Below, piece after piece: positions 1-64,000 of a stretch of DNA of 64,000 nt. Source of the stretch: an uncultured Pseudomonadales bacterium (GTDB taxonomy: Bacteria > Patescibacteriota > Microgenomatia > UBA1400 > UBA12028). Numbering within the stretch: position 1 is the first letter of the stretch; each line of letters opens with the position of its first letter. The position numbers and the translations under genes were made by a program. The stretch is from assembly GCA_964635905.1 (NCBI GenBank), contig CAZWPK010000001.1, positions 437,096 to 501,095 of the forward strand, given 5' to 3'. The notes beneath the pieces are model-generated. The model ran no database searches and was not told where the DNA came from. It saw only the letters and a program-made list of their open reading frames with translations.

Positions 1-1296
1 GAAGCTCATACCCGGGTACGTGATTACCTCCTGACTGAGGACTCCCAATTTTCAGAATATGTTATTGATAGTTTTTTATATGGCTCGTACAAGAGGCATA
101 CTGCTGAAGGCAATATTAAAGATGTTGACATTGCTTTAGTAACTACCTTTGATCCAAATAGCGATGAAGATAAACCTAGTAAAGTCTTGCCAAAATTAAA
201 AAGAGCCCTAAATCGATTTTATGAAGATCCTAAAGCTACTACTCCTAACCGCAAGTCAGTTCAAGTAATAGACCCGCTGCCTGATGAACCTGATTCTGAG
301 CTAACCCTAGATATCATTCCAGTTGTTTTAACTGGAAATAGTGATCAAAAAGTTTTAGTACCTGACAGAGAAAATGATATTTGGGTTGAAAGCCATCCTA
401 AAGGTCATTTGAAGTTCACTTCAGACCTAAATAGTGATGAATTAAGTCAAGGTATGTTTGTACCTCTTGTTAAAATTATGAAACACTGGTGGAAGCAGCA
501 TTCAGGTGTTGAAGATGCTAAGCCAAAAGGGTTTTGGTTGGAAATACTTGTTGGAGAAACTTTTGATTCAACCAAGAACTCTTATGCTGAACACTTTGTC
601 CAAGTTTTGACCAATATTAAAAATAGATATATGGATTATGAAGATTCTTCTTCAGTACCAGAACTAAGAGATCCAGGCTTGCACGCTGAGACTCTTAAAA
701 CAAGTATGATACTGACTGAGTTTATCCACTTTATGGACGCAGTGAATGACACTTTATTAATAGCAACAGAAGCACTGGAGTCTACTGATGAATCTGAATC
801 TGCATATCTTTGGGGTAGTATTCTTGGTGACGAATTTCCCAAACCTGAAAGGAAAAGTTCTTTTGATTTATCAAAGCTAGTTGGTTTTGTAAATGCTTTT
901 TTTGCACCAAAAGAGCAATTCCTTCAAAGAGATTATGGATTCCCAATATTAGATCTAGGTTACTCACTAAGGATTGATGGTTGGGTAACTAAAAATAAAG
1001 GATTTAGAGATAACTATATAAGTCTATTACCTTTAGTTCAAAAAAAGGCTTCAATTCTCTTTAAAATTATAAAGTTTGATGTACCTGGTGAATTCAATGT
1101 AATGTGGAAAGTAAAAAATACAGGAAGAGAAGCAAGCCGATTAGGTACACAACGAGGAGAAATAACTTGGGATGAAGGCAATAAAGAAAAAGTAGAATCC
1201 ACACTATATACTGGTACCCATTTTGTTGAGTGCTATGTAATTGACTCAAGCAATAGATGTATCGCTTGGGATAGAATAAAAGTCAGAATAGTTTAA
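1..1296 (+). CDS. CD-NTase/SMODS-like (Pol-beta superfamily) nucleotidyltransferase, 5' end truncated by the window edge. The reading frame is open from position 1; the listed ORF start at 187 is only an internal Met.
   Basis: Translation from nt 1 gives ...SFLYGSYKRHTAEGNIKDVDIALV (a GS...DxD NTase motif). A third acidic residue appears in LTLDIIPV. The KIMKHWWKQH...KPKGFWLEILV motif is typical of CD-NTase/OAS-like enzymes. An unknown beta-rich C-terminal extension of about 140 aa follows. The gene is AT-rich (~37% GC). Confidence 0.55.
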   Translation, partial: EAHTRVRDYLLTEDSQFSEYVIDSFLYGSYKRHTAEGNIKDVDIALVTTFDPNSDEDKPSKVLPKLKRALNRFYEDPKATTPNRKSVQVIDPLPDEPDSELTLDIIPVVLTGNSDQKVLVPDRENDIWVESHPKGHLKFTSDLNSDELSQGMFVPLVKIMKHWWKQHSGVEDAKPKGFWLEILVGETFDSTKNSYAEHFVQVLTNIKNRYMDYEDSSSVPELRDPGLHAETLKTSMILTEFIHFMDAVNDTLLIATEALESTDESESAYLWGSILGDEFPKPERKSSFDLSKLVGFVNAFFAPKEQFLQRDYGFPILDLGYSLRIDGWVTKNKGFRDNYISLLPLVQKKASILFKIIKFDVPGEFNVMWKVKNTGREASRLGTQRGEITWDEGNKEKVESTLYTGTHFVECYVIDSSNRCIAWDRIKVRIV

Positions 1297-1347
1297 AGCC
1301 CTACAGTTAACTCAACTTTTCTATGTTGCTATATAATAGCTAGTAAC

Positions 1348-1665
1348 ATGAGCACAATTAAAAACCCTGTTTCTGACTTAACTAGTAGAGTAATTAATAA
1401 TCTCCCATGGTCAGAAGTAAGAGATTTACTAAGAAATAGCGATGACTTCAGAAACAAGATTGAAGAATTTGATGACACCTTATACCGCTTCGTAGCTGCA
1501 GACACTAATCAATCAGTTATCCTCAAATCAATTTTGAAACATCTCAAGGCCACTGATCCAGGCAACGCCACTCTAGAAAAAGCTACCAATATTACCAATG
1601 CTATGATGAATTTTGCTAAGTTGAGAGTCTCAGAGCTAGAAGCTCTTAGGAATAAGAAAAAGTAG
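1348..1665 (+). CDS. hypothetical protein (105 aa) immediately downstream of the NTase
   Basis: ORF on the same strand, 52 nt after the NTase stop. No recognisable motifs. Confidence 0.35.
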   Translation: MSTIKNPVSDLTSRVINNLPWSEVRDLLRNSDDFRNKIEEFDDTLYRFVAADTNQSVILKSILKHLKATDPGNATLEKATNITNAMMNFAKLRVSELEALRNKKK

Positions 1666-1719
1666 TCATGTCGAAGACACACTACAACTTAGCCTCGATT
1701 TACAGTACAGTAAACATAT

Positions 1720-1944
1720 ATGAGTAACGTCATAACCCAGGCCATCCGAGACAAAATGGCTGACAAAATCAAGCAACTGAGAGTAAAAAAGCAGATGACT
1801 CAAACCGAGACTGCTATTGAAGCTGATATTGACCCTAGTTACTACCCACGCATTGAGCGGGGAGAATCTAATATTACTCTTGAAACACTTTTTAAGTTAG
1901 TTAAAGCCCTCAAGGCAAAATCCTCAGATATCTTGCCTTTCTAA
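1720..1944 (+). CDS. XRE/Cro-C1 family helix-turn-helix transcriptional regulator (74 aa)
   Basis: The sequence QMTQTETAIEADIDPSYYPRIERGESNITLETLFKLVKAL matches the XRE HTH signature. Its 3' end overlaps the 3' end of the convergent PLD gene by 4 nt. Confidence 0.65.
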   Translation: MSNVITQAIRDKMADKIKQLRVKKQMTQTETAIEADIDPSYYPRIERGESNITLETLFKLVKALKAKSSDILPF

Positions 1945-2423
1945 ACTAGGTGTTTTTCCAAATCTAGAAAATCCATCATTTGTTGTACTGCTGCAGTTCC
2001 CTCTATCCGGCGCATAATTTCCCGACTTCTAGTTTGTGACAAGATATTGAGACTACCTTCCCAGAGAATGTTTCTGTCCAAAATTGCTAACTTGCGGTGA
2101 TCGTTGCCTTGGCAGAGGAGTGTATGGATTCCTACTTCTTCAAACTTCCTTATCATCGCCTCAGACTGCCTTCCAAGACGCGGTTCATGCTCACGAGGAT
2201 CACGAGTAAGGATGTAAATATTGACCTCCTTCTTCAGTAATGTATCAAAAACAGGTAAGTACAATCTCATTCGTCCTTGGGTAATAAACGGACTCTCAAT
2301 AATTACTTCTTCCTGACAACTTTCTAGATCAGCGACAAACTGATGATAAAAGGTTTTCTCATCAAAGAGGTGAGAATTTAGGATAGAATCAGAAGAGTGG
2401 GGTATGGAAACACTCGCTGGCAT
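1941..2423 (-). CDS. PLD-superfamily (single HKD motif) Nuc-like nuclease/phosphodiesterase, 160 aa
   Basis: HRKLAILDRNILWEGSLN fits the HxK(x4)D(x6)GSxN PLD motif. The size is comparable to Nuc-type dimeric nucleases. RBS-like GAGGAGAAATAATG sits upstream. Confidence 0.65.
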   Translation of the reverse strand: MPASVSIPHSSDSILNSHLFDEKTFYHQFVADLESCQEEVIIESPFITQGRMRLYLPVFDTLLKKEVNIYILTRDPREHEPRLGRQSEAMIRKFEEVGIHTLLCQGNDHRKLAILDRNILWEGSLNILSQTRSREIMRRIEGTAAVQQMMDFLDLEKHLV

Positions 2424-2510
2424 TATTTCTCCTCTTCTAACCCTTGGTATGAGGTCATGAACTTATGGAGATAGGCCAGTAGGTGTTCGGCGTAATTTGC
2501 ACTCCCCCCA

Positions 2511-3260
2511 GTGGTGACAGCCAGGCCAACTCCTACACCCACTGCAACGGCAACTCCGACACCTACTCCTGTACCTGTGGATGTGGCCATCACCGCGGTC
2601 TACTTATGGGACTACAATGCGATGTCCTCGATCTTAAACCCAACTGCTTCAAACACTTTATCTATTGATGAGAAGAACTGGACATCGATTCCCTCTCCGA
2701 TCTCCATGACCTTTGAACTTAAAACGATTGGAAACACTTTCCAAAAGAGTGTTCCATATAGAGTGACTGCAAATGGAACAGTGATTCAATCCGGATTGAT
2801 TGGTCTGGTAAACTCATCCGGAACAATATCGCCAACCTTTAGCTTACCTTCTGCGCCAGCATCATATACGGTCGCAATTGATATTAATCAACCGAGTGAG
2901 TATACAGAGGCAAATACAAGTAATAATTCCTATACTTTCCCCTATACGATTCGCGCGGACACGACCCCACCACAAATATCCTTTGATATCCTCAAGCGGG
3001 CAGATACCCAACAAACATGTGTGACTCCACGCTATGCAATCGATGTCTCAACAAGTGAAAATGACATCCGTTTTGAAGGAAAACTTGATGGTGAAAACTG
3101 GTATTCTTTCACGTATCGACCAGATCCGAGCAAAGAGCCACGTTACGAGCGATGCTTAACTGGACCTGCGGGTGAGTACCATACCTTCTCTGTGAAAGCT
3201 TGGGACAAACGTGGGAACCAAACGGAGGGTGTATACTCGTTTAGTCTCTATGCATTCTAA
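2511..3260 (+). CDS. hypothetical protein with an N-terminal Thr/Pro-rich low-complexity segment (GTG start in the ORF track; no signal peptide)
   Basis: ORF of 249 aa, TPTPTATATPTPTPVP followed by a beta-rich region. An in-frame stop at 2493-2495 rules out an upstream extension. The start codon is uncertain. Confidence 0.3.
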   Translation: MVTARPTPTPTATATPTPTPVPVDVAITAVYLWDYNAMSSILNPTASNTLSIDEKNWTSIPSPISMTFELKTIGNTFQKSVPYRVTANGTVIQSGLIGLVNSSGTISPTFSLPSAPASYTVAIDINQPSEYTEANTSNNSYTFPYTIRADTTPPQISFDILKRADTQQTCVTPRYAIDVSTSENDIRFEGKLDGENWYSFTYRPDPSKEPRYERCLTGPAGEYHTFSVKAWDKRGNQTEGVYSFSLYAF

Positions 3261-3345
3261 TCAACTGGCTGTGATTCCGCTTCACTTCGATAAAGCTCCG
3301 CCAAGAGTATAACTGCTTTAGCTTGTTGTACTCGTTATTTTTCGT

Positions 3346-4422
3346 ATGTATCCTATGCCACTTGCATATCTTGCGTCAGTAGACGCACTTGAAACGTATT
3401 TACAATCAAAACATCTTTCTTGGGAGAAGTGTCAGTTGCCAGACAAGGAGCAGTGCCGATCGTTGTTTACACTGCGGATTCCTCTCTCCTATGCCAATCT
3501 CATTAATTGGAAAGATCCAGAAGATCCCTTACGCATGATGGTGATGCCAAGTTTACTGGAGAAAAATATTCAGAACTACGAATTGTCTGATCCGATTGGG
3601 GATTCCAGCCATGAGCCTGTTCCTGGACTCATCCATCGGTATCCGAATCGTTGCTTGCTTCTGTGTACGACGTATTGCGGGGTCCATTGCAGATTTTGTT
3701 TTCGTCGCGATGTCATCGGGAAACCTCGGCCGATTGATATTCATGCAGGCGAAGGTTATTTACGATCACATCCAGAAATTGCAGAAGTCATTTTTTCCGG
3801 AGGTGACCCACTTACCTTCCCGATTGCCTTTTTGCGGGGAATGCTGTCAATGCTGGATTCGATTGCTTCTGTGCGAGTAATTCGTTTTCATACGCGCCTA
3901 GCAGTCATGGATCCCAGTGTCTTATCGACAGAATGGATTTCCGCACTAGCTATCCTGACAGGAAAACGAATCGTAATCGTACTGCATTGTAATCATGCCC
4001 GAGAAATTAGTCCGCAACTGCGTGCATCGGTACAGCGTTTACAAGCTGTCGGGATTGTGGTGCTCTCTCAATCGGTACTCTTACAAGGGGTCAATGATTC
4101 AACTTCTGCTCTGCAAGAGTTATTCTGGAACTTGTTCATCGATGGGATTATCCCCTATTATCTGCATCATCTTGACTATGCAAAAGGGACGCATCATTTT
4201 CGAATTTCGGTATCAAAAGGAAAAGCACTCTATGCATCGCTACGTGGTCGACTTCCAGGGTACTGTATTCCGGAGTATGTCGTAGATCTTCCCGGTGGAG
4301 ATGGAAAATTCCCAGTGATGCAGTTACAAGAGTTACGGGATGGTCATTATCTAGCCTACAGTTGGGATCAGCGCGAAGTTGAGTATGTTGATCAGGCGGT
4401 ATTAACATCCGACCAGCAGTGA
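3346..4422 (+). CDS. epmB: EF-P beta-lysylation protein EpmB (KamA-family radical SAM lysine 2,3-aminomutase)
   Basis: CGVHCRFCFRR is the radical-SAM CxxxCxxC motif in a KamA-like context. Length is 358 aa. Confidence 0.8.
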   Translation: MYPMPLAYLASVDALETYLQSKHLSWEKCQLPDKEQCRSLFTLRIPLSYANLINWKDPEDPLRMMVMPSLLEKNIQNYELSDPIGDSSHEPVPGLIHRYPNRCLLLCTTYCGVHCRFCFRRDVIGKPRPIDIHAGEGYLRSHPEIAEVIFSGGDPLTFPIAFLRGMLSMLDSIASVRVIRFHTRLAVMDPSVLSTEWISALAILTGKRIVIVLHCNHAREISPQLRASVQRLQAVGIVVLSQSVLLQGVNDSTSALQELFWNLFIDGIIPYYLHHLDYAKGTHHFRISVSKGKALYASLRGRLPGYCIPEYVVDLPGGDGKFPVMQLQELRDGHYLAYSWDQREVEYVDQAVLTSDQQ

Positions 4423-4530
4423 ACTGCTCGGAGTCTAGGACTGATACATCACTATGAGAAGCTTGGGAGAAAGATACGAATGTCTTCTAGATATCAAGAA
4501 AGAAAACAAGATAAACGCGTCACGGCAGAA

Positions 4531-4776
4531 CTAGTCTCGAGGTATTCCTTTGATAATATTTCGAGTGGTCCAGCCTAAGTTATAGAGTTCTTGAAGCTGT
4601 GCTTCCGGAATCTCAAGCGTAACAGTTCGAAGCTCTCTAAAATCCATAATCACTGAACCTGTTGGAAAATCTTTCTTCATCTCAATGCGATTTTTTGCGC
4701 CTTGAGCTGTCCGATATAGGACTGAGTCGTGACTTCCAGCCTGTAACACTCTTTCATATAATTGAACTGGGGGCAT
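4531..4776 (-). CDS. hypothetical protein (81 aa)
   Basis: ORF only. Confidence 0.25.
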   Translation of the reverse strand: MPPVQLYERVLQAGSHDSVLYRTAQGAKNRIEMKKDFPTGSVIMDFRELRTVTLEIPEAQLQELYNLGWTTRNIIKGIPRD

Positions 4777-4951
4777 AATTGTATTTATTATATACTATAA
4801 GACGAGTAATCGAGTGAGTTATAATCGTATTTTTATGATTTCAACGTGGAAGAGTTAAGAGGATCTATAAAATCAAGAAGATGTAATTGTAGTCGTTTAA
4901 ATGATGGAGGCAGTTTGGCAGTGTATTCATCCAAGGCTCAATGACTGTAGC

Positions 4952-5230
4952 TTAAGAACGTGGTTGGGAAAGAACGTTCAAGGAAATAAATCGCTGCCTG
5001 TTGAGGATCTCAACTTGTTTATCTGTGAGTTCTAACTTATCCATTTGTACTCTAACTTGAAGACACAGTTCCTTTAGACTTACGAAACTGAGGTTCAATT
5101 TGGCTGCAGCTTCTGCGTCTGCTTGATCAAGGTAGACCAGTGGATCACATTCTTCATCAACGTTGGTTTTTTGACTGTTGCGTCGATTTTGACGCTCAAG
5201 GATAATTTTATACAGGGTGACAGTTTCCAT
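4952..5230 (-). CDS. hypothetical protein (92 aa) with a possible C-terminal HTH-like segment
   Basis: ORF. LTDKQVEILNRQRF weakly resembles region-4/LuxR-type HTH. It sits inside a segment bounded by a duplicated epmA promoter/5' end. Confidence 0.3.
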   Translation of the reverse strand: METVTLYKIILERQNRRNSQKTNVDEECDPLVYLDQADAEAAAKLNLSFVSLKELCLQVRVQMDKLELTDKQVEILNRQRFISLNVLSQPRS

Positions 5231-5404
5231 GAATGGTTTTTTAATTTTCTACGATTAATTTCTTTGACCAGTCGCACGTCAAAATGCGTCAATATCGGAT
5301 TTAGCAAACTAACCAGAATGTTCCATCAATTAAATTATTCATGGCACCTTTCTGTTACAGCGGTATCACGGTATAGTTTTGGTTGAAGTATAATAGAGAT
5401 CTCT

Positions 5405-6469
5405 ATGAATTCAACCTGGAAGAGATTACGAGCCCAGCCCGACAAACTAACTTACTTGTATCAACGGGAGAAGATTGTTGATGCGATTCGACACTTTTTT
5501 AAGTCACAGGAGTTTTTAGAAGTAGACACACCTTTATTAGTTAAATCTCCTGGAACAGAGCCATATTTGGAAGTGTTTGCGACAACTCTGCTAGACTTTG
5601 AGCGTCATCCAACTCCTGCATATTTGCTCACTTCGCCAGAGTATGCATTAAAAAAATTGCTAGTTACTGGGATTCCAAAACTGTTTTCCATTTGTAAATC
5701 TTTTCGTAATGCAGAAGGTCTGTCCTTTAAACATAACCCTGAGTTTACCATCATGGAGTGGTATCGAACGCATGCAGACTACACTGACATTATGAAAGAC
5801 TGTGAACAGCTATTTGTTGCCATTGCACGAACCTTGGATACGACGCAGATTGGACCTACCACGTCCTGGACTTATCAAGGGAAAATGTATGATTTGACTC
5901 CCCCGTGGGAAAGAATTAGTGTTGCAGAGGCTTTTTTTAGCTACTGTGGGATTGATGTGGACACATTACTTGATGAGCGAAAGCTAAAGGAAGCAGGAAA
6001 AAAGCGCGGATTTTCCGTTGAATCCACTACAACTTGGGAACAGGTATACAACCAATTTTTACTCAACGATATCGAGCCGCATTTTGGAGTAGACCATCCG
6101 ACCATCATTTATGATTTCCCTGTTTCTCAAGCGTCGCTTGCTAAAAAAAAGGACTCTGATCCACGTTTTGCGGAGCGTTTCGAATTCTATGTGGCAGGAA
6201 TTGAGATGGGAAATGCGTTTTCAGAATTAACGGACGCCGAAGAGCAGCGATCCCGCTTTGAATCCGAACTTAACGAACGAGCCATCTTGGGCAAAACAGC
6301 ATATCAACTAGACGAAGATTACTTGGAAGCAATAAAAGCAGGTCTGCCACCCACCGGCGGGATAGCTGTTGGAATTGATCGTATCGTTATGTTTTTTGCG
6401 GATGCGCCGCAAATTTCAGATGTTGTTGTCTTTCCAGCGTCGGAATTATGGAACAAGCATTCTGATTAA
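5405..6469 (+). CDS. epmA: EF-P-lysine lysyltransferase EpmA (PoxA/GenX; LysRS catalytic-domain paralog)
   Basis: Class II aaRS core without an anticodon-binding domain. NPEFTIMEWY and GIAVGIDRIVMF match EpmA/LysRS motifs. A TATAAT box lies 10-11 nt before the ATG. Confidence 0.85.
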   Translation: MNSTWKRLRAQPDKLTYLYQREKIVDAIRHFFKSQEFLEVDTPLLVKSPGTEPYLEVFATTLLDFERHPTPAYLLTSPEYALKKLLVTGIPKLFSICKSFRNAEGLSFKHNPEFTIMEWYRTHADYTDIMKDCEQLFVAIARTLDTTQIGPTTSWTYQGKMYDLTPPWERISVAEAFFSYCGIDVDTLLDERKLKEAGKKRGFSVESTTTWEQVYNQFLLNDIEPHFGVDHPTIIYDFPVSQASLAKKKDSDPRFAERFEFYVAGIEMGNAFSELTDAEEQRSRFESELNERAILGKTAYQLDEDYLEAIKAGLPPTGGIAVGIDRIVMFFADAPQISDVVVFPASELWNKHSD

Positions 6470-6732
6470 CGCCGTGCAGCTTCAATGGATCCTGCACCAA
6501 GACCAAGTGGGATTGCTCCAAGCATGGAAAGCGTGGCAGCGACAATTAGGACATCGCAGCGTGGGTCGGTCAGTAGCTCCGGGCGTGACAATATTTCTTG
6601 GAAGGCTCCTGTCCGGATCAAGTTGTACAACGAAGGAAGACCGATGCCTTCTACAAATGTTCCCAATGCCATTGTGGAAACACCAACTGTGTAGCTTAAA
6701 GCCTTATCTGCATTTTTAAGATGATCTGTCAC
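6466..6732 (-). CDS. small hydrophobic protein (88 aa), possibly membrane
   Basis: ORF with Gly/Ala/Leu-rich hydrophobic segments. Overlaps the epmA stop. Confidence 0.25.
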   Translation of the reverse strand: MTDHLKNADKALSYTVGVSTMALGTFVEGIGLPSLYNLIRTGAFQEILSRPELLTDPRCDVLIVAATLSMLGAIPLGLGAGSIEAARR

Positions 6733-6821
6733 AGTTCATTATTATAGGTCTTGAATAAGTTGGAGTCAATAGCGATAGTCTTGTTCTGTGGTTTAATCGA
6801 AGAAAGCTCTATAATACAGGG

Positions 6822-7523
6822 ATGTGGAATACGCGAAGAGAGACAGTACAACCGTCAATCAGGCCTGAATGGGCAGAGTGGAAATCAAATCCACGACCTG
6901 CTGACTATTGTGATGGTATGCGCAATGCCAACACAAACCTGCTAGCTGATAGTGGATTTACACCTACATTACTGACAGTTTCATCCATGTTCTTGGAAGA
7001 CAGTCGGAACAAAGACACCTTTCTAGTCTCTCAGCTTCCGGGAATTATATGGGACGATCTTACTGTCCCGTTTTCAACTGATTTGGATATTGCGATTCAG
7101 GTTGTAGAGCAGTTTGCAGAACTTGAGCAGCGAAAATTATGCCTCTGGGATCGCCATGGAGGCAATATTTTAGTTGACCCTGAAGAGCAGAATAGAGTGT
7201 GGCAAGTTGATTTAGAAACAATCTTTGACACCTCTGTAGAGCGCTTTATGCATCAAAGTTTGCCGATGACGCACCAGGAAAGATTTCACCTACATGCCGC
7301 AAAACTAGAAACATTTGCGCTGGTTCACCCCATCAATCTTCAACTTCAAATGGTTCTGTTAACCTTGATGACAAAAAACTCGCTGGCTTACCCAGTCATG
7401 AGCAGCGAATGGAGGCGGGTGAACACGGAAATTCGGGCAGTGCTTGAACTGACGAAAGTTCTACGAGAATCAAAATTGTCATTGGTTCTAGATTCTATGC
7501 GAAATCTTCAGCAACGACTCTAA
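6822..7523 (+). CDS. protein-kinase-like-fold protein (RIO/Kdo/APH-like catalytic-loop motif)
   Basis: LWDRHGGNILVD ... VWQVDLE resembles the HxDxxxxN catalytic loop plus a downstream Asp-Leu-Glu metal-binding motif (DFG-like position) of the kinase-like fold. 233 aa. Confidence 0.4.
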   Translation: MWNTRRETVQPSIRPEWAEWKSNPRPADYCDGMRNANTNLLADSGFTPTLLTVSSMFLEDSRNKDTFLVSQLPGIIWDDLTVPFSTDLDIAIQVVEQFAELEQRKLCLWDRHGGNILVDPEEQNRVWQVDLETIFDTSVERFMHQSLPMTHQERFHLHAAKLETFALVHPINLQLQMVLLTLMTKNSLAYPVMSSEWRRVNTEIRAVLELTKVLRESKLSLVLDSMRNLQQRL

Positions 7524-7610
7524 TACCATGCGTCCATGTGACAAGGTAGCTCAAACATCGTATAATAAGGCCTTCCTCAAGGAAATTGGTAGCAGCTAGT
7601 AAGGAATTGT

Positions 7611-8174
7611 ATGGCATTAACTGGTGGAAATATTAAAAAAGGCATGTACATCATGCATAAAAATGAACCGCACTGGGTGACGTTTACCGAGTTTGTGTCC
7701 CCAGGTAAAGGGTCCGCATTCATGCGTTCGAAACTCAAGAGTGTAAAGACAGGGAACGTGGTTGAATTTACCTTCAAATCCGTAGAAACGGTCGAAGAAG
7801 CCGATGTCCAGACTACCGAAATGCAATATTTGTATCAAGATGGTCAAGACTTTATTTTCATGCATCCACGCACGTTTGAACAAGTTACAGTTCCTGGTGA
7901 TGTGATGGCAGACTATGTGCCCTATTTGATGCCGGAACAATACATGTATGTGGTTTTTTACAATGAAAAAGCCATTGGCATACGTTTCCCAGGGAAGGTC
8001 ACACTGACAGTTGACTACTCCGAGGATGCGGTTGCAGGAAATCGTGTCAACGCTCCTAAAAAGAAAGTACGATTAGAAACGGGCTATGAGATCGATGTGC
8101 CTCTCTTTATCAAAAAAGGTGATCGTATCGTTGTGGATACCACTACTGGACAATACGTGTCTCGGGGTGAATAG
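7611..8174 (+). CDS. efp: elongation factor P
   Basis: 187 aa. A conserved PGKG loop (SPGKGSAFMRSK) carries the modifiable Lys. A TATAAT-like box lies upstream at ~7560. Confidence 0.9.
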   Translation: MALTGGNIKKGMYIMHKNEPHWVTFTEFVSPGKGSAFMRSKLKSVKTGNVVEFTFKSVETVEEADVQTTEMQYLYQDGQDFIFMHPRTFEQVTVPGDVMADYVPYLMPEQYMYVVFYNEKAIGIRFPGKVTLTVDYSEDAVAGNRVNAPKKKVRLETGYEIDVPLFIKKGDRIVVDTTTGQYVSRGE

Positions 8175-8215
8175 CAGTTCCTACAGTAATTAATCGCAAC
8201 ATTTGGTACTATAAA

Positions 8216-10852
8216 GTGGTGAAATTTTTGCATCGTTTACTTCATCGTCAAAAAAAGAGACTCTCTTCTTTTTCCAGGTCTGGATTTCGAACTGCGACAC
8301 ATGGGGATTTAAAAGGGTTAAAGATTGTCCGGATTATTTCCATGCTGTTTTTAGGCGGGGTGGTTACTGGTATGATTGGTTTCCTAATTGTGGCTACGAT
8401 CCTTTCCTTTACTCTTCCTAATCCGCAAAATGTGATTCGGAATGAGGGCTTTAGTACGAAGATCTTGGATCGAGAGGGCAACCTTCTCTACGACGTGTTT
8501 GATAATGAACGCATTGTTCCCGTGGTAAAAGACGAGGTTCCCCTCTATTTAAAGCAAGCAACAGTTGCAGTAGAAGACAAGGATTTCTATAAGCATGCAG
8601 GGTTTGATCCGTTGACTCCGTTACGCATGATTCAGAACCTGATTTTCAAACATCGTTTGATTGGTGGATCTACCTTAACCCAACAATTGACTAAAAACAG
8701 ATTGCTGGATAGTAGTCGCACTCCAACGCGTAAGTTTAAGGAGCTTTTACTCTCGATGCAGATTGAGCAAGCTTTCTCCAAAGATGACATTTTACTCCTC
8801 TATCTCAATGAAACGCCGTACGGTGGAAACTCCCGCGGAGTGGGTGCTGCCGCAGAACAATACTTTGGCAAGAAAGTCTCGGATCTCACCTTAGTGGAAT
8901 CCGCGATCCTAGCTGGTTTGCCACAACGACCGTCCGTCTATTCGCCACTGTTTGGACAGAAAGATGAAAATGGAGTGGGATACTGGGTTGGACGTACCTA
9001 TGCAGTCCTTCGTCGCATGCGGGAGGATGGATATATTACTGAGGATCAAGAGAAATTTGCGCTTGATGAATTAAAACTAAAGACATTTGATCGACCAGCG
9101 GTGGAGATTAAGGCCCCGCACTTTGTCTTTTATGTTCGTGATTTGTTAGAGGAAGAGTACGGGAATCAAGTGCTAGAAACTGGTGGATTGAAAGTAACGA
9201 CCACACTTGATCTGCGTCTGCAACAGGAGGCTCAAAAAATTGTCCGTGAAGAGATCGCAAAAGTGGAGAAACTGCATATTACCAACGGATCTGCGATGGT
9301 CATGGATCCAAAGTCTGGAGAAATCCTCTCGATGGTGGGGAGTAAAGACTTTTTCTCCAAAGATATTGATGGTCAATTCAATGTTGCGGTGAACGGGCTT
9401 CGGCAACCCGGATCCTCCATCAAGCCAGTAACCTATCTGTTAGCGCTCCGACGTGGGTATACACCAGCATCGCTGATCGCCGATGTTCCTACAACTTTCC
9501 CTGGAGGAACCGGACAGAAAGATTACGAACCTAAAAACTATAATGGGAAATACCCTGGTCCGATTCAACTGCGATTTGCGTTAGGAAATTCACAAAACAT
9601 TTCTGCGGTCAAACTTCTTGCAAAAGTCGGAGTTATGGATATGTTGGGTCTTGCTTATGAAATGGGATTTAAGACCTTGGAGCCCACCGCTGCAAATCAA
9701 CGACGATTTGGACTAGCCATTACTTTAGGAGGTGGAGAAGTACATTTGATCGATTCGGTATCTTCCTACTCGTCGTTTGCCAATGGCGGGAAAAAGATTG
9801 ACCCTGTTGCGATTCTCAAGATTGAAGATCGCAGTGGCAAGGTTTTATATGAGCATAAGCCAACGAACGGCAAGCATGTCATGTCTCCTGAGGAATCCTT
9901 TTTAATTAGTCACATCCTTTCCGACAATAATGCGCGTTCTGGAGCATTTGGAGCGAATTCACAACTTAATTTTGGTGAACGTGCAATTGCGGTCAAAACC
10001 GGTACCACGAACAACTTAGTCGATAACTGGACAATTGGTTGGTCGCGCAATGCAATCGTGGGAGTCTGGGTGGGAAACAACGATAACACGTCCATGAAGT
10101 CTGTGGCATCTGGACTCACTGGTGCTTCGCCAATCTGGCGACGCATCATGTTGGATGCCATTTCCAAAGGATACAAGGATCAAGCTTGGGAAATCCCTTC
10201 TGGGGTAGAAGCAGTCCAGGTCGATGCCGTGTCCGGATATCCAGAACACGATGGATTCCAAGCGCGTACCGAGTATGTCCTGAAAGGGACATTGCCTGCA
10301 CTCCCCGATCCCATCCACACCAAACTCAAACTCTGTAGAGGACAAAACAAACTGGCATCCGAAGCGGATCTTGCCGGTGGAAACTATGATGAGAAAGAGT
10401 TCATCGTTTTGCGCGAAGATGATCCCGTAAGTACTGATGGGAAGAATCGTTGGCAAGATGGAATCAATGCCTGGATCGGTGCCCAGGGAGATACGCGCTA
10501 CATGGTGCCAACGGAAAACTGTGATAGTACCAACGCTGTCTGGGTAGCGTTTGAACCTAACCTAGACAAGAAAAACATTACGGGTAATGAGGTGGAAATG
10601 AAACTAAAAACCGCCAGCGATGGCGAGATGGATCGAGTGGAAATCTATATCAATGATGCCCTAAAAACAACGTTACGTGATCGCCCGTATGAAACAAAGC
10701 TCGTCTTGGATCCTGGGAAATATAAAGTCTACGCAAAAGCCTATCGCAAAGATGGGAAAACCGGAACCACCACCGATCAATTCATCGGAGTTGGCGGAGT
10801 AGCTTGGGATCAGTCGCCGTCTCCCACTCCAAGTCCGAGTGCAACTCCATAA
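8216..10852 (+). CDS. class A penicillin-binding protein (bifunctional GT51 transglycosylase / transpeptidase, PBP1A-like)
   Basis: N-terminal TM helix. GT51 motif VAVEDKDFYKHAGFDP. Transpeptidase motifs SSIKP (SxxK), SQN and KTGTT. Ser/Pro/Thr-rich C-terminal tail. Confidence 0.9.
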   Translation: MVKFLHRLLHRQKKRLSSFSRSGFRTATHGDLKGLKIVRIISMLFLGGVVTGMIGFLIVATILSFTLPNPQNVIRNEGFSTKILDREGNLLYDVFDNERIVPVVKDEVPLYLKQATVAVEDKDFYKHAGFDPLTPLRMIQNLIFKHRLIGGSTLTQQLTKNRLLDSSRTPTRKFKELLLSMQIEQAFSKDDILLLYLNETPYGGNSRGVGAAAEQYFGKKVSDLTLVESAILAGLPQRPSVYSPLFGQKDENGVGYWVGRTYAVLRRMREDGYITEDQEKFALDELKLKTFDRPAVEIKAPHFVFYVRDLLEEEYGNQVLETGGLKVTTTLDLRLQQEAQKIVREEIAKVEKLHITNGSAMVMDPKSGEILSMVGSKDFFSKDIDGQFNVAVNGLRQPGSSIKPVTYLLALRRGYTPASLIADVPTTFPGGTGQKDYEPKNYNGKYPGPIQLRFALGNSQNISAVKLLAKVGVMDMLGLAYEMGFKTLEPTAANQRRFGLAITLGGGEVHLIDSVSSYSSFANGGKKIDPVAILKIEDRSGKVLYEHKPTNGKHVMSPEESFLISHILSDNNARSGAFGANSQLNFGERAIAVKTGTTNNLVDNWTIGWSRNAIVGVWVGNNDNTSMKSVASGLTGASPIWRRIMLDAISKGYKDQAWEIPSGVEAVQVDAVSGYPEHDGFQARTEYVLKGTLPALPDPIHTKLKLCRGQNKLASEADLAGGNYDEKEFIVLREDDPVSTDGKNRWQDGINAWIGAQGDTRYMVPTENCDSTNAVWVAFEPNLDKKNITGNEVEMKLKTASDGEMDRVEIYINDALKTTLRDRPYETKLVLDPGKYKVYAKAYRKDGKTGTTTDQFIGVGGVAWDQSPSPTPSPSATP

Positions 10853-10855
10853 AAG

Positions 10856-11156
10856 TATGTCAACTCTTGAACAACAGTATACTCAATTATTATCAACCCC
10901 GACTCGGATCGATGAGGGATCTGTTGGTTTGATATTACTTCCAACTGGTGAATGGCATTATATTGAGACAAGGTTGTCAATTGGGTTTGAGCTCTCAGAT
11001 TTGTCAGAAGTCTTATACTACTTTGCTTTGATGACAGATTCCCAAGCAGCTGCACTAGAAAAAAATGATGACGATGATTCTGATGGACTAGAAAATTATG
11101 TTAAAGAAAACTGGGACAGACTGCTTCAAAACTTAATTTCGCGAATGCGTGCGTAA
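10856..11156 (+). CDS. hypothetical acidic protein (~100 aa)
   Basis: ORF with an Asp-rich C-terminus and a weak RBS. Confidence 0.2.
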
Positions 11157-11187
11157 TTTGACTCTATAACAGTCGATAGCAGTATCG

Positions 11188-11664
11188 CTATACTCCATTG
11201 CGTTGATCAATGAGGCCGCCAATGAAGTTTGCGGGATAGACAAGTTTGTCATTGTCGAAGATACTCTCAGATCCTTGGTATCGTTCTACACTACCGATCC
11301 ACTGGTTGGTGTAGCGGAGTGAATCAAGGATTAACTCTTTGGGTCCTCGAAACGGAGCGTCAGCTGGCATCTTTTGAAGCGCCTGACGAAGGATCGCATA
11401 GACGGCATCGGTGTTTGCCTGGGGTTCTACCCAGCCATAGTAGACCATAATCCAAACGGGCTTCCCTTCCAAGGAGACTACTAAACGCCCTCCGTATGGT
11501 TCGCCACCAAAGAAATTATCATGACTGGAGAACGCACCTTTTGAATAAGGGATTGTCGTGGAACCATCTTTCTCTTTGATCCACTGCTTTTCTTCTCCCG
11601 TAGCATAGCCGGCTTGATTAGAATCTAATAAGAATCTTTGTAGCTGATTGACTGACAATTTCAT
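11188..11664 (-). CDS. conserved hypothetical protein (158 aa); close paralog of the ORF at 59734-60204
   Basis: Shares ~65% identity with the 156-aa ORF in the downstream island (LLDSNxAGYAxGEEKxWIKExDGSTTIPYxKG...FFGGEPYGGRLV...VWxMVYYGWV). Confidence 0.5.
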   Translation of the reverse strand: MKLSVNQLQRFLLDSNQAGYATGEEKQWIKEKDGSTTIPYSKGAFSSHDNFFGGEPYGGRLVVSLEGKPVWIMVYYGWVEPQANTDAVYAILRQALQKMPADAPFRGPKELILDSLRYTNQWIGSVERYQGSESIFDNDKLVYPANFIGGLIDQRNGV

Positions 11665-11666
11665 AG

Positions 11667-11996
11667 CTAGCTGCGCTTTCGCTGTTCAAGAAGGCTATTG
11701 AATGCGACAACAATTTGTGCCGTTGTGGGATTTTCCGGTAATTCAAGCTGAAGTCTATTTTCAGTTGCAGCCTGATTGAGAGCTGCAATCACAAGTGTCC
11801 TGAACTTTTCGATATTTGGAAGACTTCGTTGTTCTTCATCCATGACAGTTTTCGTTTTGATCAGAAACGCGTCACCCATTTTCTCAAGTACAGTTGGATT
11901 TGAGGCGGTGGGTAAGACGTTAATGAAATGATGTCTCAGGGCTAACGAAATTCCTTGGCGGAGCTTTCGGTGTTCTTCTTGTTCAACTTTTGGCAT
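11667..11996 (-). CDS. hypothetical protein (109 aa) downstream of pheT
   Basis: ORF, tightly spaced between pheT and the 158-aa gene. Confidence 0.35.
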   Translation of the reverse strand: MPKVEQEEHRKLRQGISLALRHHFINVLPTASNPTVLEKMGDAFLIKTKTVMDEEQRSLPNIEKFRTLVIAALNQAATENRLQLELPENPTTAQIVVAFNSLLEQRKRS

Positions 11997-12001
11997 AGGT
12001 G

Positions 12002-14023
12002 TTATTGCAGTGTACCGACTAAGGTAAGCCCCGCGGATGTGCTAAGTGCGTCGATAATGGTTTTTCGAATTTGGGTTGCATCTTCTGCTGTCAGTTGTTT
12101 GTCGCCAGCATAAGTTAGAGAGAAAGTTGCATTATGTTTGTAGATATCCACAAACTCTACATTCGTCACCAATGGGATTTGACGTATGGTATCAAGAATC
12201 ACTTGCATGGTGGCTGTGGGTGGTACGGTGAATGTTAGATCCTCCGTAATTGGAGTGAATTTGGAGGCAGCCACAACAGTCGGATAGGCTCGTGCCTTCG
12301 ACAATACCGTTCTCCAGTCCAAATCAATAATGCAAATATTCGTATAGTCTGAGTGTGGCAAGGTTAGGAAGGTTCCTATGGATAGTCCATCATCATGAAT
12401 GATCGTTTTGAAAGGACTATCGGTTTTTTGATAGCTTGGAGCGCTCAGATAGAGGTGGGATAGGACTGCAGACACCATACCTTTGGCAAATCTAGCGTTC
12501 CCTTTAAAGCTGAGCGTCAGGTGTAACTCTTCTGTTGGAAGAACAGTGTTGGAGGCAGTCGTTGCGGTGGAGGGAATGTAGACATTAGCGAATTCAAAGA
12601 CCCCAAGTTCTTTTCGAGTCGACGATTTCAAGAGTACAGAAAGGTGGGAAACCCACAGTGTTCGGCGTAAAAACACCATGTCATCGGTGAGAGGGTTTTT
12701 GATTTTTACGTGGGTTTTTTGTATGTCGGCTGTCGTTGCAACAAAGGCAGACTCCACAAAACGAGATTCTAGAGTTGCCATCTCTTCACTAATCATTGAA
12801 TAAGTGTAGAGTTCGGTGGCTCCTAGGGTTGCCAGCAATTGTTTGACCGCATGTTCGGTATCGAAACGATCATTCGTTGGAACATAGGGAATCTCACCCG
12901 GCATGAGGACCGATGGCAGATGATGGTATCCGTAGATACGGGCGACTTCTTCAATGATATCTTCGGGGATTTCTAAGTCCGGTCGAAAGCTCGGAGGTGT
13001 TACGCGATACGCATCCGCAGTGATTTCCACCTGGCACCCTAAGTTTTCCAGGATGGACTGCACCGTTGTTGCGGGTAACAAGACACCCAAATAGGCCTCA
13101 ATGCGCTTGGTGGGTGTAGACACTAAACGCGGAGCACGACTACCAGGGAAGTCGTCGTAGCGCTCACTAGACAGTGATCCACCAGCGAGGCTTGCGAAAT
13201 ACGCTACTCCTTTGTCAAACACATCAGAGGCGAGGGTGGGATCAACATTTTTTTCAGACAGCTGCGCGGCCACGGTTCGAATCGCATGGGTCATGGAGGC
13301 AAAACGAACTTTGGCAGGATCCAGAGTTTCCATCCAAAATAAGACGTTTTTGGTATCATCTTGGATTGCGGTGTTCTTTGTTCCCTTGATAGCGGGGAGA
13401 TCAATAATGTCCCCTGCTTCATTTTCAAACACCACCTCCCCGCCCACGGTGGTAAAGGTTTCACCATCAATGATTTGAAAGGTTTTTCCGGCTTGTGCTT
13501 CTTTTATCAGGATTACTCCTCCAGTCTGCATCACCTTGTCATAGTCAAAAGCATGACACGGATGGCCAAGGTCATGGGTGATGTAATTCGTGATGTCGAT
13601 GACGGCGTCATGCACATTAATGCCAACTAAGCGGAGGCGTTGTTGCATCCAGTCGGGTGCAGGGGTTTTTGAAACTCCCGCAACCACCTGACAGAGGATG
13701 CGTTTACACAACTTGGGGTCATTAACGATTCTAGGAAGTGGAAGGGTTGACGTGAACGCAGGGATAGTAGTTTGTAGCGGTTTTAGGCTTGAGGGAATAC
13801 CAGCCTGGGATAAGATGACTGCCATTTCGCGGGCTACTCCTCGAACGGACATACTATCCACGCGGTTGGTGGTGACTTCAATATCGTAAACGGGTTCATC
13901 CTCAATCGTGTGGATGCGTTCAATCGAAGGACCGGAAAGAGAGACTAGTCGCTGAATTTCTTGTGGAGTGGCAGTGGTTTCTAGATGATCAAGTAACCAA
14001 GAATGCGGAATGAGAATATTCAT
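12002..14023 (-). CDS. pheT: phenylalanine--tRNA ligase beta subunit (short form lacking the N-terminal tRNA-binding domain)
   Basis: 673 aa. B3/B4 and catalytic-like domains. Follows pheS with a 3-nt gap. Confidence 0.8.
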   Translation of the reverse strand: MNILIPHSWLLDHLETTATPQEIQRLVSLSGPSIERIHTIEDEPVYDIEVTTNRVDSMSVRGVAREMAVILSQAGIPSSLKPLQTTIPAFTSTLPLPRIVNDPKLCKRILCQVVAGVSKTPAPDWMQQRLRLVGINVHDAVIDITNYITHDLGHPCHAFDYDKVMQTGGVILIKEAQAGKTFQIIDGETFTTVGGEVVFENEAGDIIDLPAIKGTKNTAIQDDTKNVLFWMETLDPAKVRFASMTHAIRTVAAQLSEKNVDPTLASDVFDKGVAYFASLAGGSLSSERYDDFPGSRAPRLVSTPTKRIEAYLGVLLPATTVQSILENLGCQVEITADAYRVTPPSFRPDLEIPEDIIEEVARIYGYHHLPSVLMPGEIPYVPTNDRFDTEHAVKQLLATLGATELYTYSMISEEMATLESRFVESAFVATTADIQKTHVKIKNPLTDDMVFLRRTLWVSHLSVLLKSSTRKELGVFEFANVYIPSTATTASNTVLPTEELHLTLSFKGNARFAKGMVSAVLSHLYLSAPSYQKTDSPFKTIIHDDGLSIGTFLTLPHSDYTNICIIDLDWRTVLSKARAYPTVVAASKFTPITEDLTFTVPPTATMQVILDTIRQIPLVTNVEFVDIYKHNATFSLTYAGDKQLTAEDATQIRKTIIDALSTSAGLTLVGTLQ

Positions 14024-14026
14024 AAC

Positions 14027-15121
14027 CTAAAATTGTTCCAGTAATTGCAGGTCTCCGTTGTACAACATGCGAATATCATCGATATGTAAGCCCGGACGTA
14101 ACGTATACGTTCGCTCGATTCCCCAGCCGAATGCAAAGCCAGTATAGATCTCTGGATCTAGTCCTCCAGCTCGTAGGACATTGGGATGGACCATGCCTGC
14201 GCCACCCACCTCATGCCAACCCGATTTACAAAATCGACACTTTTCCCCGCTGGATAATGTGCCAGTTCCATCGCAAATCGTGCAGGAAAAATCGACTTCA
14301 AAGGAGGGTTCCGTGAACTGGAAATGAAAGGGACGAATGCGGGATTTGGCATTCGGTCCATAAAAGGAGCGCGCAAAATGATCAATCGTTCCTTTGAGGT
14401 GTTGAATGTTGATTCCCTTGTCCACCACTAACCCCTCAAACTGATGAAACATGGGGGTGTGGGTTACATCGGACTGTCGACGGTAGCAGCGGGCGATATT
14501 AATCATGCGAATAGGAGGATTTTTGAGTCGCTCCATTTCCCGAACTTGTCCGTTGGAGGTGTGCGGGGTGAGAACGACCTTGCCTCCCGCTATATCCGGA
14601 TGACGACAGCGTGGATTGATGGGATCATAGGGAATATCTTTTGTGGTTTCGGGAAGATCGATAAAGAATGTTTCCCATTCATCGCGGGCTGGATGATTGG
14701 GAGCCATGTTGAGAGACTCAAAGGCATACCAGTCCCAGTCAATTTCAGGGTACCGTACCCGCGTAAAGCCGATCTTTTCAAAAATTTGTGTGACTTCATG
14801 AATCGCTTGGGAAACGGGATGCACATGCCCAAGATTCAATTCTATCCCAGGTAGAGTGGGATCCTGCAATGTAGACGTAGCTGTAGACTCTGTGGTTTCC
14901 CCGAGTTCTTGGTTGAGCCATGTTTTTAAATCGTTGAGTGCAATCCCAGCTTCCTTGCGATCTTTGGGAGGTAATTCTTTGAGTACGTTGGTGAGTTCCT
15001 TAAACTTCCCATTCGCTCCCAGATAGGTGGAACGTTTTTGCACAGAATCCGTGGTATCGTTTGCAAAATTTCCCTTTAGCGTGGATATGGATTGGAAAAG
15101 TGTGTCAAGTGAAGTACTCAT
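14027..15121 (-). CDS. pheS: phenylalanine--tRNA ligase alpha subunit
   Basis: Class II motifs (FQFTEPSFEVD, GFAFGWGIERT). GGGAG RBS 8 nt upstream. Contains a CxxC...CxxC insertion (FSCTICDGTGTLSSGEKCRFC). Confidence 0.9.
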   Translation of the reverse strand: MSTSLDTLFQSISTLKGNFANDTTDSVQKRSTYLGANGKFKELTNVLKELPPKDRKEAGIALNDLKTWLNQELGETTESTATSTLQDPTLPGIELNLGHVHPVSQAIHEVTQIFEKIGFTRVRYPEIDWDWYAFESLNMAPNHPARDEWETFFIDLPETTKDIPYDPINPRCRHPDIAGGKVVLTPHTSNGQVREMERLKNPPIRMINIARCYRRQSDVTHTPMFHQFEGLVVDKGINIQHLKGTIDHFARSFYGPNAKSRIRPFHFQFTEPSFEVDFSCTICDGTGTLSSGEKCRFCKSGWHEVGGAGMVHPNVLRAGGLDPEIYTGFAFGWGIERTYTLRPGLHIDDIRMLYNGDLQLLEQF

Positions 15122-15360
15122 AGTCTGCTCCCGAGGCTTATGGACATCACCTGAGAAAATAAATGGGTATTTATTTCAGATAACGTTACAAATCCCTCAT
15201 ACAGAATCTTTGCATCATCGCGATTTAGTGATTCGAGTTCTGCTTTATACGATGCTGGAGTCTTATGTCTAACTTTCCAAGAAATGAAACTTAACCGCAT
15301 ATCTTCATGATCAGAAGTTGACTTCCAGTCTCTCGCGAGTGATTCCAATGTACTTGCCAT
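15118..15360 (-). CDS. hypothetical protein (80 aa) translationally coupled (ATGA overlap) to pheS
   Basis: ORF whose stop overlaps the pheS ATG. No SD upstream. Confidence 0.3.
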   Translation of the reverse strand: MASTLESLARDWKSTSDHEDMRLSFISWKVRHKTPASYKAELESLNRDDAKILYEGFVTLSEINTHLFSQVMSISLGSRL

Positions 15361-15383
15361 AGTTTCATTTTATCAGCTAATTG

Positions 15384-15410
15384 TATAAAAAAACCTCCAT
15401 CGTGTGGAGG
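15384..15410 (-). terminator. attenuator terminator hairpin (CCUCCACACGAUGGAGG + U7) of the pheST leader
   Basis: Read on the minus strand, a GC hairpin is followed by UUUUUUU. Its 5' arm can alternatively pair with an upstream UGGAGG at 15434-15439. Confidence 0.5.
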
Positions 15411-15441
15411 TCATTTGTTGTAGCACACCTTACCCTCCACA

Positions 15442-15492
15442 TTAGCGGTGGTTGGTAAAGAAAAAGCAGCTTGCTTTGTGTGCTGTATGCAT
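15442..15492 (-). CDS. pheST leader peptide (16 aa, MHTAHKASCFFFTNHR) with three consecutive Phe codons
   Basis: Short ORF atg cat aca gca cac aaa gca agc tgc ttt ttc ttt acc aac cac cgc taa lies immediately upstream of the alternative antiterminator/terminator hairpins. Analogous to E. coli pheM. Confidence 0.45.
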   Translation of the reverse strand: MHTAHKASCFFFTNHR

Positions 15493-15554
15493 ACAACCAT
15501 TATCCTATCAAAGGAACGTTCTTTTGCAAGATGAAGAATCGTGAAGGCATTAAA

Positions 15555-15585
15555 AAGGATGTGCCGATTAAACACATCCTTTCAT
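15555..15585 (-). terminator. rho-independent terminator downstream of rplT
   Basis: On the minus strand: AGGAUGUG-UUUAAUCGG-CACAUCCU followed by UUUUU. Confidence 0.55.
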
Positions 15586-15600
15586 TGTTTTCGTTGTGAT

Positions 15601-15954
15601 TTAGCCACGAACTTGGCTCACGATCTTCCCGAAGGATTTTTCGTCTTTAAGAGCAATATCTGCCAAGACCTTGCGATCAAGCAAAATATTTTTCTTTTTT
15701 AATTGATTGATAAATTCACTATAGCGAATTTTCTCATCAATGGCTTTTAAGGCTGCATTCAGACGAACGATCCACAGTTTTCGAAAATCACGCTTGCGAA
15801 GTCGTCGACCTGCGAACGCATACTGACCTGCATGCAAATCAGCTTCGATTGCAACTTTAATCAATCGGTTTTTAGTCATCCGGTACCCTTTGGTACGGGC
15901 TAAGATTTTTTTGTGGGATCGCCGTCGGGCGAATCCTGTTTTAACACGTGACAT
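15601..15954 (-). CDS. rplT: 50S ribosomal protein L20
   Basis: MSRVKTGFARRRSHKKIL... is canonical L20. Confidence 0.95.
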   Translation of the reverse strand: MSRVKTGFARRRSHKKILARTKGYRMTKNRLIKVAIEADLHAGQYAFAGRRLRKRDFRKLWIVRLNAALKAIDEKIRYSEFINQLKKKNILLDRKVLADIALKDEKSFGKIVSQVRG

Positions 15955-16001
15955 AGATGTCCTTATGTACTTTGGTTATTAAGATCTATTAATTGTTTCT
16001 G

Positions 16002-16199
16002 TTAGGCTAATCCAAGCATTTGCTTGATCTTTTTGGCGAATTTCCCTTTGACTTCGACGGGTACTCTGTAGCGTCGAATTGCCTTCTTACTCTTGTTCAT
16101 TCGAAGGTGTCGTGAGTTTTGGCGTCGTCGCATCACTTTACCGGTCGCGGTAATTTTGAAACGCTTCGCAACAATTTTACGTACTTTCTGTTTTGGCAT
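16002..16199 (-). CDS. rpmI: 50S ribosomal protein L35
   Basis: MPKQKVRKIVAKRFKITATGKV... is canonical L35. Confidence 0.95.
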   Translation of the reverse strand: MPKQKVRKIVAKRFKITATGKVMRRRQNSRHLRMNKSKKAIRRYRVPVEVKGKFAKKIKQMLGLA

Positions 16200-16207
16200 A
16201 AAGCTCC

Positions 16208-16762
16208 TTATTCTTGTGATTCTTCATTCTCTTCCGTTGTTTTGCGCTTTTTTACAGGGGCTAACTGCATAAAAGCATTTTTCCCGACTAACCGTGCGGG
16301 TGATTCCACTTTTGAGACATCATCGAGCAACTCCGTTGCTTTGGCAAAGATCGCATCGCCAAAATCCTTACGGGTGATTTCTCGACCCTTGTATTTTACT
16401 ACAAGCTTTACTTTGTCCCCACCTTCGAGATACTCTCGTGCTTTTTTGATTCGAACGTCAAAATCACCTTTGGCAATAAAGGGGGTAAACCAGATTTCTT
16501 TAAGCTCAATATTTTTACTTCTCTTTTTGTCGTCTTGCTGTTTTTGCTGTAACTGATACTTAAACTTGGCAAAATTGATCAGCTTTGCAACCGGTGGTTT
16601 TGCACTCGGAGCAACTTCCACCACATCGACATCCAGTTCCGCAGCTTTTGCCAGGGCTTCACTTTTCGTCATCACGCCCAACTGTTTTCCAAACTCATCC
16701 AGAACACGCATTTCTGATGCCTGGATAAATTGATTTACCTTAAAAAATACTTTTTTTGACAT
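16208..16762 (-). CDS. infC: translation initiation factor IF-3
   Basis: IF3 N- and C-domain motifs (VRVIDEFGKQLG..., ELKEIWF..., FAKFKYQ). Conserved thrS-infC-rpmI-rplT order. Confidence 0.9.
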   Translation of the reverse strand: MSKKVFFKVNQFIQASEMRVLDEFGKQLGVMTKSEALAKAAELDVDVVEVAPSAKPPVAKLINFAKFKYQLQQKQQDDKKRSKNIELKEIWFTPFIAKGDFDVRIKKAREYLEGGDKVKLVVKYKGREITRKDFGDAIFAKATELLDDVSKVESPARLVGKNAFMQLAPVKKRKTTEENEESQE

Positions 16763-16774
16763 GCAATCCTATCC

Positions 16775-17107
16775 TCAACGGCCAAGCCGCTTTCTTGAAG
16801 GACTTATTGTACCAAAACTCTCGACAAAAATACAGGAGAAGAGATACGTTAACAGAATATAGGCTAAAAAGAGGGTGGTGGAGTCTACCGGAGAGAGTGA
16901 TCCGGTAAAAGAATATCCCCCATCCCCTGCTCCTAAGGGTTTACTGGCCGAGGATATTTGGGTGTAGAAGAAGCGATACCAGGATGTGGGAAGGATGCCC
17001 ATGTACGCAAGTGAGCTGATCAGATAGAAAAGCAAAAAGGCAAACCAAATAGCGATCTTGGGGAGAGTCGGTTGAAGATAACGCTTGAATCGAGTGGTCA
17101 TGCGCAT
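16775..17107 (-). CDS. small membrane protein (110 aa, 2 predicted TM) inserted between thrS and infC
   Basis: ORF with two hydrophobic helices. Confidence 0.35.
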   Translation of the reverse strand: MRMTTRFKRYLQPTLPKIAIWFAFLLFYLISSLAYMGILPTSWYRFFYTQISSASKPLGAGDGGYSFTGSLSPVDSTTLFLAYILLTYLFSCIFVESFGTISPSRKRLGR

Positions 17108-17188
17108 ACAAAAACGGGTAGGAGTGCTTACGTTCCTACCCGTCTATCTTACACTTTTTCTGACTGATTTCGCAGGGGTGATCACCAA

Positions 17189-18943
17189 TTAGACTGCCAA
17201 GTCTCGATTGGCATTCTTTTCGATAAGTTGCTGTATGAATTTCTCCACTTCCCAGACCCCGCGATTGACATTTCCTCGAGCACGGACAGAAACTGTTTCT
17301 GCCTGTGCCTCTTTGTTCCCGACGACCAGCATGTACGGTATTTTTTGGTGTTCTGCCTTTCGAATACGATTTTGCATACTTTCAGCTTCATTCCAGTTTT
17401 CGACACGAATTCCAGCTGCTTGCAATTTTTCAAGTAATCCTTGGGCATATGGCTGCTGATCTTGAGAGATTGGGATGATCACGGCTTGAATGGGAGACAA
17501 CCACAGTGGGTAAGCACCGGCAAAATGCTCAATCATGAAGGCAAGGAAGCGCTCATGGACTGATAATGGAGCACGATGGATGACAAAGACTTCAGTAGAC
17601 TGCGCTCCTGATTCATCGACATACTCGAGTCCAAAACGCTTTTTTGCAGCAAAATCGAGTTGAATGGTCGACATTGTCTCTTCCCTCCCAATGGCAGATT
17701 TAAACTGCACATCCACTTTTGGACCGTAAAAAGCTGCTTCATCATCGGCTTCCACAAATTTCACATCAAGCTCTTGGAGGACTTCGCGCAGCACATTTTG
17801 ACTTAATTCCCAGTTCTCGGGCTCATCGATGTACTTTTCTGTGTTTGCGCTATCCCATTTGGATAAGCGGAACCAATAGTCCTTGAGACCAAAGATCTTA
17901 AAGTACTCCATGGTGAGCCTGAGCACGTTAGCGAATTCTTCTTTGATTTGGTCCTTTCGGGCATAAATGTGGGCATCGTTCATACTCATGCCGCGGACAC
18001 GCAAGAGCCCTGCCAGGGCCCCAGACAACTCATTGCGGTAGCAGGTGCCATATTCTGCAATGCGCATGGGAAGCTCTTTGTAGCTTCGAGGCGTATGCTG
18101 GAAGATCCGATGATGATGCGGACAGTTCATAGCTTTGAGATAATAGGTTCCATCATCCATGACCATGGGTGGATACATACTATCTTTGTAGTATGGCAAG
18201 TGACCGGACGTTAGAAAGAGCTCTTCTTTGGCAATATGGGGGGTCGCCACGCGCACATACCCGGCCTTTGCTTCTTGCTCCTTGGCGAGTTTTTCCACTT
18301 GATCGCGTAGGATTGTGCCGTTGGGAAGCCACATAATGAGACCCTTGCCCACCATCTCATCGATGAAGAAGAGCTCTTGGTCTTTTCCGATTTTTCGGTG
18401 ATCGCGCTTCTTGGCTTCTTCTAGCATTGTTAGATGGGCGTCTAATTCTTTTTGCGACGAGAAACAGGTTCCATAGATACGTGTAAGCATGGCGTTCTTC
18501 TCACTACCGCGCCAATAGGCACCAGCAACGGAAAGCAGCTTGAAATAGCGGAGCTCTTCATCAGGATGTTCTACATGTCCTCCTCGACACAAGTCAGAAT
18601 AGTCTCCCGACGTGTACATGGATAAGACCTCACCTTTAGTGGCAAATTCTTCGATCAATTCCTGTTTATACGGGTTATCCTGGTATTCGTTCTTGGCTTC
18701 ATCTACCGAGACTTCCTGACGGGAGAAATCCTTCCAGGTTTTGGCGATGGCATGCATCCGTTCTTCAATAGCTGGAAAATCACTTTCCGAGATCGGTTTC
18801 TCAAATTCAAAGTCAAAATAGAATCCTGAATCGATGGCTGGACCAATCGTACGCTTGGTTGTTGGCCAGAGATCCATGACTGCTGCTGCAAGTAAATGTG
18901 CGCAGGAGTGGCGTAGATATTCGAGATATAGTTCTTTTTTCAT
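17189..18943 (-). CDS. thrS: threonine--tRNA ligase (compact form lacking the N-terminal TGS domain)
   Basis: HSCAHLLA second-domain motif. Class II catalytic core and anticodon-binding domain. AAAGGA RBS. Confidence 0.9.
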   Translation of the reverse strand: MKKELYLEYLRHSCAHLLAAAVMDLWPTTKRTIGPAIDSGFYFDFEFEKPISESDFPAIEERMHAIAKTWKDFSRQEVSVDEAKNEYQDNPYKQELIEEFATKGEVLSMYTSGDYSDLCRGGHVEHPDEELRYFKLLSVAGAYWRGSEKNAMLTRIYGTCFSSQKELDAHLTMLEEAKKRDHRKIGKDQELFFIDEMVGKGLIMWLPNGTILRDQVEKLAKEQEAKAGYVRVATPHIAKEELFLTSGHLPYYKDSMYPPMVMDDGTYYLKAMNCPHHHRIFQHTPRSYKELPMRIAEYGTCYRNELSGALAGLLRVRGMSMNDAHIYARKDQIKEEFANVLRLTMEYFKIFGLKDYWFRLSKWDSANTEKYIDEPENWELSQNVLREVLQELDVKFVEADDEAAFYGPKVDVQFKSAIGREETMSTIQLDFAAKKRFGLEYVDESGAQSTEVFVIHRAPLSVHERFLAFMIEHFAGAYPLWLSPIQAVIIPISQDQQPYAQGLLEKLQAAGIRVENWNEAESMQNRIRKAEHQKIPYMLVVGNKEAQAETVSVRARGNVNRGVWEVEKFIQQLIEKNANRDLAV

Positions 18944-18969
18944 AGTGTCCTTTATAGACTATTCCTCAA

Positions 18970-19290
18970 TTACTGTTGGCTTGGAGAAGTACGGGCCTGA
19001 GGAAAGAATCCCGCCTGCTCCAATGTAGTTCGGGTTACAGTCAAAATCGTTGAGAGTCGCGGTGCAATCAACTGTGCGATGAGGACGGAAAGTAAAAAAC
19101 CCATCAAGAGTGTTGCCATCACACCGCCAAGCCCTGCCATGAATCCTGCAAAGAAGTGACGTTTCGCAATTTCCTTATATGAGACAACAAAAATGCTGGG
19201 TTGCTCTCTATATTGTGCTGGTTGTTCGACTTTTTTTGTCGTTTTCATACAAAAAAACCACGCTGTCTTTTGTTCCAAATGTTCCAACAA
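18970..19290 (-). CDS. small single-TM membrane protein (106 aa); paralog of the ORF at 19867-20202
   Basis: Shared motif RxxFxAGxMxGLGG followed by a TM helix, present in both ORFs. Confidence 0.4.
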   Translation of the reverse strand: MLEHLEQKTAWFFCMKTTKKVEQPAQYREQPSIFVVSYKEIAKRHFFAGFMAGLGGVMATLLMGFLLSVLIAQLIAPRLSTILTVTRTTLEQAGFFPQARTSPSQQ

Positions 19291-19428
19291 AAGATCCGGT
19301 GGTCTTACTTCACTCCCGTTCGCAGGGAGTCAGCGTCTTATGCCCTGGGTGGTGAGTCCAGAAAGAGATGAATCTAAGAGCAAGTATACAATATTTGGGA
19401 GTGATTGGATAGATTCTATCGATCCTTT

Positions 19429-19860
19429 TTAGAAACGAAATTGCTTACGAAGTGTTGACATCAGATTACGAGCATTAAAGTCCTTGTCTGTAGCTTCATT
19501 AACAGTAGCGATGATTCGTTCCAAAAATACTCCGGTTCGTGTGGATTCTCCTGGATCAAGAGGAAACATTAAATATGACACGCTGGTCTCTGTGGGTGTT
19601 TCGGGATTAATAGGAAACATTATGAATGACACACCTTTACGAAGGAGAGCATCGAGGGACTGAATAACAGAGTCAATACTAGTGGGATTTTGCTCCAACA
19701 AAAGAAGTCCAGTAAGCGCGTTTTTAGCTTCTAGTAAACGATCATCATACACAACTGTACCATCAACTTTTTGAAAACTAGTCTGACGAACAAAATCAAC
19801 AACCTCTTCTAGAGCAATCACTGGTTTTTCCATAGACTTATAGTATACACCTTGAGGCAA
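19429..19860 (-). CDS. hypothetical protein (143 aa) with an internal repeat (SFIMFPINPE / SYLMFPLDPG)
   Basis: ORF flanked by the two paralogous membrane ORFs. Confidence 0.4.
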   Translation of the reverse strand: MPQGVYYKSMEKPVIALEEVVDFVRQTSFQKVDGTVVYDDRLLEAKNALTGLLLLEQNPTSIDSVIQSLDALLRKGVSFIMFPINPETPTETSVSYLMFPLDPGESTRTGVFLERIIATVNEATDKDFNARNLMSTLRKQFRF

Positions 19861-19866
19861 GTATGG

Positions 19867-20202
19867 TTATTCTTGAGGCTGGCTTTGCTGGAATTGACGG
19901 ATTAAGTTCTCCGGGACAATGATTTGTCGAGATCCACCGGAGGAAGGTTCAGTCAGCGTATCCATCTGAGATTGGGTTTTATTGAGAGACTCTACCATCT
20001 TCATTAGGCTCTCTGCTTGTTTTAAGGTTCCAGAAATCTGCGGAAGTATGAAATTGGTAAAGAGAAAATACAGCAGAATCCAGGATAGAACAGTCACAAT
20101 TAGCCCACCTAGTCCATGCATCATTCCTGCTACGAAATTTTTTCGGGCAATTTCTCCAGTTGTTGCATCGTAGAGTGACTTTGAAGAGTGTGATGTGTCC
20201 AT
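19867..20202 (-). CDS. small single-TM membrane protein (111 aa); paralog of 18970-19290
   Basis: FVAGMMHGLGGLIVTVLSWILLYF aligns with FFAGFMAGLGGVMATLLMGFLLSV in the paralog. Confidence 0.4.
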   Translation of the reverse strand: MDTSHSSKSLYDATTGEIARKNFVAGMMHGLGGLIVTVLSWILLYFLFTNFILPQISGTLKQAESLMKMVESLNKTQSQMDTLTEPSSGGSRQIIVPENLIRQFQQSQPQE

Positions 20203-20239
20203 GATTGTACTGTGCAGGAGGATGATTGAATTGTCAATT

Positions 20240-20545
20240 CTATATGCGGTTTCGAGTAGTCATTTTTAGATATGGAAAAGTGAGCTGAATGGACTGATCG
20301 ATGGATAATAGTCCAACATGAACTCGGGGAAATGGATCAGCTATTCGACAAGAATCTAAATACAGAAGATAGGCTTTAATGGATTCCGTTTGAGGCTTCA
20401 CTGCTGATAACTGATCGTAAACCGCGTCAATATATGGAGGTATTGCTGCGTATTTTGTGAAATCTGGTTTTTCTCCAGCATTGATTCTACGTACAAAATC
20501 TATTAGTTGTGTACTACTAATACGGGGGGAGAGTTTTTCTTTCAT
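20240..20545 (-). CDS. hypothetical protein (101 aa)
   Basis: ORF only. Confidence 0.25.
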   Translation of the reverse strand: MKEKLSPRISSTQLIDFVRRINAGEKPDFTKYAAIPPYIDAVYDQLSAVKPQTESIKAYLLYLDSCRIADPFPRVHVGLLSIDQSIQLTFPYLKMTTRNRI

Positions 20546-20611
20546 ATGCGGGAAATGAAATTCTGATTCACCTGTGAAATGAATGGTAGAGCCTGAGATT
20601 TAATAACTAAT

Positions 20612-21373
20612 TTATTGTCGGTTCGTGAGCACTCTAGAAATTCTATCTTTCAACTCGTTAGCCCATTTTTCAACTTTATCTACAGCATTTGGAGCGACCT
20701 TCTTGCGAAGTTCGCTAACATAGTCATCGGGTAGTTTTGCTGTTACAGCAACTTGAAGTGCTACCCATTCAAGACCGCTCCTAAGTGCAGCCTCTACATT
20801 AGCTTTAGCGACCTCTTGAGCAAGAGGACTAACGTATGTGCCGTCATACCCATCTTGTCTAAACCTATATGCATCGAAAAGTAAGCGAATTCGCCAGTCA
20901 TCACTTTTTATAAACCCTTCATTGTAGGCATCCAATATTTGACGAACATATAACCCAAAGGCTTTTTCTTCCTTACCTCTCCATGACTCTATTCCTTTGT
21001 CATTTGCATCTACACCTGCTGTTTGTGTTTTAACGGCTATCCTACCTTTTCGAAGCATAGTCCCAGCCATCATATGTGCAGCATTATAATCACCCTCTTC
21101 AATTGCTTTATCATACTGCTCAAAAACAAATTGCTCTCCAAACTCAGGCAAATCTAATTTCGCAGCTTCTGAATACTCGAGCATTTGCACTGCTGCTGCA
21201 CGGAATCCTTGAGAGAGATCTCTTTGTACAGCAACCTTAACCAAATCTGCTTTGAGCTTCTGGCTCGAAACGTGGATAATGGCCGAGGTGATTGCATATT
21301 CAGAGCTAAGGCCACCGCTTGTATCTAAGTATCCAAGGCTCTCGGGTTCTTGTTCACTGATAAGTCTTCGCAT
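20612..21373 (-). CDS. hypothetical protein (253 aa)
   Basis: ORF with no recognisable motifs. Confidence 0.35.
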   Translation of the reverse strand: MRRLISEQEPESLGYLDTSGGLSSEYAITSAIIHVSSQKLKADLVKVAVQRDLSQGFRAAAVQMLEYSEAAKLDLPEFGEQFVFEQYDKAIEEGDYNAAHMMAGTMLRKGRIAVKTQTAGVDANDKGIESWRGKEEKAFGLYVRQILDAYNEGFIKSDDWRIRLLFDAYRFRQDGYDGTYVSPLAQEVAKANVEAALRSGLEWVALQVAVTAKLPDDYVSELRKKVAPNAVDKVEKWANELKDRISRVLTNRQ

Positions 21374-21693
21374 TTCGACTAGAGCCTCACCCCGAATGTT
21401 TCCGGCGTTTTCCGGAGCTCATCGTAACATACCAAAAGTTGTGCCATCGGGAGCTTCCACCGTTCCCATTGCACTAACCATTCTGCCTGAAGCTTCTTGT
21501 GTCATATCTCGCTTTCTTTTTATTGCTGAGTAGCATTATCCTCGAATTGAAATTATAGCATTTCTTACACATTCTGATAAATTTTATTTTGATGAAATGT
21601 ACTGCCTAAAGAAGAATCTAACAATCTCAGTGAAGTTTCGGCTTTGCCGGCTTGGTATCGTCCATGTCCAAATTGGTAAGGAGAAAAATAAAA

Positions 21694-21769
21694 GGTGGGC
21701 GGTAGAGGAGTCGGACCTCTGACCTTTACAATGTCAATGTAACGCTCTAACCAACTGAGCTAACCGCCC
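21694..21769 (-). tRNA. tRNA-Val (anticodon GAC), with an atypical T-loop (UCCGACU, C at position 55)
   Basis: Reverse complement GGGCGGTTAGCTCAGTTGGTTAGAGCGTTACATTGACATTGTAAAGGTCAGAGGTCCGACTCCTCTACCGCCCA folds as a cloverleaf: 7-bp acceptor, D-loop AGTTGGTTA, anticodon loop TTGACAT. CC but no full CCA is encoded. Confidence 0.7.
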
Positions 21770-21843
21770 AACAGAACCACGATTATAACAGATATTCTGT
21801 TCCAAAATAATGTCTTACCTGCACTAGGAGATAGAACTAATGC

Positions 21844-22251
21844 TTATTCTCTAGCGCTAAAATGCTTCTCGAAGTTCATGACGAGGGCAGTAATGACTGT
21901 CTCAGCTGTAAACCCACGACTGATTTCCACTGCTCCGGCGCTAGAAAGCTCAGTATACAATGCAACTGTTTCTTGACCCCCCCTGAGTAGCGTTGGGATA
22001 TAGATGATGGGAAAATCGTTTCGAATCGCTGCAAGAATGGTATTTCTATCAGAGACTCTAATATGGTGTAACACTGCAAAATCGAGTTTTTTTGAGGTTA
22101 AGTAGCGAGTTAGCATGGGAGGAACTTTATCTTCAAATTGACTTTGACCATCAAGAAGTGAAGATAAATATAGTGCTAATGGGTATGCCTCTACAGTGGA
22201 ATTTACGATTAGCCCACTCTTTCCTTCTAAGAACTTTGGAATATCAACCAT
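21844..22251 (-). CDS. hypothetical protein (135 aa)
   Basis: ORF only. Confidence 0.35.
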   Translation of the reverse strand: MVDIPKFLEGKSGLIVNSTVEAYPLALYLSSLLDGQSQFEDKVPPMLTRYLTSKKLDFAVLHHIRVSDRNTILAAIRNDFPIIYIPTLLRGGQETVALYTELSSAGAVEISRGFTAETVITALVMNFEKHFSARE

Positions 22252-22290
22252 ACGAAGTAGTTAACTGTACTTGCATCTATCTATAGCGAT

Positions 22291-22704
22291 TTACATTCTG
22301 CGAATGTTCATGACACGACCATTGTCCTCTGGATTGATTAAAACCTCTTTTCTGGCTGTCAAAATGACTTCGGCTAGTCTGGTTGCGGACGATGATTCCT
22401 TCATCGTTCGAATGGTATTCAGGAATTCCGTTAATTGAGGTTGAGTGGCATCAGTGTCAAGGTAGAGCCTAACCTTTGAGCTCTGCAATGCAGATTGAAG
22501 ACCATAAGCGTCGATCGTACCATCTTCTCGTACAAAGGAAGATACTGAAAGAATTGTTATTTCCCCATACTTGTCGAAAAGAGCATCTGAAACTGTATCC
22601 GCAAAGAGATCGGGGTTCATGTTCGAAAGAACGATGGCAGGGACCATCGGTACAAAGGTCCATACTTCGTCACTTAACCATCTGCGTAGTTCTGGATTTT
22701 GCAT
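22291..22704 (-). CDS. hypothetical protein (137 aa)
   Basis: ORF only. Confidence 0.35.
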   Translation of the reverse strand: MQNPELRRWLSDEVWTFVPMVPAIVLSNMNPDLFADTVSDALFDKYGEITILSVSSFVREDGTIDAYGLQSALQSSKVRLYLDTDATQPQLTEFLNTIRTMKESSSATRLAEVILTARKEVLINPEDNGRVMNIRRM

Positions 22705-22708
22705 AGCC

Positions 22709-23458
22709 TTACCCTACATTGCGAGCCACTTGGTGTTCCTGGCTCATTAAATAGGCGGTACCACCCTTTTGACTGTAGACTTGGTTCCAGAACGCACCCT
22801 GCTTTTTGCTTCGGGAATTAAAGTTCTCAATCCAGGTATTAGCCTCGTGGACACGTTTTCGCAGTAACACAACAAAGTTTAGGAGCTGCTGGAAGAAATG
22901 GACATGGTACGTGCCAGGATCGCTGACATCTTGATGAATGGCGGTCTTGACACTGCCATCTAAGGTTTTGATTTCTTTGGCCAGGGCTTTAAGTTGCTCT
23001 TGGAGCTGCTTGATGACTTCTTTGTCCTTTTGCTCCCGCATGTTAAAGACTTCCGTCATTTGGAATTCTTTGTGACGAACAGCGCGCTGTTTCTCAAGAT
23101 CCATCTCCTGTCGCTGCTTGTCAATTTCAGCTTGTTGCTCGAGTGCTTTTGCAAAGGGATTTTCTGACTGAGAGTCATTGTTCTCGGAAGGCTGCGAGGT
23201 TCCCGTGCCAAAGATAGAACTCATGGCATCATTGACGATTTGACCCGGAATGGCGGATGCCTGTTTCACGGTGGTTCCACCAATTTCCTGGATTGCCCGT
23301 GCGAACGGGTTTCCAGTAAATGAAGGAGCTGGTCGTGATGATTTTCCAGGCGTGTTCATATTCACAAAACCCACCATACGAGAACTTCCGTCGTAGGTGG
23401 ACTTAAGACTACACCAGATTATACGCACCTGTCTTGAGTAAATCAAGCGCGAAACCAT
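22709..23458 (-). CDS. hypothetical coiled-coil protein (249 aa; the true start is probably internal)
   Basis: ORF with a central Gln/Glu/Lys-rich coiled-coil segment. Confidence 0.35.
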   Translation of the reverse strand: MVSRLIYSRQVRIIWCSLKSTYDGSSRMVGFVNMNTPGKSSRPAPSFTGNPFARAIQEIGGTTVKQASAIPGQIVNDAMSSIFGTGTSQPSENNDSQSENPFAKALEQQAEIDKQRQEMDLEKQRAVRHKEFQMTEVFNMREQKDKEVIKQLQEQLKALAKEIKTLDGSVKTAIHQDVSDPGTYHVHFFQQLLNFVVLLRKRVHEANTWIENFNSRSKKQGAFWNQVYSQKGGTAYLMSQEHQVARNVG

Positions 23459-23479
23459 CTTATAGTAAATGAATTGGCC

Positions 23480-24355
23480 TTAGGCTGTGATACCAGCTTC
23501 GTGCTTGATCGCTTCGACCGTCTTTTTACGGGCAACAATAGCTGTTGCCTCTTCTCGCATTTGGTCTTGGAACTTTTTGTCCATTTTGGAAAGTGATTCT
23601 CCTGCGAAAGCCTCAATTTCTTCCTTGGTGGGAGTAATGGCGAGTTCTTTGGTCAGTTGTAGTAAGACAAACTCGAGTTGGAGTGTGGCCAAGGCATTGG
23701 CCATGTACTCTTGCTGCAGGGCATTAATGTCTTTGCCAATCTGCTTTAGGTATGTATCCAGTTCAATTCGATGGGAGGCCAAGTGCCGCGCAAAATCTTC
23801 CAGTTGCTTGCGTGTCTCATTCTCGAGCAATAAGGGGGCAATTTTTGGATTAATCGACTGAATTAGGGCTCCAAAGATGTAACTTAACTGTTTGTTGGCC
23901 AAATCCTCATCTTTTTCTTCTGGAGTGTCTTTTTTGGGAAGATTTTTAGCAGCCTCTTTGAGTATCTTTTTCCAGTCTCCTAAGATCACGACTGGAGCAA
24001 CTGCGGTACTGGCTTCAATAACCCAATCTTGACCAGGCTCGATGCTTTTAGCTTGAACTTGGGGAGAGACTAGAGGGATGAGCTTGAGTTCTTTGATTTT
24101 GGCGGAATACAGATCTGGAACGAGACGTTCGAGAACATATTCAATCAGTTTGAGACTTCCTACATTCTCTTCAGCAAGTTTTTTTGGGGCTTTGCCTTTA
24201 CGGAAACCTGGAAGTGTGACGGAGGAAGCGTACGAGGCTAAGACCTTTTGGTATTCACGCTCGTGAGCCTCTTTTTTGAGGGTGAGCGTGACAACAGTAT
24301 TCTCTCCGATGGGAGATGCAACGGTTTCTGGTTTTTTCTCATCTGATTTTGCCAT
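23480..24355 (-). CDS. tig: trigger factor, short form (N-terminal ribosome-binding and C-terminal domains; no PPIase domain)
   Basis: GFRKGKAP ribosome-binding signature at the expected position. 291 aa. Confidence 0.75.
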   Translation of the reverse strand: MAKSDEKKPETVASPIGENTVVTLTLKKEAHEREYQKVLASYASSVTLPGFRKGKAPKKLAEENVGSLKLIEYVLERLVPDLYSAKIKELKLIPLVSPQVQAKSIEPGQDWVIEASTAVAPVVILGDWKKILKEAAKNLPKKDTPEEKDEDLANKQLSYIFGALIQSINPKIAPLLLENETRKQLEDFARHLASHRIELDTYLKQIGKDINALQQEYMANALATLQLEFVLLQLTKELAITPTKEEIEAFAGESLSKMDKKFQDQMREEATAIVARKKTVEAIKHEAGITA

Positions 24356-24640
24356 AAAAACCCTTTCTAGGGGCGCTATGTAGGATAGCGTTCACAACAT
24401 TACTGCATGGAAGAAAACGGCGTCGCCAGAGGTACAGAGCTTCGAATCACCGAGGTATACACTCCCCAGGCAAAGACGCCAATGGTAGGAAGTAAACCAA
24501 TCAAAACTATGACCAAATAGAGTGAAAGACTCCGTGTTTTCATGGAAGGTAGTATAGCACGAGCCAGATGAAAGTTCGGCATGACTGGACAAAGGTACAC
24601 GGGATCTGTATTGTCAGTACTGTAGAAAAAAGGAGCTTGT

Positions 24641-25258
24641 ATGAGTGATGCAACCGATGTATTTCCCACAACGACCGAATCCGACTCTCCAACCGATATC
24701 GGAGAGAAAATCGATGTCTTAGAGCCCGGTGAGATTGTTACCACGCTCGATGCCGGTGATGATGCACCAGAATTAACCGCCGGCGATGATGATGTTCTCC
24801 CTGCAGGTGACTCTACTGATCCAGCCGATACTCCAGCAGGTGATCAAAAGCCACAGGCTACCTTTGATCCCAATACGCTGATCGCTCTGCAAGGCATCAT
24901 TAATCGCCAATCAGCCAAGCTTGATGAGTTAAAAGATGACGCTAAAAAGCTGTCCGAGAGTGTAAAATCCATCGTTGAAAACGACCAGGAGCTGTCGCAA
25001 ATCGAGGAACAAGCTAAAGAAATTGTAAAACTTCAGAAGGAACGTAAGCAGAGCTTAGCCAACTCACCGGAAAGTACTCAACTGAAACTAAAAATAAAGG
25101 ATATCAAAGAAAGTATTAAGGATTTGGAAGAAAGCTTAAATAACCACCTGCTAAACTTTTATCAAATGACCGGAGTCAAAGTCTTTGACACGGATGATGG
25201 ATCTACCCGTGAATTTGAAGTTCGAGCAAAATTGCGCTCCAAGAAGAAAGCAGCCTAA
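24641..25258 (+). CDS. acidic coiled-coil protein (205 aa)
   Basis: Strong AAGGAG RBS 6 nt upstream. Asp/Glu-rich N-terminus and coiled-coil C-terminus. Followed by a terminator. Confidence 0.5.
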   Translation: MSDATDVFPTTTESDSPTDIGEKIDVLEPGEIVTTLDAGDDAPELTAGDDDVLPAGDSTDPADTPAGDQKPQATFDPNTLIALQGIINRQSAKLDELKDDAKKLSESVKSIVENDQELSQIEEQAKEIVKLQKERKQSLANSPESTQLKLKIKDIKESIKDLEESLNNHLLNFYQMTGVKVFDTDDGSTREFEVRAKLRSKKKAA

Positions 25259-25282
25259 GATTTCAAGAAATGTTTTCGCACT

Positions 25283-25315
25283 AAAAAACCCCGCCGGATG
25301 ACGGGGTTTTTGTTT
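25283..25315. terminator. bidirectional rho-independent terminator between the convergent 24641 gene and pyk
   Basis: AAAAAACCCCGCCGGATGACGGGGTTTTTGTTTT, a GC hairpin flanked by A- and T-runs. Confidence 0.7.
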
Positions 25316-25335
25316 TCACGATCGTTTTCACCTGA

Positions 25336-26376
25336 CTAAATGCGTACTTGCCATTCGGTCGTTGAGACTGCGGGGACAACCCCTTCCGTGTACTCTAGAA
25401 TCTTTGCCATCGTTTGGACGACAATCAGTGGATGTGCTCCTCCGGCAGTTTCCTCCGACAGCATCGTTGCATCGGTTCCATCATAGACAGCATTGGCGAC
25501 ATCACAGATCTCAGCTCGAGTAGGACGAACATTCTTGACCATGGAGTGCAACATTTGGGTTGCAGTGATCACAGGTTTTTTCTTCGTATTACTCAGTTTG
25601 ATCATGCGTTTTTGTTCAAAAGCTAGCCGTTCGAATGGAATCTCTACGGCCAAATCTCCACGTGCGACCATAATGAGATCGGCTTGATCAATGATTTCTT
25701 CCAAATGATCCAGCGCGGTCTGATTTTCGATCTTTGCACAGATGCGAGATTTCACGCCTCTTTTATCCAACTCTTCACGCAAGTGGACGACGTCGGTTTT
25801 TGTTCGTGTGAAGGATAATGCCACATAGTCCACATCAGCCATGTTGCGCATCTCAATTTTCAAGTAGTCATCTTCCGTCATAGACGGTAGCTCAATGTCG
25901 GCTCCAGGGAAGTTGACACTCTTACGGTGCTTAATAATACAGGCCTGTTTGCTTTTGGCGACAAATTGGTCTGGTTTCACGGATTCAACTGTAAATTCCA
26001 TGACTCCATCGTCGATAAGGACTGCTTGACCTGCCTTGACGGCAGCAAAGACTTCTGGTGTTGGGATTCGGATATGTTTACCTTCGATGTGCTCCAAGGA
26101 GAAGACCACGTCCTCGTTAAGGTCGTACCCAACTTCCAGCTTTTCGATTGTTTCAAGACGAACTTCAGGGCCTTGGAGGTCAATTAGGATCCCGACGTCG
26201 ATACCTTTGTCTTTACAGACCGATCGTACACGGTCAATGCGCTCTTCATGCCATGCGCGATCCGCATGTTTCATGTTAAAACGGAAAATATTGACTCCTG
26301 CGTTGATTAACGCCTCGATTTGTTCGGGACTGTCACTGACGGGGCCGATTGTGGCCACAATTTTAGTTTTTTTCAT
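25336..26376 (-). CDS. pyk: pyruvate kinase (barrel + A domain only; lacks the C-terminal regulatory domain)
   Basis: [20 protein letters not shown] and ATQMLHSM motifs. 346 aa. Confidence 0.85.
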
Positions 26377-26624
26377 ACGAGTTTAGGGAATGTTCCCTCC
26401 TTACTACAATACTTAAGACCAAAAATGATTGAAAGCGCTGACAGTTTGTCGTCCTACCTATTAGGCATGTCTTCGTAGTACATTCTTCTTTCGTAATTAA
26501 TGAATAGATTGATGTATCCGTCCAATCTAGCCAATGTTTCGGGTAGCAGTCATATTCGACGACTGCTAATAACGATAGATCTAGTCTGATGTCTATCGAT
26601 ACACTACCTTCGGAGTGGATGTTG

Positions 26625-28418
26625 CTACATCGCAGTGGGGATTTGGATCCCTAGAATTGCACACCCCTTCTCTATCACGCCTGCAGTAGCTTGCGTTAAG
26701 GTGATTCGTTTACTTTCTTCCTCACCGGAGCCAAGAATCTTATAGGTATTATAGAATGAATTATACAACTGTGCCAAACTATATAAATAGGTAGTCAGAA
26801 TGTGGGGTGCATGCTCGTAAGCAGCCTGTTCTACCACGGTCACAAACCGCGTCAGCTGGTAGGCTAAGTGCCGTTCGAGGGGATTCATGGTCCAGTTAGC
26901 CTTGTCCCCCTCTGGAAGCTCGCCAGCTTTACTCAAGACGCTCTTGGCACGTACAACGGTGTACTGCATATAGGGTCCAGAGTTGCCATGCATCGAGAGC
27001 AACTCGTCCCAATCAAAGACGACTTCCATCTGTGGCGAACGCTTCAAGTCGTTCCACTTGATGGCGCCGGTGGCAATTTGAGTGGTGGTCTGCTTACTTT
27101 GTGAAATGGATGTTGCCGTCTGTGAATCACCTACTATAGGCCTTGTTCGGGCTGCGTCGTCCGAGTGGAATTCGGATTCTACAGCCAATTTTTTCGCGCG
27201 TGTGAGCGCCTCTGTAAGAACATCCTCCAACCAAATCACATTGCCTGATCGGGTCGACATCTTCTGATCTTTAAGGCGAAAGAGACCGTGTTTCACGTGA
27301 ATACGCTGCCCTTTGGGGTACCAACCCAAGAGTTCTTCGATACGAAAGAGCTGTGAAAAGTAGAGAGACTGTTCGGCCCCGACTTCGTTGATGATCCGGA
27401 TTTCCTTCCCATAGTGGTTCAGTCGAAAGAAATCGGTGGCAAGATCCCGGGTCGAATAGAGAGTGGAGCCATCTTTCTTTAAAATCATTAAGGGTGGGTA
27501 TTCGTCATTGGGAAAGAAGAAGAGTTTGGCTCCCTGTTCCCCAACTTGGAGAAACCCAGATTTTTCTAGGATTGCCACAACGTCGGCCATCTTATCTTCA
27601 AAGAAGGACTCTCCATACCCTTTTCCTTCATTTTCTGTAAAGGTGATGCCTAATTGACCATAAATCTGATGGAATTCCTTTAAGGAGAGATCGATGCAGC
27701 GTTGCCAGATTTCTCGTGCAGTTGCATCCCCATGTTCCAACTTGGTAAACCACTCTCGGGCTTGATCTTCCAGTGTGGGGTCTATCTTGGCTTCTGCATG
27801 AAACTTCACATACAGCTCGACTAATTGTTTTACTGGTCGCTCTTCTGCTTCAATGGTATCCAGATTCCCCCATTTGGTAATGGCAACAATCAGCTTGCCA
27901 AATTGGGTTCCCCAGTCTCCGACATGGTTGTCCTTGTAGACCGTCCAACCTAATGTTGCATAGAGGTTGGCAACGGCATTGCCAATAATCGTGGAACGAA
28001 GGTGTCCAACGGTAAAGGGCTTAGCAATATTGGGAGATGAAAACTCTACGACCACCTTTTTTTCTTCAAAAAGTGGCGGAAAACTGATCTCTTTGGAAAG
28101 AGTGTGCACGTTTTCTTGAATGAGTGCATCACGTAGGACGAAATTGATAAATCCCGGTCCGGCTACAGAGACGGATTGAATTTGAGAGGGCACATTTGCC
28201 TGCATCTTGGAAACGATCTCGAGAGCAAAGGCATGGGGAGACGAGAAGGTTGCGGCTGGCAAACTTGGGAATACCTGCATGGCCAGATTACAACTGATAT
28301 CTCCATGCGTAGGATCGCTGGGAACCGCAAACCGAATCTGCGAATCAAAGGGAATGTTTAGTGCCTCTAGAGCTTCGATTAGCGCGGTCGTAAGAGTCTG
28401 TTCAATCTGTTTCATAAT
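26625..28418 (-). CDS. argS: arginine--tRNA ligase
   Basis: Class I ArgRS. The N-terminal MKQIEQTL...AVPSDPTHGDISCN is preceded by an AGAGGAAC RBS, so the true start is the internal Met of the listed ORF. KMST-like region MSTRSG. Confidence 0.9.
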   Translation of the reverse strand: MMKQIEQTLTTALIEALEALNIPFDSQIRFAVPSDPTHGDISCNLAMQVFPSLPAATFSSPHAFALEIVSKMQANVPSQIQSVSVAGPGFINFVLRDALIQENVHTLSKEISFPPLFEEKKVVVEFSSPNIAKPFTVGHLRSTIIGNAVANLYATLGWTVYKDNHVGDWGTQFGKLIVAITKWGNLDTIEAEERPVKQLVELYVKFHAEAKIDPTLEDQAREWFTKLEHGDATAREIWQRCIDLSLKEFHQIYGQLGITFTENEGKGYGESFFEDKMADVVAILEKSGFLQVGEQGAKLFFFPNDEYPPLMILKKDGSTLYSTRDLATDFFRLNHYGKEIRIINEVGAEQSLYFSQLFRIEELLGWYPKGQRIHVKHGLFRLKDQKMSTRSGNVIWLEDVLTEALTRAKKLAVESEFHSDDAARTRPIVGDSQTATSISQSKQTTTQIATGAIKWNDLKRSPQMEVVFDWDELLSMHGNSGPYMQYTVVRAKSVLSKAGELPEGDKANWTMNPLERHLAYQLTRFVTVVEQAAYEHAPHILTTYLYSLAQLYNSFYNTYKILGSGEEESKRITLTQATAGVIEKGCAILGIQIPTAM

Positions 28419-28439
28419 GGTTCCTCTTTCTTCTATTGT

Positions 28440-28680
28440 GACATAAAAAAACCCTCGAATAATCAGGATCTGATCACTCAAGGGGCACATTGTAGGTGCG
28501 GTACCACCCTTTTTTATACTTTTAATGAAGCTATATTGGGCTCACCCACCTGCATTTCCTCAGGATCCGTAGGCGATTTTCCTTCAAGAGGCGCGACTTC
28601 TTGTGGGACGGAACTGTAAGTATAGCACGACAACCTACCTACTGTCGCTCCCTTGAGCAATTGATTGAAAAGCGTCATAC
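28440..28680 (-). promoter_or_regulatory. T-box riboswitch-like leader of argS (T-box motif at 28495-28510; terminator at 28444-28487). The 5' boundary is uncertain.
   Basis: On the minus strand, AAGGGTGGTACCGCACC matches the conserved T-box sequence AGGGUGGNACCGCG. It is followed immediately by a 15-bp hairpin and UUUUUUU, about 30 nt before the argS start. Confidence 0.55.
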
Positions 28681-28684
28681 TAGA

Positions 28685-29806
28685 ATGATGTTCCCCACAG
28701 AACTTGAAGCGTCCGTACCGCCACCAACAGCGTCAGGTTTAGCAGATCCCTACCGATGGAAACGCTGGGTCATCCTGATTTTGGCTGTCATAGCTATGGT
28801 CATGATGGTTCTGTACTTTGTACGACCAGTTCTGTTTCCGGCAGCCAGACAAACTGCGGAGCTTGAGCGCTTGCTTTCCGCGTCTCCTACTCCGTTACCC
28901 GCGACCGGCACATTTGTGGATTCTTTGTACGGGACGATTCTTTTTAGATCTACTGGCGATGTCAAAGAACTGGAGCTTCCATCAAGACTCGTTAATGTAG
29001 TTCTGGCGACGACCGATTCCAAATCGGCCCAAGCCGTAGTCGTACCTAGCTCGATTCCTACTTGGTCAACTGATGGAGAATTACTCTTTCTCCATACGGG
29101 AACACGGACAATTTCCGGGGTTACATTTGAAACGGGTGCGTATGTAGCCACCTATCTGCTACGCAATGATCAAGTTGATGGGGCAACACCACTACTTTCT
29201 CCATCGCCGGGTAACGAGGTACTGGCGGTCAGTTCCCCGCAATCGGCGCATGGAAGTGATTATATCGAGTTTTTTGATATTGCCACGGGAAATGCATTAG
29301 GGTTTTATGACAACTGCGCGACGAGGGGTATTTGGGTGGAGGGGATGGGATATGTGGCCAAATGTAAGTTGGGAGAACGATATTCCGTAGTGCTCATCCA
29401 ATTTTCGTCCACGTCATCGCAAATGATTCCACTCACGACGCAGAACACCTCTGTCGATTATCTCTTATTGGAACCGTATGACGAGACTCAAGTCGTGGTG
29501 CAACGTAACCAAGGATTGGTCAAAACCATCGGTAAGCTCTCGTTTACCGGGAAATTTACTCCATTAACAACAGCAGAAAGACAGGCTCTATCGGATCCAG
29601 AGGTATTGCTAGATCCTGTCGATGCCCTCACAAAGCGGGTTGCAGCACAGACGAAGCTACCTAATATTTCTAGCGTTCAGGTCTCCAGTGATAACTTATG
29701 GGTAGCTTTCTTATCCAATCAGACCATCTATGTCTCGAAATTAGACTTTACAGAACAACCATTCGCTCTGGGTGAAGCGGAGTGGATGTTGCTGCGACCG
29801 CGATAA
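28685..29806 (+). CDS. membrane-anchored hypothetical protein with a beta-rich extracytoplasmic domain
   Basis: Probable start at ATGATG (28685). TM helix WVILILAVIAMVMMVLYFV. Beta-strand-rich remainder. Confidence 0.45.
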   Translation: MMFPTELEASVPPPTASGLADPYRWKRWVILILAVIAMVMMVLYFVRPVLFPAARQTAELERLLSASPTPLPATGTFVDSLYGTILFRSTGDVKELELPSRLVNVVLATTDSKSAQAVVVPSSIPTWSTDGELLFLHTGTRTISGVTFETGAYVATYLLRNDQVDGATPLLSPSPGNEVLAVSSPQSAHGSDYIEFFDIATGNALGFYDNCATRGIWVEGMGYVAKCKLGERYSVVLIQFSSTSSQMIPLTTQNTSVDYLLLEPYDETQVVVQRNQGLVKTIGKLSFTGKFTPLTTAERQALSDPEVLLDPVDALTKRVAAQTKLPNISSVQVSSDNLWVAFLSNQTIYVSKLDFTEQPFALGEAEWMLLRPR

Positions 29807-29835
29807 TGCAGGACATAAACGAGTTTGGATCTTCA

Positions 29836-31032
29836 CTAGAGCGGAAGTTGACCTGGCTCTTCCGATTCTAGCAGTGATAGACCGGTTAATTCTGGTACAG
29901 CGGAACTTCCCGCCAGTCCTTGAATGTTTCCATAGATATTCCCGAGGGAAAGCATTAGTCGCTGCGCTTGGCCTTCTCGCATTTTCCAAATCTTCTCCAT
30001 TGCGGCGCGTTCTTTGCCAATCTGGGCATGAGCTTCAGAATACAGTTCTACGAGGGCTTCCATTTGCTGGCGGAAAGCATTGGAGGTGACATAGCCATAG
30101 ATCAGATCCGCCTTCTCACCTTTGTTTTGGGCCATTGCCTTCTCTCTGCCTACTTCCAGCAACTGCTTTCGTAAGGAAATTGCCAACGGCATAAAGAGGC
30201 TGAAGTTGCAGACCCAGACACCATCATGCAGTGTCAGCCCACACCAGTTGCTCTCGGTGTAAGCAGTCGTCACAATGACTGGGATATTGGCATGCTCGGC
30301 TCGAAGGTCTGATTTTAATTTACTCACCCAGCCTTCGGACCAGGATTTCGTTTGTTTGGATTCCCAGAGAATAATTCCGCAGATCGTTCCTTTAGACGAT
30401 CGTACGATTTGCCGGATGTCCGCACCGGTGACTCCCTTACCGACAGGTTCGATGATATCGTCACGGAATGTTTCTGTGAGCAATCGTTCCATTTCAAGCT
30501 CTTGTACCTCACCTTGCGTTTGTTGCGATCCTTGATTGGCTTTTCGCTGGGCATCTTCCAACGCTTTACGAAGATCCCCGATCATTTTGTCTTTTTGCAG
30601 ATCTTTGAGTCGTTGTTGCTCAATGAGTTGATACTCTGTCTTTTCACGAATAGACTTTCGTTCTTCTTCCAGTTTCCGTTCCATATCAAGCGTCATACTA
30701 CGCGATGCCTCTTCGAGAGCCAGTTCACGCTTGCGAAGTTCAAGTTCTTTCTCCTCCGCAGATTTTCGCTTTTTTTGCTCCTCATCCAAGCGTTCTTGAA
30801 GAAAGAATAACTCTCGCTTTGAGTCTTCTTCGAGTCGCGAACGCAACCGACGTTCGGTGGTTTCACGTTCTTCACGGAGTTTCTGTTCGAATTCTGTTTG
30901 CATTTTCTCTTGTGCAGCCACCGTTTCCTTTTTCCATTCTTGCTGCAGCGTGGATTTCATTTGTGAGGCAAAGGCATCGTCCAAGGAAATTGGGGCATGA
31001 CACGAGGGACAGGAAATTTGTGTTGATGACAT
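29836..31032 (-). CDS. coiled-coil protein with an N-terminal CxxC motif and a C-terminal PD-(D/E)xK-like domain (DUF2130-like architecture)
   Basis: N-terminus MSSTQISCPSCHAPISLDDAF. ~180 aa of Glu/Lys/Arg-rich coiled coil. C-terminal GADIRQIV...ILWESK fits a D...ExK motif. Confidence 0.55.
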   Translation of the reverse strand: MSSTQISCPSCHAPISLDDAFASQMKSTLQQEWKKETVAAQEKMQTEFEQKLREERETTERRLRSRLEEDSKRELFFLQERLDEEQKKRKSAEEKELELRKRELALEEASRSMTLDMERKLEEERKSIREKTEYQLIEQQRLKDLQKDKMIGDLRKALEDAQRKANQGSQQTQGEVQELEMERLLTETFRDDIIEPVGKGVTGADIRQIVRSSKGTICGIILWESKQTKSWSEGWVSKLKSDLRAEHANIPVIVTTAYTESNWCGLTLHDGVWVCNFSLFMPLAISLRKQLLEVGREKAMAQNKGEKADLIYGYVTSNAFRQQMEALVELYSEAHAQIGKERAAMEKIWKMREGQAQRLMLSLGNIYGNIQGLAGSSAVPELTGLSLLESEEPGQLPL

Positions 31033-31138
31033 AGTGCAAATTGTAACAAGAAAACCAGAGATTTTTGGAAGAACTTTTACAATACCAGAACATTGACAGA
31101 AAAATCAAGGAATTGTTTTTGGGTCTCAAAAGTGAGAT

Positions 31139-31183
31139 TAAGGAGATATTGGGAAAAGGAGATATTGGGAAAAGGAGATAACT
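31139..31183 (+). repeat. tandem direct repeat (AGGAGATATTGGGAAA x2 plus a partial copy) giving three Shine-Dalgarno-like GGAG copies before the ATG at 31184
   Basis: Sequence reads aggagatattgggaaa aggagatattgggaaa aggagataact ATG. Confidence 0.7.
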
Positions 31184-31534
31184 ATGAGCGAACAACCAAG
31201 ACCTAAGGTTTATGGAGGAGAGCCGAATCCTGAATTGAATGTTGCGCGGTGTACCAGGCAAATAGAGTACGTCGCAAGAATTTCAAAGATTCCGAAACGA
31301 AAGCTAGAGGCTGTTTTTGTCCAGGGTTTAGGGATGAAGAAAGGAGTAAATTGGACTACTTTTTATGATGCCTTCATGGACTACATCAATGATGACGAAA
31401 CGAAGGCTCGCTCTCTTACTGAGGCATGTCTGGCTAACAACGGTCATTTTATTTCCCCTGATGGCAATGCAAGAGCTTCAGACGGAGAAAAGACTTCACC
31501 AACAATTAGATCTAGATTTGCAACGCGATTTTGA
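31184..31534 (+). CDS. hypothetical protein (116 aa)
   Basis: ORF preceded by repeated GGAG. Weak similarity to the next ORF (NWTTFYDAF vs NWDTFFSRF). Confidence 0.4.
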   Translation: MSEQPRPKVYGGEPNPELNVARCTRQIEYVARISKIPKRKLEAVFVQGLGMKKGVNWTTFYDAFMDYINDDETKARSLTEACLANNGHFISPDGNARASDGEKTSPTIRSRFATRF

Positions 31535-31643
31535 AGGGTTTCATCGGGTGGAGAACCTCTACGTGTAGGTGAACTCTGGAGGCAACTGGAAATAGCTACC
31601 TTCAGAGTTAGTACCCAAATAGCAATTATTTTGGAGATATGAT

Positions 31644-31931
31644 ATGGCAGAAAGTGTTTCCGATGAAGATCGAGCGTTGTTCGACACAGCAATTAAGAGC
31701 TCACGCATTCCAACTGTCATGGGAAAGACACCTAAAGAAATTCTTGATGAGTATGGCTTCTCAGTTGAAGTTCAGGATATCCTGAAAAATTGGTACACTG
31801 GAACTAACTGGGACACGTTTTTTAGTCGCTTTTCTAGTTTTGCTCGATTGAATCAACTTTCCCCAGAGAATCTCAGCCCTGCACAAGCGATGCAACTATT
31901 AACTAAGATGAAGGCAAAACAACGTCTATGA
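31644..31931 (+). CDS. hypothetical protein (95 aa)
   Basis: ORF only. Confidence 0.35.
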   Translation: MAESVSDEDRALFDTAIKSSRIPTVMGKTPKEILDEYGFSVEVQDILKNWYTGTNWDTFFSRFSSFARLNQLSPENLSPAQAMQLLTKMKAKQRL

Positions 31932-31982
31932 GCAGTACATCTAGAACTTTTTTCCAACTCTCTGTAGCATGAGTACTACTCG

Positions 31983-33200
31983 ATGAAAATTTTTACTTTC
32001 AAGTTTCAACATTTCAAAATCCATTCAACTTATGTTTTTTTAGCGTTGATTGTGTGTGGATCATTTCTGACGCTCTGTGGTCTTGTCTATAGTTTCACTA
32101 AGCAACGACAATCGCTAACAGTTCAAGTCAAGGGATTGGAAGCCAATAATTTAAAGCTTTCGGAACAAGCTAAGCAATATAAAACAGAAATATTAAATCT
32201 CGAACAAGATGATCAGCGAGTCCGTAATGATCAGCTTCAAGAAGAGTTAAAAACGATGCAAGCAGCGTTTAAAAAATCACTCACTTCGTATGAATCACTG
32301 TTGGATTTAAAGGAAGGTAAAGGAAAATCATCGGTATTGGATAAGCAGTATGCCTTAATCTTGTCTACCTTGTCATCCAATAATTATGCAAGCGCGTCGG
32401 CTCTTCTGGCCTCGTTGGATACGCAGATTCAAAAAGAACAAGAAAAAATCGCCTCACAGTCAGCCGCATCAAGTGTAGTGGCTGCAGCAGTAGTTAGTAA
32501 TTCTCCGCCAGGATCAGGATTTAGCAGACAAAAAGTACAGACATCTGCTGGTGAGTTTGTCGTGGACATTATCGCTGCGGATCTTCGCAGTTCCAAAGTC
32601 ATCATTGATACTGCTTCGGATTCGACATGTACAGATAATTGTCCTGTTCTTCCACTCGCTTCCTATGTCGCACGTTCCGGAGCCTTTGCCGGGATCAATG
32701 GGACATATTTTTGTCCTGAAAGTTATCCCTCCTGTGCAGGAAAGAAAAACTCCTTTGATCTGTTAGTCATGAACAAGAGCAAAGCCTATTTTAACTCCGA
32801 TAACAATGTGTATAGTCAAAATCCAGTCGCTGTTTTCTCAGGAACCAGTGCCAGGTTTTTTTCCAAAGCTCAAGATTGGGGACGCGATACAGGAGTCGAC
32901 AGTGTTATCTCTAACTTCCCTCTTTTAGTGATTAATGGACAGAATCAATTTGGAGGCAATGGCGACCCGAAAATGAATTCTCGAGGAGTACGCGGATTCT
33001 TGGCAGCGAAAGATACTTTTGCTTATATGGGATTTGTGCGCAACGCGACAGTGGCAGAAGCTGCAACAGTGCTACAAACATTAGGAATGCAACATGCCAT
33101 CAATCTTGATAGTGGAGGTTCCAGTGCCTTATGGTTTGGGGGATACAAGCTAGGTCCAGGAAGAAGCATTCCCAATGCGGTGTTGTTTGTACGGAAATAA
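31983..33200 (+). CDS. membrane-anchored phosphodiester glycosidase family protein (DUF2233-like C-terminal domain)
   Basis: N-terminal TM, then a coiled coil. C-terminal AINLDSGGSSALW is characteristic of the phosphodiester glycosidase (NAGPA-like) family. Confidence 0.55.
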   Translation: MKIFTFKFQHFKIHSTYVFLALIVCGSFLTLCGLVYSFTKQRQSLTVQVKGLEANNLKLSEQAKQYKTEILNLEQDDQRVRNDQLQEELKTMQAAFKKSLTSYESLLDLKEGKGKSSVLDKQYALILSTLSSNNYASASALLASLDTQIQKEQEKIASQSAASSVVAAAVVSNSPPGSGFSRQKVQTSAGEFVVDIIAADLRSSKVIIDTASDSTCTDNCPVLPLASYVARSGAFAGINGTYFCPESYPSCAGKKNSFDLLVMNKSKAYFNSDNNVYSQNPVAVFSGTSARFFSKAQDWGRDTGVDSVISNFPLLVINGQNQFGGNGDPKMNSRGVRGFLAAKDTFAYMGFVRNATVAEAATVLQTLGMQHAINLDSGGSSALWFGGYKLGPGRSIPNAVLFVRK

Positions 33201-33246
33201 AGTTTCACAAGAATTGTAAGAGACTATTGTCATTTACAATTGTCAG

Positions 33247-33891
33247 TTGCATGATGAGATTATGGCAAAAGAAAACGATGATGCAAAAGATACTCCCAGG
33301 AAAATTCACGCTGAGGATCCTGCAAAAGTTACGAGTCGAATAAGTGGGACTTCAGAACTAATTAAGACGTTGAATTCTCTTGGAATCGAAGAATCTTCCA
33401 ACGAAGAAACCATTTTAGACATCAAAGTCCATAACCCATTAAAGCGCATCACTCAGCTTCTACAAGATCTAAAGAAGCATCAAACAACGACTGTTTCGTT
33501 GCGGTTTACTATCCCCATCATTGCTCTTCCCATCGTGCTTTTTGTGGCGTTTCAAATAGGACGAGCTCAGACACTCTGTGCACAGACGTTCACCACCCAG
33601 GCAGGAACAGTTCAAGTACTCCAAGTCAAAGTACCGCGTGCTGCACCTACGGCATTATCGTTAGTACTGTCCTTCTTCCCTTCTGTTCCGCAGCCAACTG
33701 CAGACTTAATAGATCAGGAGCGCGCGATCTTGCTTCTTCCCAGTAGTGAAGTGGTCCATATCATTCACCCTCGTACTGTTGAAGTATTTCCATTCGTTGG
33801 TCAATCCGTCCTTCTCACTGGAAATTACTCTGCCTGTACCCGGAGCATTACCTTAGATCATCAACAAAATCTCTCTGAAGCAGCCCCTTAA
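33247..33891 (+). CDS. hypothetical membrane protein (214 aa)
   Basis: ORF with one internal TM helix. Confidence 0.35.
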   Translation: MHDEIMAKENDDAKDTPRKIHAEDPAKVTSRISGTSELIKTLNSLGIEESSNEETILDIKVHNPLKRITQLLQDLKKHQTTTVSLRFTIPIIALPIVLFVAFQIGRAQTLCAQTFTTQAGTVQVLQVKVPRAAPTALSLVLSFFPSVPQPTADLIDQERAILLLPSSEVVHIIHPRTVEVFPFVGQSVLLTGNYSACTRSITLDHQQNLSEAAP

Positions 33892-33915
33892 TTCATATGT
33901 TATGCTCAATATACT

Positions 33916-34824
33916 ATGGCATCACACATCGGTTGGATTAAATCCAATAAACTTTCCGTTATTCTTCTTGCAGTTGTGTTGTATCTAGTGCTCTCTTCCC
34001 AATTGGGATCGACACGTACATTAAGCTCCCTCTCCACCACACGCTACGCCAATGACTCCGTTGTGGCTGGTCAGTCCATGGGACTTCCCTCCGCAGGTGT
34101 AGGCAAAGTCATGGAATCAAACATGACAGCTCCAGAGATCGCGCCAACGGATAGTGTCACGCGGATGGTGGTGACGGAATCTTCACTCTCCTTAAAGGTA
34201 AATGATGTCCCAACGGTCATTACCCAGATCGATTCGGCAGCTCAAGAAGTAGGAGGACACTTAGTAAACTCCGATGTACAACGACCGGAAGGAGCCTCCA
34301 CGGGGTCCATTACCGTGCGGATTCCTTCCCAGAAACGCGCAGAAGCACTTGCTCGGTTTAAATCATTTGGAGTGAAGACTGTCATGGAGCATGTCTCAGG
34401 TACGGATATTACGGATCAGTATGTTGATAATGCAGAACGCCTTCGTATCTTAGAAACAACCAAAGCCAAGTTTGAGGCAATTCTAAACAAAGCAGAGAAT
34501 GTAACAGAGATGCTCTCTGTACAACAGCAGTTATTGTCGGTGCAATATCAAATCGATGCAATCAAAGGACAACAGAAATTCCTAGAGGGTTCCGCAAGTC
34601 TCTCGCGTGTGACGATTTACTTGTCTACGGATGAGCTTGCACTTCCCTATGCACCGGATACCGCCTGGAGACCAGAATTAGTCTTCAAGGAAGCAGTCCG
34701 ATCCTTTATTCAGACCATTCGTGGAGTTCTCTCAACCGGTATTTGGTTACTGGTCTACTCACCAATTGTGCTGGTGTTTGGATTACTCTATGTGGTTATA
34801 AGAAAAGTGGTAAAGAAGGCTTAA
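33916..34824 (+). CDS. DUF4349-like protein (N-terminal signal anchor, coiled coil, C-terminal TM)
   Basis: Architecture and LSVQQQLLSVQYQIDAIKGQ...RVTIYLS motifs are typical of DUF4349. Confidence 0.5.
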   Translation: MASHIGWIKSNKLSVILLAVVLYLVLSSQLGSTRTLSSLSTTRYANDSVVAGQSMGLPSAGVGKVMESNMTAPEIAPTDSVTRMVVTESSLSLKVNDVPTVITQIDSAAQEVGGHLVNSDVQRPEGASTGSITVRIPSQKRAEALARFKSFGVKTVMEHVSGTDITDQYVDNAERLRILETTKAKFEAILNKAENVTEMLSVQQQLLSVQYQIDAIKGQQKFLEGSASLSRVTIYLSTDELALPYAPDTAWRPELVFKEAVRSFIQTIRGVLSTGIWLLVYSPIVLVFGLLYVVIRKVVKKA

Positions 34825-34997
34825 GACTCTGGGGCACTGCGAACACAAAACGAGGCCATTCGATCTGGTTGCATCAGTTAGCGATTCCGTACGGAATCGC
34901 TATGATACGGAGGATTCTCCAAATCGACGTTTCAAGTCATTAGTAAAATTCCTATTGGGAATGCATTAAAAGCCCAGCGGCTTACCTAGCGTTGCCG

Positions 34998-36197
34998 TTA
35001 TTCCTGGTCCAAATAGTGTTTATTCGCTATCTCATCCGGTAACAAGCTTTTGTCGGTATACATCTCATACCCTTTTCCGTAGCCGCTGTTTTTCATGAGT
35101 TTGGTTGGTGCATTACGAAGTGAGAGTGGAATTGGGAGGTTGCCATAGGCTTTGACATCGTCTAACGCCTTAAAATACGCCTCATACGCACTCCGATTTT
35201 TCTTTGCTTGCGCTAAATAGGCAGTTCCATGGGCCAGATTGATTTGAGCGTCAGGATATCCAATTTTAGTGACTGCATCAAAGACCGCATTGGCTACTAC
35301 GAGCGCAGTGGGCTGTGCAAGTCCAATATCTTCCGAAGCAAAGATCACCATGCGTCGGGCGATAAACTTTGGATCTTCCCCACTATCCACTAAGCGAGCT
35401 AAGTAGTACAAAGCTGCATCCACATTACTTGCGCGCATAGATTTGATGAAGGCACTAATGGTGTTGTAGTGTTCTTCGCCTTGTTTATCAAACCGCAAAT
35501 GCTTGGATTGAAGCGTGTTTTTGAGCGCGTCGATATCGAGTTTTTGATAGAGAGTGTAGGCGTTATCGATCATGGTAATGGCTTGTCGGGCATCTCCATT
35601 GGCCATTGCTGTCAACCACTCTCTGGCAGTTGTATCCATCGGGATGGATAGGTGTAGTTCTTTAGACAATCCATCTAGTGTTCGTTCGATCACTTTTGCC
35701 ATCTCTTCTGCACTTAGTTCTTTGAGGATAAAAACACGACAACGAGAAAGTAAGGGAGCAATCACTTCAAAGGAGGGATTCTCAGTCGTGGCGCCAATAA
35801 GTGTTAGTAAGCCGGATTCTACAAACGGAAGTAAAAAATCTTGCTGTGATTTGTTGAAGCGATGAATTTCATCTAAGAAGAGAACAGTCTTCTGACTACG
35901 ATTTTTCTCGGCTTGGTCAATAATCTTTCGCACATCTTCTTTTTTGGATGAGACCGCCGACAGTTCAAAAAAAGATGCACCGACGCTACCGGCGATGATT
36001 CGAGCCAGTGTCGTTTTCCCTACCCCAGGCGGTCCCCAAAAGATCATGGAAAAGATGGTGTGGTTCTCAATTGCGACGCGTAATGGTTTTCCTGGACCTA
36101 CTAAGTGGGATTGACCGATATAGTCTTCAAGTTCACTTGGTCGAATTCGAGTGGCCAAAGGATGGGTCGATTCTACGGTATTTGTTGGGGACGACAT
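34998..36197 (-). CDS. rarA: replication-associated recombination protein A (AAA+ ATPase RarA/MgsA)
   Basis: Walker A FWGPPGVGKTT, Walker B LFLDEIHRFNK, and a RarA-specific C-terminal domain. Confidence 0.85.
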   Translation of the reverse strand: MSSPTNTVESTHPLATRIRPSELEDYIGQSHLVGPGKPLRVAIENHTIFSMIFWGPPGVGKTTLARIIAGSVGASFFELSAVSSKKEDVRKIIDQAEKNRSQKTVLFLDEIHRFNKSQQDFLLPFVESGLLTLIGATTENPSFEVIAPLLSRCRVFILKELSAEEMAKVIERTLDGLSKELHLSIPMDTTAREWLTAMANGDARQAITMIDNAYTLYQKLDIDALKNTLQSKHLRFDKQGEEHYNTISAFIKSMRASNVDAALYYLARLVDSGEDPKFIARRMVIFASEDIGLAQPTALVVANAVFDAVTKIGYPDAQINLAHGTAYLAQAKKNRSAYEAYFKALDDVKAYGNLPIPLSLRNAPTKLMKNSGYGKGYEMYTDKSLLPDEIANKHYLDQE

Positions 36198-36257
36198 GAC
36201 TATAGACTACTCGGTATTTACTGCTGTTGTCAAACAGAACCAAAATCGGTTGAGTGT

Positions 36258-36521
36258 TTAAATCCTCTGGAGACGTGCTACTGCAATTCTTGATGAAGTG
36301 GTGGCGGCAGTTTCTACAGCATTATTGTTCCAACGAATCATCGCGGTAACGAGGACACCAAGATTACAGTCATTTGAACCAATCAAATCTAGCTGTTCTG
36401 GGTGCTTAATAAAGTAATTCTGAAATAGAGTATGTGCAACAGCGTCAGCAATTGGTGCTTTTTGTTGAAGTTTATTAATGACCGTATCACGGAGCTCTTC
36501 AGAAATGTCAGAGTATTGCAC
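36258..36521 (-). CDS. hypothetical protein (87 aa)
   Basis: ORF only. Confidence 0.25.
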   Translation of the reverse strand: MQYSDISEELRDTVINKLQQKAPIADAVAHTLFQNYFIKHPEQLDLIGSNDCNLGVLVTAMIRWNNNAVETAATTSSRIAVARLQRI

Positions 36522-36569
36522 TAATAAAGTGTACTGGAAAATACCAAATGTTTCTAGTAAAGGTAATAC

Positions 36570-39386
36570 CTATTTCCCGTGACACTTCTTAAATTTCTTG
36601 CCACTTCCACACGGGCACAGATCATTACGACCGATTTTTGCTTGCGCAATTCCTGGTGCTTCCACTTTATGCTCTTCTTTCACAGCCGAGAGAGCTGCTG
36701 CTAAATCAGAAGTGGACCCTTTGGTAGAGGTTGGTAGTGCTTTCGCTTTGGATTGCTTCTGTCCGTTGCCTGAGAAGGTATGTGTTGCCGTCGCCGTTCC
36801 TACCGATACTGCATCATGTCTGGCAATCATCTGATTACTAGGAATAGAAACGGGTTGCGGTGCAGCTCCTGAAACATGGACGCGGAAGATCTTTCGAGCG
36901 ATGTTGGCATCAATGGTGGCAATGAGTTTCTCAAACATCTGATAGGCTTCCTTTTTGTAGGCAGCTTGGGATGCTTGTTTGTCACCACGTAGCCAAATAC
37001 CTTCGCGCAGTGACTCCATTGCATCCAAATGATCCATCCAGTGTTCATCGATCGTTTGTAAGATCGTGTAACTTTCAATATCACGCATTAGTGTTTTTCC
37101 CACAACCTCTTCTCGGCGGTCATACGTTGTGTGTGCGATATTTTGCAGCACTTCAATTAAATGCGTGGTTTCTTTACTATCTTGTAGCTGAGTGCGCAGT
37201 TCGACTTGAGACGCATCATCGAATGGAATGACAGCGATGAATTCTTTGACGATGGCATCAATTTCATCGTCCGTAAAGTTCTCGGGAGCCCGTCCCACCA
37301 CAATCGATTCAATTTCTTGATCAATGATGGATAAGATCTGCAATTTGGATGGTGGCAACTCCCCTTCTTGTGAGTGTGGGAGACTTAAGAGCTCCAAAAG
37401 TTTGCGTCGACGTCGATAGATGACTTCACGCTGCTTGTTCATGACGTCATCGAGCTCAACGAGTCGTTTACGTTGATCAAAGAAAAATCCTTCCACTTTG
37501 ATTTGAGCTTGTTCAATGGCTTTTCCGACCATGCCTGCTTCAATTGGTTGGTTCTCATCCATCTTTAACGCGGTCATCAGATTGGAAATGCGATCGCCAC
37601 CAAAGATCCGCATGATTTCATCTTCAAGAGAGATATAGAATCGTGAAGATCCTGGATCACCTTGTCGACCGGCGCGTCCGCGAAGCTGATTATCAATACG
37701 ACGGGATTCGTGACGCTCCGTTCCCAATACATGGAGTCCACCGACTGCAACAACATCTTCATGACGCCTCTGCCATTCTTTGACAGCTTTTTTGTATTCC
37801 GCCGCCGTTTTGAAATCACGTAGTTCTGGTTTGGCTCCACCTAAGATAATGTCGACACCACGACCGGCGATATTGGTTGCAACCGTTACTGCTCCCGGTC
37901 GACCCGCATCGGCAATGATGAAGGCTTCCTTTTCATGATTCTTTGCGTTCAAGACTTGATGCGGAATACTTTTGTGCACTAACAAGTCTGAAATGACTTG
38001 GTTGATGTCAATGGATCGTGTTCCCAGTAGAACTGGTTGTCCACGTTTATGATAACTTTCAACTTCTGCAACAATAGCTTCGTACTTCGCTTGTGTATTC
38101 TTGTACACAATATCGGAATGATCCTGACGAACAACAGGTCGATGCGTCGGGATGGGAAAGACATCGATTTTGTAAATCTTGTTAAACTCTTCGCTTTCCG
38201 TTACCGCGGTTCCGGACATACCGGAAAGTTTTTCATAGAGTCTAAAATAGTTTTGCAGAGAAATTGTTGCAAGCGTTCGTGACTCTTGTTGAATCTTTAC
38301 GTTCTCTTTGGCCTCGATTGCTTGATGCAAGCCATCAGAGTAGCGACGACCATACATGAGTCGGCCCGTGTGTTCATCAACGATTATCACTTCACCATCA
38401 CGAACGATATATTCTTTGTCACGATGAAAGAGTGCGTGGGCTTTTAAGGCTGCTTCAATGTGATGAATCGTGTCAAAACTTTCTTCATATAAATTCTGCA
38501 CGCCTAATTTCGTTTCGACACGCTTGATTCCAAGATCCGTTAACACGACGCTGCGCATTTTCTCATCCAATTTGTAGTCACTGTCTTTGGCAAGGATCGT
38601 AATGAGTTTTGCAAAATCATAATACTTTGTCGTTGGTTCTGTATCGGGAGCAGAAATAATGAGTGGTGTACGCGCTTCATCAATCAAAATGGAGTCTGCT
38701 TCGTCAACGATTGCAAAGTGATGACCACGTTGGACCACATCACCAAGTTTTTGCGCCATGTTGTCACGCAGATAATCAAAACCGAATTCATTATTCGTTC
38801 CATAGGTAACGTCGGCTGCGTAGGCTTCTTTGCGTGGGATAATCCGGAAATGCTCTAAACGATCATCACCTTTTTCTTCTCCACGAAACGAGGGATCATA
38901 TAGAAAAGCTTTGTCATGAATGATGACAGCAACGGAGACTCCCAGAAGGTGGTAGATCGGTCCCATCCATCCTGCACCTAGCTGTGCAAGATAATCGTTG
39001 ACGGTGACAAGATGCGCACCTTTACCGGTCAAGGAATTCAAGAATAAAGGGAGGGTTGCAGAAAGAGTCTTTCCTTCTCCCGTTTTTTGCTCTGCGATTT
39101 TTCCTTCATGAAAGGCAATACCTGCCATTAACTGTACATCGTAGTGCTGCATGCCGATGGTGCGTCGGGCGGCTTCGCGCACAAGTGCAAAGCTCTCGGG
39201 AAGGACAGCATCCAATGATTCTCCTTTGCTGATGCGATCCCGAAGCTTCTGCGTTCGCTTGGCTAGGTCATCATCGTCCAATTTCTCGAGTTTCTTATCA
39301 AACGAGTGAATTTGATCAACAATGGTTTGATAGCGGTCGAGGGTTTTTCGCTGCGGATTTAAAAACGATGAAAGTATCTTAAACAT
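36570..39386 (-). CDS. secA: preprotein translocase ATPase SecA
   Basis: 938 aa with DEAD-like motor motifs. C-terminal zinc-binding CPCGSGKKFKKCHGK. Confidence 0.95.
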   Translation of the reverse strand: MFKILSSFLNPQRKTLDRYQTIVDQIHSFDKKLEKLDDDDLAKRTQKLRDRISKGESLDAVLPESFALVREAARRTIGMQHYDVQLMAGIAFHEGKIAEQKTGEGKTLSATLPLFLNSLTGKGAHLVTVNDYLAQLGAGWMGPIYHLLGVSVAVIIHDKAFLYDPSFRGEEKGDDRLEHFRIIPRKEAYAADVTYGTNNEFGFDYLRDNMAQKLGDVVQRGHHFAIVDEADSILIDEARTPLIISAPDTEPTTKYYDFAKLITILAKDSDYKLDEKMRSVVLTDLGIKRVETKLGVQNLYEESFDTIHHIEAALKAHALFHRDKEYIVRDGEVIIVDEHTGRLMYGRRYSDGLHQAIEAKENVKIQQESRTLATISLQNYFRLYEKLSGMSGTAVTESEEFNKIYKIDVFPIPTHRPVVRQDHSDIVYKNTQAKYEAIVAEVESYHKRGQPVLLGTRSIDINQVISDLLVHKSIPHQVLNAKNHEKEAFIIADAGRPGAVTVATNIAGRGVDIILGGAKPELRDFKTAAEYKKAVKEWQRRHEDVVAVGGLHVLGTERHESRRIDNQLRGRAGRQGDPGSSRFYISLEDEIMRIFGGDRISNLMTALKMDENQPIEAGMVGKAIEQAQIKVEGFFFDQRKRLVELDDVMNKQREVIYRRRRKLLELLSLPHSQEGELPPSKLQILSIIDQEIESIVVGRAPENFTDDEIDAIVKEFIAVIPFDDASQVELRTQLQDSKETTHLIEVLQNIAHTTYDRREEVVGKTLMRDIESYTILQTIDEHWMDHLDAMESLREGIWLRGDKQASQAAYKKEAYQMFEKLIATIDANIARKIFRVHVSGAAPQPVSIPSNQMIARHDAVSVGTATATHTFSGNGQKQSKAKALPTSTKGSTSDLAAALSAVKEEHKVEAPGIAQAKIGRNDLCPCGSGKKFKKCHGK

Positions 39387-39477
39387 AGATGTTCCTTCTT
39401 GTTCTCAGTAGAGCTAGATTGTAGCAAAAAAGTCGACTTTTTGTGAACGGAACAGGGTGAAGAGATGAAGACACAAA

Positions 39478-39510
39478 AAAGGCCAGACTAACGCCTGGCC
39501 CTTTGTACGT
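39478..39510 (-). terminator. rho-independent terminator after the small lysine-rich gene (GGCCAG..CTGGCC hairpin + U-run)
   Basis: On the minus strand: ACAAAGGGCCAGGCGTTAGTCTGGCC followed by TTTTTT. Confidence 0.55.
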
Positions 39511-39525
39511 ACAAAAAGCGTGAAC

Positions 39526-39675
39526 TTAACGGCGGGCGGTTGCTCGCTTCGTTGTTTTCTTTGCTGTTTTACGAGCGGTTGTCTTCTTTGCGACTTTCTT
39601 TACTACTTTCTTTGCAACCTTCTTTACTGTTTTCTTCACTGCTTTTTTGACTGTTTTTTTCTTTGCTGCTGGCAT
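39526..39675 (-). CDS. 49-aa lysine-rich histone H1-like / nucleoid-associated basic protein (MPAAKKKTVKKAVKKTVKKVAKKVVKKVAKKTTARKTAKKTTKRATARR). Not in the ORF track because it is under 60 aa.
   Basis: Strong AGGGAGGTG RBS 7 nt upstream of the ATG. Terminator downstream. KKxVKK repeats as in Hc1/H1-like tails. Confidence 0.6.
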   Translation of the reverse strand: MPAAKKKTVKKAVKKTVKKVAKKVVKKVAKKTTARKTAKKTTKRATARR

Positions 39676-39817
39676 AGGTGTTACACCTCCCTTTCAAGGG
39701 TTTGCACACGTTACTATGTGCAAAATTTTATTACTCATTTCAGTAAAAGAAATATTGACACCATTGTCAATACCCTGTTGGTGTTTACAGGCTAACTTGG
39801 TCTGTAAAAATAAATTA

Positions 39818-41080
39818 TTACAGCGAAGAAATTTTTTCTTTTCCAAGAATTGGACGTAAAACTTGTGGAACGGTGATCGATCCATCTTCTTGTTGGTAAT
39901 TTTCAATCACTGCTGCAAGCAAGCGTGGTGTTGCGGCAACGGTATTATTTAAGGTGTACACATATTTGAGTTCACCCGTTGCTGTTTTATACCGCATGTT
40001 GAGTCGTCGTGCTTGAAAATCGTTAAAGTAACTTGCGGAATGTGTTTCACGATAGGTGTTCTCACCAGGAAACCAGGTTTCGATATCATACTTTTTCCGT
40101 TGACCGGCTCCCATATCACCCGTGCACATGAGAAGTACGTGATACGACAAACCTAATCCTTGCAATAATTCTTCGGAGTATGCCACCATCTGCTCATGCA
40201 TCACCTTTGTTTGTTCTTCATCCGCAACGGTTAACACGACTTGTTCTACTTTGCTAAATTGATGGACTCTGAAAAAACCCTTCGTATCTTTGCCATATGA
40301 TCCCACTTCACGACGAAAGCATGGTGAAATTCCTACAAGTTTGATTGGAAGATCTTTTTCGGTAAGCACTTCATTTTGATGATAGGCAGTCAACGATACT
40401 TCTGCAGTGCCAATCAGCCCTTGATCGTCTTGCGTCGTGTAATGATCTTCCATACCCCAAGGAAAATATCCAGTGCCCCAGAGTGCTTCCTTATTGACCA
40501 TCCAGGGAACGGTCATAGGAGTGAATCCTTTTGCAATCATTAATTGCAAGGCATACTGATGAAGTGCCATTTCAAGCAAGACAAGATCACCTTTAAGCAT
40601 GTAGGCGCGTCGCCCACCAATGGCAACTGCTTTTTCACTCTCAAACAGATTCAAGTTGGTTGCGAGCGCATAGTGTGGCTTTGGCTTGAATGCAAACGAT
40701 GGTTTTTCTCCCACCGTACGCACGACCACATTTTCTGTTTCATCTTTTCCAATCGGAGTATCAGTGGATGCGGGATTTGGAACATAGAGTAATAAGGAAT
40801 TAAATTCTGTTTCGACTGCTTTTAGTTCTGGCTCCACGGCTGCTAGTTGTGATTTAAATTCCTTTCCCGTTACAATTTCTTCCTCTGTTGGCTTTCTTCC
40901 CTTAATGGATGCAACATGTGTATTGGCTTGCTTTCGAATTCCCTCTACTGTTGCAATCAAGCCTCGTCGTTTGGTATCTAATGCTAACACCTGATCCACA
41001 ATTGCTGGATCCATTTGCTTTTCTGCGATTGCTTGTTTTAGTGTGTCGGCATTCTGCTGAATGTATTTGATATCGACCAT
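39818..41080 (-). CDS. serS: serine--tRNA ligase
   Basis: N-terminal coiled-coil arm plus class II core. 420 aa. Confidence 0.9.
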   Translation of the reverse strand: MVDIKYIQQNADTLKQAIAEKQMDPAIVDQVLALDTKRRGLIATVEGIRKQANTHVASIKGRKPTEEEIVTGKEFKSQLAAVEPELKAVETEFNSLLLYVPNPASTDTPIGKDETENVVVRTVGEKPSFAFKPKPHYALATNLNLFESEKAVAIGGRRAYMLKGDLVLLEMALHQYALQLMIAKGFTPMTVPWMVNKEALWGTGYFPWGMEDHYTTQDDQGLIGTAEVSLTAYHQNEVLTEKDLPIKLVGISPCFRREVGSYGKDTKGFFRVHQFSKVEQVVLTVADEEQTKVMHEQMVAYSEELLQGLGLSYHVLLMCTGDMGAGQRKKYDIETWFPGENTYRETHSASYFNDFQARRLNMRYKTATGELKYVYTLNNTVAATPRLLAAVIENYQQEDGSITVPQVLRPILGKEKISSL

Positions 41081-41093
41081 AGTGTTGTTCCTT

Positions 41094-41306
41094 TTAGTGC
41101 ATTCTAGTTCCTCTAGGTGTTGTTAGCACTTCAATTTTTTTACCATTGCTTAATGCTTCTGCAAGCAGATCTTCCAGTGACATGCTTATGTAGGCGAGTC
41201 TCTTATTGGCCGGTGGCTGTATTACCTCGTTCACAAGATACAGTCGCTGACGTTGTTCATTGGGCAACTTATTAAATGATTCCAAGATTGCTTCCACTCG
41301 TGCCAT
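41094..41306 (-). CDS. hypothetical small protein (70 aa) between the T-box-like leader and serS
   Basis: ORF with an AAAGGA RBS. Confidence 0.3.
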   Translation of the reverse strand: MARVEAILESFNKLPNEQRQRLYLVNEVIQPPANKRLAYISMSLEDLLAEALSNGKKIEVLTTPRGTRMH

Positions 41307-41339
41307 AGTTGATTCCTTTCGATTAAAAAAGATTCATCT

Positions 41340-41480
41340 AGACTGTTCTACTTTAGGTTGTGGGTCAAAAAAAACCACGTCAATGACATCCGATTAGGAC
41401 GCAATTTGCGTGGTACCACCTAAAATTATACTTATTCCAGCTATAGTGGGCATACCCAGGTAGTATTTCTCTACCAGCTT
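41340..41480 (-). promoter_or_regulatory. probable T-box-like leader (motif at 41409-41423; terminator with U8 at 41366-41414) upstream of the serS operon
   Basis: On the minus strand, TTAGGTGGTACCACG is followed by a GC-clamped hairpin and UUUUUUUU. Confidence 0.4.
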
Positions 41481-41553
41481 AAAAAGCGAGTGCTAGTCGC
41501 ATGAGCTTTCAAACTAGTACTATTGTACTGCGGAAATCTTTGGATGCAAACAA

Positions 41554-42009
41554 TTACGTAGTGCTTGACTGTGTATGCAGTTGCAAAGCTTTCGTGACAA
41601 ATTCGAGTGTCCCTGGTAAGGTCTTAAGGTTGGAGATTTCGTCGAGCGTAAACCACTTCCAGTCTACTGATTCATCATCACTGATTGTTGGGACTTGGTC
41701 ATGGATGTCAATGCGATAAATAAACAAATTGACATGCGTCATACAGTTTTCATCCTCCCACAAGGAGAAATGAATTTGTGGCTCACTATCAAGAATGGTG
41801 ACATCCGTCAGTCCGAGTTCTTCTCTCAATTCTCGATGAAGAGATTCAATCAGGCTTTCACCATATTCTTGTCCTCCTCCAGGGAGCTGCCACTTTAAGT
41901 GTGCTTTGGGATTTGCAGGCTGATTTCGTTGGGATAAAAGAATGGAGAAATCAGGACGAATGGCGACTCCAAAGGCTCCATTGACGATTCGATTTTTGGA
42001 TTTATTCAT
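41554..42009 (-). CDS. NUDIX hydrolase
   Basis: Nudix box GGGQEYGESLIESLHRELREELGL. Confidence 0.75.
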   Translation of the reverse strand: MNKSKNRIVNGAFGVAIRPDFSILLSQRNQPANPKAHLKWQLPGGGQEYGESLIESLHRELREELGLTDVTILDSEPQIHFSLWEDENCMTHVNLFIYRIDIHDQVPTISDDESVDWKWFTLDEISNLKTLPGTLEFVTKALQLHTQSSTT

Positions 42010-42188
42010 TGTTTTATCCCACGGTCTGGAGGAAGGGGGAGATCGATTTTTAGTGTGCCATCATCTTTTTCTTCGCTCGTGATTGGGATCTCTGGAATAC
42101 CAAGTATTTGCCTACGTTTCTCTTCAACAGCTCGTTGTTCGGAAGGTGTACGTGGAGGTTTCCCTCCTCTTTCAGAATAATCACTCAT
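42006..42188 (-). CDS. hypothetical small protein (60 aa)
   Basis: ORF overlapping the NUDIX start by 4 nt. Confidence 0.25.
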   Translation of the reverse strand: MSDYSERGGKPPRTPSEQRAVEEKRRQILGIPEIPITSEEKDDGTLKIDLPLPPDRGIKQ

Positions 42189-42256
42189 AGTTAATCCTCA
42201 GTATTTTAAAACTGGCGTAAGTATAACGAAGCGAACTTGGAAGATCAATGCAGTCG

Positions 42257-44383
42257 CTAGAGGCCGATTTCCTGAGCATGCGCTTGCATCGCTGGAAGAA
42301 CAACTGAAATTAAGGTGTTCAAATCAATGTTCAGATGTGTTAGACCTTCCGTAATCTCCTCTCGAGTTGCCCCTTTTGCAAACGATTTCTCTTTAAATTT
42401 CTTAGCGACCCGTTCTGGGGTAACCGTGGCCAGTTTCTTCTCTGGCATGACTAAAGCACAGGCAACAATGATTCCGGTTAGGTGATCACAAGTATATAAA
42501 CACCATTCCATTAAGGACTCTGGATGTCGTTGACCTTCTAGGTGTTCATAGTTATGGGTGCGAATACTATCTGCCCAAGCGGGCTGAATTCCTAACTTTT
42601 CTAGCTCTTGAGACAAGACAAGTGTGTGTTGATCTGGAGTATCTTCAGTCTTCTCCCAGTCTGCATCATGAAGTAACCCAACCAGTTCCCAACTTTGCTG
42701 CGTTTCACTTACTTCTTGTGGTCGATTGGAAGAGAAATAGCTCCAGAGTCCCGACATTGCAGCTTCCACTGCAAACATATGAGATTTCAGATTTTGGTTG
42801 TCAATGAGTTGGTCTAGCAGCCCAACAGCTTGCTCACGAGTAAGTGTAAGAGCTGTCAAAGCACCCGGCTTTGTTGCGCTCTTCGCTTTGGGTGCATGGT
42901 GATTGAGCATCAACGCAGAAATCTTTTGCTGTTCTTCTGTGGGACGTAACGTAGGAAATGCGATGACTTCTTTAATGGACCAAGTGTTGGTCAAAAACAT
43001 CACCAGACGATCGATTCCAATTCCAATTCCACCTAGTGGAGGTAGTCCATGTTCCATGGCTGCGATGAAGTCCTCATCCAACGGTTGGGCTTCGGCATCT
43101 CCTTCGCGCATATTCTTTTGCTCATTTTCGAATCGGGCACGCTGATCGAGCGCATCGGTGATCTCACTCCAACCATCTGCCATTTCTTTAGTACCCACAT
43201 ACAGCTCGAAACGTTCTACAAATCCATCCTTACTTCGGTGCGCTTTGGCAAGGGGACTGACTTCTTTAGGATAATCAATGATCCAGGTTGGGTTTAACAA
43301 CTGCTTGGTTGTGAGGTGATCAAAAAGAGCAAAGATTGCTTTACCGCGGGTGAAACTACCGGTCAATTCAATGGTATGCGTTGCCAAGACTGCTTCCAGT
43401 TGCTCATCGGAAAGCTCGTTCACATCAATCTCATTATACTTTTTTAGTGCATCCGTCATGGTGATTCTTGGCCAGTTACCAGACAAATCAATTTGGGTTT
43501 GCCCGACATCGAGGGTAAGCGAGTTATAGAGCTTCTGAGCTAAGTGCTTAAACATTCCTTCGGCAACGTCCATCATGACGGTGTAGTCTGCGTAGGCGTG
43601 ATACCACTCAATCATCGTAAACTCTGGTTGATGAGTCTGATCAATGCCTTCATTTCTAAAGTTACGCGCAATTTCAAAGACTCTCTCGTAGCCACCGACA
43701 ATCAGACGCTTTAGATACAGCTCTGGAGCAATCCGCAAAAAGAAGTCACTATCCAACGCATTCATGTGTGTAGAGAATGGCTTGGCATTTGTTCCCCCAT
43801 ACAGAGGTTGAAGCACCGGGGTTTCCACTTCCACAAAGTTATAGACGTCTTGAAGATAGCGTCGAATTTCCTTTTCGATGAGCCAACGTGCATCCAGCAC
43901 TTTCTTGACCTGAGGATCAATGACCATGTCTAGATAACGGTTGCGAAAACGAACTTCTTTGTCTTCAATACCTTGGAATGATGCAGGCAGAGAGCGCAGT
44001 GCTTTGGAGAGCAGGGCAAGCTCACCGGCCTCGATCGTTATCTCCCCTGTTTTGGTTTGAATGACTTTCCCGGAAACACCCAAATAATCGGATGCATCGA
44101 TCAAGGTAACCAATTGCTTATAGGCAACAATTCCTACTGTCTCTTCTTTGACCATGACTTGAATGGTCCCAGATGGATCGGACAAATTGAGGAAGGTTAC
44201 CTTTCCGTGCTCGCGCTTGGACAGAATGCGTCCGGCCGTGGTTACCTCTTCACCTAGTGATTCTCGTGCAGTAGACACACCATGGGTTTTGGCAAAGCTA
44301 TACGGATGGACTACCACACCTTGGGCTTCTAGTTCTTTGCGCTTGGCAAGCTTGGCTTGAATTGTTTCATCGAGACGGGACAT
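42257..44383 (-). CDS. lysS: lysine--tRNA ligase (class II) fused to a ~200-aa C-terminal HD-domain (YqeK-like phosphohydrolase) extension
   Basis: LysRS core runs to ...IAFPTLRP at about residue 497 (E. coli LysS ends there). The extension carries H (KSHMFAVE), HD (LLHDADW), H (IRTHNYEH) and D (CDHLTG), matching the HD superfamily motif order. Confidence 0.85.
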   Translation of the reverse strand: MSRLDETIQAKLAKRKELEAQGVVVHPYSFAKTHGVSTARESLGEEVTTAGRILSKREHGKVTFLNLSDPSGTIQVMVKEETVGIVAYKQLVTLIDASDYLGVSGKVIQTKTGEITIEAGELALLSKALRSLPASFQGIEDKEVRFRNRYLDMVIDPQVKKVLDARWLIEKEIRRYLQDVYNFVEVETPVLQPLYGGTNAKPFSTHMNALDSDFFLRIAPELYLKRLIVGGYERVFEIARNFRNEGIDQTHQPEFTMIEWYHAYADYTVMMDVAEGMFKHLAQKLYNSLTLDVGQTQIDLSGNWPRITMTDALKKYNEIDVNELSDEQLEAVLATHTIELTGSFTRGKAIFALFDHLTTKQLLNPTWIIDYPKEVSPLAKAHRSKDGFVERFELYVGTKEMADGWSEITDALDQRARFENEQKNMREGDAEAQPLDEDFIAAMEHGLPPLGGIGIGIDRLVMFLTNTWSIKEVIAFPTLRPTEEQQKISALMLNHHAPKAKSATKPGALTALTLTREQAVGLLDQLIDNQNLKSHMFAVEAAMSGLWSYFSSNRPQEVSETQQSWELVGLLHDADWEKTEDTPDQHTLVLSQELEKLGIQPAWADSIRTHNYEHLEGQRHPESLMEWCLYTCDHLTGIIVACALVMPEKKLATVTPERVAKKFKEKSFAKGATREEITEGLTHLNIDLNTLISVVLPAMQAHAQEIGL

Positions 44384-44397
44384 ACAGTAACTTTCTT

Positions 44398-44763
44398 CTA
44401 TTGTCTATTTGCATTCAGATTATATAGCATTTCCCCATACATTTCTGGATCTTGAGTTCTGAGTAGTGTTTCAAACACCTGAACTAATTCAGCAGTATCT
44501 ACACTAGCTTGAGGTTGTGTCCTCATATGCTGTTCCGCTTTTGACATTATTCCCACTCCTTGACCTAAAGTCGTAGCCTCACGAAGTGTAAACCAAGCGG
44601 GAAAAATATTTTCATTACTTTGTATCGATCGACTCCAGCCTTGATTACTTGATATTTTTTCTACCAGAGTTCTAGCCGATACTGAACGGAATGAATCGAT
44701 TGCCATAATTGCTCCTATAAAGTATTTTAAATGTTTACAATCTTCTCTTTTTTGTGGATACAT
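44398..44763 (-). CDS. hypothetical protein (121 aa)
   Basis: ORF only. Confidence 0.25.
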   Translation of the reverse strand: MYPQKREDCKHLKYFIGAIMAIDSFRSVSARTLVEKISSNQGWSRSIQSNENIFPAWFTLREATTLGQGVGIMSKAEQHMRTQPQASVDTAELVQVFETLLRTQDPEMYGEMLYNLNANRQ

Positions 44764-44941
44764 GAGTGACTACTCTAGTATCACTAGTTTCTAGTGGGAA
44801 TTCGCCGAATCGATGTGTTCTTCCATTATGATGGACAGTCATACCCTGACCATCTTCTAGAGCCTCGTCGACAACATCTTCATAATCTAATTCCCTGCGA
44901 ACTCGATTAGGATCAACTGGAGTGAATCGTCGTTTTTCCAT
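44735..44941 (-). CDS. hypothetical protein (68 aa)
   Basis: ORF only. Confidence 0.2.
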   Translation of the reverse strand: MEKRRFTPVDPNRVRRELDYEDVVDEALEDGQGMTVHHNGRTHRFGEFPLETSDTRVVTHVSTKKRRL

Positions 44942-45045
44942 ACATTTCTCCTATACTAGAAGGTGGAGTGTACATTCTAGATGTCAATTTTCGAAGTTTT
45001 TGAGCATATGTTAAGATATAGGTATATTTGTAATACCTGTTACAT

Positions 45046-45699
45046 ATGCGTACGATTACTCAAGCGGTTCGAGAGATAGTTTCTTCTTCCGATGTGGCTC
45101 AAGAAGCCTTAACTTCCCAGATCCTCAACCTCTCCGCGTATGCCAAAAGAATCCAGCCAGAAGTGGAGAAATTGACGTGGAAAGAAGTGAAGCCTGGGAC
45201 CATTGCTGTGGCCTTGTTTCGATTGCAAGAAGAATTCACAACGCAACCAAAGCTTCGACCCATGGTATTGATCGAGAATTTAAGTATTCAGACGGATCTT
45301 GTGGATGTAAGTTTTGAAAAAACTGAGCAGTTGCTAGCTAAAATCCCTTCACTTCACGCTACGCTAGTTCATACGCCAAGAACGGTGTTTGTAGAGACTG
45401 TGGGAATGCATGAGGTGACGTTCATCGCCTCAAAATCACTCAAAGAAGGTATTCTTGCTCATCTTGGCCTGCCTACCAAAAGTAGCTATGAGGGGTTAGT
45501 TGGGATCAGTTTAGGATTTGATAGTCAGTATTTAAGTGTCCCAAACACGATCTACACACTGATTTCATCGGTAGCCTCAAAGCGAATCAATATTGTGGAA
45601 ATAGTGTCTACCTATACAGAGCTTATGATTGTGGTGGATCAAAAAGATCGAGAGACTTGCGTCAAAGCACTGGAGCCACACTTTAAATCTATATCTTAA
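45046..45699 (+). CDS. ACT-domain-like protein (two tandem ACT-like repeats)
   Basis: GLVGISLGFDSQYLSVPNTIYTLISSVASKRINIVEIVSTYTELMIVVD resembles an ACT fold, with a similar N-terminal repeat. Confidence 0.35.
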   Translation: MRTITQAVREIVSSSDVAQEALTSQILNLSAYAKRIQPEVEKLTWKEVKPGTIAVALFRLQEEFTTQPKLRPMVLIENLSIQTDLVDVSFEKTEQLLAKIPSLHATLVHTPRTVFVETVGMHEVTFIASKSLKEGILAHLGLPTKSSYEGLVGISLGFDSQYLSVPNTIYTLISSVASKRINIVEIVSTYTELMIVVDQKDRETCVKALEPHFKSIS

Positions 45700-46213
45700 A
45701 AAATAACATTTCTCCGACTACTTTCGTTGGTACCACATGGGGTACCCGGTGTCGAAAAGAGATGAACCATGACCCCTTTTTCATTTCATGCTTGGCTTTT
45801 TTAAATAGCTTCTCCATATGACGTTCAATAAAGAACGTGAACACGACATCGGCTTTTGAAAGATCTAGATACCAAAAGTCTTTAAATTGAAATTTGTAGC
45901 CTCGAAAGGAACTGTTGTTCAATCGGAGACGAGTAAGGAGATAGCGAATGGGATCGAGTTCCACCCCAATTACCTCTTTTGGATTACGGGTAGCCATCGT
46001 TTCCATCACTTCACCATACCCTGAGCCTAAATCAATAACGGTGTCTCCAGGATGGATATATGGCAAGATCTTTTTAATCTCGGATCTGGGTGTGGGCATA
46101 TAATTTGACCCACGTTTCATTAAATAGGACTGAATCACGAGATAACCCGTAAGCAGGAAATAAAAGAATACAATGAGAAGTTGCACCCCGATTGATCCAG
46201 GGAATATCATCAT
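45689..46213 (-). CDS. class I SAM-dependent methyltransferase with an N-terminal TM helix
   Basis: Motif I VIDLGSGYGEV. N-terminal hydrophobic helix. Confidence 0.55.
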   Translation of the reverse strand: MMIFPGSIGVQLLIVFFYFLLTGYLVIQSYLMKRGSNYMPTPRSEIKKILPYIHPGDTVIDLGSGYGEVMETMATRNPKEVIGVELDPIRYLLTRLRLNNSSFRGYKFQFKDFWYLDLSKADVVFTFFIERHMEKLFKKAKHEMKKGSWFISFRHRVPHVVPTKVVGEMLFFKI

Positions 46214-46677
46214 TGGATTGATGCTACTCTATACATGATTTTTCCGGCTGGGGCATCCACTTCAATTTCCTCGCCTTCTTTTTTTCCCAATAGCGCTCTT
46301 CCAAGTGGAGAACTTTCGGAAATCTTCTTTTCGGCTGGATTTGCTTCCCACTCGCCGACAATCTGATACGTGTGTTTGGTTTTACCAATATGTACGGTGA
46401 CCGTAGACCCAACACCGACGGAAGATCGACCCTTTTTGGCTTTGATGACCTTGGCTTTGGAAAGTAATTGTTCAAGTTCGGCAATGCGACCTTCCATGAA
46501 GGCGAGATCTTCTCGAGCAGCATGGTATTCACTATTCTCCGAGAGATCACCGAATGATCGAGCAGTTGCAACACGATCAATAGCTACCTGAAGTTTATTG
46601 TCTTTAAAATCAGTTAACTCTGCAACTATTTCGTCGTATCCTTCTTGTGTGAGTATGACGTCATCCATGGCGTTCAT
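46210..46677 (-). CDS. greA: transcription elongation factor GreA
   Basis: GreA coiled-coil N-domain plus FKBP-like C-domain. AAGGAGG RBS before MNAMDDV; the true start is internal to the listed ORF. Confidence 0.85.
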   Translation of the reverse strand: MNAMDDVILTQEGYDEIVAELTDFKDNKLQVAIDRVATARSFGDLSENSEYHAAREDLAFMEGRIAELEQLLSKAKVIKAKKGRSSVGVGSTVTVHIGKTKHTYQIVGEWEANPAEKKISESSPLGRALLGKKEGEEIEVDAPAGKIMYRVASIQ

Positions 46678-46912
46678 ACGCCTCCTTTGTATAAAAATGA
46701 GGCGCCCTATGTTGTGCGCGCCTTTATCATCACATTTCAAGAAATTGTACAGAATCTACGGGCCTTGTCTAGGACACGAATATTAATATTACAGGTTGTT
46801 AATCCATTTGATCTTCCGTGTACCACTCAACGACATGCTCCATAAATCCTAGAGCGAAGTTCGCTCTATTGGGAGCATTTAGACTCTCCAGTAGCGGCAA
46901 AATGAGATTGAT

Positions 46913-47122
46913 CTACCTCGCATATAACGAATCCCGGTCTGATACAGTTCTATATTTGCCCAGGTTACGTGCGTCGCGCTCAACCAAATCGTATACTGGC
47001 TCCATGAGTTCAAGCGAAAGTAGCCAGGCACCCTGTCGTCCGTTTTCAGCTAAAAATGTCCATACTCGTTCTACATAGGACACTTGTTCTGGTTTAAATT
47101 CCTCTTCTATTGTTTTAGGCAT
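46913..47122 (-). CDS. hypothetical protein (69 aa)
   Basis: ORF only. Confidence 0.25.
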   Translation of the reverse strand: MPKTIEEEFKPEQVSYVERVWTFLAENGRQGAWLLSLELMEPVYDLVERDARNLGKYRTVSDRDSLYAR

Positions 47123-47124
47123 AC

Positions 47125-47541
47125 TTACATCCCTGATCGTCGTTTCCGCACAACTTTAAGCTCTAGAATTGCTTTACGCAGTTCTCCTTCAGCAATCTGC
47201 ATTTCTGTCTTGGATAGCTTCTGGTTTTGCATGGATTCGTTGGCTTTTTTACGAGCTTCTTCAGCACGCGCTTCATTGATATCTTCACTGCGTACTGCAG
47301 AATCTGCTAACACAATCACTTTGTTGCCAGGTTCCACGTTCATAAAGCCCCCGGTAACTGCAAAAATATGTGCAGCACCTTTGATTTTATACGTCAGTTC
47401 TCCATCCGAGAGTTTGGTCATTAACGGAATGTGACTGGGAAGGATTGTGACTTCTCCAGTGGTCGTCATTGCAGTGACGGAATCAACTTCTTGATTAAGG
47501 AGTTCTTTTTCCTGGGTCACGATGGTGAGTTGAAGTGGCAT
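47125..47541 (-). CDS. atpC: F1 ATP synthase epsilon subunit
   Basis: MPLQLTIVTQEKELLNQEVDSVTAMTTTGEVTILPSHIPLMT is canonical epsilon. The start is internal to the listed 181-aa ORF. Confidence 0.8.
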   Translation of the reverse strand: MPLQLTIVTQEKELLNQEVDSVTAMTTTGEVTILPSHIPLMTKLSDGELTYKIKGAAHIFAVTGGFMNVEPGNKVIVLADSAVRSEDINEARAEEARKKANESMQNQKLSKTEMQIAEGELRKAILELKVVRKRRSGM

Positions 47542-47560
47542 ATCTTGTCTGTGATTATGA

Positions 47561-47869
47561 TTATAGCTTTGCGACAGGTTCAGTCGATAAGTTAATGATG
47601 AGTTGTGTGTTGTCGTCCGGGGCGACAATATTTTTAATGACGGTATGACACTCTTCACAGCGATACACAATTTGCTGCTTCCCCGACTTCATCTCCAGTC
47701 CAATCGGTTTCAAGTCCCCCCTACACAAATTGGCTCGATCTCCTGGCTCGTTATCCACGTGCAGGCCGGTCAGGCAGTACGGACAATGATCACGACTACT
47801 ACTTGGATGTGGCGCCACGGTCTTGCCACACTGCACACAGTCAAAACCGTCATTACGTTGTATGAACAC
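47561..47869 (-). CDS. RNHCP-like zinc-ribbon domain protein (102 aa) inserted between atpD and atpC
   Basis: CVQCGK...SRDHCPYC...CEECH Cys/His pattern. Confidence 0.45.
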   Translation of the reverse strand: MFIQRNDGFDCVQCGKTVAPHPSSSRDHCPYCLTGLHVDNEPGDRANLCRGDLKPIGLEMKSGKQQIVYRCEECHTVIKNIVAPDDNTQLIINLSTEPVAKL

Positions 47870-47870
47870 G

Positions 47871-49810
<1,940 letters not shown>

Positions 49811-49817
49811 GTCTGAG

Positions 49818-50693
49818 TTATCCTACGGTTAAACTTGCTGTTGTAATATCCAATAATTCCGCAGTGATTCCTGCTTGTCTACTCTTATTATACTCGAGAC
49901 GTAAACTGGCAACGATATCTTTTGCATTGTCGGAGGCATTCTTCATTGCCACCATTCGTGCTGAATGCTCTGACGCTTTTGCTTCGAGCATAATCTGAAA
50001 GAAACCGTTCTCAATATAGTATGGAAGGAGAATATCCAAGATTTCTTTTGGACTCGGTTCAAAGACATATTCTTTTGCTTCCTCAGGATGTGCCTGGGTA
50101 TTCACCTGATCTTGAACTTCATGAGAGGCAATTGGGAGTAAGTGGTTGATCTCTGGCGACTGCTTGATCGTGGATTCAAACTGCATATGCATGGAACGAA
50201 CGGAAGAAAATTCTCCCTTAATAAAACCTTCCACAAAGATTTCTGCGATTGGCAACACGTCCGAGAGTGAAATCCGATCCGGAAGCCCAGTAAACTCCGC
50301 CACTAGTGGTAATCCAATTTTTAAGGCAAATTCTTTGGCACGTTTCCCTACCGTCACGGTTTTGGGATTCTGCATTGTTTTAATTTCAGCTGCAACAGCA
50401 CGAAATAGGTTAGCATTTAAACTTCCGGCCAGACCCCGATCTGTTGCAACAATGACAATCAGTTCAGCTGCTGCTGGATTTGCTTTGGAGAGTAACGGAT
50501 GAAAGGAAGAATCGGTGTGAGAGCCGATCGTTTTGAGCATTTCTAACAGCTTATGGGTATAGGGTCGTGACGCTAACGCTTGTTCTTGCGAACGGCGCAT
50601 CTTACTGGCTGCCACCATCTCCATCGCCTTGGTAATCTTTGCGATGTTGGTTGCGGACTTGATGCGTGATTTGATGAGTCGTGCTTGAGCCAT
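49818..50693 (-). CDS. atpG: F1 ATP synthase gamma subunit
   Basis: N-terminal MAQARLIKSRIKSATNIAKITKAMEMVAASKMRR and a gamma C-terminal helix. Confidence 0.9.
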   Translation of the reverse strand: MAQARLIKSRIKSATNIAKITKAMEMVAASKMRRSQEQALASRPYTHKLLEMLKTIGSHTDSSFHPLLSKANPAAAELIVIVATDRGLAGSLNANLFRAVAAEIKTMQNPKTVTVGKRAKEFALKIGLPLVAEFTGLPDRISLSDVLPIAEIFVEGFIKGEFSSVRSMHMQFESTIKQSPEINHLLPIASHEVQDQVNTQAHPEEAKEYVFEPSPKEILDILLPYYIENGFFQIMLEAKASEHSARMVAMKNASDNAKDIVASLRLEYNKSRQAGITAELLDITTASLTVG

Positions 50694-50714
50694 GAATGCA
50701 TTCTTTCAGAGCTG

Positions 50715-51044
50715 TTATTCTCTAGGGATGTGTCTTTCAATTAATTCGTTAAGAACCTGTCTGTCCGTTTCCAATACTCTTTGAAGATACAGATAAAAAG
50801 ATTCAGGAACTAATTTGTCTTTGATGGCTTCATCGATGTCCTTCTCTAACGTTTCTGGAAGCTTCTTCTTCTCATAGCCCGGAGGATATTTTTTTCCCCT
50901 TGCATATTGTTCTTCAGCTCTGCTTATTTCCACTATCACAAACTGTAAACTACTTAAAAAAGCATTGCATGCGTTCACTTGATCTTGTGAAAGCACCCCT
51001 TCTGCAATCAATGCATGTGCTCTATCAAAGTCAATCGTTGTCAT
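50715..51044 (-). CDS. hypothetical protein (109 aa) inserted between atpA and atpG
   Basis: ORF only. Confidence 0.35.
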   Translation of the reverse strand: MTTIDFDRAHALIAEGVLSQDQVNACNAFLSSLQFVIVEISRAEEQYARGKKYPPGYEKKKLPETLEKDIDEAIKDKLVPESFYLYLQRVLETDRQVLNELIERHIPRE

Positions 51045-51047
51045 AGA

Positions 51048-52547
51048 TTATTCACTCATCACTAGATCAGAATGAACTGTATTGAACTTCTCAATCAAGC
51101 CCTTTAGATCCTGTTCGAGTGCCTCCGTTAACTTCATTTCTTTATGAACCAATTGATAAAAGGTCTTTCCTTCTACATGCATGTAATCAAGAAAAGCTTG
51201 TTCCCATTTGACCACATCTTCACGCTTGACCATATCTAAGTACCCTCGGGTTCCAGCGTAGATGACAGCAATCTGTTCGGCCACATCTAAGGGGCGATCC
51301 CATCCTTGTTTGAGGAGTTCGGTTAATCGCTGCCCTCGATCAATGGTTGCTTTGGTTTTTGCGTCCAAATCTGAAGAGAATTGCGCAAAGGCTTCTAAAT
51401 CGCGATACTGGGCTAAGTCTAATTTCATGGTTCCAGCGACTTGTTTCATTGCCTTCATCTGTGCACTTCCACCGACACGAGACACAGAGTTTCCAACGTT
51501 AATGGCTGGCTTGACACCGGCATTGAATAATCCTGTTTCCAAAAAGATCTGACCATCGGTAATGGAAATGACGTTGGTTGGAATATAGGCAGAGATATCG
51601 TTGGCTTGGGTTTCAATAATTGGCAGTGCGGTAATTGACCCTCCACCGTTTTCTTCATTTAATCGACAGGATCTTTCGAGTAAACGAGAGTGCAGATAGA
51701 AAACATCTCCGGGGTAAGCTTCACGACCTGAGGGACGACGAAGTAATAAAGAAACTTCACGATAGGCAACTGCTTGCTTGGAAAGGTCATCGTAAACGAT
51801 CAACACGTCTTTTCCTTTATTCATGAAGAATTCTGCAATAGAAGTTCCAGTGTATGGTGCCAAGAATTGGGTGGCTGCCGAATCTGATGCACTGGCAGAG
51901 ACGATAATGGTATAGTCCATCGCTCCCATACTTTCCAAATACGATGTGGTTTGGGCAAGGAAGGCATTCTTTTGGCCGATGGCAACGTAGACACAAATAA
52001 CCCCATTCCCCTTTTGGTTCATGATCGTGGTCAATGCAACCGCCGACTTGCCAGTTCCACGATCTCCGATGATGAGCTCGCGCTGTCCCCGACCGATTGG
52101 AATCATGGCATCAATTGCTTTAATCCCAGTCTGAAGAGGCACTGTCACGGATTTTCGATCAATCACACCTGGAGCAATCTTTTCAAGAGGTTGATAGGAA
52201 TCGATGGCAAAGTCGGGTTTTCCATCAATGGCAAACCCTAATCCATCGACAACACGACCAATGATTTGGTCAGAGACTCCTACGGATAAGATACGCCCAG
52301 TTGTTTTTACATCTTGTCCGGCAGCAAGACCTTCCATGTCGGAGAGAACGATGATCCCAACGGTTTTTTGTCCGAGGTTTAAGGTGAGCCCCTGTTTTCC
52401 ATTTTCAAATTCAACAACTTCTCCCATCATGACATCATCAATCCCAGTCACTTGGACAATTCCATCCCCTAAGGCAGTAATCGTACCGACGCTTTCAGCA
52501 CGAGTAGAAAATGAAATGGTGTGTAGTTTGTCGATGAGTGATGTCAT
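51048..52547 (-). CDS. atpA: F1 ATP synthase alpha subunit
   Basis: Walker [11 protein letters not shown] and alpha signature motifs. 499 aa. Confidence 0.95.
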
Positions 52548-52870
52548 AGTCTTTTATCATTTTTAGAGAGTATTTCCTTAACTCCTGCGTTAAGCGCCGT
52601 CTTAAATTCCGGTGATTTTGGATCTAGTTTTGCTGATAGCAGCTTCTGAGTGAGTAGCATCACATCGAGTACTTCGTTTTCGTCGAATACTAGTTGCCCC
52701 TCCCCGAGTTGTCTATTAAGTACATCAAGCATCGAGATCGTAAAATTGATAACATTACCTTCGTCTAATACAAAAGTCTGATTAACGTGATCGAATTGCT
52801 GAAGGGCTATTAAACCTTGTGTCAGTTCTGCAATCGTATATGCTTGAGATGCTTCCCTTTTTGAGATCAT
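52544..52870 (-). CDS. hypothetical protein (108 aa) translationally coupled (ATGA) to atpA; possibly the separated N-domain of delta (speculative)
   Basis: Its stop overlaps the atpA ATG. Helical composition. No convincing motif. Confidence 0.35.
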
Positions 52871-52880
52871 ACGAAACCAA

Positions 52881-53090
52881 TTAAGCTACGGACTGTTCAA
52901 TTGTCGACAATCGTCCTTTCAGAGAAACATCAATACGCTTACTCCCTAGGTAGACACGAAGTCCGCCTAAGATAAGGGAATCTACCGCATACTCGATGTC
53001 ACCTGCTAGTTTATGTTTGGCAAGGACCGCTTCCACGTCTTTGCGTGTTGCAGCGTCTAATTCGATCGCCGATTCAACTTTGATAGTCAT
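52881..53090 (-). CDS. atpH: ATP synthase delta (OSCP) subunit, C-terminal-domain-only form (69 aa)
   Basis: AIELDAATRKDVEAVLAKHKLAGDIEYAVDSLILGGLRVYLGSKRIDVSLKGRLSTIEQ aligns with the C-terminal ~70 residues of bacterial delta (...VIDGSVRGRLERL). Positioned right after atpF. Confidence 0.5.
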   Translation of the reverse strand: MTIKVESAIELDAATRKDVEAVLAKHKLAGDIEYAVDSLILGGLRVYLGSKRIDVSLKGRLSTIEQSVA

Positions 53091-53095
53091 AGAAT

Positions 53096-53593
53096 TTATA
53101 GTGATCCTAATGCTTTGTCTAATTCCTTGATGGATTGCGCAATGACAGCCTTGTGTGACTTAGTATCCTTAATTTCGTTTCCAATGACTTTAGAGGCCAC
53201 AGCCAAAGAAATCTTGGTTACTCTGTCTTCCATCTTGGTGAGTGAGGATTTCACTTCATTCTCAACTTTTTGAATCTCTTTTGCGCGGTATGCTGCGACT
53301 TCTTCTTTGGCTTCTTTAGTGAGTTTTGTCTTGAGGGATTTTACTTCCTCTCGAGTAGATTCCACAATTTTGGCAGCATCCTTTTCAGCTTGCGTTTTAG
53401 TTTTCTTCTTCATGCCTTCGAGTTCGTCTTTTTCTTTCATGGCATCCGCAGCAAATCGCTCTGCGTCTTCGGTTTTCTTTCGACGCTCATCGATTGCCTT
53501 GAGCATGGGTTTATAGAGTAGGAATGTTAAAGCTCCAAAGACAACACCAAAGTTGATGATCTGTGAAATGATTTGTAGTACGTTTATATCCAT
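53096..53593 (-). CDS. atpF: Fo ATP synthase b subunit
   Basis: N-terminal TM helix plus a long charged coiled coil. 165 aa. Confidence 0.8.
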   Translation of the reverse strand: MDINVLQIISQIINFGVVFGALTFLLYKPMLKAIDERRKKTEDAERFAADAMKEKDELEGMKKKTKTQAEKDAAKIVESTREEVKSLKTKLTKEAKEEVAAYRAKEIQKVENEVKSSLTKMEDRVTKISLAVASKVIGNEIKDTKSHKAVIAQSIKELDKALGSL

Positions 53594-53647
53594 AGTCTCT
53601 ATTCTTTTATTCTCCCTCCGTTCTGGAGTGAGTAAAAAGTCCTCCTC

Positions 53648-53887
53648 TTAAACGAATTTTAAGATTAAGGCGACGACCAAGGCGTAGATAGCAATTGCTT
53701 CCGCGAATGCCATACCCAAGATCATGTTCGTCTGAATTTTACTTGCAGCTTCTGGGTTACGCCCAATCGCGGACAGCCCTGATGAGGCAACCATTCCGAT
53801 AGCGATAGCAGGACCAATAGCACCCACTCCGATGGTGATTGCAATAGCAATTTGCTGTGCAGCTTCTGGACTCATAATTCCTTTCAT
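53648..53887 (-). CDS. atpE: Fo ATP synthase c subunit
   Basis: Two-helix hairpin with conserved MAFAEAIAIYALVVALIL (ion-binding Glu). Confidence 0.9.
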   Translation of the reverse strand: MKGIMSPEAAQQIAIAITIGVGAIGPAIAIGMVASSGLSAIGRNPEAASKIQTNMILGMAFAEAIAIYALVVALILKFV

Positions 53888-53926
53888 GCCCTACTGTTAG
53901 ATGGGCAGATCAACTATAGTACATGT

Positions 53927-54838
53927 CTAATGTTCTTCTTCTCCATGACCAATCGTAGCCAAGTTGAAAAAGACAAGAGAGAGCATCGCGAATACGACAC
54001 CTTGAATCATTCCTACAAACAATTCCAATCCATAAAATGGCATAGGAACGATAATAGGAACAAGGAACATCATCACCGCCAGGAGAACCTCCCCCGCAAA
54101 GATGTTTCCAAACAAACGGAATGAAAAGGACATGATCTTTGCTAGTTCGAGAATGAGTTCCAAAATCCCCACAAATGCTTTGATGGGACTACTAAAGTCG
54201 AAGTATTTTTTCAAGTAGTGTCCTCCCAAGACCTTCAAGCCAAAATATTGCGTGGACGCTACGGAAATGGCCGCCAGAGCAATGGTGGTGTTTAAGTCTG
54301 CGGTTCCCGCGCGAAACACAGGGATGACCTTTGCTGTGGCATGTTCTGACTCACTACCCTCAGAGGACTCTGGATGTTCTTCTGAACTTTCTTGAGCTAT
54401 CTCTTGGGAAGTGACGGCATCGTCCTCATGCGTATCTGAAGTACCTGCAACCGCAACATAGGTGGATGGAGCGATTACAGCTTGCTCTTCAGATTCTTTA
54501 CCTTCTTTAATGCCAATAGGACCTACTCCTGGGAGTAATCCCGCCCAATTGTTGAGTGCAATCCAGAGGAAAAAGGTCAGTACTAAAGGAAGGAACATTG
54601 TTGCTTTTGCTCGACTACCAGTCATCTCTGCCGCAAAGTTGTAGACCCCATCAACAAGCATCTCAAAGAGCGTATATAATCGTGATTTCTTCTTGGAGTT
54701 GGCTGAAGAATGTGCTATCAAGGCAAGAGCAATGATAAACAGCGATACAATCCAACTCGTTAGCATCGAGTTGGAAATGGAAAGTGGACCGACTTGGGCC
54801 AATGTTTCCGCTGAGATCGAGATGTGAAGGTTAGACAT
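53927..54838 (-). CDS. atpB: Fo ATP synthase a subunit, with a ~80-aa acidic insertion
   Basis: C-terminal a-subunit helices (RLFGNIFAGE with the conserved Arg). An acidic Ser/Glu-rich insertion is unusual. Confidence 0.8.
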   Translation of the reverse strand: MSNLHISISAETLAQVGPLSISNSMLTSWIVSLFIIALALIAHSSANSKKKSRLYTLFEMLVDGVYNFAAEMTGSRAKATMFLPLVLTFFLWIALNNWAGLLPGVGPIGIKEGKESEEQAVIAPSTYVAVAGTSDTHEDDAVTSQEIAQESSEEHPESSEGSESEHATAKVIPVFRAGTADLNTTIALAAISVASTQYFGLKVLGGHYLKKYFDFSSPIKAFVGILELILELAKIMSFSFRLFGNIFAGEVLLAVMMFLVPIIVPMPFYGLELFVGMIQGVVFAMLSLVFFNLATIGHGEEEH

Positions 54839-55022
54839 AGTCTAGTAATTCTATTGGCAATTACAAATAGCACGTACGAAACATCACTATTATACCCCAC
54901 CACTCAAGGGGAGCAAGACATTGAAGCAAGCGAATTTCTCATGTTATACTACACAACAACCCTGATCAGGGGTTGTTTTTCTTTTTGGTTATCCGCGTCA
55001 ACTCGACTAAAAGTAAAGATGC

Positions 55023-55094
55023 GGGCCCGTAGCTCAGTGGTAGAGCAGGAGCCTTTTAAGCTCTGTGTCGTGAGTTCGATCCTCACCGGGCTCA
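55023..55094 (+). tRNA. tRNA-Lys (anticodon TTT)
   Basis: GGGCCCGTAGCTCAGTGGTAGAGCAGGAGCCTTTTAAGCTCTGTGTCGTGAGTTCGATCCTCACCGGGCTCA forms a cloverleaf with anticodon loop CTTTTAA. No CCA encoded. Confidence 0.85.
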
Positions 55095-55132
55095 CAGACA
55101 TACTATGTATAGTGTGAGAGAATTTCTAGGTT

Positions 55133-55205
55133 GGCCCCATCGTCTAGAGGCCTAGGACACCTGGTTTTCATCCAGGCAACCCGAGTTCGAATCTCGGTGG
55201 GGTCA
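55133..55205 (+). tRNA. tRNA-Glu (anticodon TTC)
   Basis: GGCCCCATCGTCTAGAGGCCTAGGACACCTGGTTTTCATCCAGGCAACCCGAGTTCGAATCTCGGTGGGGTCA with anticodon loop TTTTCAT. Canonical T-loop TTCGAAT. Confidence 0.85.
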
Positions 55206-55382
55206 CAAATATCGTAAGGTTCAGCGCGACCCGTTCGCCTGCGCAAAAAAGCCCGATAAGGCTTGCTAATTTTTGACCGAATTGTTCGAAATCGAGTTTT
55301 AGATCCTGTAATAGGTGAATTTACCCCAATGGGACACTCCCTTTTAAAACCACGAGAAGAACACCTACCCCTGTAGATGTCG

Positions 55383-56735
55383 CTATTTCTGAATAACTAT
55401 CGTTTTATTTGTCAGAATAAACTTCGTTTTGATGAAAGTGAGTGCTTCTTGTCTCTCTTCGGCCGTACCAATCTGAAGGATGTGAAGTAGATAGTTTTTG
55501 GTCATCTCGTTCTTGTCAGCAGAGGTTTTGGGGATTCTTTCAAATTCACCCAAATGGCCATCAATATATTCCTGATGTAAAACTTGTGACTTTAGTCGGT
55601 GATATCTCTCGATATCTTCTTGGATTTTTCGAGATACTCCGGCGTTGTTAAATTTGATTTTGTCAATGTTGGCGATTAGTTGTTTAACCAGATCTGTTTC
55701 GGTAATGTATGGTTCATCGCATTCATAATTTAATGATCTACCACAGTGATAGTAAGTGTGTTTGGTATATCCACCATGTTTTAGTTTCCTAATTTTTTCT
55801 TCGGCTGTGACACCTCCTCCACACCCACCACAACGGAAGATGCTTTTGAATGGGAATATTTTGTTTTTGTAGCCTTTGGGAACTGTTTGTAAAATTGACT
55901 GGACTTTATCGAAGAGATCCTTGGTAATGAGTGGGGTATGTTTCCCCTGATACCAAGTACCACTTCCGACTGGGAATTCAAACTCTCCAAAGTAGAAGGG
56001 GTTATTGAGCGTGGAATACACCTTACTTAACGGCATTGGTTTGTCGTTTCTAGTTTTGAAGCCGATTCGATCTAGGCAGTGTTTTATGGCTCTACCGCTA
56101 TGACCTTGATTTGCCACTCTTTCAAACATTTGAGTGACAAATGAAGCTCGATCGGGGTCTAGGATGATTAGTTCATCCTTATGACCATCACCCGCTTGAT
56201 TTAAATATCCTACAGGAGCGATGCTTGGCCTCCATCCCATTGAGCATTTCGTCCGTAAACCTCGCTGGACATTAAGTCCTTTGTTATCGTTCTCTAGCTT
56301 TGCCTGCGAGCAAAGAATCATGAGTAGGAACTTCTCGTTTGGGCTATTTGTAAAACTTTGAGAGTAAGTTTGTATCTTTATCAACTTACCTTGATCCATG
56401 AGATCAACTACTGATCCTAAGTCACCGGCATTGCGACTCAAACGATCGGGAGCCCAAGTTAAGATTCCATTAAATTTCTTTTGACGTATTTCTTGAAGAA
56501 GTTGAGTAAATACTGGCCGAGACCCAGACATTTTTGCTGAATGACTTTCCTTTTTAACTTCTTTTATCTTGAGATTGTCACGCTTCGCCAATGTAAGCAT
56601 TTCGTCAATCTGTGAATCAATCGACATTGCTTGCCGTTCATCAGATTCGGATGACTTACGGGCATAGAGACAATATTCTATTTTTGGTGGTTCTATCGGC
56701 TGATTTTGATTGTATGTTCCCATTTCAGGGTACAA
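55383..56735 (-). CDS. large serine recombinase / serine integrase
   Basis: N-terminal resolvase catalytic region LYARKSSESDERQAMSIDSQ. Recombinase domain and zinc ribbon (CGGCGG...YYHCGR). Coiled-coil C-terminus. 450 aa. Confidence 0.85.
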   Translation of the reverse strand: MYPEMGTYNQNQPIEPPKIEYCLYARKSSESDERQAMSIDSQIDEMLTLAKRDNLKIKEVKKESHSAKMSGSRPVFTQLLQEIRQKKFNGILTWAPDRLSRNAGDLGSVVDLMDQGKLIKIQTYSQSFTNSPNEKFLLMILCSQAKLENDNKGLNVQRGLRTKCSMGWRPSIAPVGYLNQAGDGHKDELIILDPDRASFVTQMFERVANQGHSGRAIKHCLDRIGFKTRNDKPMPLSKVYSTLNNPFYFGEFEFPVGSGTWYQGKHTPLITKDLFDKVQSILQTVPKGYKNKIFPFKSIFRCGGCGGGVTAEEKIRKLKHGGYTKHTYYHCGRSLNYECDEPYITETDLVKQLIANIDKIKFNNAGVSRKIQEDIERYHRLKSQVLHQEYIDGHLGEFERIPKTSADKNEMTKNYLLHILQIGTAEERQEALTFIKTKFILTNKTIVIQK

Positions 56736-56824
56736 GGTACCGCTGGGTCTCGAGGAAGTCTAGTCGGAGAATAAATTACTGCTTTTTGTTGTTCTATCCT
56801 AGAATTTCCAATACAATTTAAGCT

Positions 56825-57607
56825 ATGATTATAGTTAAGGTATTAATTGCCTTGCTTTTGTTTATGACCAACTTTAACCAAGTACGTGCATCGGAGAGTT
56901 CAGGAAAAAGAATATTGTTTATACACCACTCTACTGGTGGAAATTTAATTAAAGAAGGCAATTTAAGAGCAGAAATTAAAAAGCTAGATCCAAATATCCA
57001 GTTTTGGGATCACAATTACAATCTTTTTCCAGTTTTTACTTCGTTACTAGCTAAATTTACTCATTTAAAAGGGTTGTCCAACGCCGAAGGTCAAATTACA
57101 GGTAAAGATTACAATATTGTTCTGAGCAACAATAGTCCAAAAGAATATGCCGAGATTTTTTCCAGAGGTCCCAATGATCCAACTCTAAAAGCCATACTGA
57201 GTTATGACGTAATCGCTTTCAAAAATTGCTACCCAACAACACGAATTACCTCAGATCAACAACTCGAAGATGACAAGAAATATTATCTGGTTATTAGGGA
57301 TAATCTTAAAAAATATCCAGAAAAACAATTTATTCTATTAACACCACCTCCAGCTAGAATAGAAACAACGAATATTGACAATGCTGACCGAGCCAAAGAG
57401 TTAGTCAAATGGCTAAATTCGGAGGAGTTTATAAAAGGAACTAAAAATATACATATTTTTGATTTTTACGATCTACTTGCCGATGAGCAGGGAATGTTGA
57501 AGAAAGATTATCAAAGACTTTTACCCTGGGATTCTCATCCCAACTTAAAAGCTAATTTGACCGCTGCCCCTATTTTCGCAGAATATTTAGTGAAGTTATC
57601 AAAATAG
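56825..57607 (+). CDS. secreted protein, possibly an SGNH/GDSL-like hydrolase (very AT-rich gene)
   Basis: Signal peptide MIIVKVLIALLLFMTNFNQVRA. Blocks LFIHHSTGGN and WDSHPN loosely resemble SGNH blocks I and V. Confidence 0.3.
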   Translation: MIIVKVLIALLLFMTNFNQVRASESSGKRILFIHHSTGGNLIKEGNLRAEIKKLDPNIQFWDHNYNLFPVFTSLLAKFTHLKGLSNAEGQITGKDYNIVLSNNSPKEYAEIFSRGPNDPTLKAILSYDVIAFKNCYPTTRITSDQQLEDDKKYYLVIRDNLKKYPEKQFILLTPPPARIETTNIDNADRAKELVKWLNSEEFIKGTKNIHIFDFYDLLADEQGMLKKDYQRLLPWDSHPNLKANLTAAPIFAEYLVKLSK

Positions 57608-57610
57608 TTA

Positions 57611-58597
57611 CTATATCCTGATTTGTTTTTCCAGCCAAGGGATATTTTCGTTTTGTCTTTTCCACCACAAATCTTCCCAGATATAGTGCACAGCAAGTTG
57701 TTTATATTCTCCAAATCTTTCAAAGTGTTTAAGAATTTTGTCTACTGGCACAGGGTTTTCTGGGTCAACATCGAAAAATACTTTGGAGTAGATTTTTTGT
57801 TCCCAAGGGGAAACGTGATTAAAGAAATCCCAATGGTGAAATACATCAAAAAGCAAATACCAGACTGTTGCTGGCCCAACACCATAAAGTTTTAGCAATT
57901 CGTTCATCTGAGTTTCCCTGTCCTTTTTTCTTAGCTCCATTTCATCCATTAAACCTTGAGTAAAATACTCATCGATTTTCTTTATAGATTTGGCTCTATA
58001 CCCAAGTTTTAATGCTCTCAATTCGTCCTCGGTTATATTTTGCAATCTACCAGGCTTGAAGAAACACCAAAGTTTTTTACCATCAAATTCTAGTTCAGTT
58101 CCATAATTTTCAAGGAGAGCCTTGAACATTTGTACACTTCTTCTGACAGTTGCATTTTGTAGGACAATTCCAATGAGTAGATATTCATATAAAGAGCTCG
58201 GGTGACCTGGTTTCATTCCTTGCCACTTTTTTATGATAGGCCCAAGGACTTTGTCATTTCCAAATTCTTTATAAAACGATGCCAAATCTAATTCTAGGTT
58301 GTATCTGTATCTGATTTCATCGATCAAACTATCAACAAATTCTTTATCAAGTTTTTCCTCTGAATAAATACCTATTTCAATACTTGGATTTAGTGTAGAT
58401 CCAGTATTTTTAAATCGAATACCTAAACACTTTTCTTTCCATGTCCAAGTTTGCCAGCGTGTTCCAACTTCCCATAGATTATCGCCAGATGTAAAGTGAT
58501 CTGGTTTATGAAAAGTAGCATCAAAATTAAATGGTGCTAGTGGCGACAATTCTTTGACAACTTTATAGCTTAGTTTCATGACTTTGAGATCTCCCAT
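57611..58597 (-). CDS. HhH-GPD superfamily DNA glycosylase (AlkA-like)
   Basis: Helix-hairpin-helix LLKLYGVGPATVWYLLFDVF followed by a conserved Asp region. 328 aa. Confidence 0.55.
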   Translation of the reverse strand: MGDLKVMKLSYKVVKELSPLAPFNFDATFHKPDHFTSGDNLWEVGTRWQTWTWKEKCLGIRFKNTGSTLNPSIEIGIYSEEKLDKEFVDSLIDEIRYRYNLELDLASFYKEFGNDKVLGPIIKKWQGMKPGHPSSLYEYLLIGIVLQNATVRRSVQMFKALLENYGTELEFDGKKLWCFFKPGRLQNITEDELRALKLGYRAKSIKKIDEYFTQGLMDEMELRKKDRETQMNELLKLYGVGPATVWYLLFDVFHHWDFFNHVSPWEQKIYSKVFFDVDPENPVPVDKILKHFERFGEYKQLAVHYIWEDLWWKRQNENIPWLEKQIRI

Positions 58598-58944
58598 ATA
58601 TTACCATCTGGGTCCTTAAAGTATGCCACAGTTTGCCCCCATTCAGTTGTTTTGGGACCTTCAAAGACTTCAACATTCTTGGCCTTTAACGCTTCACATG
58701 TTTTGTCTACATCAGAGACTTGAAATCCATATACCGCACCACCTGCCTTTCCCATATTCTTTGCTGGAAACATTGCAATTGCTGTTTTTCTACTGAATAT
58801 AGCTAAAGAAGTCCCTTCTAATTTGAAATCAGCGAATTCACCATCGGTAGAGTTTACTTCCAAACCAACGACATCCCTGTAAAAAGTTAGGGAACGCTCG
58901 AAATCAGCTACTAATAAGCAAACTGCAAATAGTTTATTGAACAT
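58576..58944 (-). CDS. VOC family protein (glyoxalase/bleomycin-resistance fold)
   Basis: VADFERSLTFYRDVVGLEV...DPDGNIWEI is typical of VOC. Confidence 0.6.
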   Translation of the reverse strand: MFNKLFAVCLLVADFERSLTFYRDVVGLEVNSTDGEFADFKLEGTSLAIFSRKTAIAMFPAKNMGKAGGAVYGFQVSDVDKTCEALKAKNVEVFEGPKTTEWGQTVAYFKDPDGNIWEISKS

Positions 58945-59053
58945 ATTAAATTCACCTCCTTTCAGTATTTACAGGAAGGTTACCAGTTAAGTCTAGTATT
59001 CTCTAGGGTAGTTAACTACACCAAGAATCAACTATAATTACGGTAGCTTTTAT

Positions 59054-59728
59054 ATGCACGAAACACAAAAAATACTACTGAAACGATTGCTTACACAGAA
59101 TGGGCAAAGATACTCCAGTCTCACAGTCGGCTACGATTTTGACGACAATGTCGTATTTCACCTTAAACAGTTAATTAATAAAGGTCTGATGAAGAAAGAG
59201 GCTGATAAATATCTAATAACTCTTGAGGGAATTAAAGTCATCACAGATTACGACTTACTAACCATCGAGGATACTGGATATAAAACGTTTTTTGTCGGAT
59301 TTTTATGTAACTTTGGAGATAAGTACTTAATAAAAGAACATCCCACTGAAACAACCAATTTTTATAATCTACCAAGCGGTAAACCAAGATTTGGAGAATC
59401 GATCGATATTGCTTTAATTCGTACCTTTGAGTCCAACACTGGTATCACTCTTAACAAAAAAGATTTTAAGTTTCGGTCGTTACACTTGAAGACTGTCAAA
59501 ACTTCATTAGGAGAAACATTATTTGATGATGCATTCACAATTTATACAGTGGAAATCAATCAAAAACAAAAAGAGAGAATGAAATTACACAAACAAATTA
59601 GTTGGAAGTCGATTGGTGAGATTCAAAAATTATCAAATCGCTGGCCAGAAATAGATATTTGTATTTTGAAAAATGACTCAAGTCCTTATCTTAGTTATGA
59701 ACTAAAGTCAGACTATATATTGAGCTAA
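59054..59728 (+). CDS. winged-helix plus Nudix-like domain protein
   Basis: N-terminal wHTH-like region. Partial Nudix box SGKPRFGESIDIALIRTFESNTGI. Confidence 0.4.
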   Translation: MHETQKILLKRLLTQNGQRYSSLTVGYDFDDNVVFHLKQLINKGLMKKEADKYLITLEGIKVITDYDLLTIEDTGYKTFFVGFLCNFGDKYLIKEHPTETTNFYNLPSGKPRFGESIDIALIRTFESNTGITLNKKDFKFRSLHLKTVKTSLGETLFDDAFTIYTVEINQKQKERMKLHKQISWKSIGEIQKLSNRWPEIDICILKNDSSPYLSYELKSDYILS

Positions 59729-59733
59729 CTGTT

Positions 59734-60204
59734 TTAAACTCCAGCTCTTTTGTCAACTAAACCACCCATATAGTTTGCTTTGTAGATTATTTTGTCGCCT
59801 TGAGTTATTTGTTCCTCTCCAGAATATCGCTCAACATCACCAGTCCAACTGTTGTGATAAGTAAATTCACCATCGACAAATTCTTTAGGTCCACGGAAAG
59901 GCGCATCTTCAGGCATCTGCTTTAGAGCACCCCTAAGAATTGCGTAAACCGGATCTGTAGCTACTCCCTCTGCGACCCAGCCATAATAAACCATCATCCA
60001 AACCGGCTTGTCCTGATAAAAAGCGACAAGTCTACCGCCATATGGTTCGCCACCGAAGAAATTATCGTGAGATTTCCATTCACCTTTAGTATAAGGAATT
60101 GTTGTTGATCCATCTGATTCTTTTATCCATTTCTTTTCTTCACCACCAGCATAACCAGCGTTGTTTGAATCGAGTAGAAAATTTACAAGAGCTTGTTTAT
60201 TCAT
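59734..60204 (-). CDS. conserved hypothetical protein (156 aa); paralog of 11188-11664
   Basis: High similarity to the core-genome copy. ATGA overlap with the upstream gene. Confidence 0.5.
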   Translation of the reverse strand: MNKQALVNFLLDSNNAGYAGGEEKKWIKESDGSTTIPYTKGEWKSHDNFFGGEPYGGRLVAFYQDKPVWMMVYYGWVAEGVATDPVYAILRGALKQMPEDAPFRGPKEFVDGEFTYHNSWTGDVERYSGEEQITQGDKIIYKANYMGGLVDKRAGV

Positions 60205-60527
60205 AGTTCATCCTCCGATAGTAATGGGTATATATCAAAAGCGACTTCTTCATAGGGATGAACTTTGCGCATTGCAGAAATTACGTCTTTTGCTTTATCT
60301 CTGTCACAGACGCACTCGACACGTTCTTCTTGCACCTCTTCAGGTTTGCCAACCTCACCAATGGTTGGATTAGCACCTTCAAGAGGAAGAAATCATCCAA
60401 TATCATCTATTGAATAACTGCAGTGACTGTAATTCCCGATCTTTCCCGCACCAGCACCACCCATCGCTTTACGAACGATGTCTGTGTGAGACTTTGGTAC
60501 GAACACAACTATTTTAACTTGCGACAT
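60201..60527 (-). pseudogene. conserved small protein (~107 aa, IGNYSHCSYS...PLEGANPTIGEVG...HPYEEVAFDIYPL family) interrupted by an in-frame TGA at 60393-60395
   Basis: Minus-strand translation reads MSQVKIVVFVPKSHTDIVRKAMGGAGAGKIGNYSHCSYSIDDIG*FLPLEGANPTIGEVGKPEEVQEERVECVCDRDKAKDVISAMRKVHPYEEVAFDIYPLLSEDEL. Both halves are in the same frame. Coupling to flanking genes is preserved. Confidence 0.5.
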
Positions 60528-60540
60528 ATTATTTTTATGA

Positions 60541-60870
60541 TTAGTTATCCCAAAGTTCCATTAGTAATAGGACTTTGAGAGTCTGATTTGGTAACGAGTG
60601 GTAGTTATAGACAGTATGGGGTGGAATTGTAAAAACATCGCCTTTGGCAACCTTGGTGACATCTTTCCCAATAACAAATTCTCCTACTCCATCCACAATA
60701 TAATAAATTCTTTCTAGATCATTTGTATGGACTTCACCGTGGTCATTTGTAATTTCGGCATAAACAACTGACTGATAACCATTCAAGTGTTTAAGCTTGT
60801 AGTTCCAGCTTTTCGTCTGATCCCAGTCTTGGCGAATTGATTGTTTTTGAGTGATTTTCATATGTTCCAA
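60541..60870 (-). CDS. cupin domain protein
   Basis: Cupin motifs HTNDLERIYYIVDGVGEF and GDVFTIPPHTVYNY. Confidence 0.55.
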   Translation of the reverse strand: MEHMKITQKQSIRQDWDQTKSWNYKLKHLNGYQSVVYAEITNDHGEVHTNDLERIYYIVDGVGEFVIGKDVTKVAKGDVFTIPPHTVYNYHSLPNQTLKVLLLMELWDN

Positions 60871-61589
60871 TTAGTCATCTTTAATTCAATGGTGTCTATT
60901 TGGATTTTCCTAGGAGCGGCAATAGCTTCGACAATATAATGAGCGACTTCAGCTGGATTCATTTCCGCGCTGTGATCGTCACCAAAATCATCCCCCGCAT
61001 TTTTATCTATATTGGTGGTAATCGGACCGGGATGAATCGAGGTGACTTTAATATCTGAGTTATTGTTATATCTAGAAGCTAAGGATTTTGTATAACCTGT
61101 GAGAGCCCATTTAGTGGCTGTATACACAGACCAATTCTCATTTTCAGGATAAGGTAGTCCAGCAATAGAATTTATAAACACGAAATGACCAGATTGTTGC
61201 TTCTCAAATTGAGGTATAAGCGATTCAGCAAAATATATTGGGCCTAAAGAGTTAGTCTCAAAAGCCTGTTTAATTCTTGAGAAATCGTTGGTAGCTATTT
61301 TGTTTGAAATCCAAACACCAGCATTGTTGACTAAAACATCAACTTTGCCAAACTTTTCTACGATCTTGTTAACGGTTTCTTTTACCTGGGTAGCATCAGA
61401 AACATCACAAGTAAAACACTCTGCTTTTCCACCATCGTTGACTATTTGTTCTTTTACTTTTTGAAGTAGATTTTCTTGACGAGCAACAAGGGCGACAGTT
61501 GCACCAACTCTAGCAATCTGGCAAGAAATTTCCCTACCAAGTCCTTGACTAGCACCTGTGACAATAATAATTTTATCTTTAAGTTGCAT
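60858..61589 (-). CDS. short-chain dehydrogenase/reductase (SDR)
   Basis: TGASQGLGREI cofactor motif. NNAG. Catalytic YxxxK (YTATK). Confidence 0.8.
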   Translation of the reverse strand: MQLKDKIIIVTGASQGLGREISCQIARVGATVALVARQENLLQKVKEQIVNDGGKAECFTCDVSDATQVKETVNKIVEKFGKVDVLVNNAGVWISNKIATNDFSRIKQAFETNSLGPIYFAESLIPQFEKQQSGHFVFINSIAGLPYPENENWSVYTATKWALTGYTKSLASRYNNNSDIKVTSIHPGPITTNIDKNAGDDFGDDHSAEMNPAEVAHYIVEAIAAPRKIQIDTIELKMTNWNI

Positions 61590-61735
61590 GTTTGTATTTT
61601 ACTTTAATTTGCCTAGAGTATAAAGGCGATACATAGCAACAGTACCTCAATCTCTAAAAAAGTCCAGCCATTCTTTTTCCCAACAAAAGATGCCTGCGGT
61701 TTAGTTCAGGCATCCTTTGTATTTAGCCGTAGTCA

Positions 61736-62338
61736 TTATCTACCCAGGTCGACTACGATGCTTTTGTTGCTCCAGAAACTGGCGTTGTACTGGAACTTTA
61801 AGCCTGTAGCTGTTTTGGGTACTTCAAATCCGACCCAATCAGTTTTCTTGGCTTTGGCTATCAGTGCGCCGTCTAATCCCAGAGACCCTGGATTTTCCAT
61901 TCTCTTGCTGGTTACCGTAGTCTGATATTGATTATTATCTTTATCAGTCACAAACATCTGGCCTAGGGTAGTAATGTACTCTTGGTTTGATCCAGTGTTT
62001 TCAACCGTCAGATTCAGCTCTATCCATTGGTTTCCAGATGATGGCTTGGTGTATTGACCACCTTGGGATGTCTCTACTTTATTAACGGTTAGGATGACAT
62101 CACCCATTTGGACTTTATCGCCGACTTTATACATCTGCTGGGTAGGCTGATTGTTAGTATTGGTCGCGGTTTGGGTAGTAGTGGAGTCGTTAGACCCAAC
62201 TTTCTTGCTTTCGCCACCTTTACTGCCAATCATTCCCAGAACAATGATGATGAGTAGGGCAATTCCGCCCCATTTTAGTAATTTTTTCATTATTTTCTCA
62301 CCTCCTTTCTTTAACTGAATAATACCGCTTTTAGCCAT
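61736..62338 (-). CDS. DUF4352-like secreted/lipoprotein (Ig-like domain)
   Basis: Signal/TM KKLLKWGGIALLIIIVLGMIGS, a Thr-rich linker, then YKVGDKVQMGDVILTVNKVE...WVGFEVPK typical of DUF4352. Confidence 0.5.
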   Translation of the reverse strand: MAKSGIIQLKKGGEKIMKKLLKWGGIALLIIIVLGMIGSKGGESKKVGSNDSTTTQTATNTNNQPTQQMYKVGDKVQMGDVILTVNKVETSQGGQYTKPSSGNQWIELNLTVENTGSNQEYITTLGQMFVTDKDNNQYQTTVTSKRMENPGSLGLDGALIAKAKKTDWVGFEVPKTATGLKFQYNASFWSNKSIVVDLGR

Positions 62339-62396
62339 GAAATGCTAGTTATCGTCTGTAGAGCTATTGACATCATTTAGTTACGCTTTATGTACT

Positions 62397-62609
62397 ATGT
62401 CAATAACTCCTACCAGAAAGCAGTTTGGCAAGAGGCTAAGAGCCTTAAGAAAGAAGGCTGGGCTGTCTCAGGAGGAATTAGGCTTTAGAGCCAACCTCCA
62501 TAGAACTTATATCGGTTCTATCGAAAGAGCTGAGCAAAACGTGTCGGTGGATAATATCCACAAACTCGCTAAAGCCTTGAAAGTCTCGGCTGACGAGTTC
62601 TTCAAATAA
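62397..62609 (+). CDS. XRE family HTH transcriptional regulator
   Basis: LRALRKKAGLSQEELGFRANLHRTYIGSIERAEQNVSVDNIHKLAKAL. Probable start at the internal Met (62397). Confidence 0.6.
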   Translation: MSITPTRKQFGKRLRALRKKAGLSQEELGFRANLHRTYIGSIERAEQNVSVDNIHKLAKALKVSADEFFK

Positions 62610-64000
62610 TTAAAATCTTTTACCCCACATCCCTGCGGTGATGGGTGCGTCTAAGTTTCGGTACTCTCCAGTGAATGGATCTATTCCCCAACGATCCCTT
62701 GGTGGCTCGGTAGGGCCATTTGATTTATAGGTTGGTCTGTCAGACTGCAAGACTTTTAAAACGATTATGGTAAATGCATCAACCAGATCGTCATGCTTTT
62801 CGATGCCAAAATTTACGATTTGACTAATGAGAGACTCTGCACCTTTTTGTGGGAACAGAACTTTACCTTGTCTGATATATGGCGTTGCCATTTCTAACCT
62901 TGTCTGTTTATTCATGCCGGATATCGCAACTGGTTCTGCTAATATTTTTTCAATAGTTAATTGTTGAACGACTGCCATTTGGTAGCTTACATTTTCAACT
63001 AAAACCGTAGGTACTCGTTTGTAGTCTTGTTCTAAAACGGCACTAACTCTTTTAATTTCTAAAATCGTATCGGGAAAGTTCATCCGTTTATTTACGATAT
63101 ACGGCAGGACGTATATTTTTAAGTCGTCCCCGTATCCAATAACAATAAAGGGAACGAGGGAGGTAAAATCTGCACTGCTTTTTTCGGAAATAGCCAAGTC
63201 AATTCCGATTCCTAAAATTCGATAATATCGTAGGTCTGGCAACTTATCATAAAACTGTGGCCAGCTCCTTTGCACGATTCTCTTATCGTCAGAAATAAAC
63301 TTGAGTAAATACTCACGATACCAAGCTGATTCATCTGCAACCTGTCGTCTTTTTGTTTCGATATGCATCATCGAGGGATATTTGCCAAGCCAAGCGATAT
63401 TGTCATTTTTATCGAGTAAGGGGTATTCTTTGTAGACTCCATCCATTTTTCCGTTATTAATATTTTCCTTTAGTCGCATCATTAGAGAGTCTTCATGCAA
63501 GAGGTTTCCGATAATAACAATCTTAGTATTAAGATCGCCGATAGGCATAACCTCTCCCGTAAACCAATTCCACACTTTGTCCCGACCCTCTCTAGTTTTA
63601 ACTGATTCCAAATCTTCAACGTCATCAATCACGATAAGGTCTGGCCGATACTGGTAGTGGCGTAACCCTCGGATACTCTCACTTTGAGAGATGGCCGAAA
63701 TGCGAGCGTTAAATTGGGGAATTACAAATGAGTTAGACCTCCACTCATCGGCAACTTCATTAAATGGTCCAAAGTCTCGGATTAATAATTCATTTGATGA
63801 CAATTCTTGTTTAATGTTAGTTAATATTTGCTTGGATAGATCCTGAGTTTGGCTAACAACTAAGGTATATTTCTTGGCAGGTCTACCCACCATTGCCCAG
63901 ATTGGGTAGGCAAGACTGGCAATGGTCGATTTTGCCGAACCTCGAAAAGCCGTTATCGCTACTTTTAATAATCCGTCATTTTGCAGCAGATTAAATATTT
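62610..64000 (-). CDS. phage terminase large subunit (the N-terminal ATPase part runs off the window end)
   Basis: The reading frame stays open to nt 64000. The upstream translation gives ...FRGSAKSTIASLAYPIWA (Walker A-like P-loop). DLIVIDDVED resembles Walker B. A C-terminal RNaseH-like nuclease region has acidic residues. Confidence 0.65.
   Translation of the reverse strand, partial: IFNLLQNDGLLKVAITAFRGSAKSTIASLAYPIWAMVGRPAKKYTLVVSQTQDLSKQILTNIKQELSSNELLIRDFGPFNEVADEWRSNSFVIPQFNARISAISQSESIRGLRHYQYRPDLIVIDDVEDLESVKTREGRDKVWNWFTGEVMPIGDLNTKIVIIGNLLHEDSLMMRLKENINNGKMDGVYKEYPLLDKNDNIAWLGKYPSMMHIETKRRQVADESAWYREYLLKFISDDKRIVQRSWPQFYDKLPDLRYYRILGIGIDLAISEKSSADFTSLVPFIVIGYGDDLKIYVLPYIVNKRMNFPDTILEIKRVSAVLEQDYKRVPTVLVENVSYQMAVVQQLTIEKILAEPVAISGMNKQTRLEMATPYIRQGKVLFPQKGAESLISQIVNFGIEKHDDLVDAFTIIVLKVLQSDRPTYKSNGPTEPPRDRWGIDPFTGEYRNLDAPITAGMWGKRF

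What the first reader, a model, noticed from the sequence alone, without database searches (positions are those of the whole stretch)
42257..44383. Lysyl-tRNA synthetase fused to a C-terminal HD-domain phosphohydrolase (possible built-in Ap4A hydrolase)
The LysRS core ends at ...IAFPTLRP (about residue 497), where canonical LysS proteins terminate. This protein continues for ~210 aa. The extension carries the HD superfamily motif series H...HD...H...H...D (KSHMFAV / LLHDADW / IRTHNYEH / CDHLTG), most like YqeK-type HD hydrolases. LysRS is the main cellular source of diadenosine tetraphosphate, and YqeK-like HD proteins hydrolyse Ap4A. A covalent fusion would couple synthesis and degradation of this alarmone, or serve another tRNA- or nucleotide-linked role. 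I am not aware of this fusion being characterised.
Basis: partly seen in the sequence, partly recalled or inferred. Interest (0 to 1): 0.7.

Follow-up and report, generated by a model that had tools for sequence, protein, structure and literature searches.

The report
Lysyl-tRNA synthetase with tethered HD hydrolase
This gene really does encode a lysyl-tRNA synthetase joined by a floppy linker to an intact metal-dependent HD phosphohydrolase, an arrangement shared by hundreds of tiny-genome (Patescibacteria/CPR) bacteria, whose HD partner follows lysyl-tRNA synthetases of both unrelated classes and has no assigned function.

Summary
ORF 42257-44383 (-) encodes 708 aa. Residues 6-482 are a bona fide class II LysRS, scoring above NCBIfam cut-offs. 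A 34-aa low-complexity linker follows, then a 193-aa HD domain.

The fusion is not an artefact. All 120 best database matches are 672-727-aa LysRS+HD proteins from Patescibacteria. In 45 of them, H535, H572-D573, H586, H610 and D633 are invariant.

The domain belongs to a large family of about 190-aa free-standing HD proteins. In 37 of 80 species genomes, that gene is fused to, or lies directly downstream of, a LysRS. This holds for class II (31 genomes) and class I (6 genomes). One class I LysRS-B3/4-HD fusion also exists. A close relative swapped its LysRS class in situ and kept the HD gene.

The YqeK assignment is not supported. There is no significant sequence match, and YqeK's substrate-binding residues are absent. 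The nearest solved folds are the degenerate HD domain of bacterial GlyRS-beta and cyclic-dinucleotide phosphodiesterases.

Ap4A/Ap4N hydrolysis remains the leading guess but is unproven. A role at the tRNA(Lys) 3' end is a serious rival. I found no paper describing this fusion.

The parts
42257..44383 (-). Whole lysS-HD fusion ORF, 708 aa plus stop
   Evidence: Single ORF. Full-length homologues at 53-95% identity, 672-727 aa.
44015..44245 (-). N-terminal OB-fold anticodon-binding domain (residues 47-123)
   Evidence: PF01336, E=4e-14. Coordinates verified.
42947..43963 (-). Class II aaRS catalytic core (residues 141-479). Together with the OB domain this forms a complete LysRS (residues 6-482).
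   Evidence: PF00152, E=2.4e-87. PRK00484 scores 596 bits and TIGR00499 scores 533 bits, both above cut-off.
42839..42940 (-). Flexible low-complexity linker (residues 482-515, TEEQQKISALMLNHHAPKAKSATKPGALTALTLT)
   Evidence: In 45 fused homologues the linker is 22-53 aa and hypervariable in sequence. Within the linker, residues 492-506 have pLDDT below 50, and the full-length pTM is 0.46.
42260..42838 (-). HD-superfamily (HDIG-like) phosphohydrolase domain (residues 516-708)
42779..42781 (-). H535, first metal-ligand histidine
   Evidence: Invariant in A1 (40 sequences) and A4 (45 fused sequences).
42665..42670 (-). H572-D573, the HD doublet, within the invariant GLLHDxDWE motif
   Evidence: Invariant. 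D575 and E577 are also invariant in fused proteins.
42626..42628 (-). H586, putative ligand of the second metal
   Evidence: Invariant in A4 and nearly invariant in A1.
42554..42556 (-). H610, putative ligand of the second metal (RTHN)
   Evidence: Invariant. It aligns with the YqeK 'IEIHT' histidine in the profile alignment.
42485..42487 (-). D633, distal metal-ligand aspartate
   Evidence: Invariant in A4. In A1 it is D in more than 90% of sequences and E in the rest.
42362..42400 (-). Family-specific basic motif K662-x-K664-x3-F668-A669-x4-R674 (KFKEKSFAKGATR), a likely phosphate or polyanion binding loop
   Evidence: K662, K664, F668, A669 and R674 are invariant in 45 fused proteins. The binding role is inferred.
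39818..41080 (-). serS (seryl-tRNA synthetase), a conserved downstream member of the lysS-HD-serS cluster
   Evidence: Pfam Seryl_tRNA_N plus tRNA-synt_2b. Seryl_tRNA_N matches 24 and tRNA-synt_2b matches 22 of the 68 downstream neighbour proteins taken from 35 LysRS-linked loci.

Best explanation
The gene encodes a genuine bifunctional protein. The N-terminal part is the organism's housekeeping class II lysyl-tRNA synthetase. A 22-53-aa disordered tether joins it to an independently folding, catalytically intact HD-type phosphohydrolase that carries a two-metal ligand set (H535; H572-D573; H586; H610; D633).

The HD module is a dedicated LysRS accessory in Patescibacteria. Selection keeps it fused to, or immediately downstream of, whichever LysRS the genome uses.

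The most likely mechanism is inferred, not shown. The tethered HD site hydrolyses a phosphoanhydride or phosphoester by-product of lysyl-adenylate chemistry released at the synthetase. The leading candidates are dinucleoside polyphosphates such as Ap4A, Ap3A and Ap4N. This would be analogous to YqeK or ApaH, but the enzyme is not a member of either family. The effect would be to recycle adenine nucleotides and to stop alarmone or cap-precursor build-up in cells that cannot make purines de novo.

Confidence differs by step. It is about 0.95 that this is a real, conserved fusion with an active-looking HD hydrolase functionally coupled to LysRS. It is about 0.35-0.4 that the substrate is specifically Ap4A/NpnN.
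For: Architecture and authenticity
- There is one ORF.
- LysRS scores are above the curated cut-offs.
- The 120 best hits all have the same two-domain length, and most carry PF01966.
- A partial fused copy sits on an independent JGI contig.

Catalytic competence
- The six metal ligands are invariant in 45 fused proteins at 53-95% identity.
- They are also invariant or nearly so in 40 free-standing relatives.
- The pattern H...HD...H...H...D matches the binuclear centre described for YqeK: H21/H50/D127 and H83/H109/D51 (PMC13627108).
- The HD model is confident, with pLDDT 96.2.

Coupling to LysRS
- Of 80 species-representative genomes carrying a close HD homologue, 7 have it fused to class II LysRS.
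- In 24 it lies downstream on the same strand, within 0-632 nt and often overlapping.
- In 6 it lies downstream of class I LysRS.
- A class I LysRS-B3/4-HD fusion exists: P0494, a continuous 992-aa ORF.
- In L001/L005, a syntenic relative of this window, the lysS slot holds class I LysRS-B3/4. The HD gene follows 37 nt later.
- That HD is 62-71% identical to fused HDs of the window clade but at most 46% identical to other free HDs.
- NJ trees suggest at least 2-3 separate fusion events.

Nucleotide-type substrate
- The same HD family is also fused to Ham1/ITPase (P0274) and sits in a LysRS-HAD-HD fusion (P0253).
- Its neighbours in LysRS-linked loci include Ham1 (3), YfbR-like (3), His_Phos_1 (3), CYTH (2), Nudix (1) and HIT (1).
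- A Nudix gene lies two genes downstream in the window.
- The only PDB chain touched by the family profile is YqeK, at a non-significant E=0.11.

Tether
- The linker is hypervariable.
- The full-length model gives low pLDDT across the junction and linker (475-482 and 492-506 below 50) and pTM 0.46.

Background
- Class II LysRS is the main Ap4A source (PMC13627108 introduction).
Against: - No biochemical data exist.
- The domain is not a YqeK by sequence or by substrate-binding residues.
- By motif-anchored spacing, YqeK's K54 (HD+3) is replaced by an invariant aromatic flanked by acidic D575 and E577. R18 and R133 correspond to hydrophobic residues. This mapping is an inference without a structural alignment.
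- Linkage and fusion to class I LysRS are hard to reconcile with a class II-specific side reaction. From prior knowledge, class I LysRS activates lysine only with tRNA bound.
- The best structural neighbours are the tRNA-acceptor-arm-binding HD of GlyRS-beta and cyclic-dinucleotide phosphodiesterases, not YqeK.
- 43 of the 80 genomes, mostly non-CPR, carry the HD gene with no LysRS within 4 kb, so the family has a function that does not require LysRS.
- Some Firmicutes that probably also have YqeK carry this family next to RNase R. Their YqeK content was not checked.
Confidence: 0.4

Rival explanations
1. tRNA(Lys)-directed module. The HD domain works on or with the acceptor end of tRNA(Lys). 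One option is a phosphoesterase that removes 2',3'-cyclic or 3'-phosphates from damaged tRNA 3' ends, as the HD domain of the E. coli CCA-adding enzyme does, so that LysRS can charge them. Another is a hydrolase for a mis-made aminoacyl or adenylate species, working alongside the B3/4 editing-type domain.
For: - The HD is linked or fused to both LysRS classes, which share tRNA(Lys) and lysyl-AMP but not a fold.
- It recurs in triple fusions with B3/4, the PheRS-beta editing-domain fold that binds the tRNA 3' end (P0199, P0381, P0494).
- Family members hit NCBIfam models for RNase Y (20 of 40), a tRNA Cm56 methyltransferase model, PRK12703 (7 of 40), and CCA tRNA nucleotidyltransferase (2 of 40).
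- An EndoV-HD fusion exists (P0383).
- The HD gene lies near an RNB-domain (RNase R-type) protein in 3 loci unlinked to LysRS.
- It lies next to ThrRS in 6 CPR loci; 5 of those ThrRS lack the N-terminal editing domains.
Against: - The GlyRS-beta HD has lost the HD doublet (Ser-Lys) and is non-catalytic, whereas this one keeps all ligands. The resemblance may therefore reflect only the shared HDIG/RNase Y-type fold.
- The long disordered tether and low pTM give no evidence that the HD site is positioned at the tRNA 3' end.
- Fusions to Ham1 and HAD, and neighbours such as YfbR, Nudix and HIT, point to small nucleotides.
Confidence: 0.27
2. Generic nucleotide house-cleaning enzyme with no mechanistic tie to LysRS. 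Under this reading the HD protein is a nucleotidase, a (d)NTP or non-canonical-nucleotide phosphohydrolase, or a small-alarmone or cyclic-dinucleotide hydrolase. It merely sits in a conserved translation-gene cluster of streamlined genomes, and loss of a stop codon occasionally fuses it to the upstream gene.
For: - The family is large: 4338 clusters at E<=1e-3.
- It occurs free-standing and without LysRS linkage in Chloroflexi, Firmicutes, Bipolaricaulota, Thermotogae, Actinomycetota and archaea.
- Many adjacent genes overlap or lie only 0-12 nt apart, which makes accidental fusion easy.
- The cluster also holds serS or thrS.
- Other fusion partners are diverse: Ham1, AMMECR1, PAS-GGDEF and a PQQ propeller.
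Against: - LysRS lies upstream on the same strand in 37 of 80 genomes. One specific gene among roughly 1000 would be expected there by chance in well under 1% of genomes.
- The linkage survives replacement of class II by class I LysRS.
- Fusions occur with both LysRS classes and in at least 2-3 lineages.
- The fused form is kept across a LysRS clade spanning 53-95% identity, with all catalytic residues intact.
- No fusions to SerRS or ThrRS were seen among the top 150 family representatives.
Confidence: 0.2
3. Non-catalytic appended domain. The HD fold would serve only as a structural or RNA-binding extension, as in GlyRS-beta.
For: The closest solved folds are the non-catalytic GlyRS-beta HD domains.
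Against: All six metal ligands, plus D575, E577, K662, K664 and R674, are invariant across 45 fused proteins at 53-95% overall identity. GlyRS-beta, by contrast, lost the HD doublet.
Confidence: 0.03
4. Artefact. A frameshift, a mis-assembly or a lost stop codon joined lysS to a separate HD gene only in this assembly.
For: In 24 of the 80 sampled species genomes, and in close relatives such as L001 and L003, the two are separate genes.
Against: - A 95%-identical 708-aa protein and dozens of 64-86%-identical fused proteins come from independent assemblies held by NCBI, JGI, ENA and Logan.
- The reading frame is continuous, with stops in both other frames across the linker.
- The linker is present but variable in every fused homologue.
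Confidence: 0.01

Closest known systems
YqeK (COG1713, TIGR00488), the symmetrical Ap4A/Ap4N hydrolase of Firmicutes
   Same: Both are HD-superfamily domains of about 190 aa. Both show the H...HD...H...H...D ligand pattern of a binuclear metal centre. YqeK is the only PDB sequence touched by the family profile. Both would plausibly have LysRS-made dinucleoside polyphosphates as substrate.
HD domain of the bacterial/plastid heterotetrameric GlyRS beta subunit (PDB 7EIV, 8IE2, 7XJY, 7YSE)
   Different: The GlyRS-beta HD has lost the catalytic doublet (Ser393-Lys394 in E. coli) and acts in tRNA acceptor-arm recognition (PMC8464048). The LysRS-attached HD keeps every metal ligand, hangs on a disordered linker, and also exists as a free-standing gene. 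Sequence identity is only 11-16%.
PgpH / HD-GYP / RNase Y-type HDIG domains (c-di-AMP and c-di-GMP phosphodiesterases, RNase Y)
   Different: The 'HDIGK' signature is replaced by 'HDADWE'. There is no 7TM, GYP, KH or sensor module. The window domain itself is below the HDIG cut-off, at 16 bits against 27.6.
PDB 2PQ7, a structural-genomics 'predicted HD superfamily hydrolase' from an uncultured Thermotogales bacterium
   Different: It was not detected by profile search at E<=10, fewer residues superpose, and there is no known link to an aaRS.
Other LysRS fusions, for example LysX (MprF-LysRS) of mycobacteria
   Same: A housekeeping-type class II LysRS covalently joined to a second enzyme that uses a LysRS product.
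   Different: LysX carries an N-terminal membrane lysyl-phosphatidylglycerol synthase. Here the partner is a C-terminal soluble HD hydrolase. The LysX model scores 499 bits, below its 742-bit cut-off.

Membership tests
Class II lysyl-tRNA synthetase (LysS) | Full-length match to curated LysRS models above their cut-offs, with an N-terminal OB anticodon-binding domain plus a class II catalytic core | tested here: met
   PRK00484 scores 596 bits (cut-off 468). TIGR00499 scores 533 bits (cut-off 427.6). PF01336 and PF00152 both match. The separate EpmA paralogue at 5405-6469 lacks the OB domain.
HD superfamily (PF01966) | All-helical HD fold with conserved H...HD...D metal ligands | tested here: met
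HDIG subfamily (TIGR00277) | Match to the HDIG model above cut-off, with the HDIG signature after the first helix pair | tested here: inconclusive
   The window domain gives E=0.008-0.0095 and 16 bits against a cut-off of 27.6. 34 of 40 relatives hit the model, best E 2.7e-11. The signature reads HDAD, not HDIG.
YqeK Ap4A hydrolase (TIGR00488 / COG1713) | Significant match to the YqeK model or to solved YqeK chains | tested here: not met
YqeK Ap4A hydrolase (TIGR00488 / COG1713) | Binuclear metal centre built from H, HD, H, H, D | tested here: met
   Six equivalent residues are invariant. The YqeK ligands are listed in PMC13627108. Metal occupancy itself cannot be tested here.
YqeK Ap4A hydrolase (TIGR00488 / COG1713) | Polyphosphate-binding R18, K54 and R133, and base-stacking F135 and F163 | tested here: not met
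   By motif-anchored spacing, the position 3 before the first H is L532. HD+3 is W576, flanked by D575 and E577. D633+6 is hydrophobic. This was judged from sequence spacing, not from a structural superposition.
YqeK Ap4A hydrolase (TIGR00488 / COG1713) | Symmetrical hydrolysis of Ap4A to 2 ADP | not testable with these tools
   Requires an enzyme assay.
GlyRS-beta-type aaRS HD domain | HD fold embedded in an aaRS, with a degenerate HD doublet and a non-catalytic tRNA acceptor-arm contact | tested here: not met
   The fold similarity is the best in the PDB. The doublet and all other ligands are intact here, whereas EcGlyRS has Ser-Lys. tRNA contact cannot be tested here.

The most novel reading that the evidence does not exclude
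The HD protein defines a previously unrecognised, LysRS-dedicated catalytic accessory module of Patescibacteria. Both structurally unrelated LysRS classes recruited it independently, often together with a B3/4 editing-type domain.

Its substrate would then be something the two classes share, namely tRNA(Lys), Lys-tRNA(Lys) or (mis)activated aminoacyl-adenylate, rather than Ap4A. Candidate activities are repair of the tRNA(Lys) 3' end, or hydrolytic proofreading of adenylates in cis or in trans. This would be the first catalytically active HD domain working as part of an aminoacyl-tRNA synthetase.
Probability: 0.3. Interest if true: 0.8.

Novelty: new variant of a known kind. Interest (0 to 1): 0.62.

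Why it matters
Aminoacyl-tRNA synthetases rarely acquire a second catalytic domain, and when they do it usually marks an editing or signalling function.

Here an active-looking HD phosphohydrolase is welded to, or kept directly behind, LysRS across a large part of the Patescibacteria, a major and largely uncultured bacterial radiation with minimal genomes. The association survives even when the LysRS class is swapped. That amounts to a strong 'Rosetta-stone' prediction of an unknown LysRS-coupled reaction.

If the substrate is Ap4A/Ap4N, this would be a third, non-orthologous solution to dinucleoside-polyphosphate turnover after ApaH and YqeK. It would also be physically coupled to the producer, showing that CPR bacteria regulate this alarmone and RNA-cap precursor.

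If the substrate is tRNA or an adenylate, it would be a new kind of aaRS quality-control or repair module. It would also give a functional context for the puzzling degenerate HD domain of bacterial GlyRS.

Either way the family has thousands of members, no characterised representative that I could find, and a simple route to testing by recombinant protein assay.

Tried and rejected
- **Single-sequence searches of the 218-aa extension.** Pfam gave no hit, PDB phmmer gave no hit, and NCBIfam gave only a sub-threshold HDIG hit. The family had to be reached through homologues.
- **Family profile against PDB sequences.** Only YqeK appeared, at E=0.11, plus a spurious TagU match. That is too weak for assignment.
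- **Full-length AlphaFold model, run to see whether the HD site faces the LysRS active site.** The model gave pTM 0.46, a disordered linker and a poorly modelled part of the core (a shallow 45-sequence alignment, monomer only).
- **afdb50 fold search.** The library was unavailable.
- **Artefact or frameshift hypothesis.** Rejected.
- **The 73-aa ORF between HD and thrS in some CPR loci as a split-off TGS domain.** Rejected. It is a conserved small membrane protein.
- **A second LysRS in the window.** The only other hit is EpmA.
- **A leader RNA upstream of lysS.** None was found. The only hit is a weak T-box-like match in front of the serS region.
- **Literature.** Eight full-text searches found no description of a LysRS-HD fusion or of this HD family. 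The held library is incomplete, so this is absence of evidence only.
Full report
**1. The observation**

The window carries one uninterrupted ORF on the minus strand, 42257..44383, of 708 codons with an ATG start.

Curated models place a complete class II lysyl-tRNA synthetase at residues 6-482. NCBIfam PRK00484 scores 596 bits against a cut-off of 468, and TIGR00499 scores 533 against 427.6. Pfam finds the OB anticodon-binding domain at 47-123 and the class II core at 141-479.

The extension is therefore 227 aa.

Across the junction both other reading frames contain stops, so no frameshift is hidden there. GC content is uniform across the gene.

**2. Is the extension an HD domain?**

On its own the extension is almost invisible to profile libraries. 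It gets no Pfam hit, no PDB sequence hit, and only a sub-threshold HDIG match (E about 0.01, 16 bits against 27.6).

A search of 5.8 billion proteins changes the picture. It returns 134 relatives with E-values down to 1e-80. Most are free-standing proteins of about 190 aa. Many carry PF01966 or are labelled 'predicted hydrolase (HD superfamily)', and they come from Patescibacteria such as Berkelbacteria.

In a 40-sequence alignment, 31 members hit Pfam HD and 34 hit TIGR00277 HDIG.

An AlphaFold model built on that alignment is very confident, with pLDDT 96.2 and pTM 0.92. It is all-helical.

An exhaustive HMM search finds 4338 clusters at 50% identity with E<=1e-3, and 389 with E<=1e-30. This is a large family, and I could find no characterised member.

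**3. Is the fusion real and how widespread is it?**

With the full-length protein as query, all 120 best hits are 672-727 aa, apart from a few truncated entries and one 929-aa variant. They carry LysRS domains, and most also carry PF01966.

They include proteins that are 95%, 85% and 76% identical, from independent assemblies. Source names include Woesebacteria, Cerribacteria, Saccharimonadia and Pacebacteria. Sources annotate them simply as 'lysine--tRNA ligase'. A partial fused copy also sits on a 943-nt JGI contig.

In an alignment of 45 fused proteins at 53-95% identity, the following HD-domain residues are invariant:
- the metal-ligand candidates H535, H572, D573, H586, H610 and D633;
- W565, G569, L570, D575, W576 and E577;
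- G637, A641 and P647;
- K662, K664, F668, A669 and R674.

It missed H586 and counted non-conserved histidines (H614, H634).

The linker between the domains is 22-53 aa, low-complexity and unalignable. A full-length model gives pLDDT below 50 for the linker and pTM 0.46. The HD domain thus looks like an independently folded module on a flexible tether. No statement about the relative orientation of the two active sites is possible from these tools.

**4. Genomic linkage beyond the fusion**

I fetched the 80 best HD-family loci from one-genome-per-species contigs. I then located LysRS of either class around each with tblastn.

| Arrangement of the HD gene | Loci |
|---|---|
| Fused to class II LysRS | 7 |
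| Downstream of class II LysRS, same strand | 24 |
| Downstream of class I LysRS | 6 |
| No LysRS within 4 kb | 43 |

- Among the 24 downstream loci, the spacing is often -6 to +21 nt.
- Three of the six class I loci also carry a C-terminal B3/4 domain.
- The 43 unlinked loci are mostly Chloroflexi, Firmicutes, Bipolaricaulota, Thermotogae, Actinomycetota and archaea, plus some CPR.
- In every linked case LysRS is upstream and co-directional.

The most telling relative is L001/L005 (GCA_964492495.1). It shares the window's gene order: ATP synthase beta, RNHCP protein, ATP synthase epsilon, GreA, then the LysRS slot. In that slot, however, sits a 794-aa class I LysRS-B3/4 protein, and 37 nt later a free-standing 197-aa HD gene. 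The same arrangement appears in L003.

That HD is 62% identical to the window's HD and 71% identical to another fused HD (P0134). It is at most 46% identical to any other free-standing HD. In a neighbour-joining tree it nests inside the window's fused clade. The simplest reading is an in-situ swap of LysRS class, with the HD module retained as a separate gene.

A query made by concatenating the class I LysRS-B3/4 and HD sequences found P0494. This is a continuous 992-aa ORF on an NCBI contig: class I LysRS (13-507), B3/4 (536-765), a linker, and HD (806-992) with an HDADYE motif. The HD domain is therefore covalently fused to both of the two structurally unrelated LysRS classes.

Triple fusions of class II LysRS-B3/4-HD (P0199, P0381) and LysRS-HAD-HD (P0253) also exist.

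Rough NJ trees of the LysRS parts place the window in one large all-fused LysRS clade. Two further fused groups (L017/L035 and L015/L031/L034) sit among unfused lineages. This suggests at least two or three fusion events. There are no support values, so this is indicative only.

**5. What kind of HD enzyme?**

*Sequence level.* The family is HDIG-like. Members hit models for RNase Y (20 of 40), a DVU_1551-type NTP transferase (17), TIGR00295 (12), a tRNA Cm56 methyltransferase model, PRK12703 (7), NadD-YqeK (6) and YqeK (5). A family profile touches only one PDB protein, a YqeK, at a non-significant E=0.11.

The GlyRS-beta HD has lost the HD doublet (Ser393-Lys394). It is thought to bind the tRNA acceptor arm and discriminator base (PMC8464048; bioRxiv 10.1101/2023.05.29.542759). 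The LysRS-attached HD keeps every ligand.

The published YqeK structures define two features (PMC13627108):
- a binuclear centre formed by H21/H50/D127 and H83/H109/D51;
- substrate contacts through R18, K54, R133, F135 and F163.

The ligand pattern is matched here. By motif-anchored spacing the contact residues are not: L532 replaces R18, W576 flanked by D575 and E577 replaces K54, and a hydrophobic residue replaces R133. The domain is therefore not a YqeK family member. It could still work like one.

**6. Other context clues**

*Pointing to small nucleotides:*
- fusions HD-Ham1/ITPase (P0274) and LysRS-HAD-HD;
- neighbours of LysRS-linked HD genes that include Ham1 (3), YfbR-like HD (3), histidine phosphatase (3), CYTH (2), Nudix (1) and HIT (1);
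- a Nudix gene two genes downstream in this window (41554-42009).

*Pointing to RNA or tRNA:*
- the GlyRS-beta fold similarity;
- B3/4 co-fusions;
- an EndoV-HD fusion (P0383);
- RNase R-type (RNB-domain) proteins near the HD gene in three unlinked loci;
- ThrRS next to HD in six CPR loci, five of them lacking the N-terminal editing domains;
- SerRS downstream in most linked loci, including this window.

The aaRS-rich neighbourhood may partly reflect conserved synteny in streamlined genomes. Among the intermediate-length and long members of the top 150 family representatives that I checked with Pfam, the only aaRS fusion partner was LysRS.

**7. Mechanism and rivals**

*Shown:*
- a real, conserved two-enzyme polypeptide;
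- an intact LysRS;
- an HD fold with a conserved two-metal ligand set;
- a disordered tether;
- strong, class-independent genomic coupling of this HD family to LysRS in Patescibacteria.

*Inferred:* the HD site hydrolyses a phosphoester or phosphoanhydride that LysRS makes or binds.

I rank the explanations as follows:
1. **Clearance of lysyl-adenylate-derived dinucleoside polyphosphates (Ap4A/Ap4N), about 0.35-0.4.** Class II LysRS is the classic Ap4A source. The chemistry fits a binuclear HD site. The nucleotide-handling fusion partners and neighbours agree with it.
2. **A tRNA(Lys) 3'-end or aminoacyl/adenylate-directed role, about 0.27.** This is favoured by the class I linkage, the B3/4 fusions and the GlyRS-beta similarity.
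3. **A generic nucleotide house-cleaning enzyme with only operon-level association, about 0.2.**
4. **A non-catalytic domain, about 0.03.**
5. **An artefact, about 0.01.**

The last two are essentially excluded.

**8. Novelty and score**

HD hydrolases, aaRS-appended domains and Ap4A hydrolases are all known kinds. The specific architecture is visible in public databases but is annotated only as 'lysine--tRNA ligase'. Eight full-text searches found no description of it or of the HD family.

I classify it as a new variant of a known kind. It is more interesting than a one-off fusion for three reasons. It is widespread in a major uncultured radiation. The HD follows both LysRS classes. It yields a directly testable prediction.

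Interest: 0.62.

Noticed in passing
L001:3577-5961 (+), L005, L003, L023, L061; proteins P0387-P0461: Class I LysRS with a C-terminal B3/4 domain (the PheRS-beta editing-domain fold), about 790 aa, is common in Patescibacteria. About 75 of the 120 best hits have PF01921 plus PF03483. Whether the B3/4 domain edits mischarged tRNA(Lys) or only binds tRNA is unknown to me.
   Followed up: partly
L025:4799-6004, L051:4825-6087, L053:4835-6076, L068:4833-6080, L080:4940-6160: In five CPR loci, the ThrRS gene just downstream of the HD gene is only 401-420 aa. It matches TIGR00418 only from about position 165 onward, so it lacks the N-terminal TGS and editing domains. A full-length 578-aa ThrRS occupies the same position in L014.
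   Followed up: partly
L014:2374-2595, L025:4560-4784, L049:4577-4798, L051:4604-4828, L068:4588-4809, L080:4600-4821: A conserved small ORF of about 73 aa, predicted to be a membrane protein with the motif ..NNFIGGIAWGLGATIGLA.., lies directly downstream of free-standing HD genes in several CPR genomes. The window has no equivalent. Its 60-aa ORF at 42006-42188 is unrelated.
   Followed up: no
window 41554-42009 (-): A Nudix hydrolase (PF00293, E=1.2e-19) lies two genes downstream of lysS-HD on the same strand. Some Nudix enzymes cleave Ap4A asymmetrically. A NUDIX-domain protein was seen downstream in only one of the sampled LysRS-linked loci.
   Followed up: partly
window 41392-41523 (-): A weak T-box-leader-like match (30.6 bits, E=7e-4, far below the gathering score of 93) lies upstream of the 70-aa ORF and serS. 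It may be chance.
   Followed up: no
window 5405-6469 (+): An EpmA/GenX gene (EF-P lysine aminoacylase; TIGR00462 scores 350 bits against a cut-off of 286.9). It is a LysRS paralogue without the anticodon-binding or HD domains.
   Followed up: yes
window 47561-47869 (-) and L001:1647-1952: An RNHCP-domain zinc-ribbon protein (PF12647) sits next to, and overlaps, the ORF that occupies the ATP synthase epsilon position. The L001 counterpart of that ORF has ATP-synt_DE_N. The arrangement is conserved in the relative L001.
   Followed up: no
proteins P0274, P0383, P0320, P0253, P0325, P0268: The same HD family has other fusion partners: HD-Ham1 (ITPase), Endonuclease V-HD, AMMECR1-HD, LysRS-HAD-HD, PAS-GGDEF-HD and PQQ-propeller-HD. 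Ham1 and EndoV both deal with inosine or deaminated purines, which may hint at the family's substrate.
   Followed up: partly
L006, L014, L015, L017, L019 and other loci titled 'uncultured Gammaproteobacteria/Pseudomonadales': Many 'MAG TPA_asm' records labelled Gammaproteobacteria or Pseudomonadales carry typical Patescibacteria genes and have chromosomes of about 0.7-1.6 Mb. L005 is the syntenic relative of this window. Their taxonomic labels look wrong.
   Followed up: no
window 55023-55206 (+): tRNA-Lys(UUU) and tRNA-Glu(UUC) genes lie in tandem about 11 kb from lysS-HD. Nothing unusual was noted.
   Followed up: no

Follow-up and report, generated by a model that had tools for sequence, protein, structure and literature searches.

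Positions 55207–64000 of the window, the 64,000-nt stretch of DNA analysed here, belong to an integrated mobile island of a Microgenomates-type CPR bacterium and make up its tRNA-proximal part. We read it, with a probability of about 0.6, as a satellite-like integrative island that has its own terminase and would borrow its capsids from a helper phage. The visible portion is at least 11.5 kb. It is part of a widespread and apparently undescribed family, whose members turn up on dozens of contigs, most of which carry CPR labels. Features are collected in Table 1.

Table 1. Features of the island, its tRNA target and the genes just past the window.
Feature	Coordinates	Strand	Evidence
tRNA-Lys(ttt)	55023–55095	+	ARAGORN, Rfam
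tRNA-Glu(ttc), integration target	55133–55206	+	ARAGORN, Rfam
Proximal non-coding island end (attL arm, island side), conserved	55207–55382	.	nhmmer profile match 55210–55368, E=3e-44
Large serine recombinase (integrase), terminal gene of island	55383–56735	-	Pfam, phrog_95, PDB
260-aa cargo protein, signal-peptide-like N-terminus	56825–57607	+	Without Pfam/PHROG match
HhH-GPD-like (AlkA-like) cargo protein, weak	57611–58597	-	Pfam HhH-GPD 6.7e-5, under Pfam cut-off
VOC/glyoxalase/bleomycin-resistance-like cargo protein	58576–58944	-	Pfam Glyoxalase 4.5e-20
Nudix-like cargo protein, weak N-terminal winged helix	59054–59728	+	phrog_1198 MutT/NUDIX 8.6e-7; HTH_45 0.0047
DUF5680 cargo protein	59734–60204	-	Pfam 3e-29
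YqfO-family cargo gene with nonsense codon	60201–60527	-	Homologue comparison
Cupin cargo protein	60541–60870	-	Pfam Cupin_2 3e-8
Short-chain dehydrogenase/reductase (SDR) cargo protein	60858–61589	-	Pfam adh_short 6e-52
DUF4352 membrane-anchored or lipoprotein-type protein	61736–62338	-	Pfam DUF4352 4e-21; phrog_806
XRE/Cro-CI-type repressor, backbone gene (cluster C4)	62367–62609	+	Pfam HTH_3 1.9e-16
Terminase large subunit (TerL)	62610–64000, continues to ~64142	-	phrog_38 3.9e-73
TerS	~64135–64554	-	PHROG matches 4e-9 to 3e-5
ParB-N6/N4 methyltransferase (MTase)	~64547–65866	-	Pfam
277-aa gene, no assigned family	from ~65949	-	Next to MTase

The first island base directly abuts the final base of tRNA-Glu (TCAC followed by AAATATCGTAAGGTTCAGCGCGACCCGT), and the initial annotation was right to place a foreign element directly 3' of this gene, with the junction at 55206. 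We infer that TCAC at 55203–55206 is the crossover core. The proximal island end is intact and agrees with the family consensus (nhmmer). It carries the family motif GGTTCAGCGCGACCCGT at 55218–55234, downstream of which the sequence is the same in 25 metagenome loci, and a weak terminator-like hairpin past the integrase gene. GC content falls from 0.442 in the core (1–55206) to 0.383 in 55207–64000, below every 8.8-kb core window (core minimum 0.416). The fall is real, as had been supposed, but it is no sharp step 3' of tRNA-Glu: the integrase gene is at 0.40, and the minimum of 0.33–0.35 lies in the cargo, at 56.8–59.7 kb.

The integrase shows the domain order of a large serine recombinase (LSR), with an N-terminal resolvase catalytic domain (PF00239, 8e-20), a recombinase domain (PF07508, 1e-12) and a zinc ribbon (Zn_ribbon_recom, PF13408, 2e-6), all above the Pfam cut-offs. 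It also matches the PHROG integrase family phrog_95 (2e-59) and the PDB LSR structures of SPbeta SprA and TP901-1. All three sources agree with the earlier call of a 450-aa large serine recombinase as the first gene; judging by homologues, its true start is probably Met5 at 56723, which would give 446 aa.

The block from integrase to terminase was rightly described as cargo; the content of this slot differs among relatives. Pfam confirmed the VOC, cupin, SDR and DUF4352 assignments, and the reported paralog of a core gene is DUF5680, whose core copy lies at 11191–11658 (64% identical by tblastn). Other assignments held in part or not at all. The AlkA-like glycosylase call is weak, its match lying below the Pfam cut-off; this protein has 89% amino acid identity to its counterpart in a close relative (L153). 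The Nudix half of the supposed wHTH-Nudix protein comes from a PHROG match only, and its winged helix is weak. For the “secreted hydrolase” neither Pfam nor PHROG gave a family, leaving only a signal-peptide-like N-terminus; an 835-bp segment that carries this gene (56774–57608) is missing in L153 (blastn). The small conserved gene with an in-frame TGA does have the TGA and does have homologues, in the YqfO family. The TGA (60393–60395) replaces Arg45, which is Arg in all homologues read, and it is also present in the independent sample SRR8893623. Because the stop recurs there, we take the gene to be a pseudogene and reject recoding at the Arg45 site.

Beyond the cargo comes the backbone. The DUF4352 protein, which also has a weak Sie-like PHROG match, is encoded by the same gene in three relatives (L005, L169, L170); we treat its locus as a semi-conserved backbone position because relatives have a lipoprotein or SHOCT protein there. 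The XRE repressor-like gene noted at the far end is confirmed by Pfam, as is by PHROG the terminase whose frame is still open at nt 64000. Two public contigs (L001, L003), 100% identical to the window over the overlap, extend the sequence to ~66740, so the element does run past the window as predicted. Read from these contigs, the full TerL is 510 aa, with its first 47 codons past the window. The 2.7 kb beyond the window hold TerS, the ParB-methyltransferase and one unassigned gene, and no portal. The 277-aa protein modelled poorly (pLDDT 67), and its only matches, of HTH type, were not significant. TerL is transcribed toward the integrase, as the last gene in its operon. Its Walker A (K71/S72), Walker B (D173/D174) and nuclease (D315/D451/D452/D455) residues are conserved across 36 homologues. 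Judged by dN/dS, which is 0.012–0.056 for TerL, TerS, MTase and integrase (0.012 for TerL; 0.02 for the integrase, against L121 and L153), purifying selection acts strongly on these backbone genes.

The same backbone order, MTase-TerS-TerL-(XRE)-[variable slot]-serine recombinase, recurs in 32 related loci, mostly labelled CPR; further loci with precomputed Pfam annotation show it as well. Among the 32 we found the MTase in 27, TerS in 26, the recombinase in 23 and XRE in 15. In three loci (L005, L007, L017) no recombinase lies closer than 10 kb to TerL. Two relatives are complete, one of 20,847 bp (L040) and one of about 14.4 kb in a complete genome (L006). The slot is empty in L047, and otherwise holds a type I restriction-modification (R-M) system (L040), a heavy-metal ATPase with Dsb genes (L121, L170) or small hydrolases (L169); L153 has AlkA and VOC genes as in the window, yet lies at tRNA-Lys. 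Some relatives encode a LexA-like S24 repressor or an HTH_17 excisionase-like gene. Variable cargo in relatives includes type I and IIG R-M, PD-T7-5-like and LmuA-like genes. The backbone contains no recognised family of primase, replication, capsid or portal proteins. PADLOC placed no backbone protein in a defence family: TerL had no match, the methyltransferase matched nothing more specific than type II or orphan MTase models, and defence matches were confined to the relatives' variable cargo. Unassigned genes near the backbone (the 277-aa gene, C5, and the 260/556/281/818-aa set of L040) could hide divergent functions.

Attachment sites were compared across the family. TCAC runs straight into the island end in 16 of the 25 genuine copies on metagenome contigs, 13 of them next to tRNA-Glu and 3 next to tRNA-Lys, with the spacing always the same. 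Others (L041, L008/L028, L006) abut tRNA-Ser or tRNA-Gln. In relatives the distal end, ...GGTTCCAGACCCGTATGGCTCAC, resembles the T-arm and acceptor strand of a tRNA. The window copy's own distal end, expected to be of the form ...CCCGTATGGCTCAC, lies beyond the sequence read. TCAC/GTGAG is the sole sequence common to both ends in L040, L060 and L170, and a search for tRNA sequence repeated over at least 11 nt found none. A repeat of just 4–5 bp is what is expected for a serine integrase. The initial annotation's proposed test, a long direct repeat of the tRNA-Glu 3' end, was therefore mis-specified, since the junctions in relatives share only TCAC. Neither a circular (attP) nor an empty (attB) junction turned up, and the attP pattern was absent from IMG/VR. 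The family also includes non-autonomous derivatives, of 1.36 kb and ~150 bp, that retain both ends.

Virion genes were sought with Pfam, PHROG and the contig extension, and no portal, capsid, tail or lysis gene was found in 55207–66740. Nor does a portal, capsid or tail family accompany TerL in any of the 32 loci (TerL identity 42–99%). L040 and L006, the relatives visible from end to end, contain no recognisable virion gene, some of their ORFs being unannotated. Next to more distant TerLs (22–26% identity; L035, L038), an unannotated gene of 736–767 aa comes immediately after TerL, where a portal gene usually lies. Judged by its complete relatives (14.4–20.8 kb, with TerS and TerL but no virion genes), the island answers to the general description of a phage satellite: a small element that integrates, has genes of phage origin and lacks a full virion set.

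It is also conceivable, but in our judgement unlikely, that this is a genomic island mobilised by its serine recombinase whose terminase module serves some end other than packaging the island. The module might compete for the procapsids of infecting phages or have another DNA-processing role, and the island would then move between cells by some other means, such as natural transformation. The backbone does sit amid defence cargo in relatives, neither a replication module nor a helper phage was identified, and CPR bacteria are known to carry competence-type DNA-uptake genes. By contrast, TerS and TerL together with a late-type orphan methyltransferase fit known packaging logic, and TerL has no PADLOC match. 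Interference and self-packaging are moreover compatible, because known satellites do both.

We consider it very unlikely that the island is a decaying cryptic prophage, now immobile, with its terminase genes as leftovers. The absence of virion genes, the fresh pseudogene in the cargo, the relatives without a nearby recombinase, and the degenerate tRNA fragments and miniature copies would all suit such decay. However, the capsid-less architecture is kept down to ~42% TerL identity and across many phylum-level lineages, dN/dS is 0.01–0.06 in all four backbone genes, catalytic residues are intact, the ends are intact and fit the family consensus, and copies 84% identical occupy different tRNA genes.

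A complete temperate prophage, with structural, tail and lysis genes past the window and upstream of the methyltransferase, was the view of the initial annotation. We now find it highly improbable. TerL, TerS and ParB-methyltransferase are genes with which phage late operons typically open, and the integrase, repressor and terminase of a temperate prophage are all in the island; virion and lysis genes are not found inside the element, this copy being read to ~66740. Its distal part lies outside the sequence read, and neighbouring genes in relatives are partly unannotated. Against this, TerL ends its operon facing the integrase and is followed by a portal in 0 of 32 loci, no virion gene could be recognised in the complete relatives (14.4 and 20.8 kb), variable sequence full of R-M or defence genes lies upstream of the backbone, and in L170 the distal end comes just 5.9 kb past the 277-aa gene. 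What stands of the suggested “prophage or phage-derived island” is an integrated mobile element with cargo; the ordinary prophage, with structural genes further on, does not.

That two unrelated neighbours lie side by side, one a cassette of recombinase and cargo at the tRNA and the other a remnant with the terminase, is hardly credible. GC does differ between cargo (0.33–0.38) and backbone genes (0.40–0.43), and relatives carry different cargo. But 23 loci have the recombinase linked to TerL, in at least seven of them as immediate neighbours on one strand, as also in L047; in L040 and L006 both genes lie between the conserved proximal and distal ends; and the distal-end sequence occurs nowhere in 55207–66740, including between cargo and XRE/TerL.

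Several known systems resemble the satellite-like island in part. cf-PICIs are chromosomal islands of 10–20 kb that have their own TerS and TerL and take the rest of the virion from a helper phage (bioRxiv 10.1101/2022.09.08.507074). Our island likewise encodes TerS and TerL and would, on our reading, depend on a helper. It differs in having no capsid or portal gene, whereas cf-PICIs encode capsid, portal, protease and connector. cf-PICIs use tyrosine integrases, unlike the large serine recombinase here. The hallmarks of PICIs (tyrosine integrase, AlpA, primase-replication module) and of cf-PICIs (capsid, portal, protease) are accordingly lacking. SaPIs, classical PICIs and P4-like satellites share with the island site-specific integration, a repressor-controlled cycle, TerS in some cases and hotspots of defence cargo, but have tyrosine integrases and primase or replication genes, and lack TerL; to our knowledge they have not been reported from CPR bacteria. 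Satellite hotspots are known to carry anti-phage defence cargo (NAR 2023, PMC10085698). The PLEs of Vibrio cholerae are satellites with a large serine recombinase that manipulate helper packaging (bioRxiv 10.1101/2024.04.22.590561, and in part general background). They share the mode of integration but lack TerL, have a replication module, insert in Vibrio repeats and not tRNA genes, and show no sequence relationship to the island.

SPbeta SprA, TP901-1 and the skin element have the same recombinase domain architecture, a short crossover core and no long direct repeat. By contrast, those elements are full or formerly full prophages of 40–130 kb inserted in protein-coding genes; the island targets the extreme 3' end of a tRNA, has a predicted tRNA-like attP and lacks virion genes. 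Tyrosine-integrase islands in tRNA genes are alike in their 3' insertion, low GC, accessory cargo and miniature non-autonomous derivatives. They duplicate 15–50 bp of the tRNA as direct repeats, whereas here a serine-family enzyme leaves just 4–5 bp shared and the tRNA wholly intact.

In the life cycle that we propose for the satellite-like island, the recombinase would integrate a circular form whose tRNA-like attP pairs with a tRNA 3' end, at genes ending ...TCAC (Glu, Lys) or in a similar sequence (Gln, Ser). Excision would need the same enzyme with a directionality factor; relatives carry the excisionase-like HTH_17 gene. The repressor is XRE here and a LexA-like protein in some relatives. 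After de-repression the methyltransferase would modify island DNA, and the island's TerS and TerL would package it into helper-phage procapsids. Its two variable slots would make the island a carrier of defence and stress cargo.

A more far-reaching statement can be put forward only tentatively, and we would not yet bet on it. CPR/Patescibacteria may harbour a large undescribed family of helper-dependent, capsid-less islands with a full terminase (TerS, TerL) and a packaging-time methyltransferase. The attP of their serine recombinase would mimic the 3' half of a tRNA and, if that is true, one enzyme lineage can use tRNA-Glu, Lys, Gln or Ser. Such islands would be the main vehicle by which these reduced genomes exchange genes for R-M, defence, metal resistance and house-cleaning, and would have given rise to miniature non-autonomous copies.

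The element at tRNA-Glu is an integrated island bounded by a large serine recombinase (the integrase), belonging to a conserved family with variable cargo in which no virion genes were recognised; the window copy starts at 55207 and runs on beyond 66740. We infer that it is a phage satellite of a type outside the described families. The main rival retains the island but assigns its terminase a role other than packaging, for example in phage interference, and has the island transferred by some other route.

The large terminase subunit, TerL, was used as a query against species-representative genomes and IMG/VR, yielding 35 loci (L numbers here denote related loci or contigs), whose ORFs were clustered all-against-all. 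A constant backbone was found in 32 loci with TerLs 42–99% identical, comprising TerL itself (all 32), a ParB-methyltransferase (27), the small terminase subunit TerS (26), the large serine recombinase (23) and an XRE repressor (15). No further protein family in this clustering was common to more than five of the 32 loci; a portal or capsid protein travelling with so conserved a TerL would have clustered, and none did. The recombinase directly follows TerL in at least 7 of the 23 loci that bear it, and in the rest 1–9 kb of unrelated genes lie between the two. Three loci (L005, L007 and L017) have ordinary metabolic genes downstream of TerL and no recombinase within 10 kb. A structural module at that position was considered for these three and rejected, the genes being NrdD and its activase, ZnuABC, ABC transporters and a two-component system. 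Eight more loci, with precomputed Pfam annotation, agree with this picture of the backbone. By contrast, two of the TerLs at 22–26% identity (L035 and L038) have directly after them a shared, unannotated 736–767-aa gene, where a portal usually lies. Peribacteria-type loci (L024, L026 and L031–L033) carry two tandem TerL paralogues in the same backbone, with the ParB-methyltransferase split or duplicated.

Contigs of two public assemblies, 100% identical to the window end, added 2,740 bases past position 64000. They complete TerL at 510 aa and place three genes upstream of it, read in the same direction and overlapping at their stop and start codons: TerS (139 aa, matching five PHROG small-terminase families), the methyltransferase (ParB_N and N6_N4 domains) and a 277-aa protein that matched no family. 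A structure model of the last was poor (pLDDT 67, pTM 0.39), and Foldseek found no PDB match below E=1, only an insignificant resemblance to LuxR/NarL-type HTH proteins over ~60 residues. TerL is the final gene of this operon, reading towards the integrase, and no portal follows it. The initial annotation had listed the serine integrase, an XRE repressor and a TerL still open at 64000, all of which are present, and had taken the element for a prophage or phage-derived island, with structural genes to be sought further on. Neither the extension nor the 32 relatives supply a portal or capsid family; with a backbone that recurs without capsid and no portal after TerL, a full prophage is unlikely. 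A megablast search of the 8.8 kb against GenBank phages gave no match.

Nor is the island likely to be a dead remnant. Measured against L005 and L004 (dS 0.6 to 2.0), the window lineage has a dN/dS of 0.012–0.014 for TerL, 0.02–0.06 for TerS and 0.02–0.03 for the methyltransferase; for the recombinase, compared with L121 and L153, it was 0.02. Conserved across 36 TerLs are Walker A K71 and S72, Walker B D173 and D174, and the nuclease aspartates D315, D451, D452 and D455, and the ATPase half is similar in sequence to T7-type TerL structures. Constraint of this degree is unlike that of a decaying prophage remnant; at the sequence level, it shows a terminase module under selection.

The 176 bases from tRNA-Glu to the integrase stop codon are conserved across relatives. 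The 17-mer GGTTCAGCGCGACCCGT (window 55218–55234), run against a metagenome collection, returned 120 stretches, ~95 by chance and 25 genuine, every one of the latter running on into island sequence. Of the 25, 16 have a tRNA at constant spacing (13 tRNA-Glu, ttc or ctc; 3 tRNA-Lys, ttt or ctt), the 17-mer starting 11 nt past the tRNA end given by ARAGORN in 15 and 9 nt past it in L061. The remaining nine are preceded by degenerate tRNA-like fragments, also ending in TCAC. This constant distance indicates that the island begins at 55207, right after ...GGGGTCAC.

At the distal end, relatives have a conserved ~200-nt block closing in ...GGGACTAAACGGTTCCAGACCCGTATGGCTCAC, immediately followed by unrelated host sequence. 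This end resembles the 3' half of a tRNA: a stem (ACGG/CCGT) encloses a T-loop-like GGTTCCAGACC, where real tRNAs have GGTTCGAATCC, and after this T-arm-like part come an acceptor-like strand and a final CTCAC. Only TCAC (GTGAG on the opposite strand) is common to both junctions. So short an overlap is in keeping with a serine recombinase and accounts for the absence of a long direct repeat. The repeat of the tRNA 3' end suggested initially did not appear: six loci, together with the extended window, gave nothing sensible of 11 nt or more. Another candidate core, ACGG(G)TC, lies near both ends, 22 nt from the tRNA; it was rejected after the metagenome scan, because the 11 nt and the motif stay constant whichever tRNA precedes them and so belong to the island. 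TCAC is thus the predicted shared crossover core. A second subfamily (L006, L008, L013, L016 and L028) is found at tRNA-Gln with a CAGC-type core, and L041 adjoins tRNA-Ser. The distal block is non-coding, lies upstream of the first gene and contains repeats of ATGAGACAAATGAGACAC and an inverted GTGTCTCA; it may be an operator, promoter or packaging site. Rfam matched only tRNAs in the conserved non-coding end blocks.

The circular form would carry an attP of ...CCCGTATGGCTCAC joined to AAATATCGTAAGGTTCAGCGC..., and attB would be the tRNA-Glu end ...GGGGTCAC followed by the host sequence that adjoins the distal end. No attP or attB junction was seen: the attP pattern had no match in IMG/VR, where the 17-mer alone gave two chance matches on unrelated contigs, and exact-protein look-ups of the integrase with two alternative starts, for other contigs or a circular form, found none on record. 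The distal block is absent throughout the window and its extension, so the window copy exceeds 11.5 kb; its distal end is predicted to read ...GGTTCCAGACCCGTATGGCTCAC.

Coordinates of tRNAs, selected genes, distal blocks, complete elements and derivatives
Feature	Sequence	Position (strand)	Size	Remark
XRE-like ORF	window	1747–1935		30% identity to island XRE repressor
Resident DUF5680 gene	window	11191–11658 (−)		64% identity to island copy
Lysine-tRNA ligase ORF	window	42257–44383 (−)	708 aa	LysS models stop at residue 482
tRNA-Lys	window	55023–55095		ARAGORN/Rfam-supported
tRNA-Glu	window	55133–55206		ARAGORN/Rfam-supported; island's neighbour
Island DUF5680 gene	window	59734–60204
YqfO-family gene	window	60201–60527 (−)	108 aa	TGA at 60393–60395
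Distal ~200-nt block	L005	817–1027
Distal ~200-nt block	L040	659–870
Distal ~200-nt block	L006	2758–2980
Distal ~200-nt block	L008	1736–1935
Distal ~200-nt block	L170	4119–4258
Complete element	L040	688–21534	20,847 bp	both ends in view
Complete element	L006	about 2807–17238	~14.4 kb	complete Woesebacteria genome CP011214
Derivative	L060 (same in L090)	1331–2687	1.36 kb	both ends kept, no recombinase
Derivative	L154	about 14131–14290	~150 bp	both ends kept, no recombinase
Island-end junction	L006	2643–2820

Two elements could be delimited completely, along with shorter, non-autonomous derivatives that may be mobilised in trans by the recombinase. The 1.36-kb derivative is at tRNA-Glu and has two small membrane-protein ORFs. 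At the L006 junction the distal island end runs straight into sequence resembling the proximal end of another copy. Next to it are a fragment like a tRNA and the distal gene C5 once more, in inverted orientation. The arrangement is either a head-to-tail junction or what is left of a tandem or nested insertion.

The cargo block at 56.8–61.6 kb is a slot that differs even between close relatives. In L047 (integrase 88% identical) the slot is empty, TerL lying within 170 bases of the integrase. Two relatives with 95% identical integrases sit at tRNA-Lys: L153 (ctt; 84% nucleotide identity) shares the window's AlkA-like and VOC genes and is without the 835-bp segment bearing the window's 260-aa gene, and L121 (ttt) carries a heavy-metal P-type ATPase. 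Elsewhere the slot holds R-M genes (L072, L134), a type I R-M system (L040), a run of small hydrolases (L169) or Dsb, HMA and ATPase genes (L170). That a single lineage occurs at more than one tRNA gene and carries differing cargo is direct evidence that the element moves and that its cargo turns over. Variable genes flank the backbone on both sides and are often defensive: type I R-M in L012 and L040, type IIG R-M in L014 and L041, type II R-M with MamI in L006, and PD-T7-5-like and LmuA-like genes in L005.

Most of the cargo initially listed for the window was found, namely VOC, DUF5680, cupin, SDR, DUF4352 and Nudix-like proteins. The winged helix assigned to the Nudix protein is weak, the AlkA-like protein is present with an HhH-GPD match below threshold, and the "secreted hydrolase" lacks family support. 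The reported paralogue of a core gene proved to be DUF5680, so the island carries a divergent second version of a gene family that the genome also has elsewhere. The small gene whose in-frame TGA had been reported belongs to the YqfO family. Where it has the stop (codon 45), each of the eight homologues read has Arg, which, as judged from the proteins, would fit one CGA-to-TGA change; recoding or selenocysteine was rejected on the same grounds. Since the stop recurs in an independent sample (L167, a 44-aa gene call), the gene is a recent pseudogene within the cargo.

GC content does fall after tRNA-Glu, from 0.442 in the core to 0.383 in 55207–64000, below every equal-sized core window (minimum 0.416). 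The drop had been described as sharp, but is gradual, with the integrase at 0.40 and the lowest cargo genes at 0.33–0.35. Window positions 1–2000 are likewise GC-poor (0.36) and include a weak paralogue of the island XRE repressor. Another foreign element could have its edge here. Upstream of both tRNAs are the ATP-synthase operon and LysRS, the lysine-tRNA ligase ORF having a C-terminal extension of ~225 aa past the LysS models. L039, the sole contig from a look-up of the ATP-synthase a-subunit gene (sample SRR8893623, with the window's ATP-synthase operon), ends inside tRNA-Lys, 213 bases past atpB and before the island junction. Island-covering contigs also break, near the 277-aa gene, and the breaks on both sides may reflect population heterogeneity. 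TerL homologues are named after Microgenomates-type groups (Gottesman-, Woese-, Beckwith- and Shapirobacteria), and by this homology the host is a CPR bacterium of Microgenomates type.

We rate the island as belonging among phage-related integrative islands and satellites. A whole terminase without capsid is a feature of none of the described families (P4-like, PICI, cf-PICI, PLE; PMC10085698), and the Roizmanbacteria prophages of PMC6509639 are ordinary capsid-bearing phages. Full-text searches of a collection that covers subscription papers in part found no CPR element of this architecture described. The island is unusual in its complete terminase without capsid, two cargo hotspots and miniature derivatives, and in using an attP that mimics a tRNA to direct a serine recombinase to tRNA 3' ends. 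As a satellite, it would move as a circle, its recombinase pairing the tRNA-like attP with tRNA 3' ends; the ParB-methyltransferase would methylate island DNA before packaging, and the island's own TerS/TerL would then load it into capsids of a putative helper phage. No replication gene was recognised, several ORFs being without annotation.

CPR bacteria make up a large share of bacterial diversity, with very small genomes and rare CRISPR. To our knowledge, few mobile elements are known from them, and little has been established about how defence and stress genes pass between them. An island of conserved design, its two slots repeatedly occupied by R-M and defence systems, would give them a concrete vehicle for such exchange. 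If the satellite reading is true, this is a new satellite design, raising the question of how a foreign TerL docks on the helper's portal. With att sites that are well defined and mimic a tRNA, the serine recombinase is a candidate tool for genome engineering, its targets being predictable. IMG/VR already lists fragments of this family (L028–L034) as viral contigs, since TerL counts as a viral hallmark; once the family is recognised, its members in CPR genomes need no longer be miscalled as prophages or viruses.
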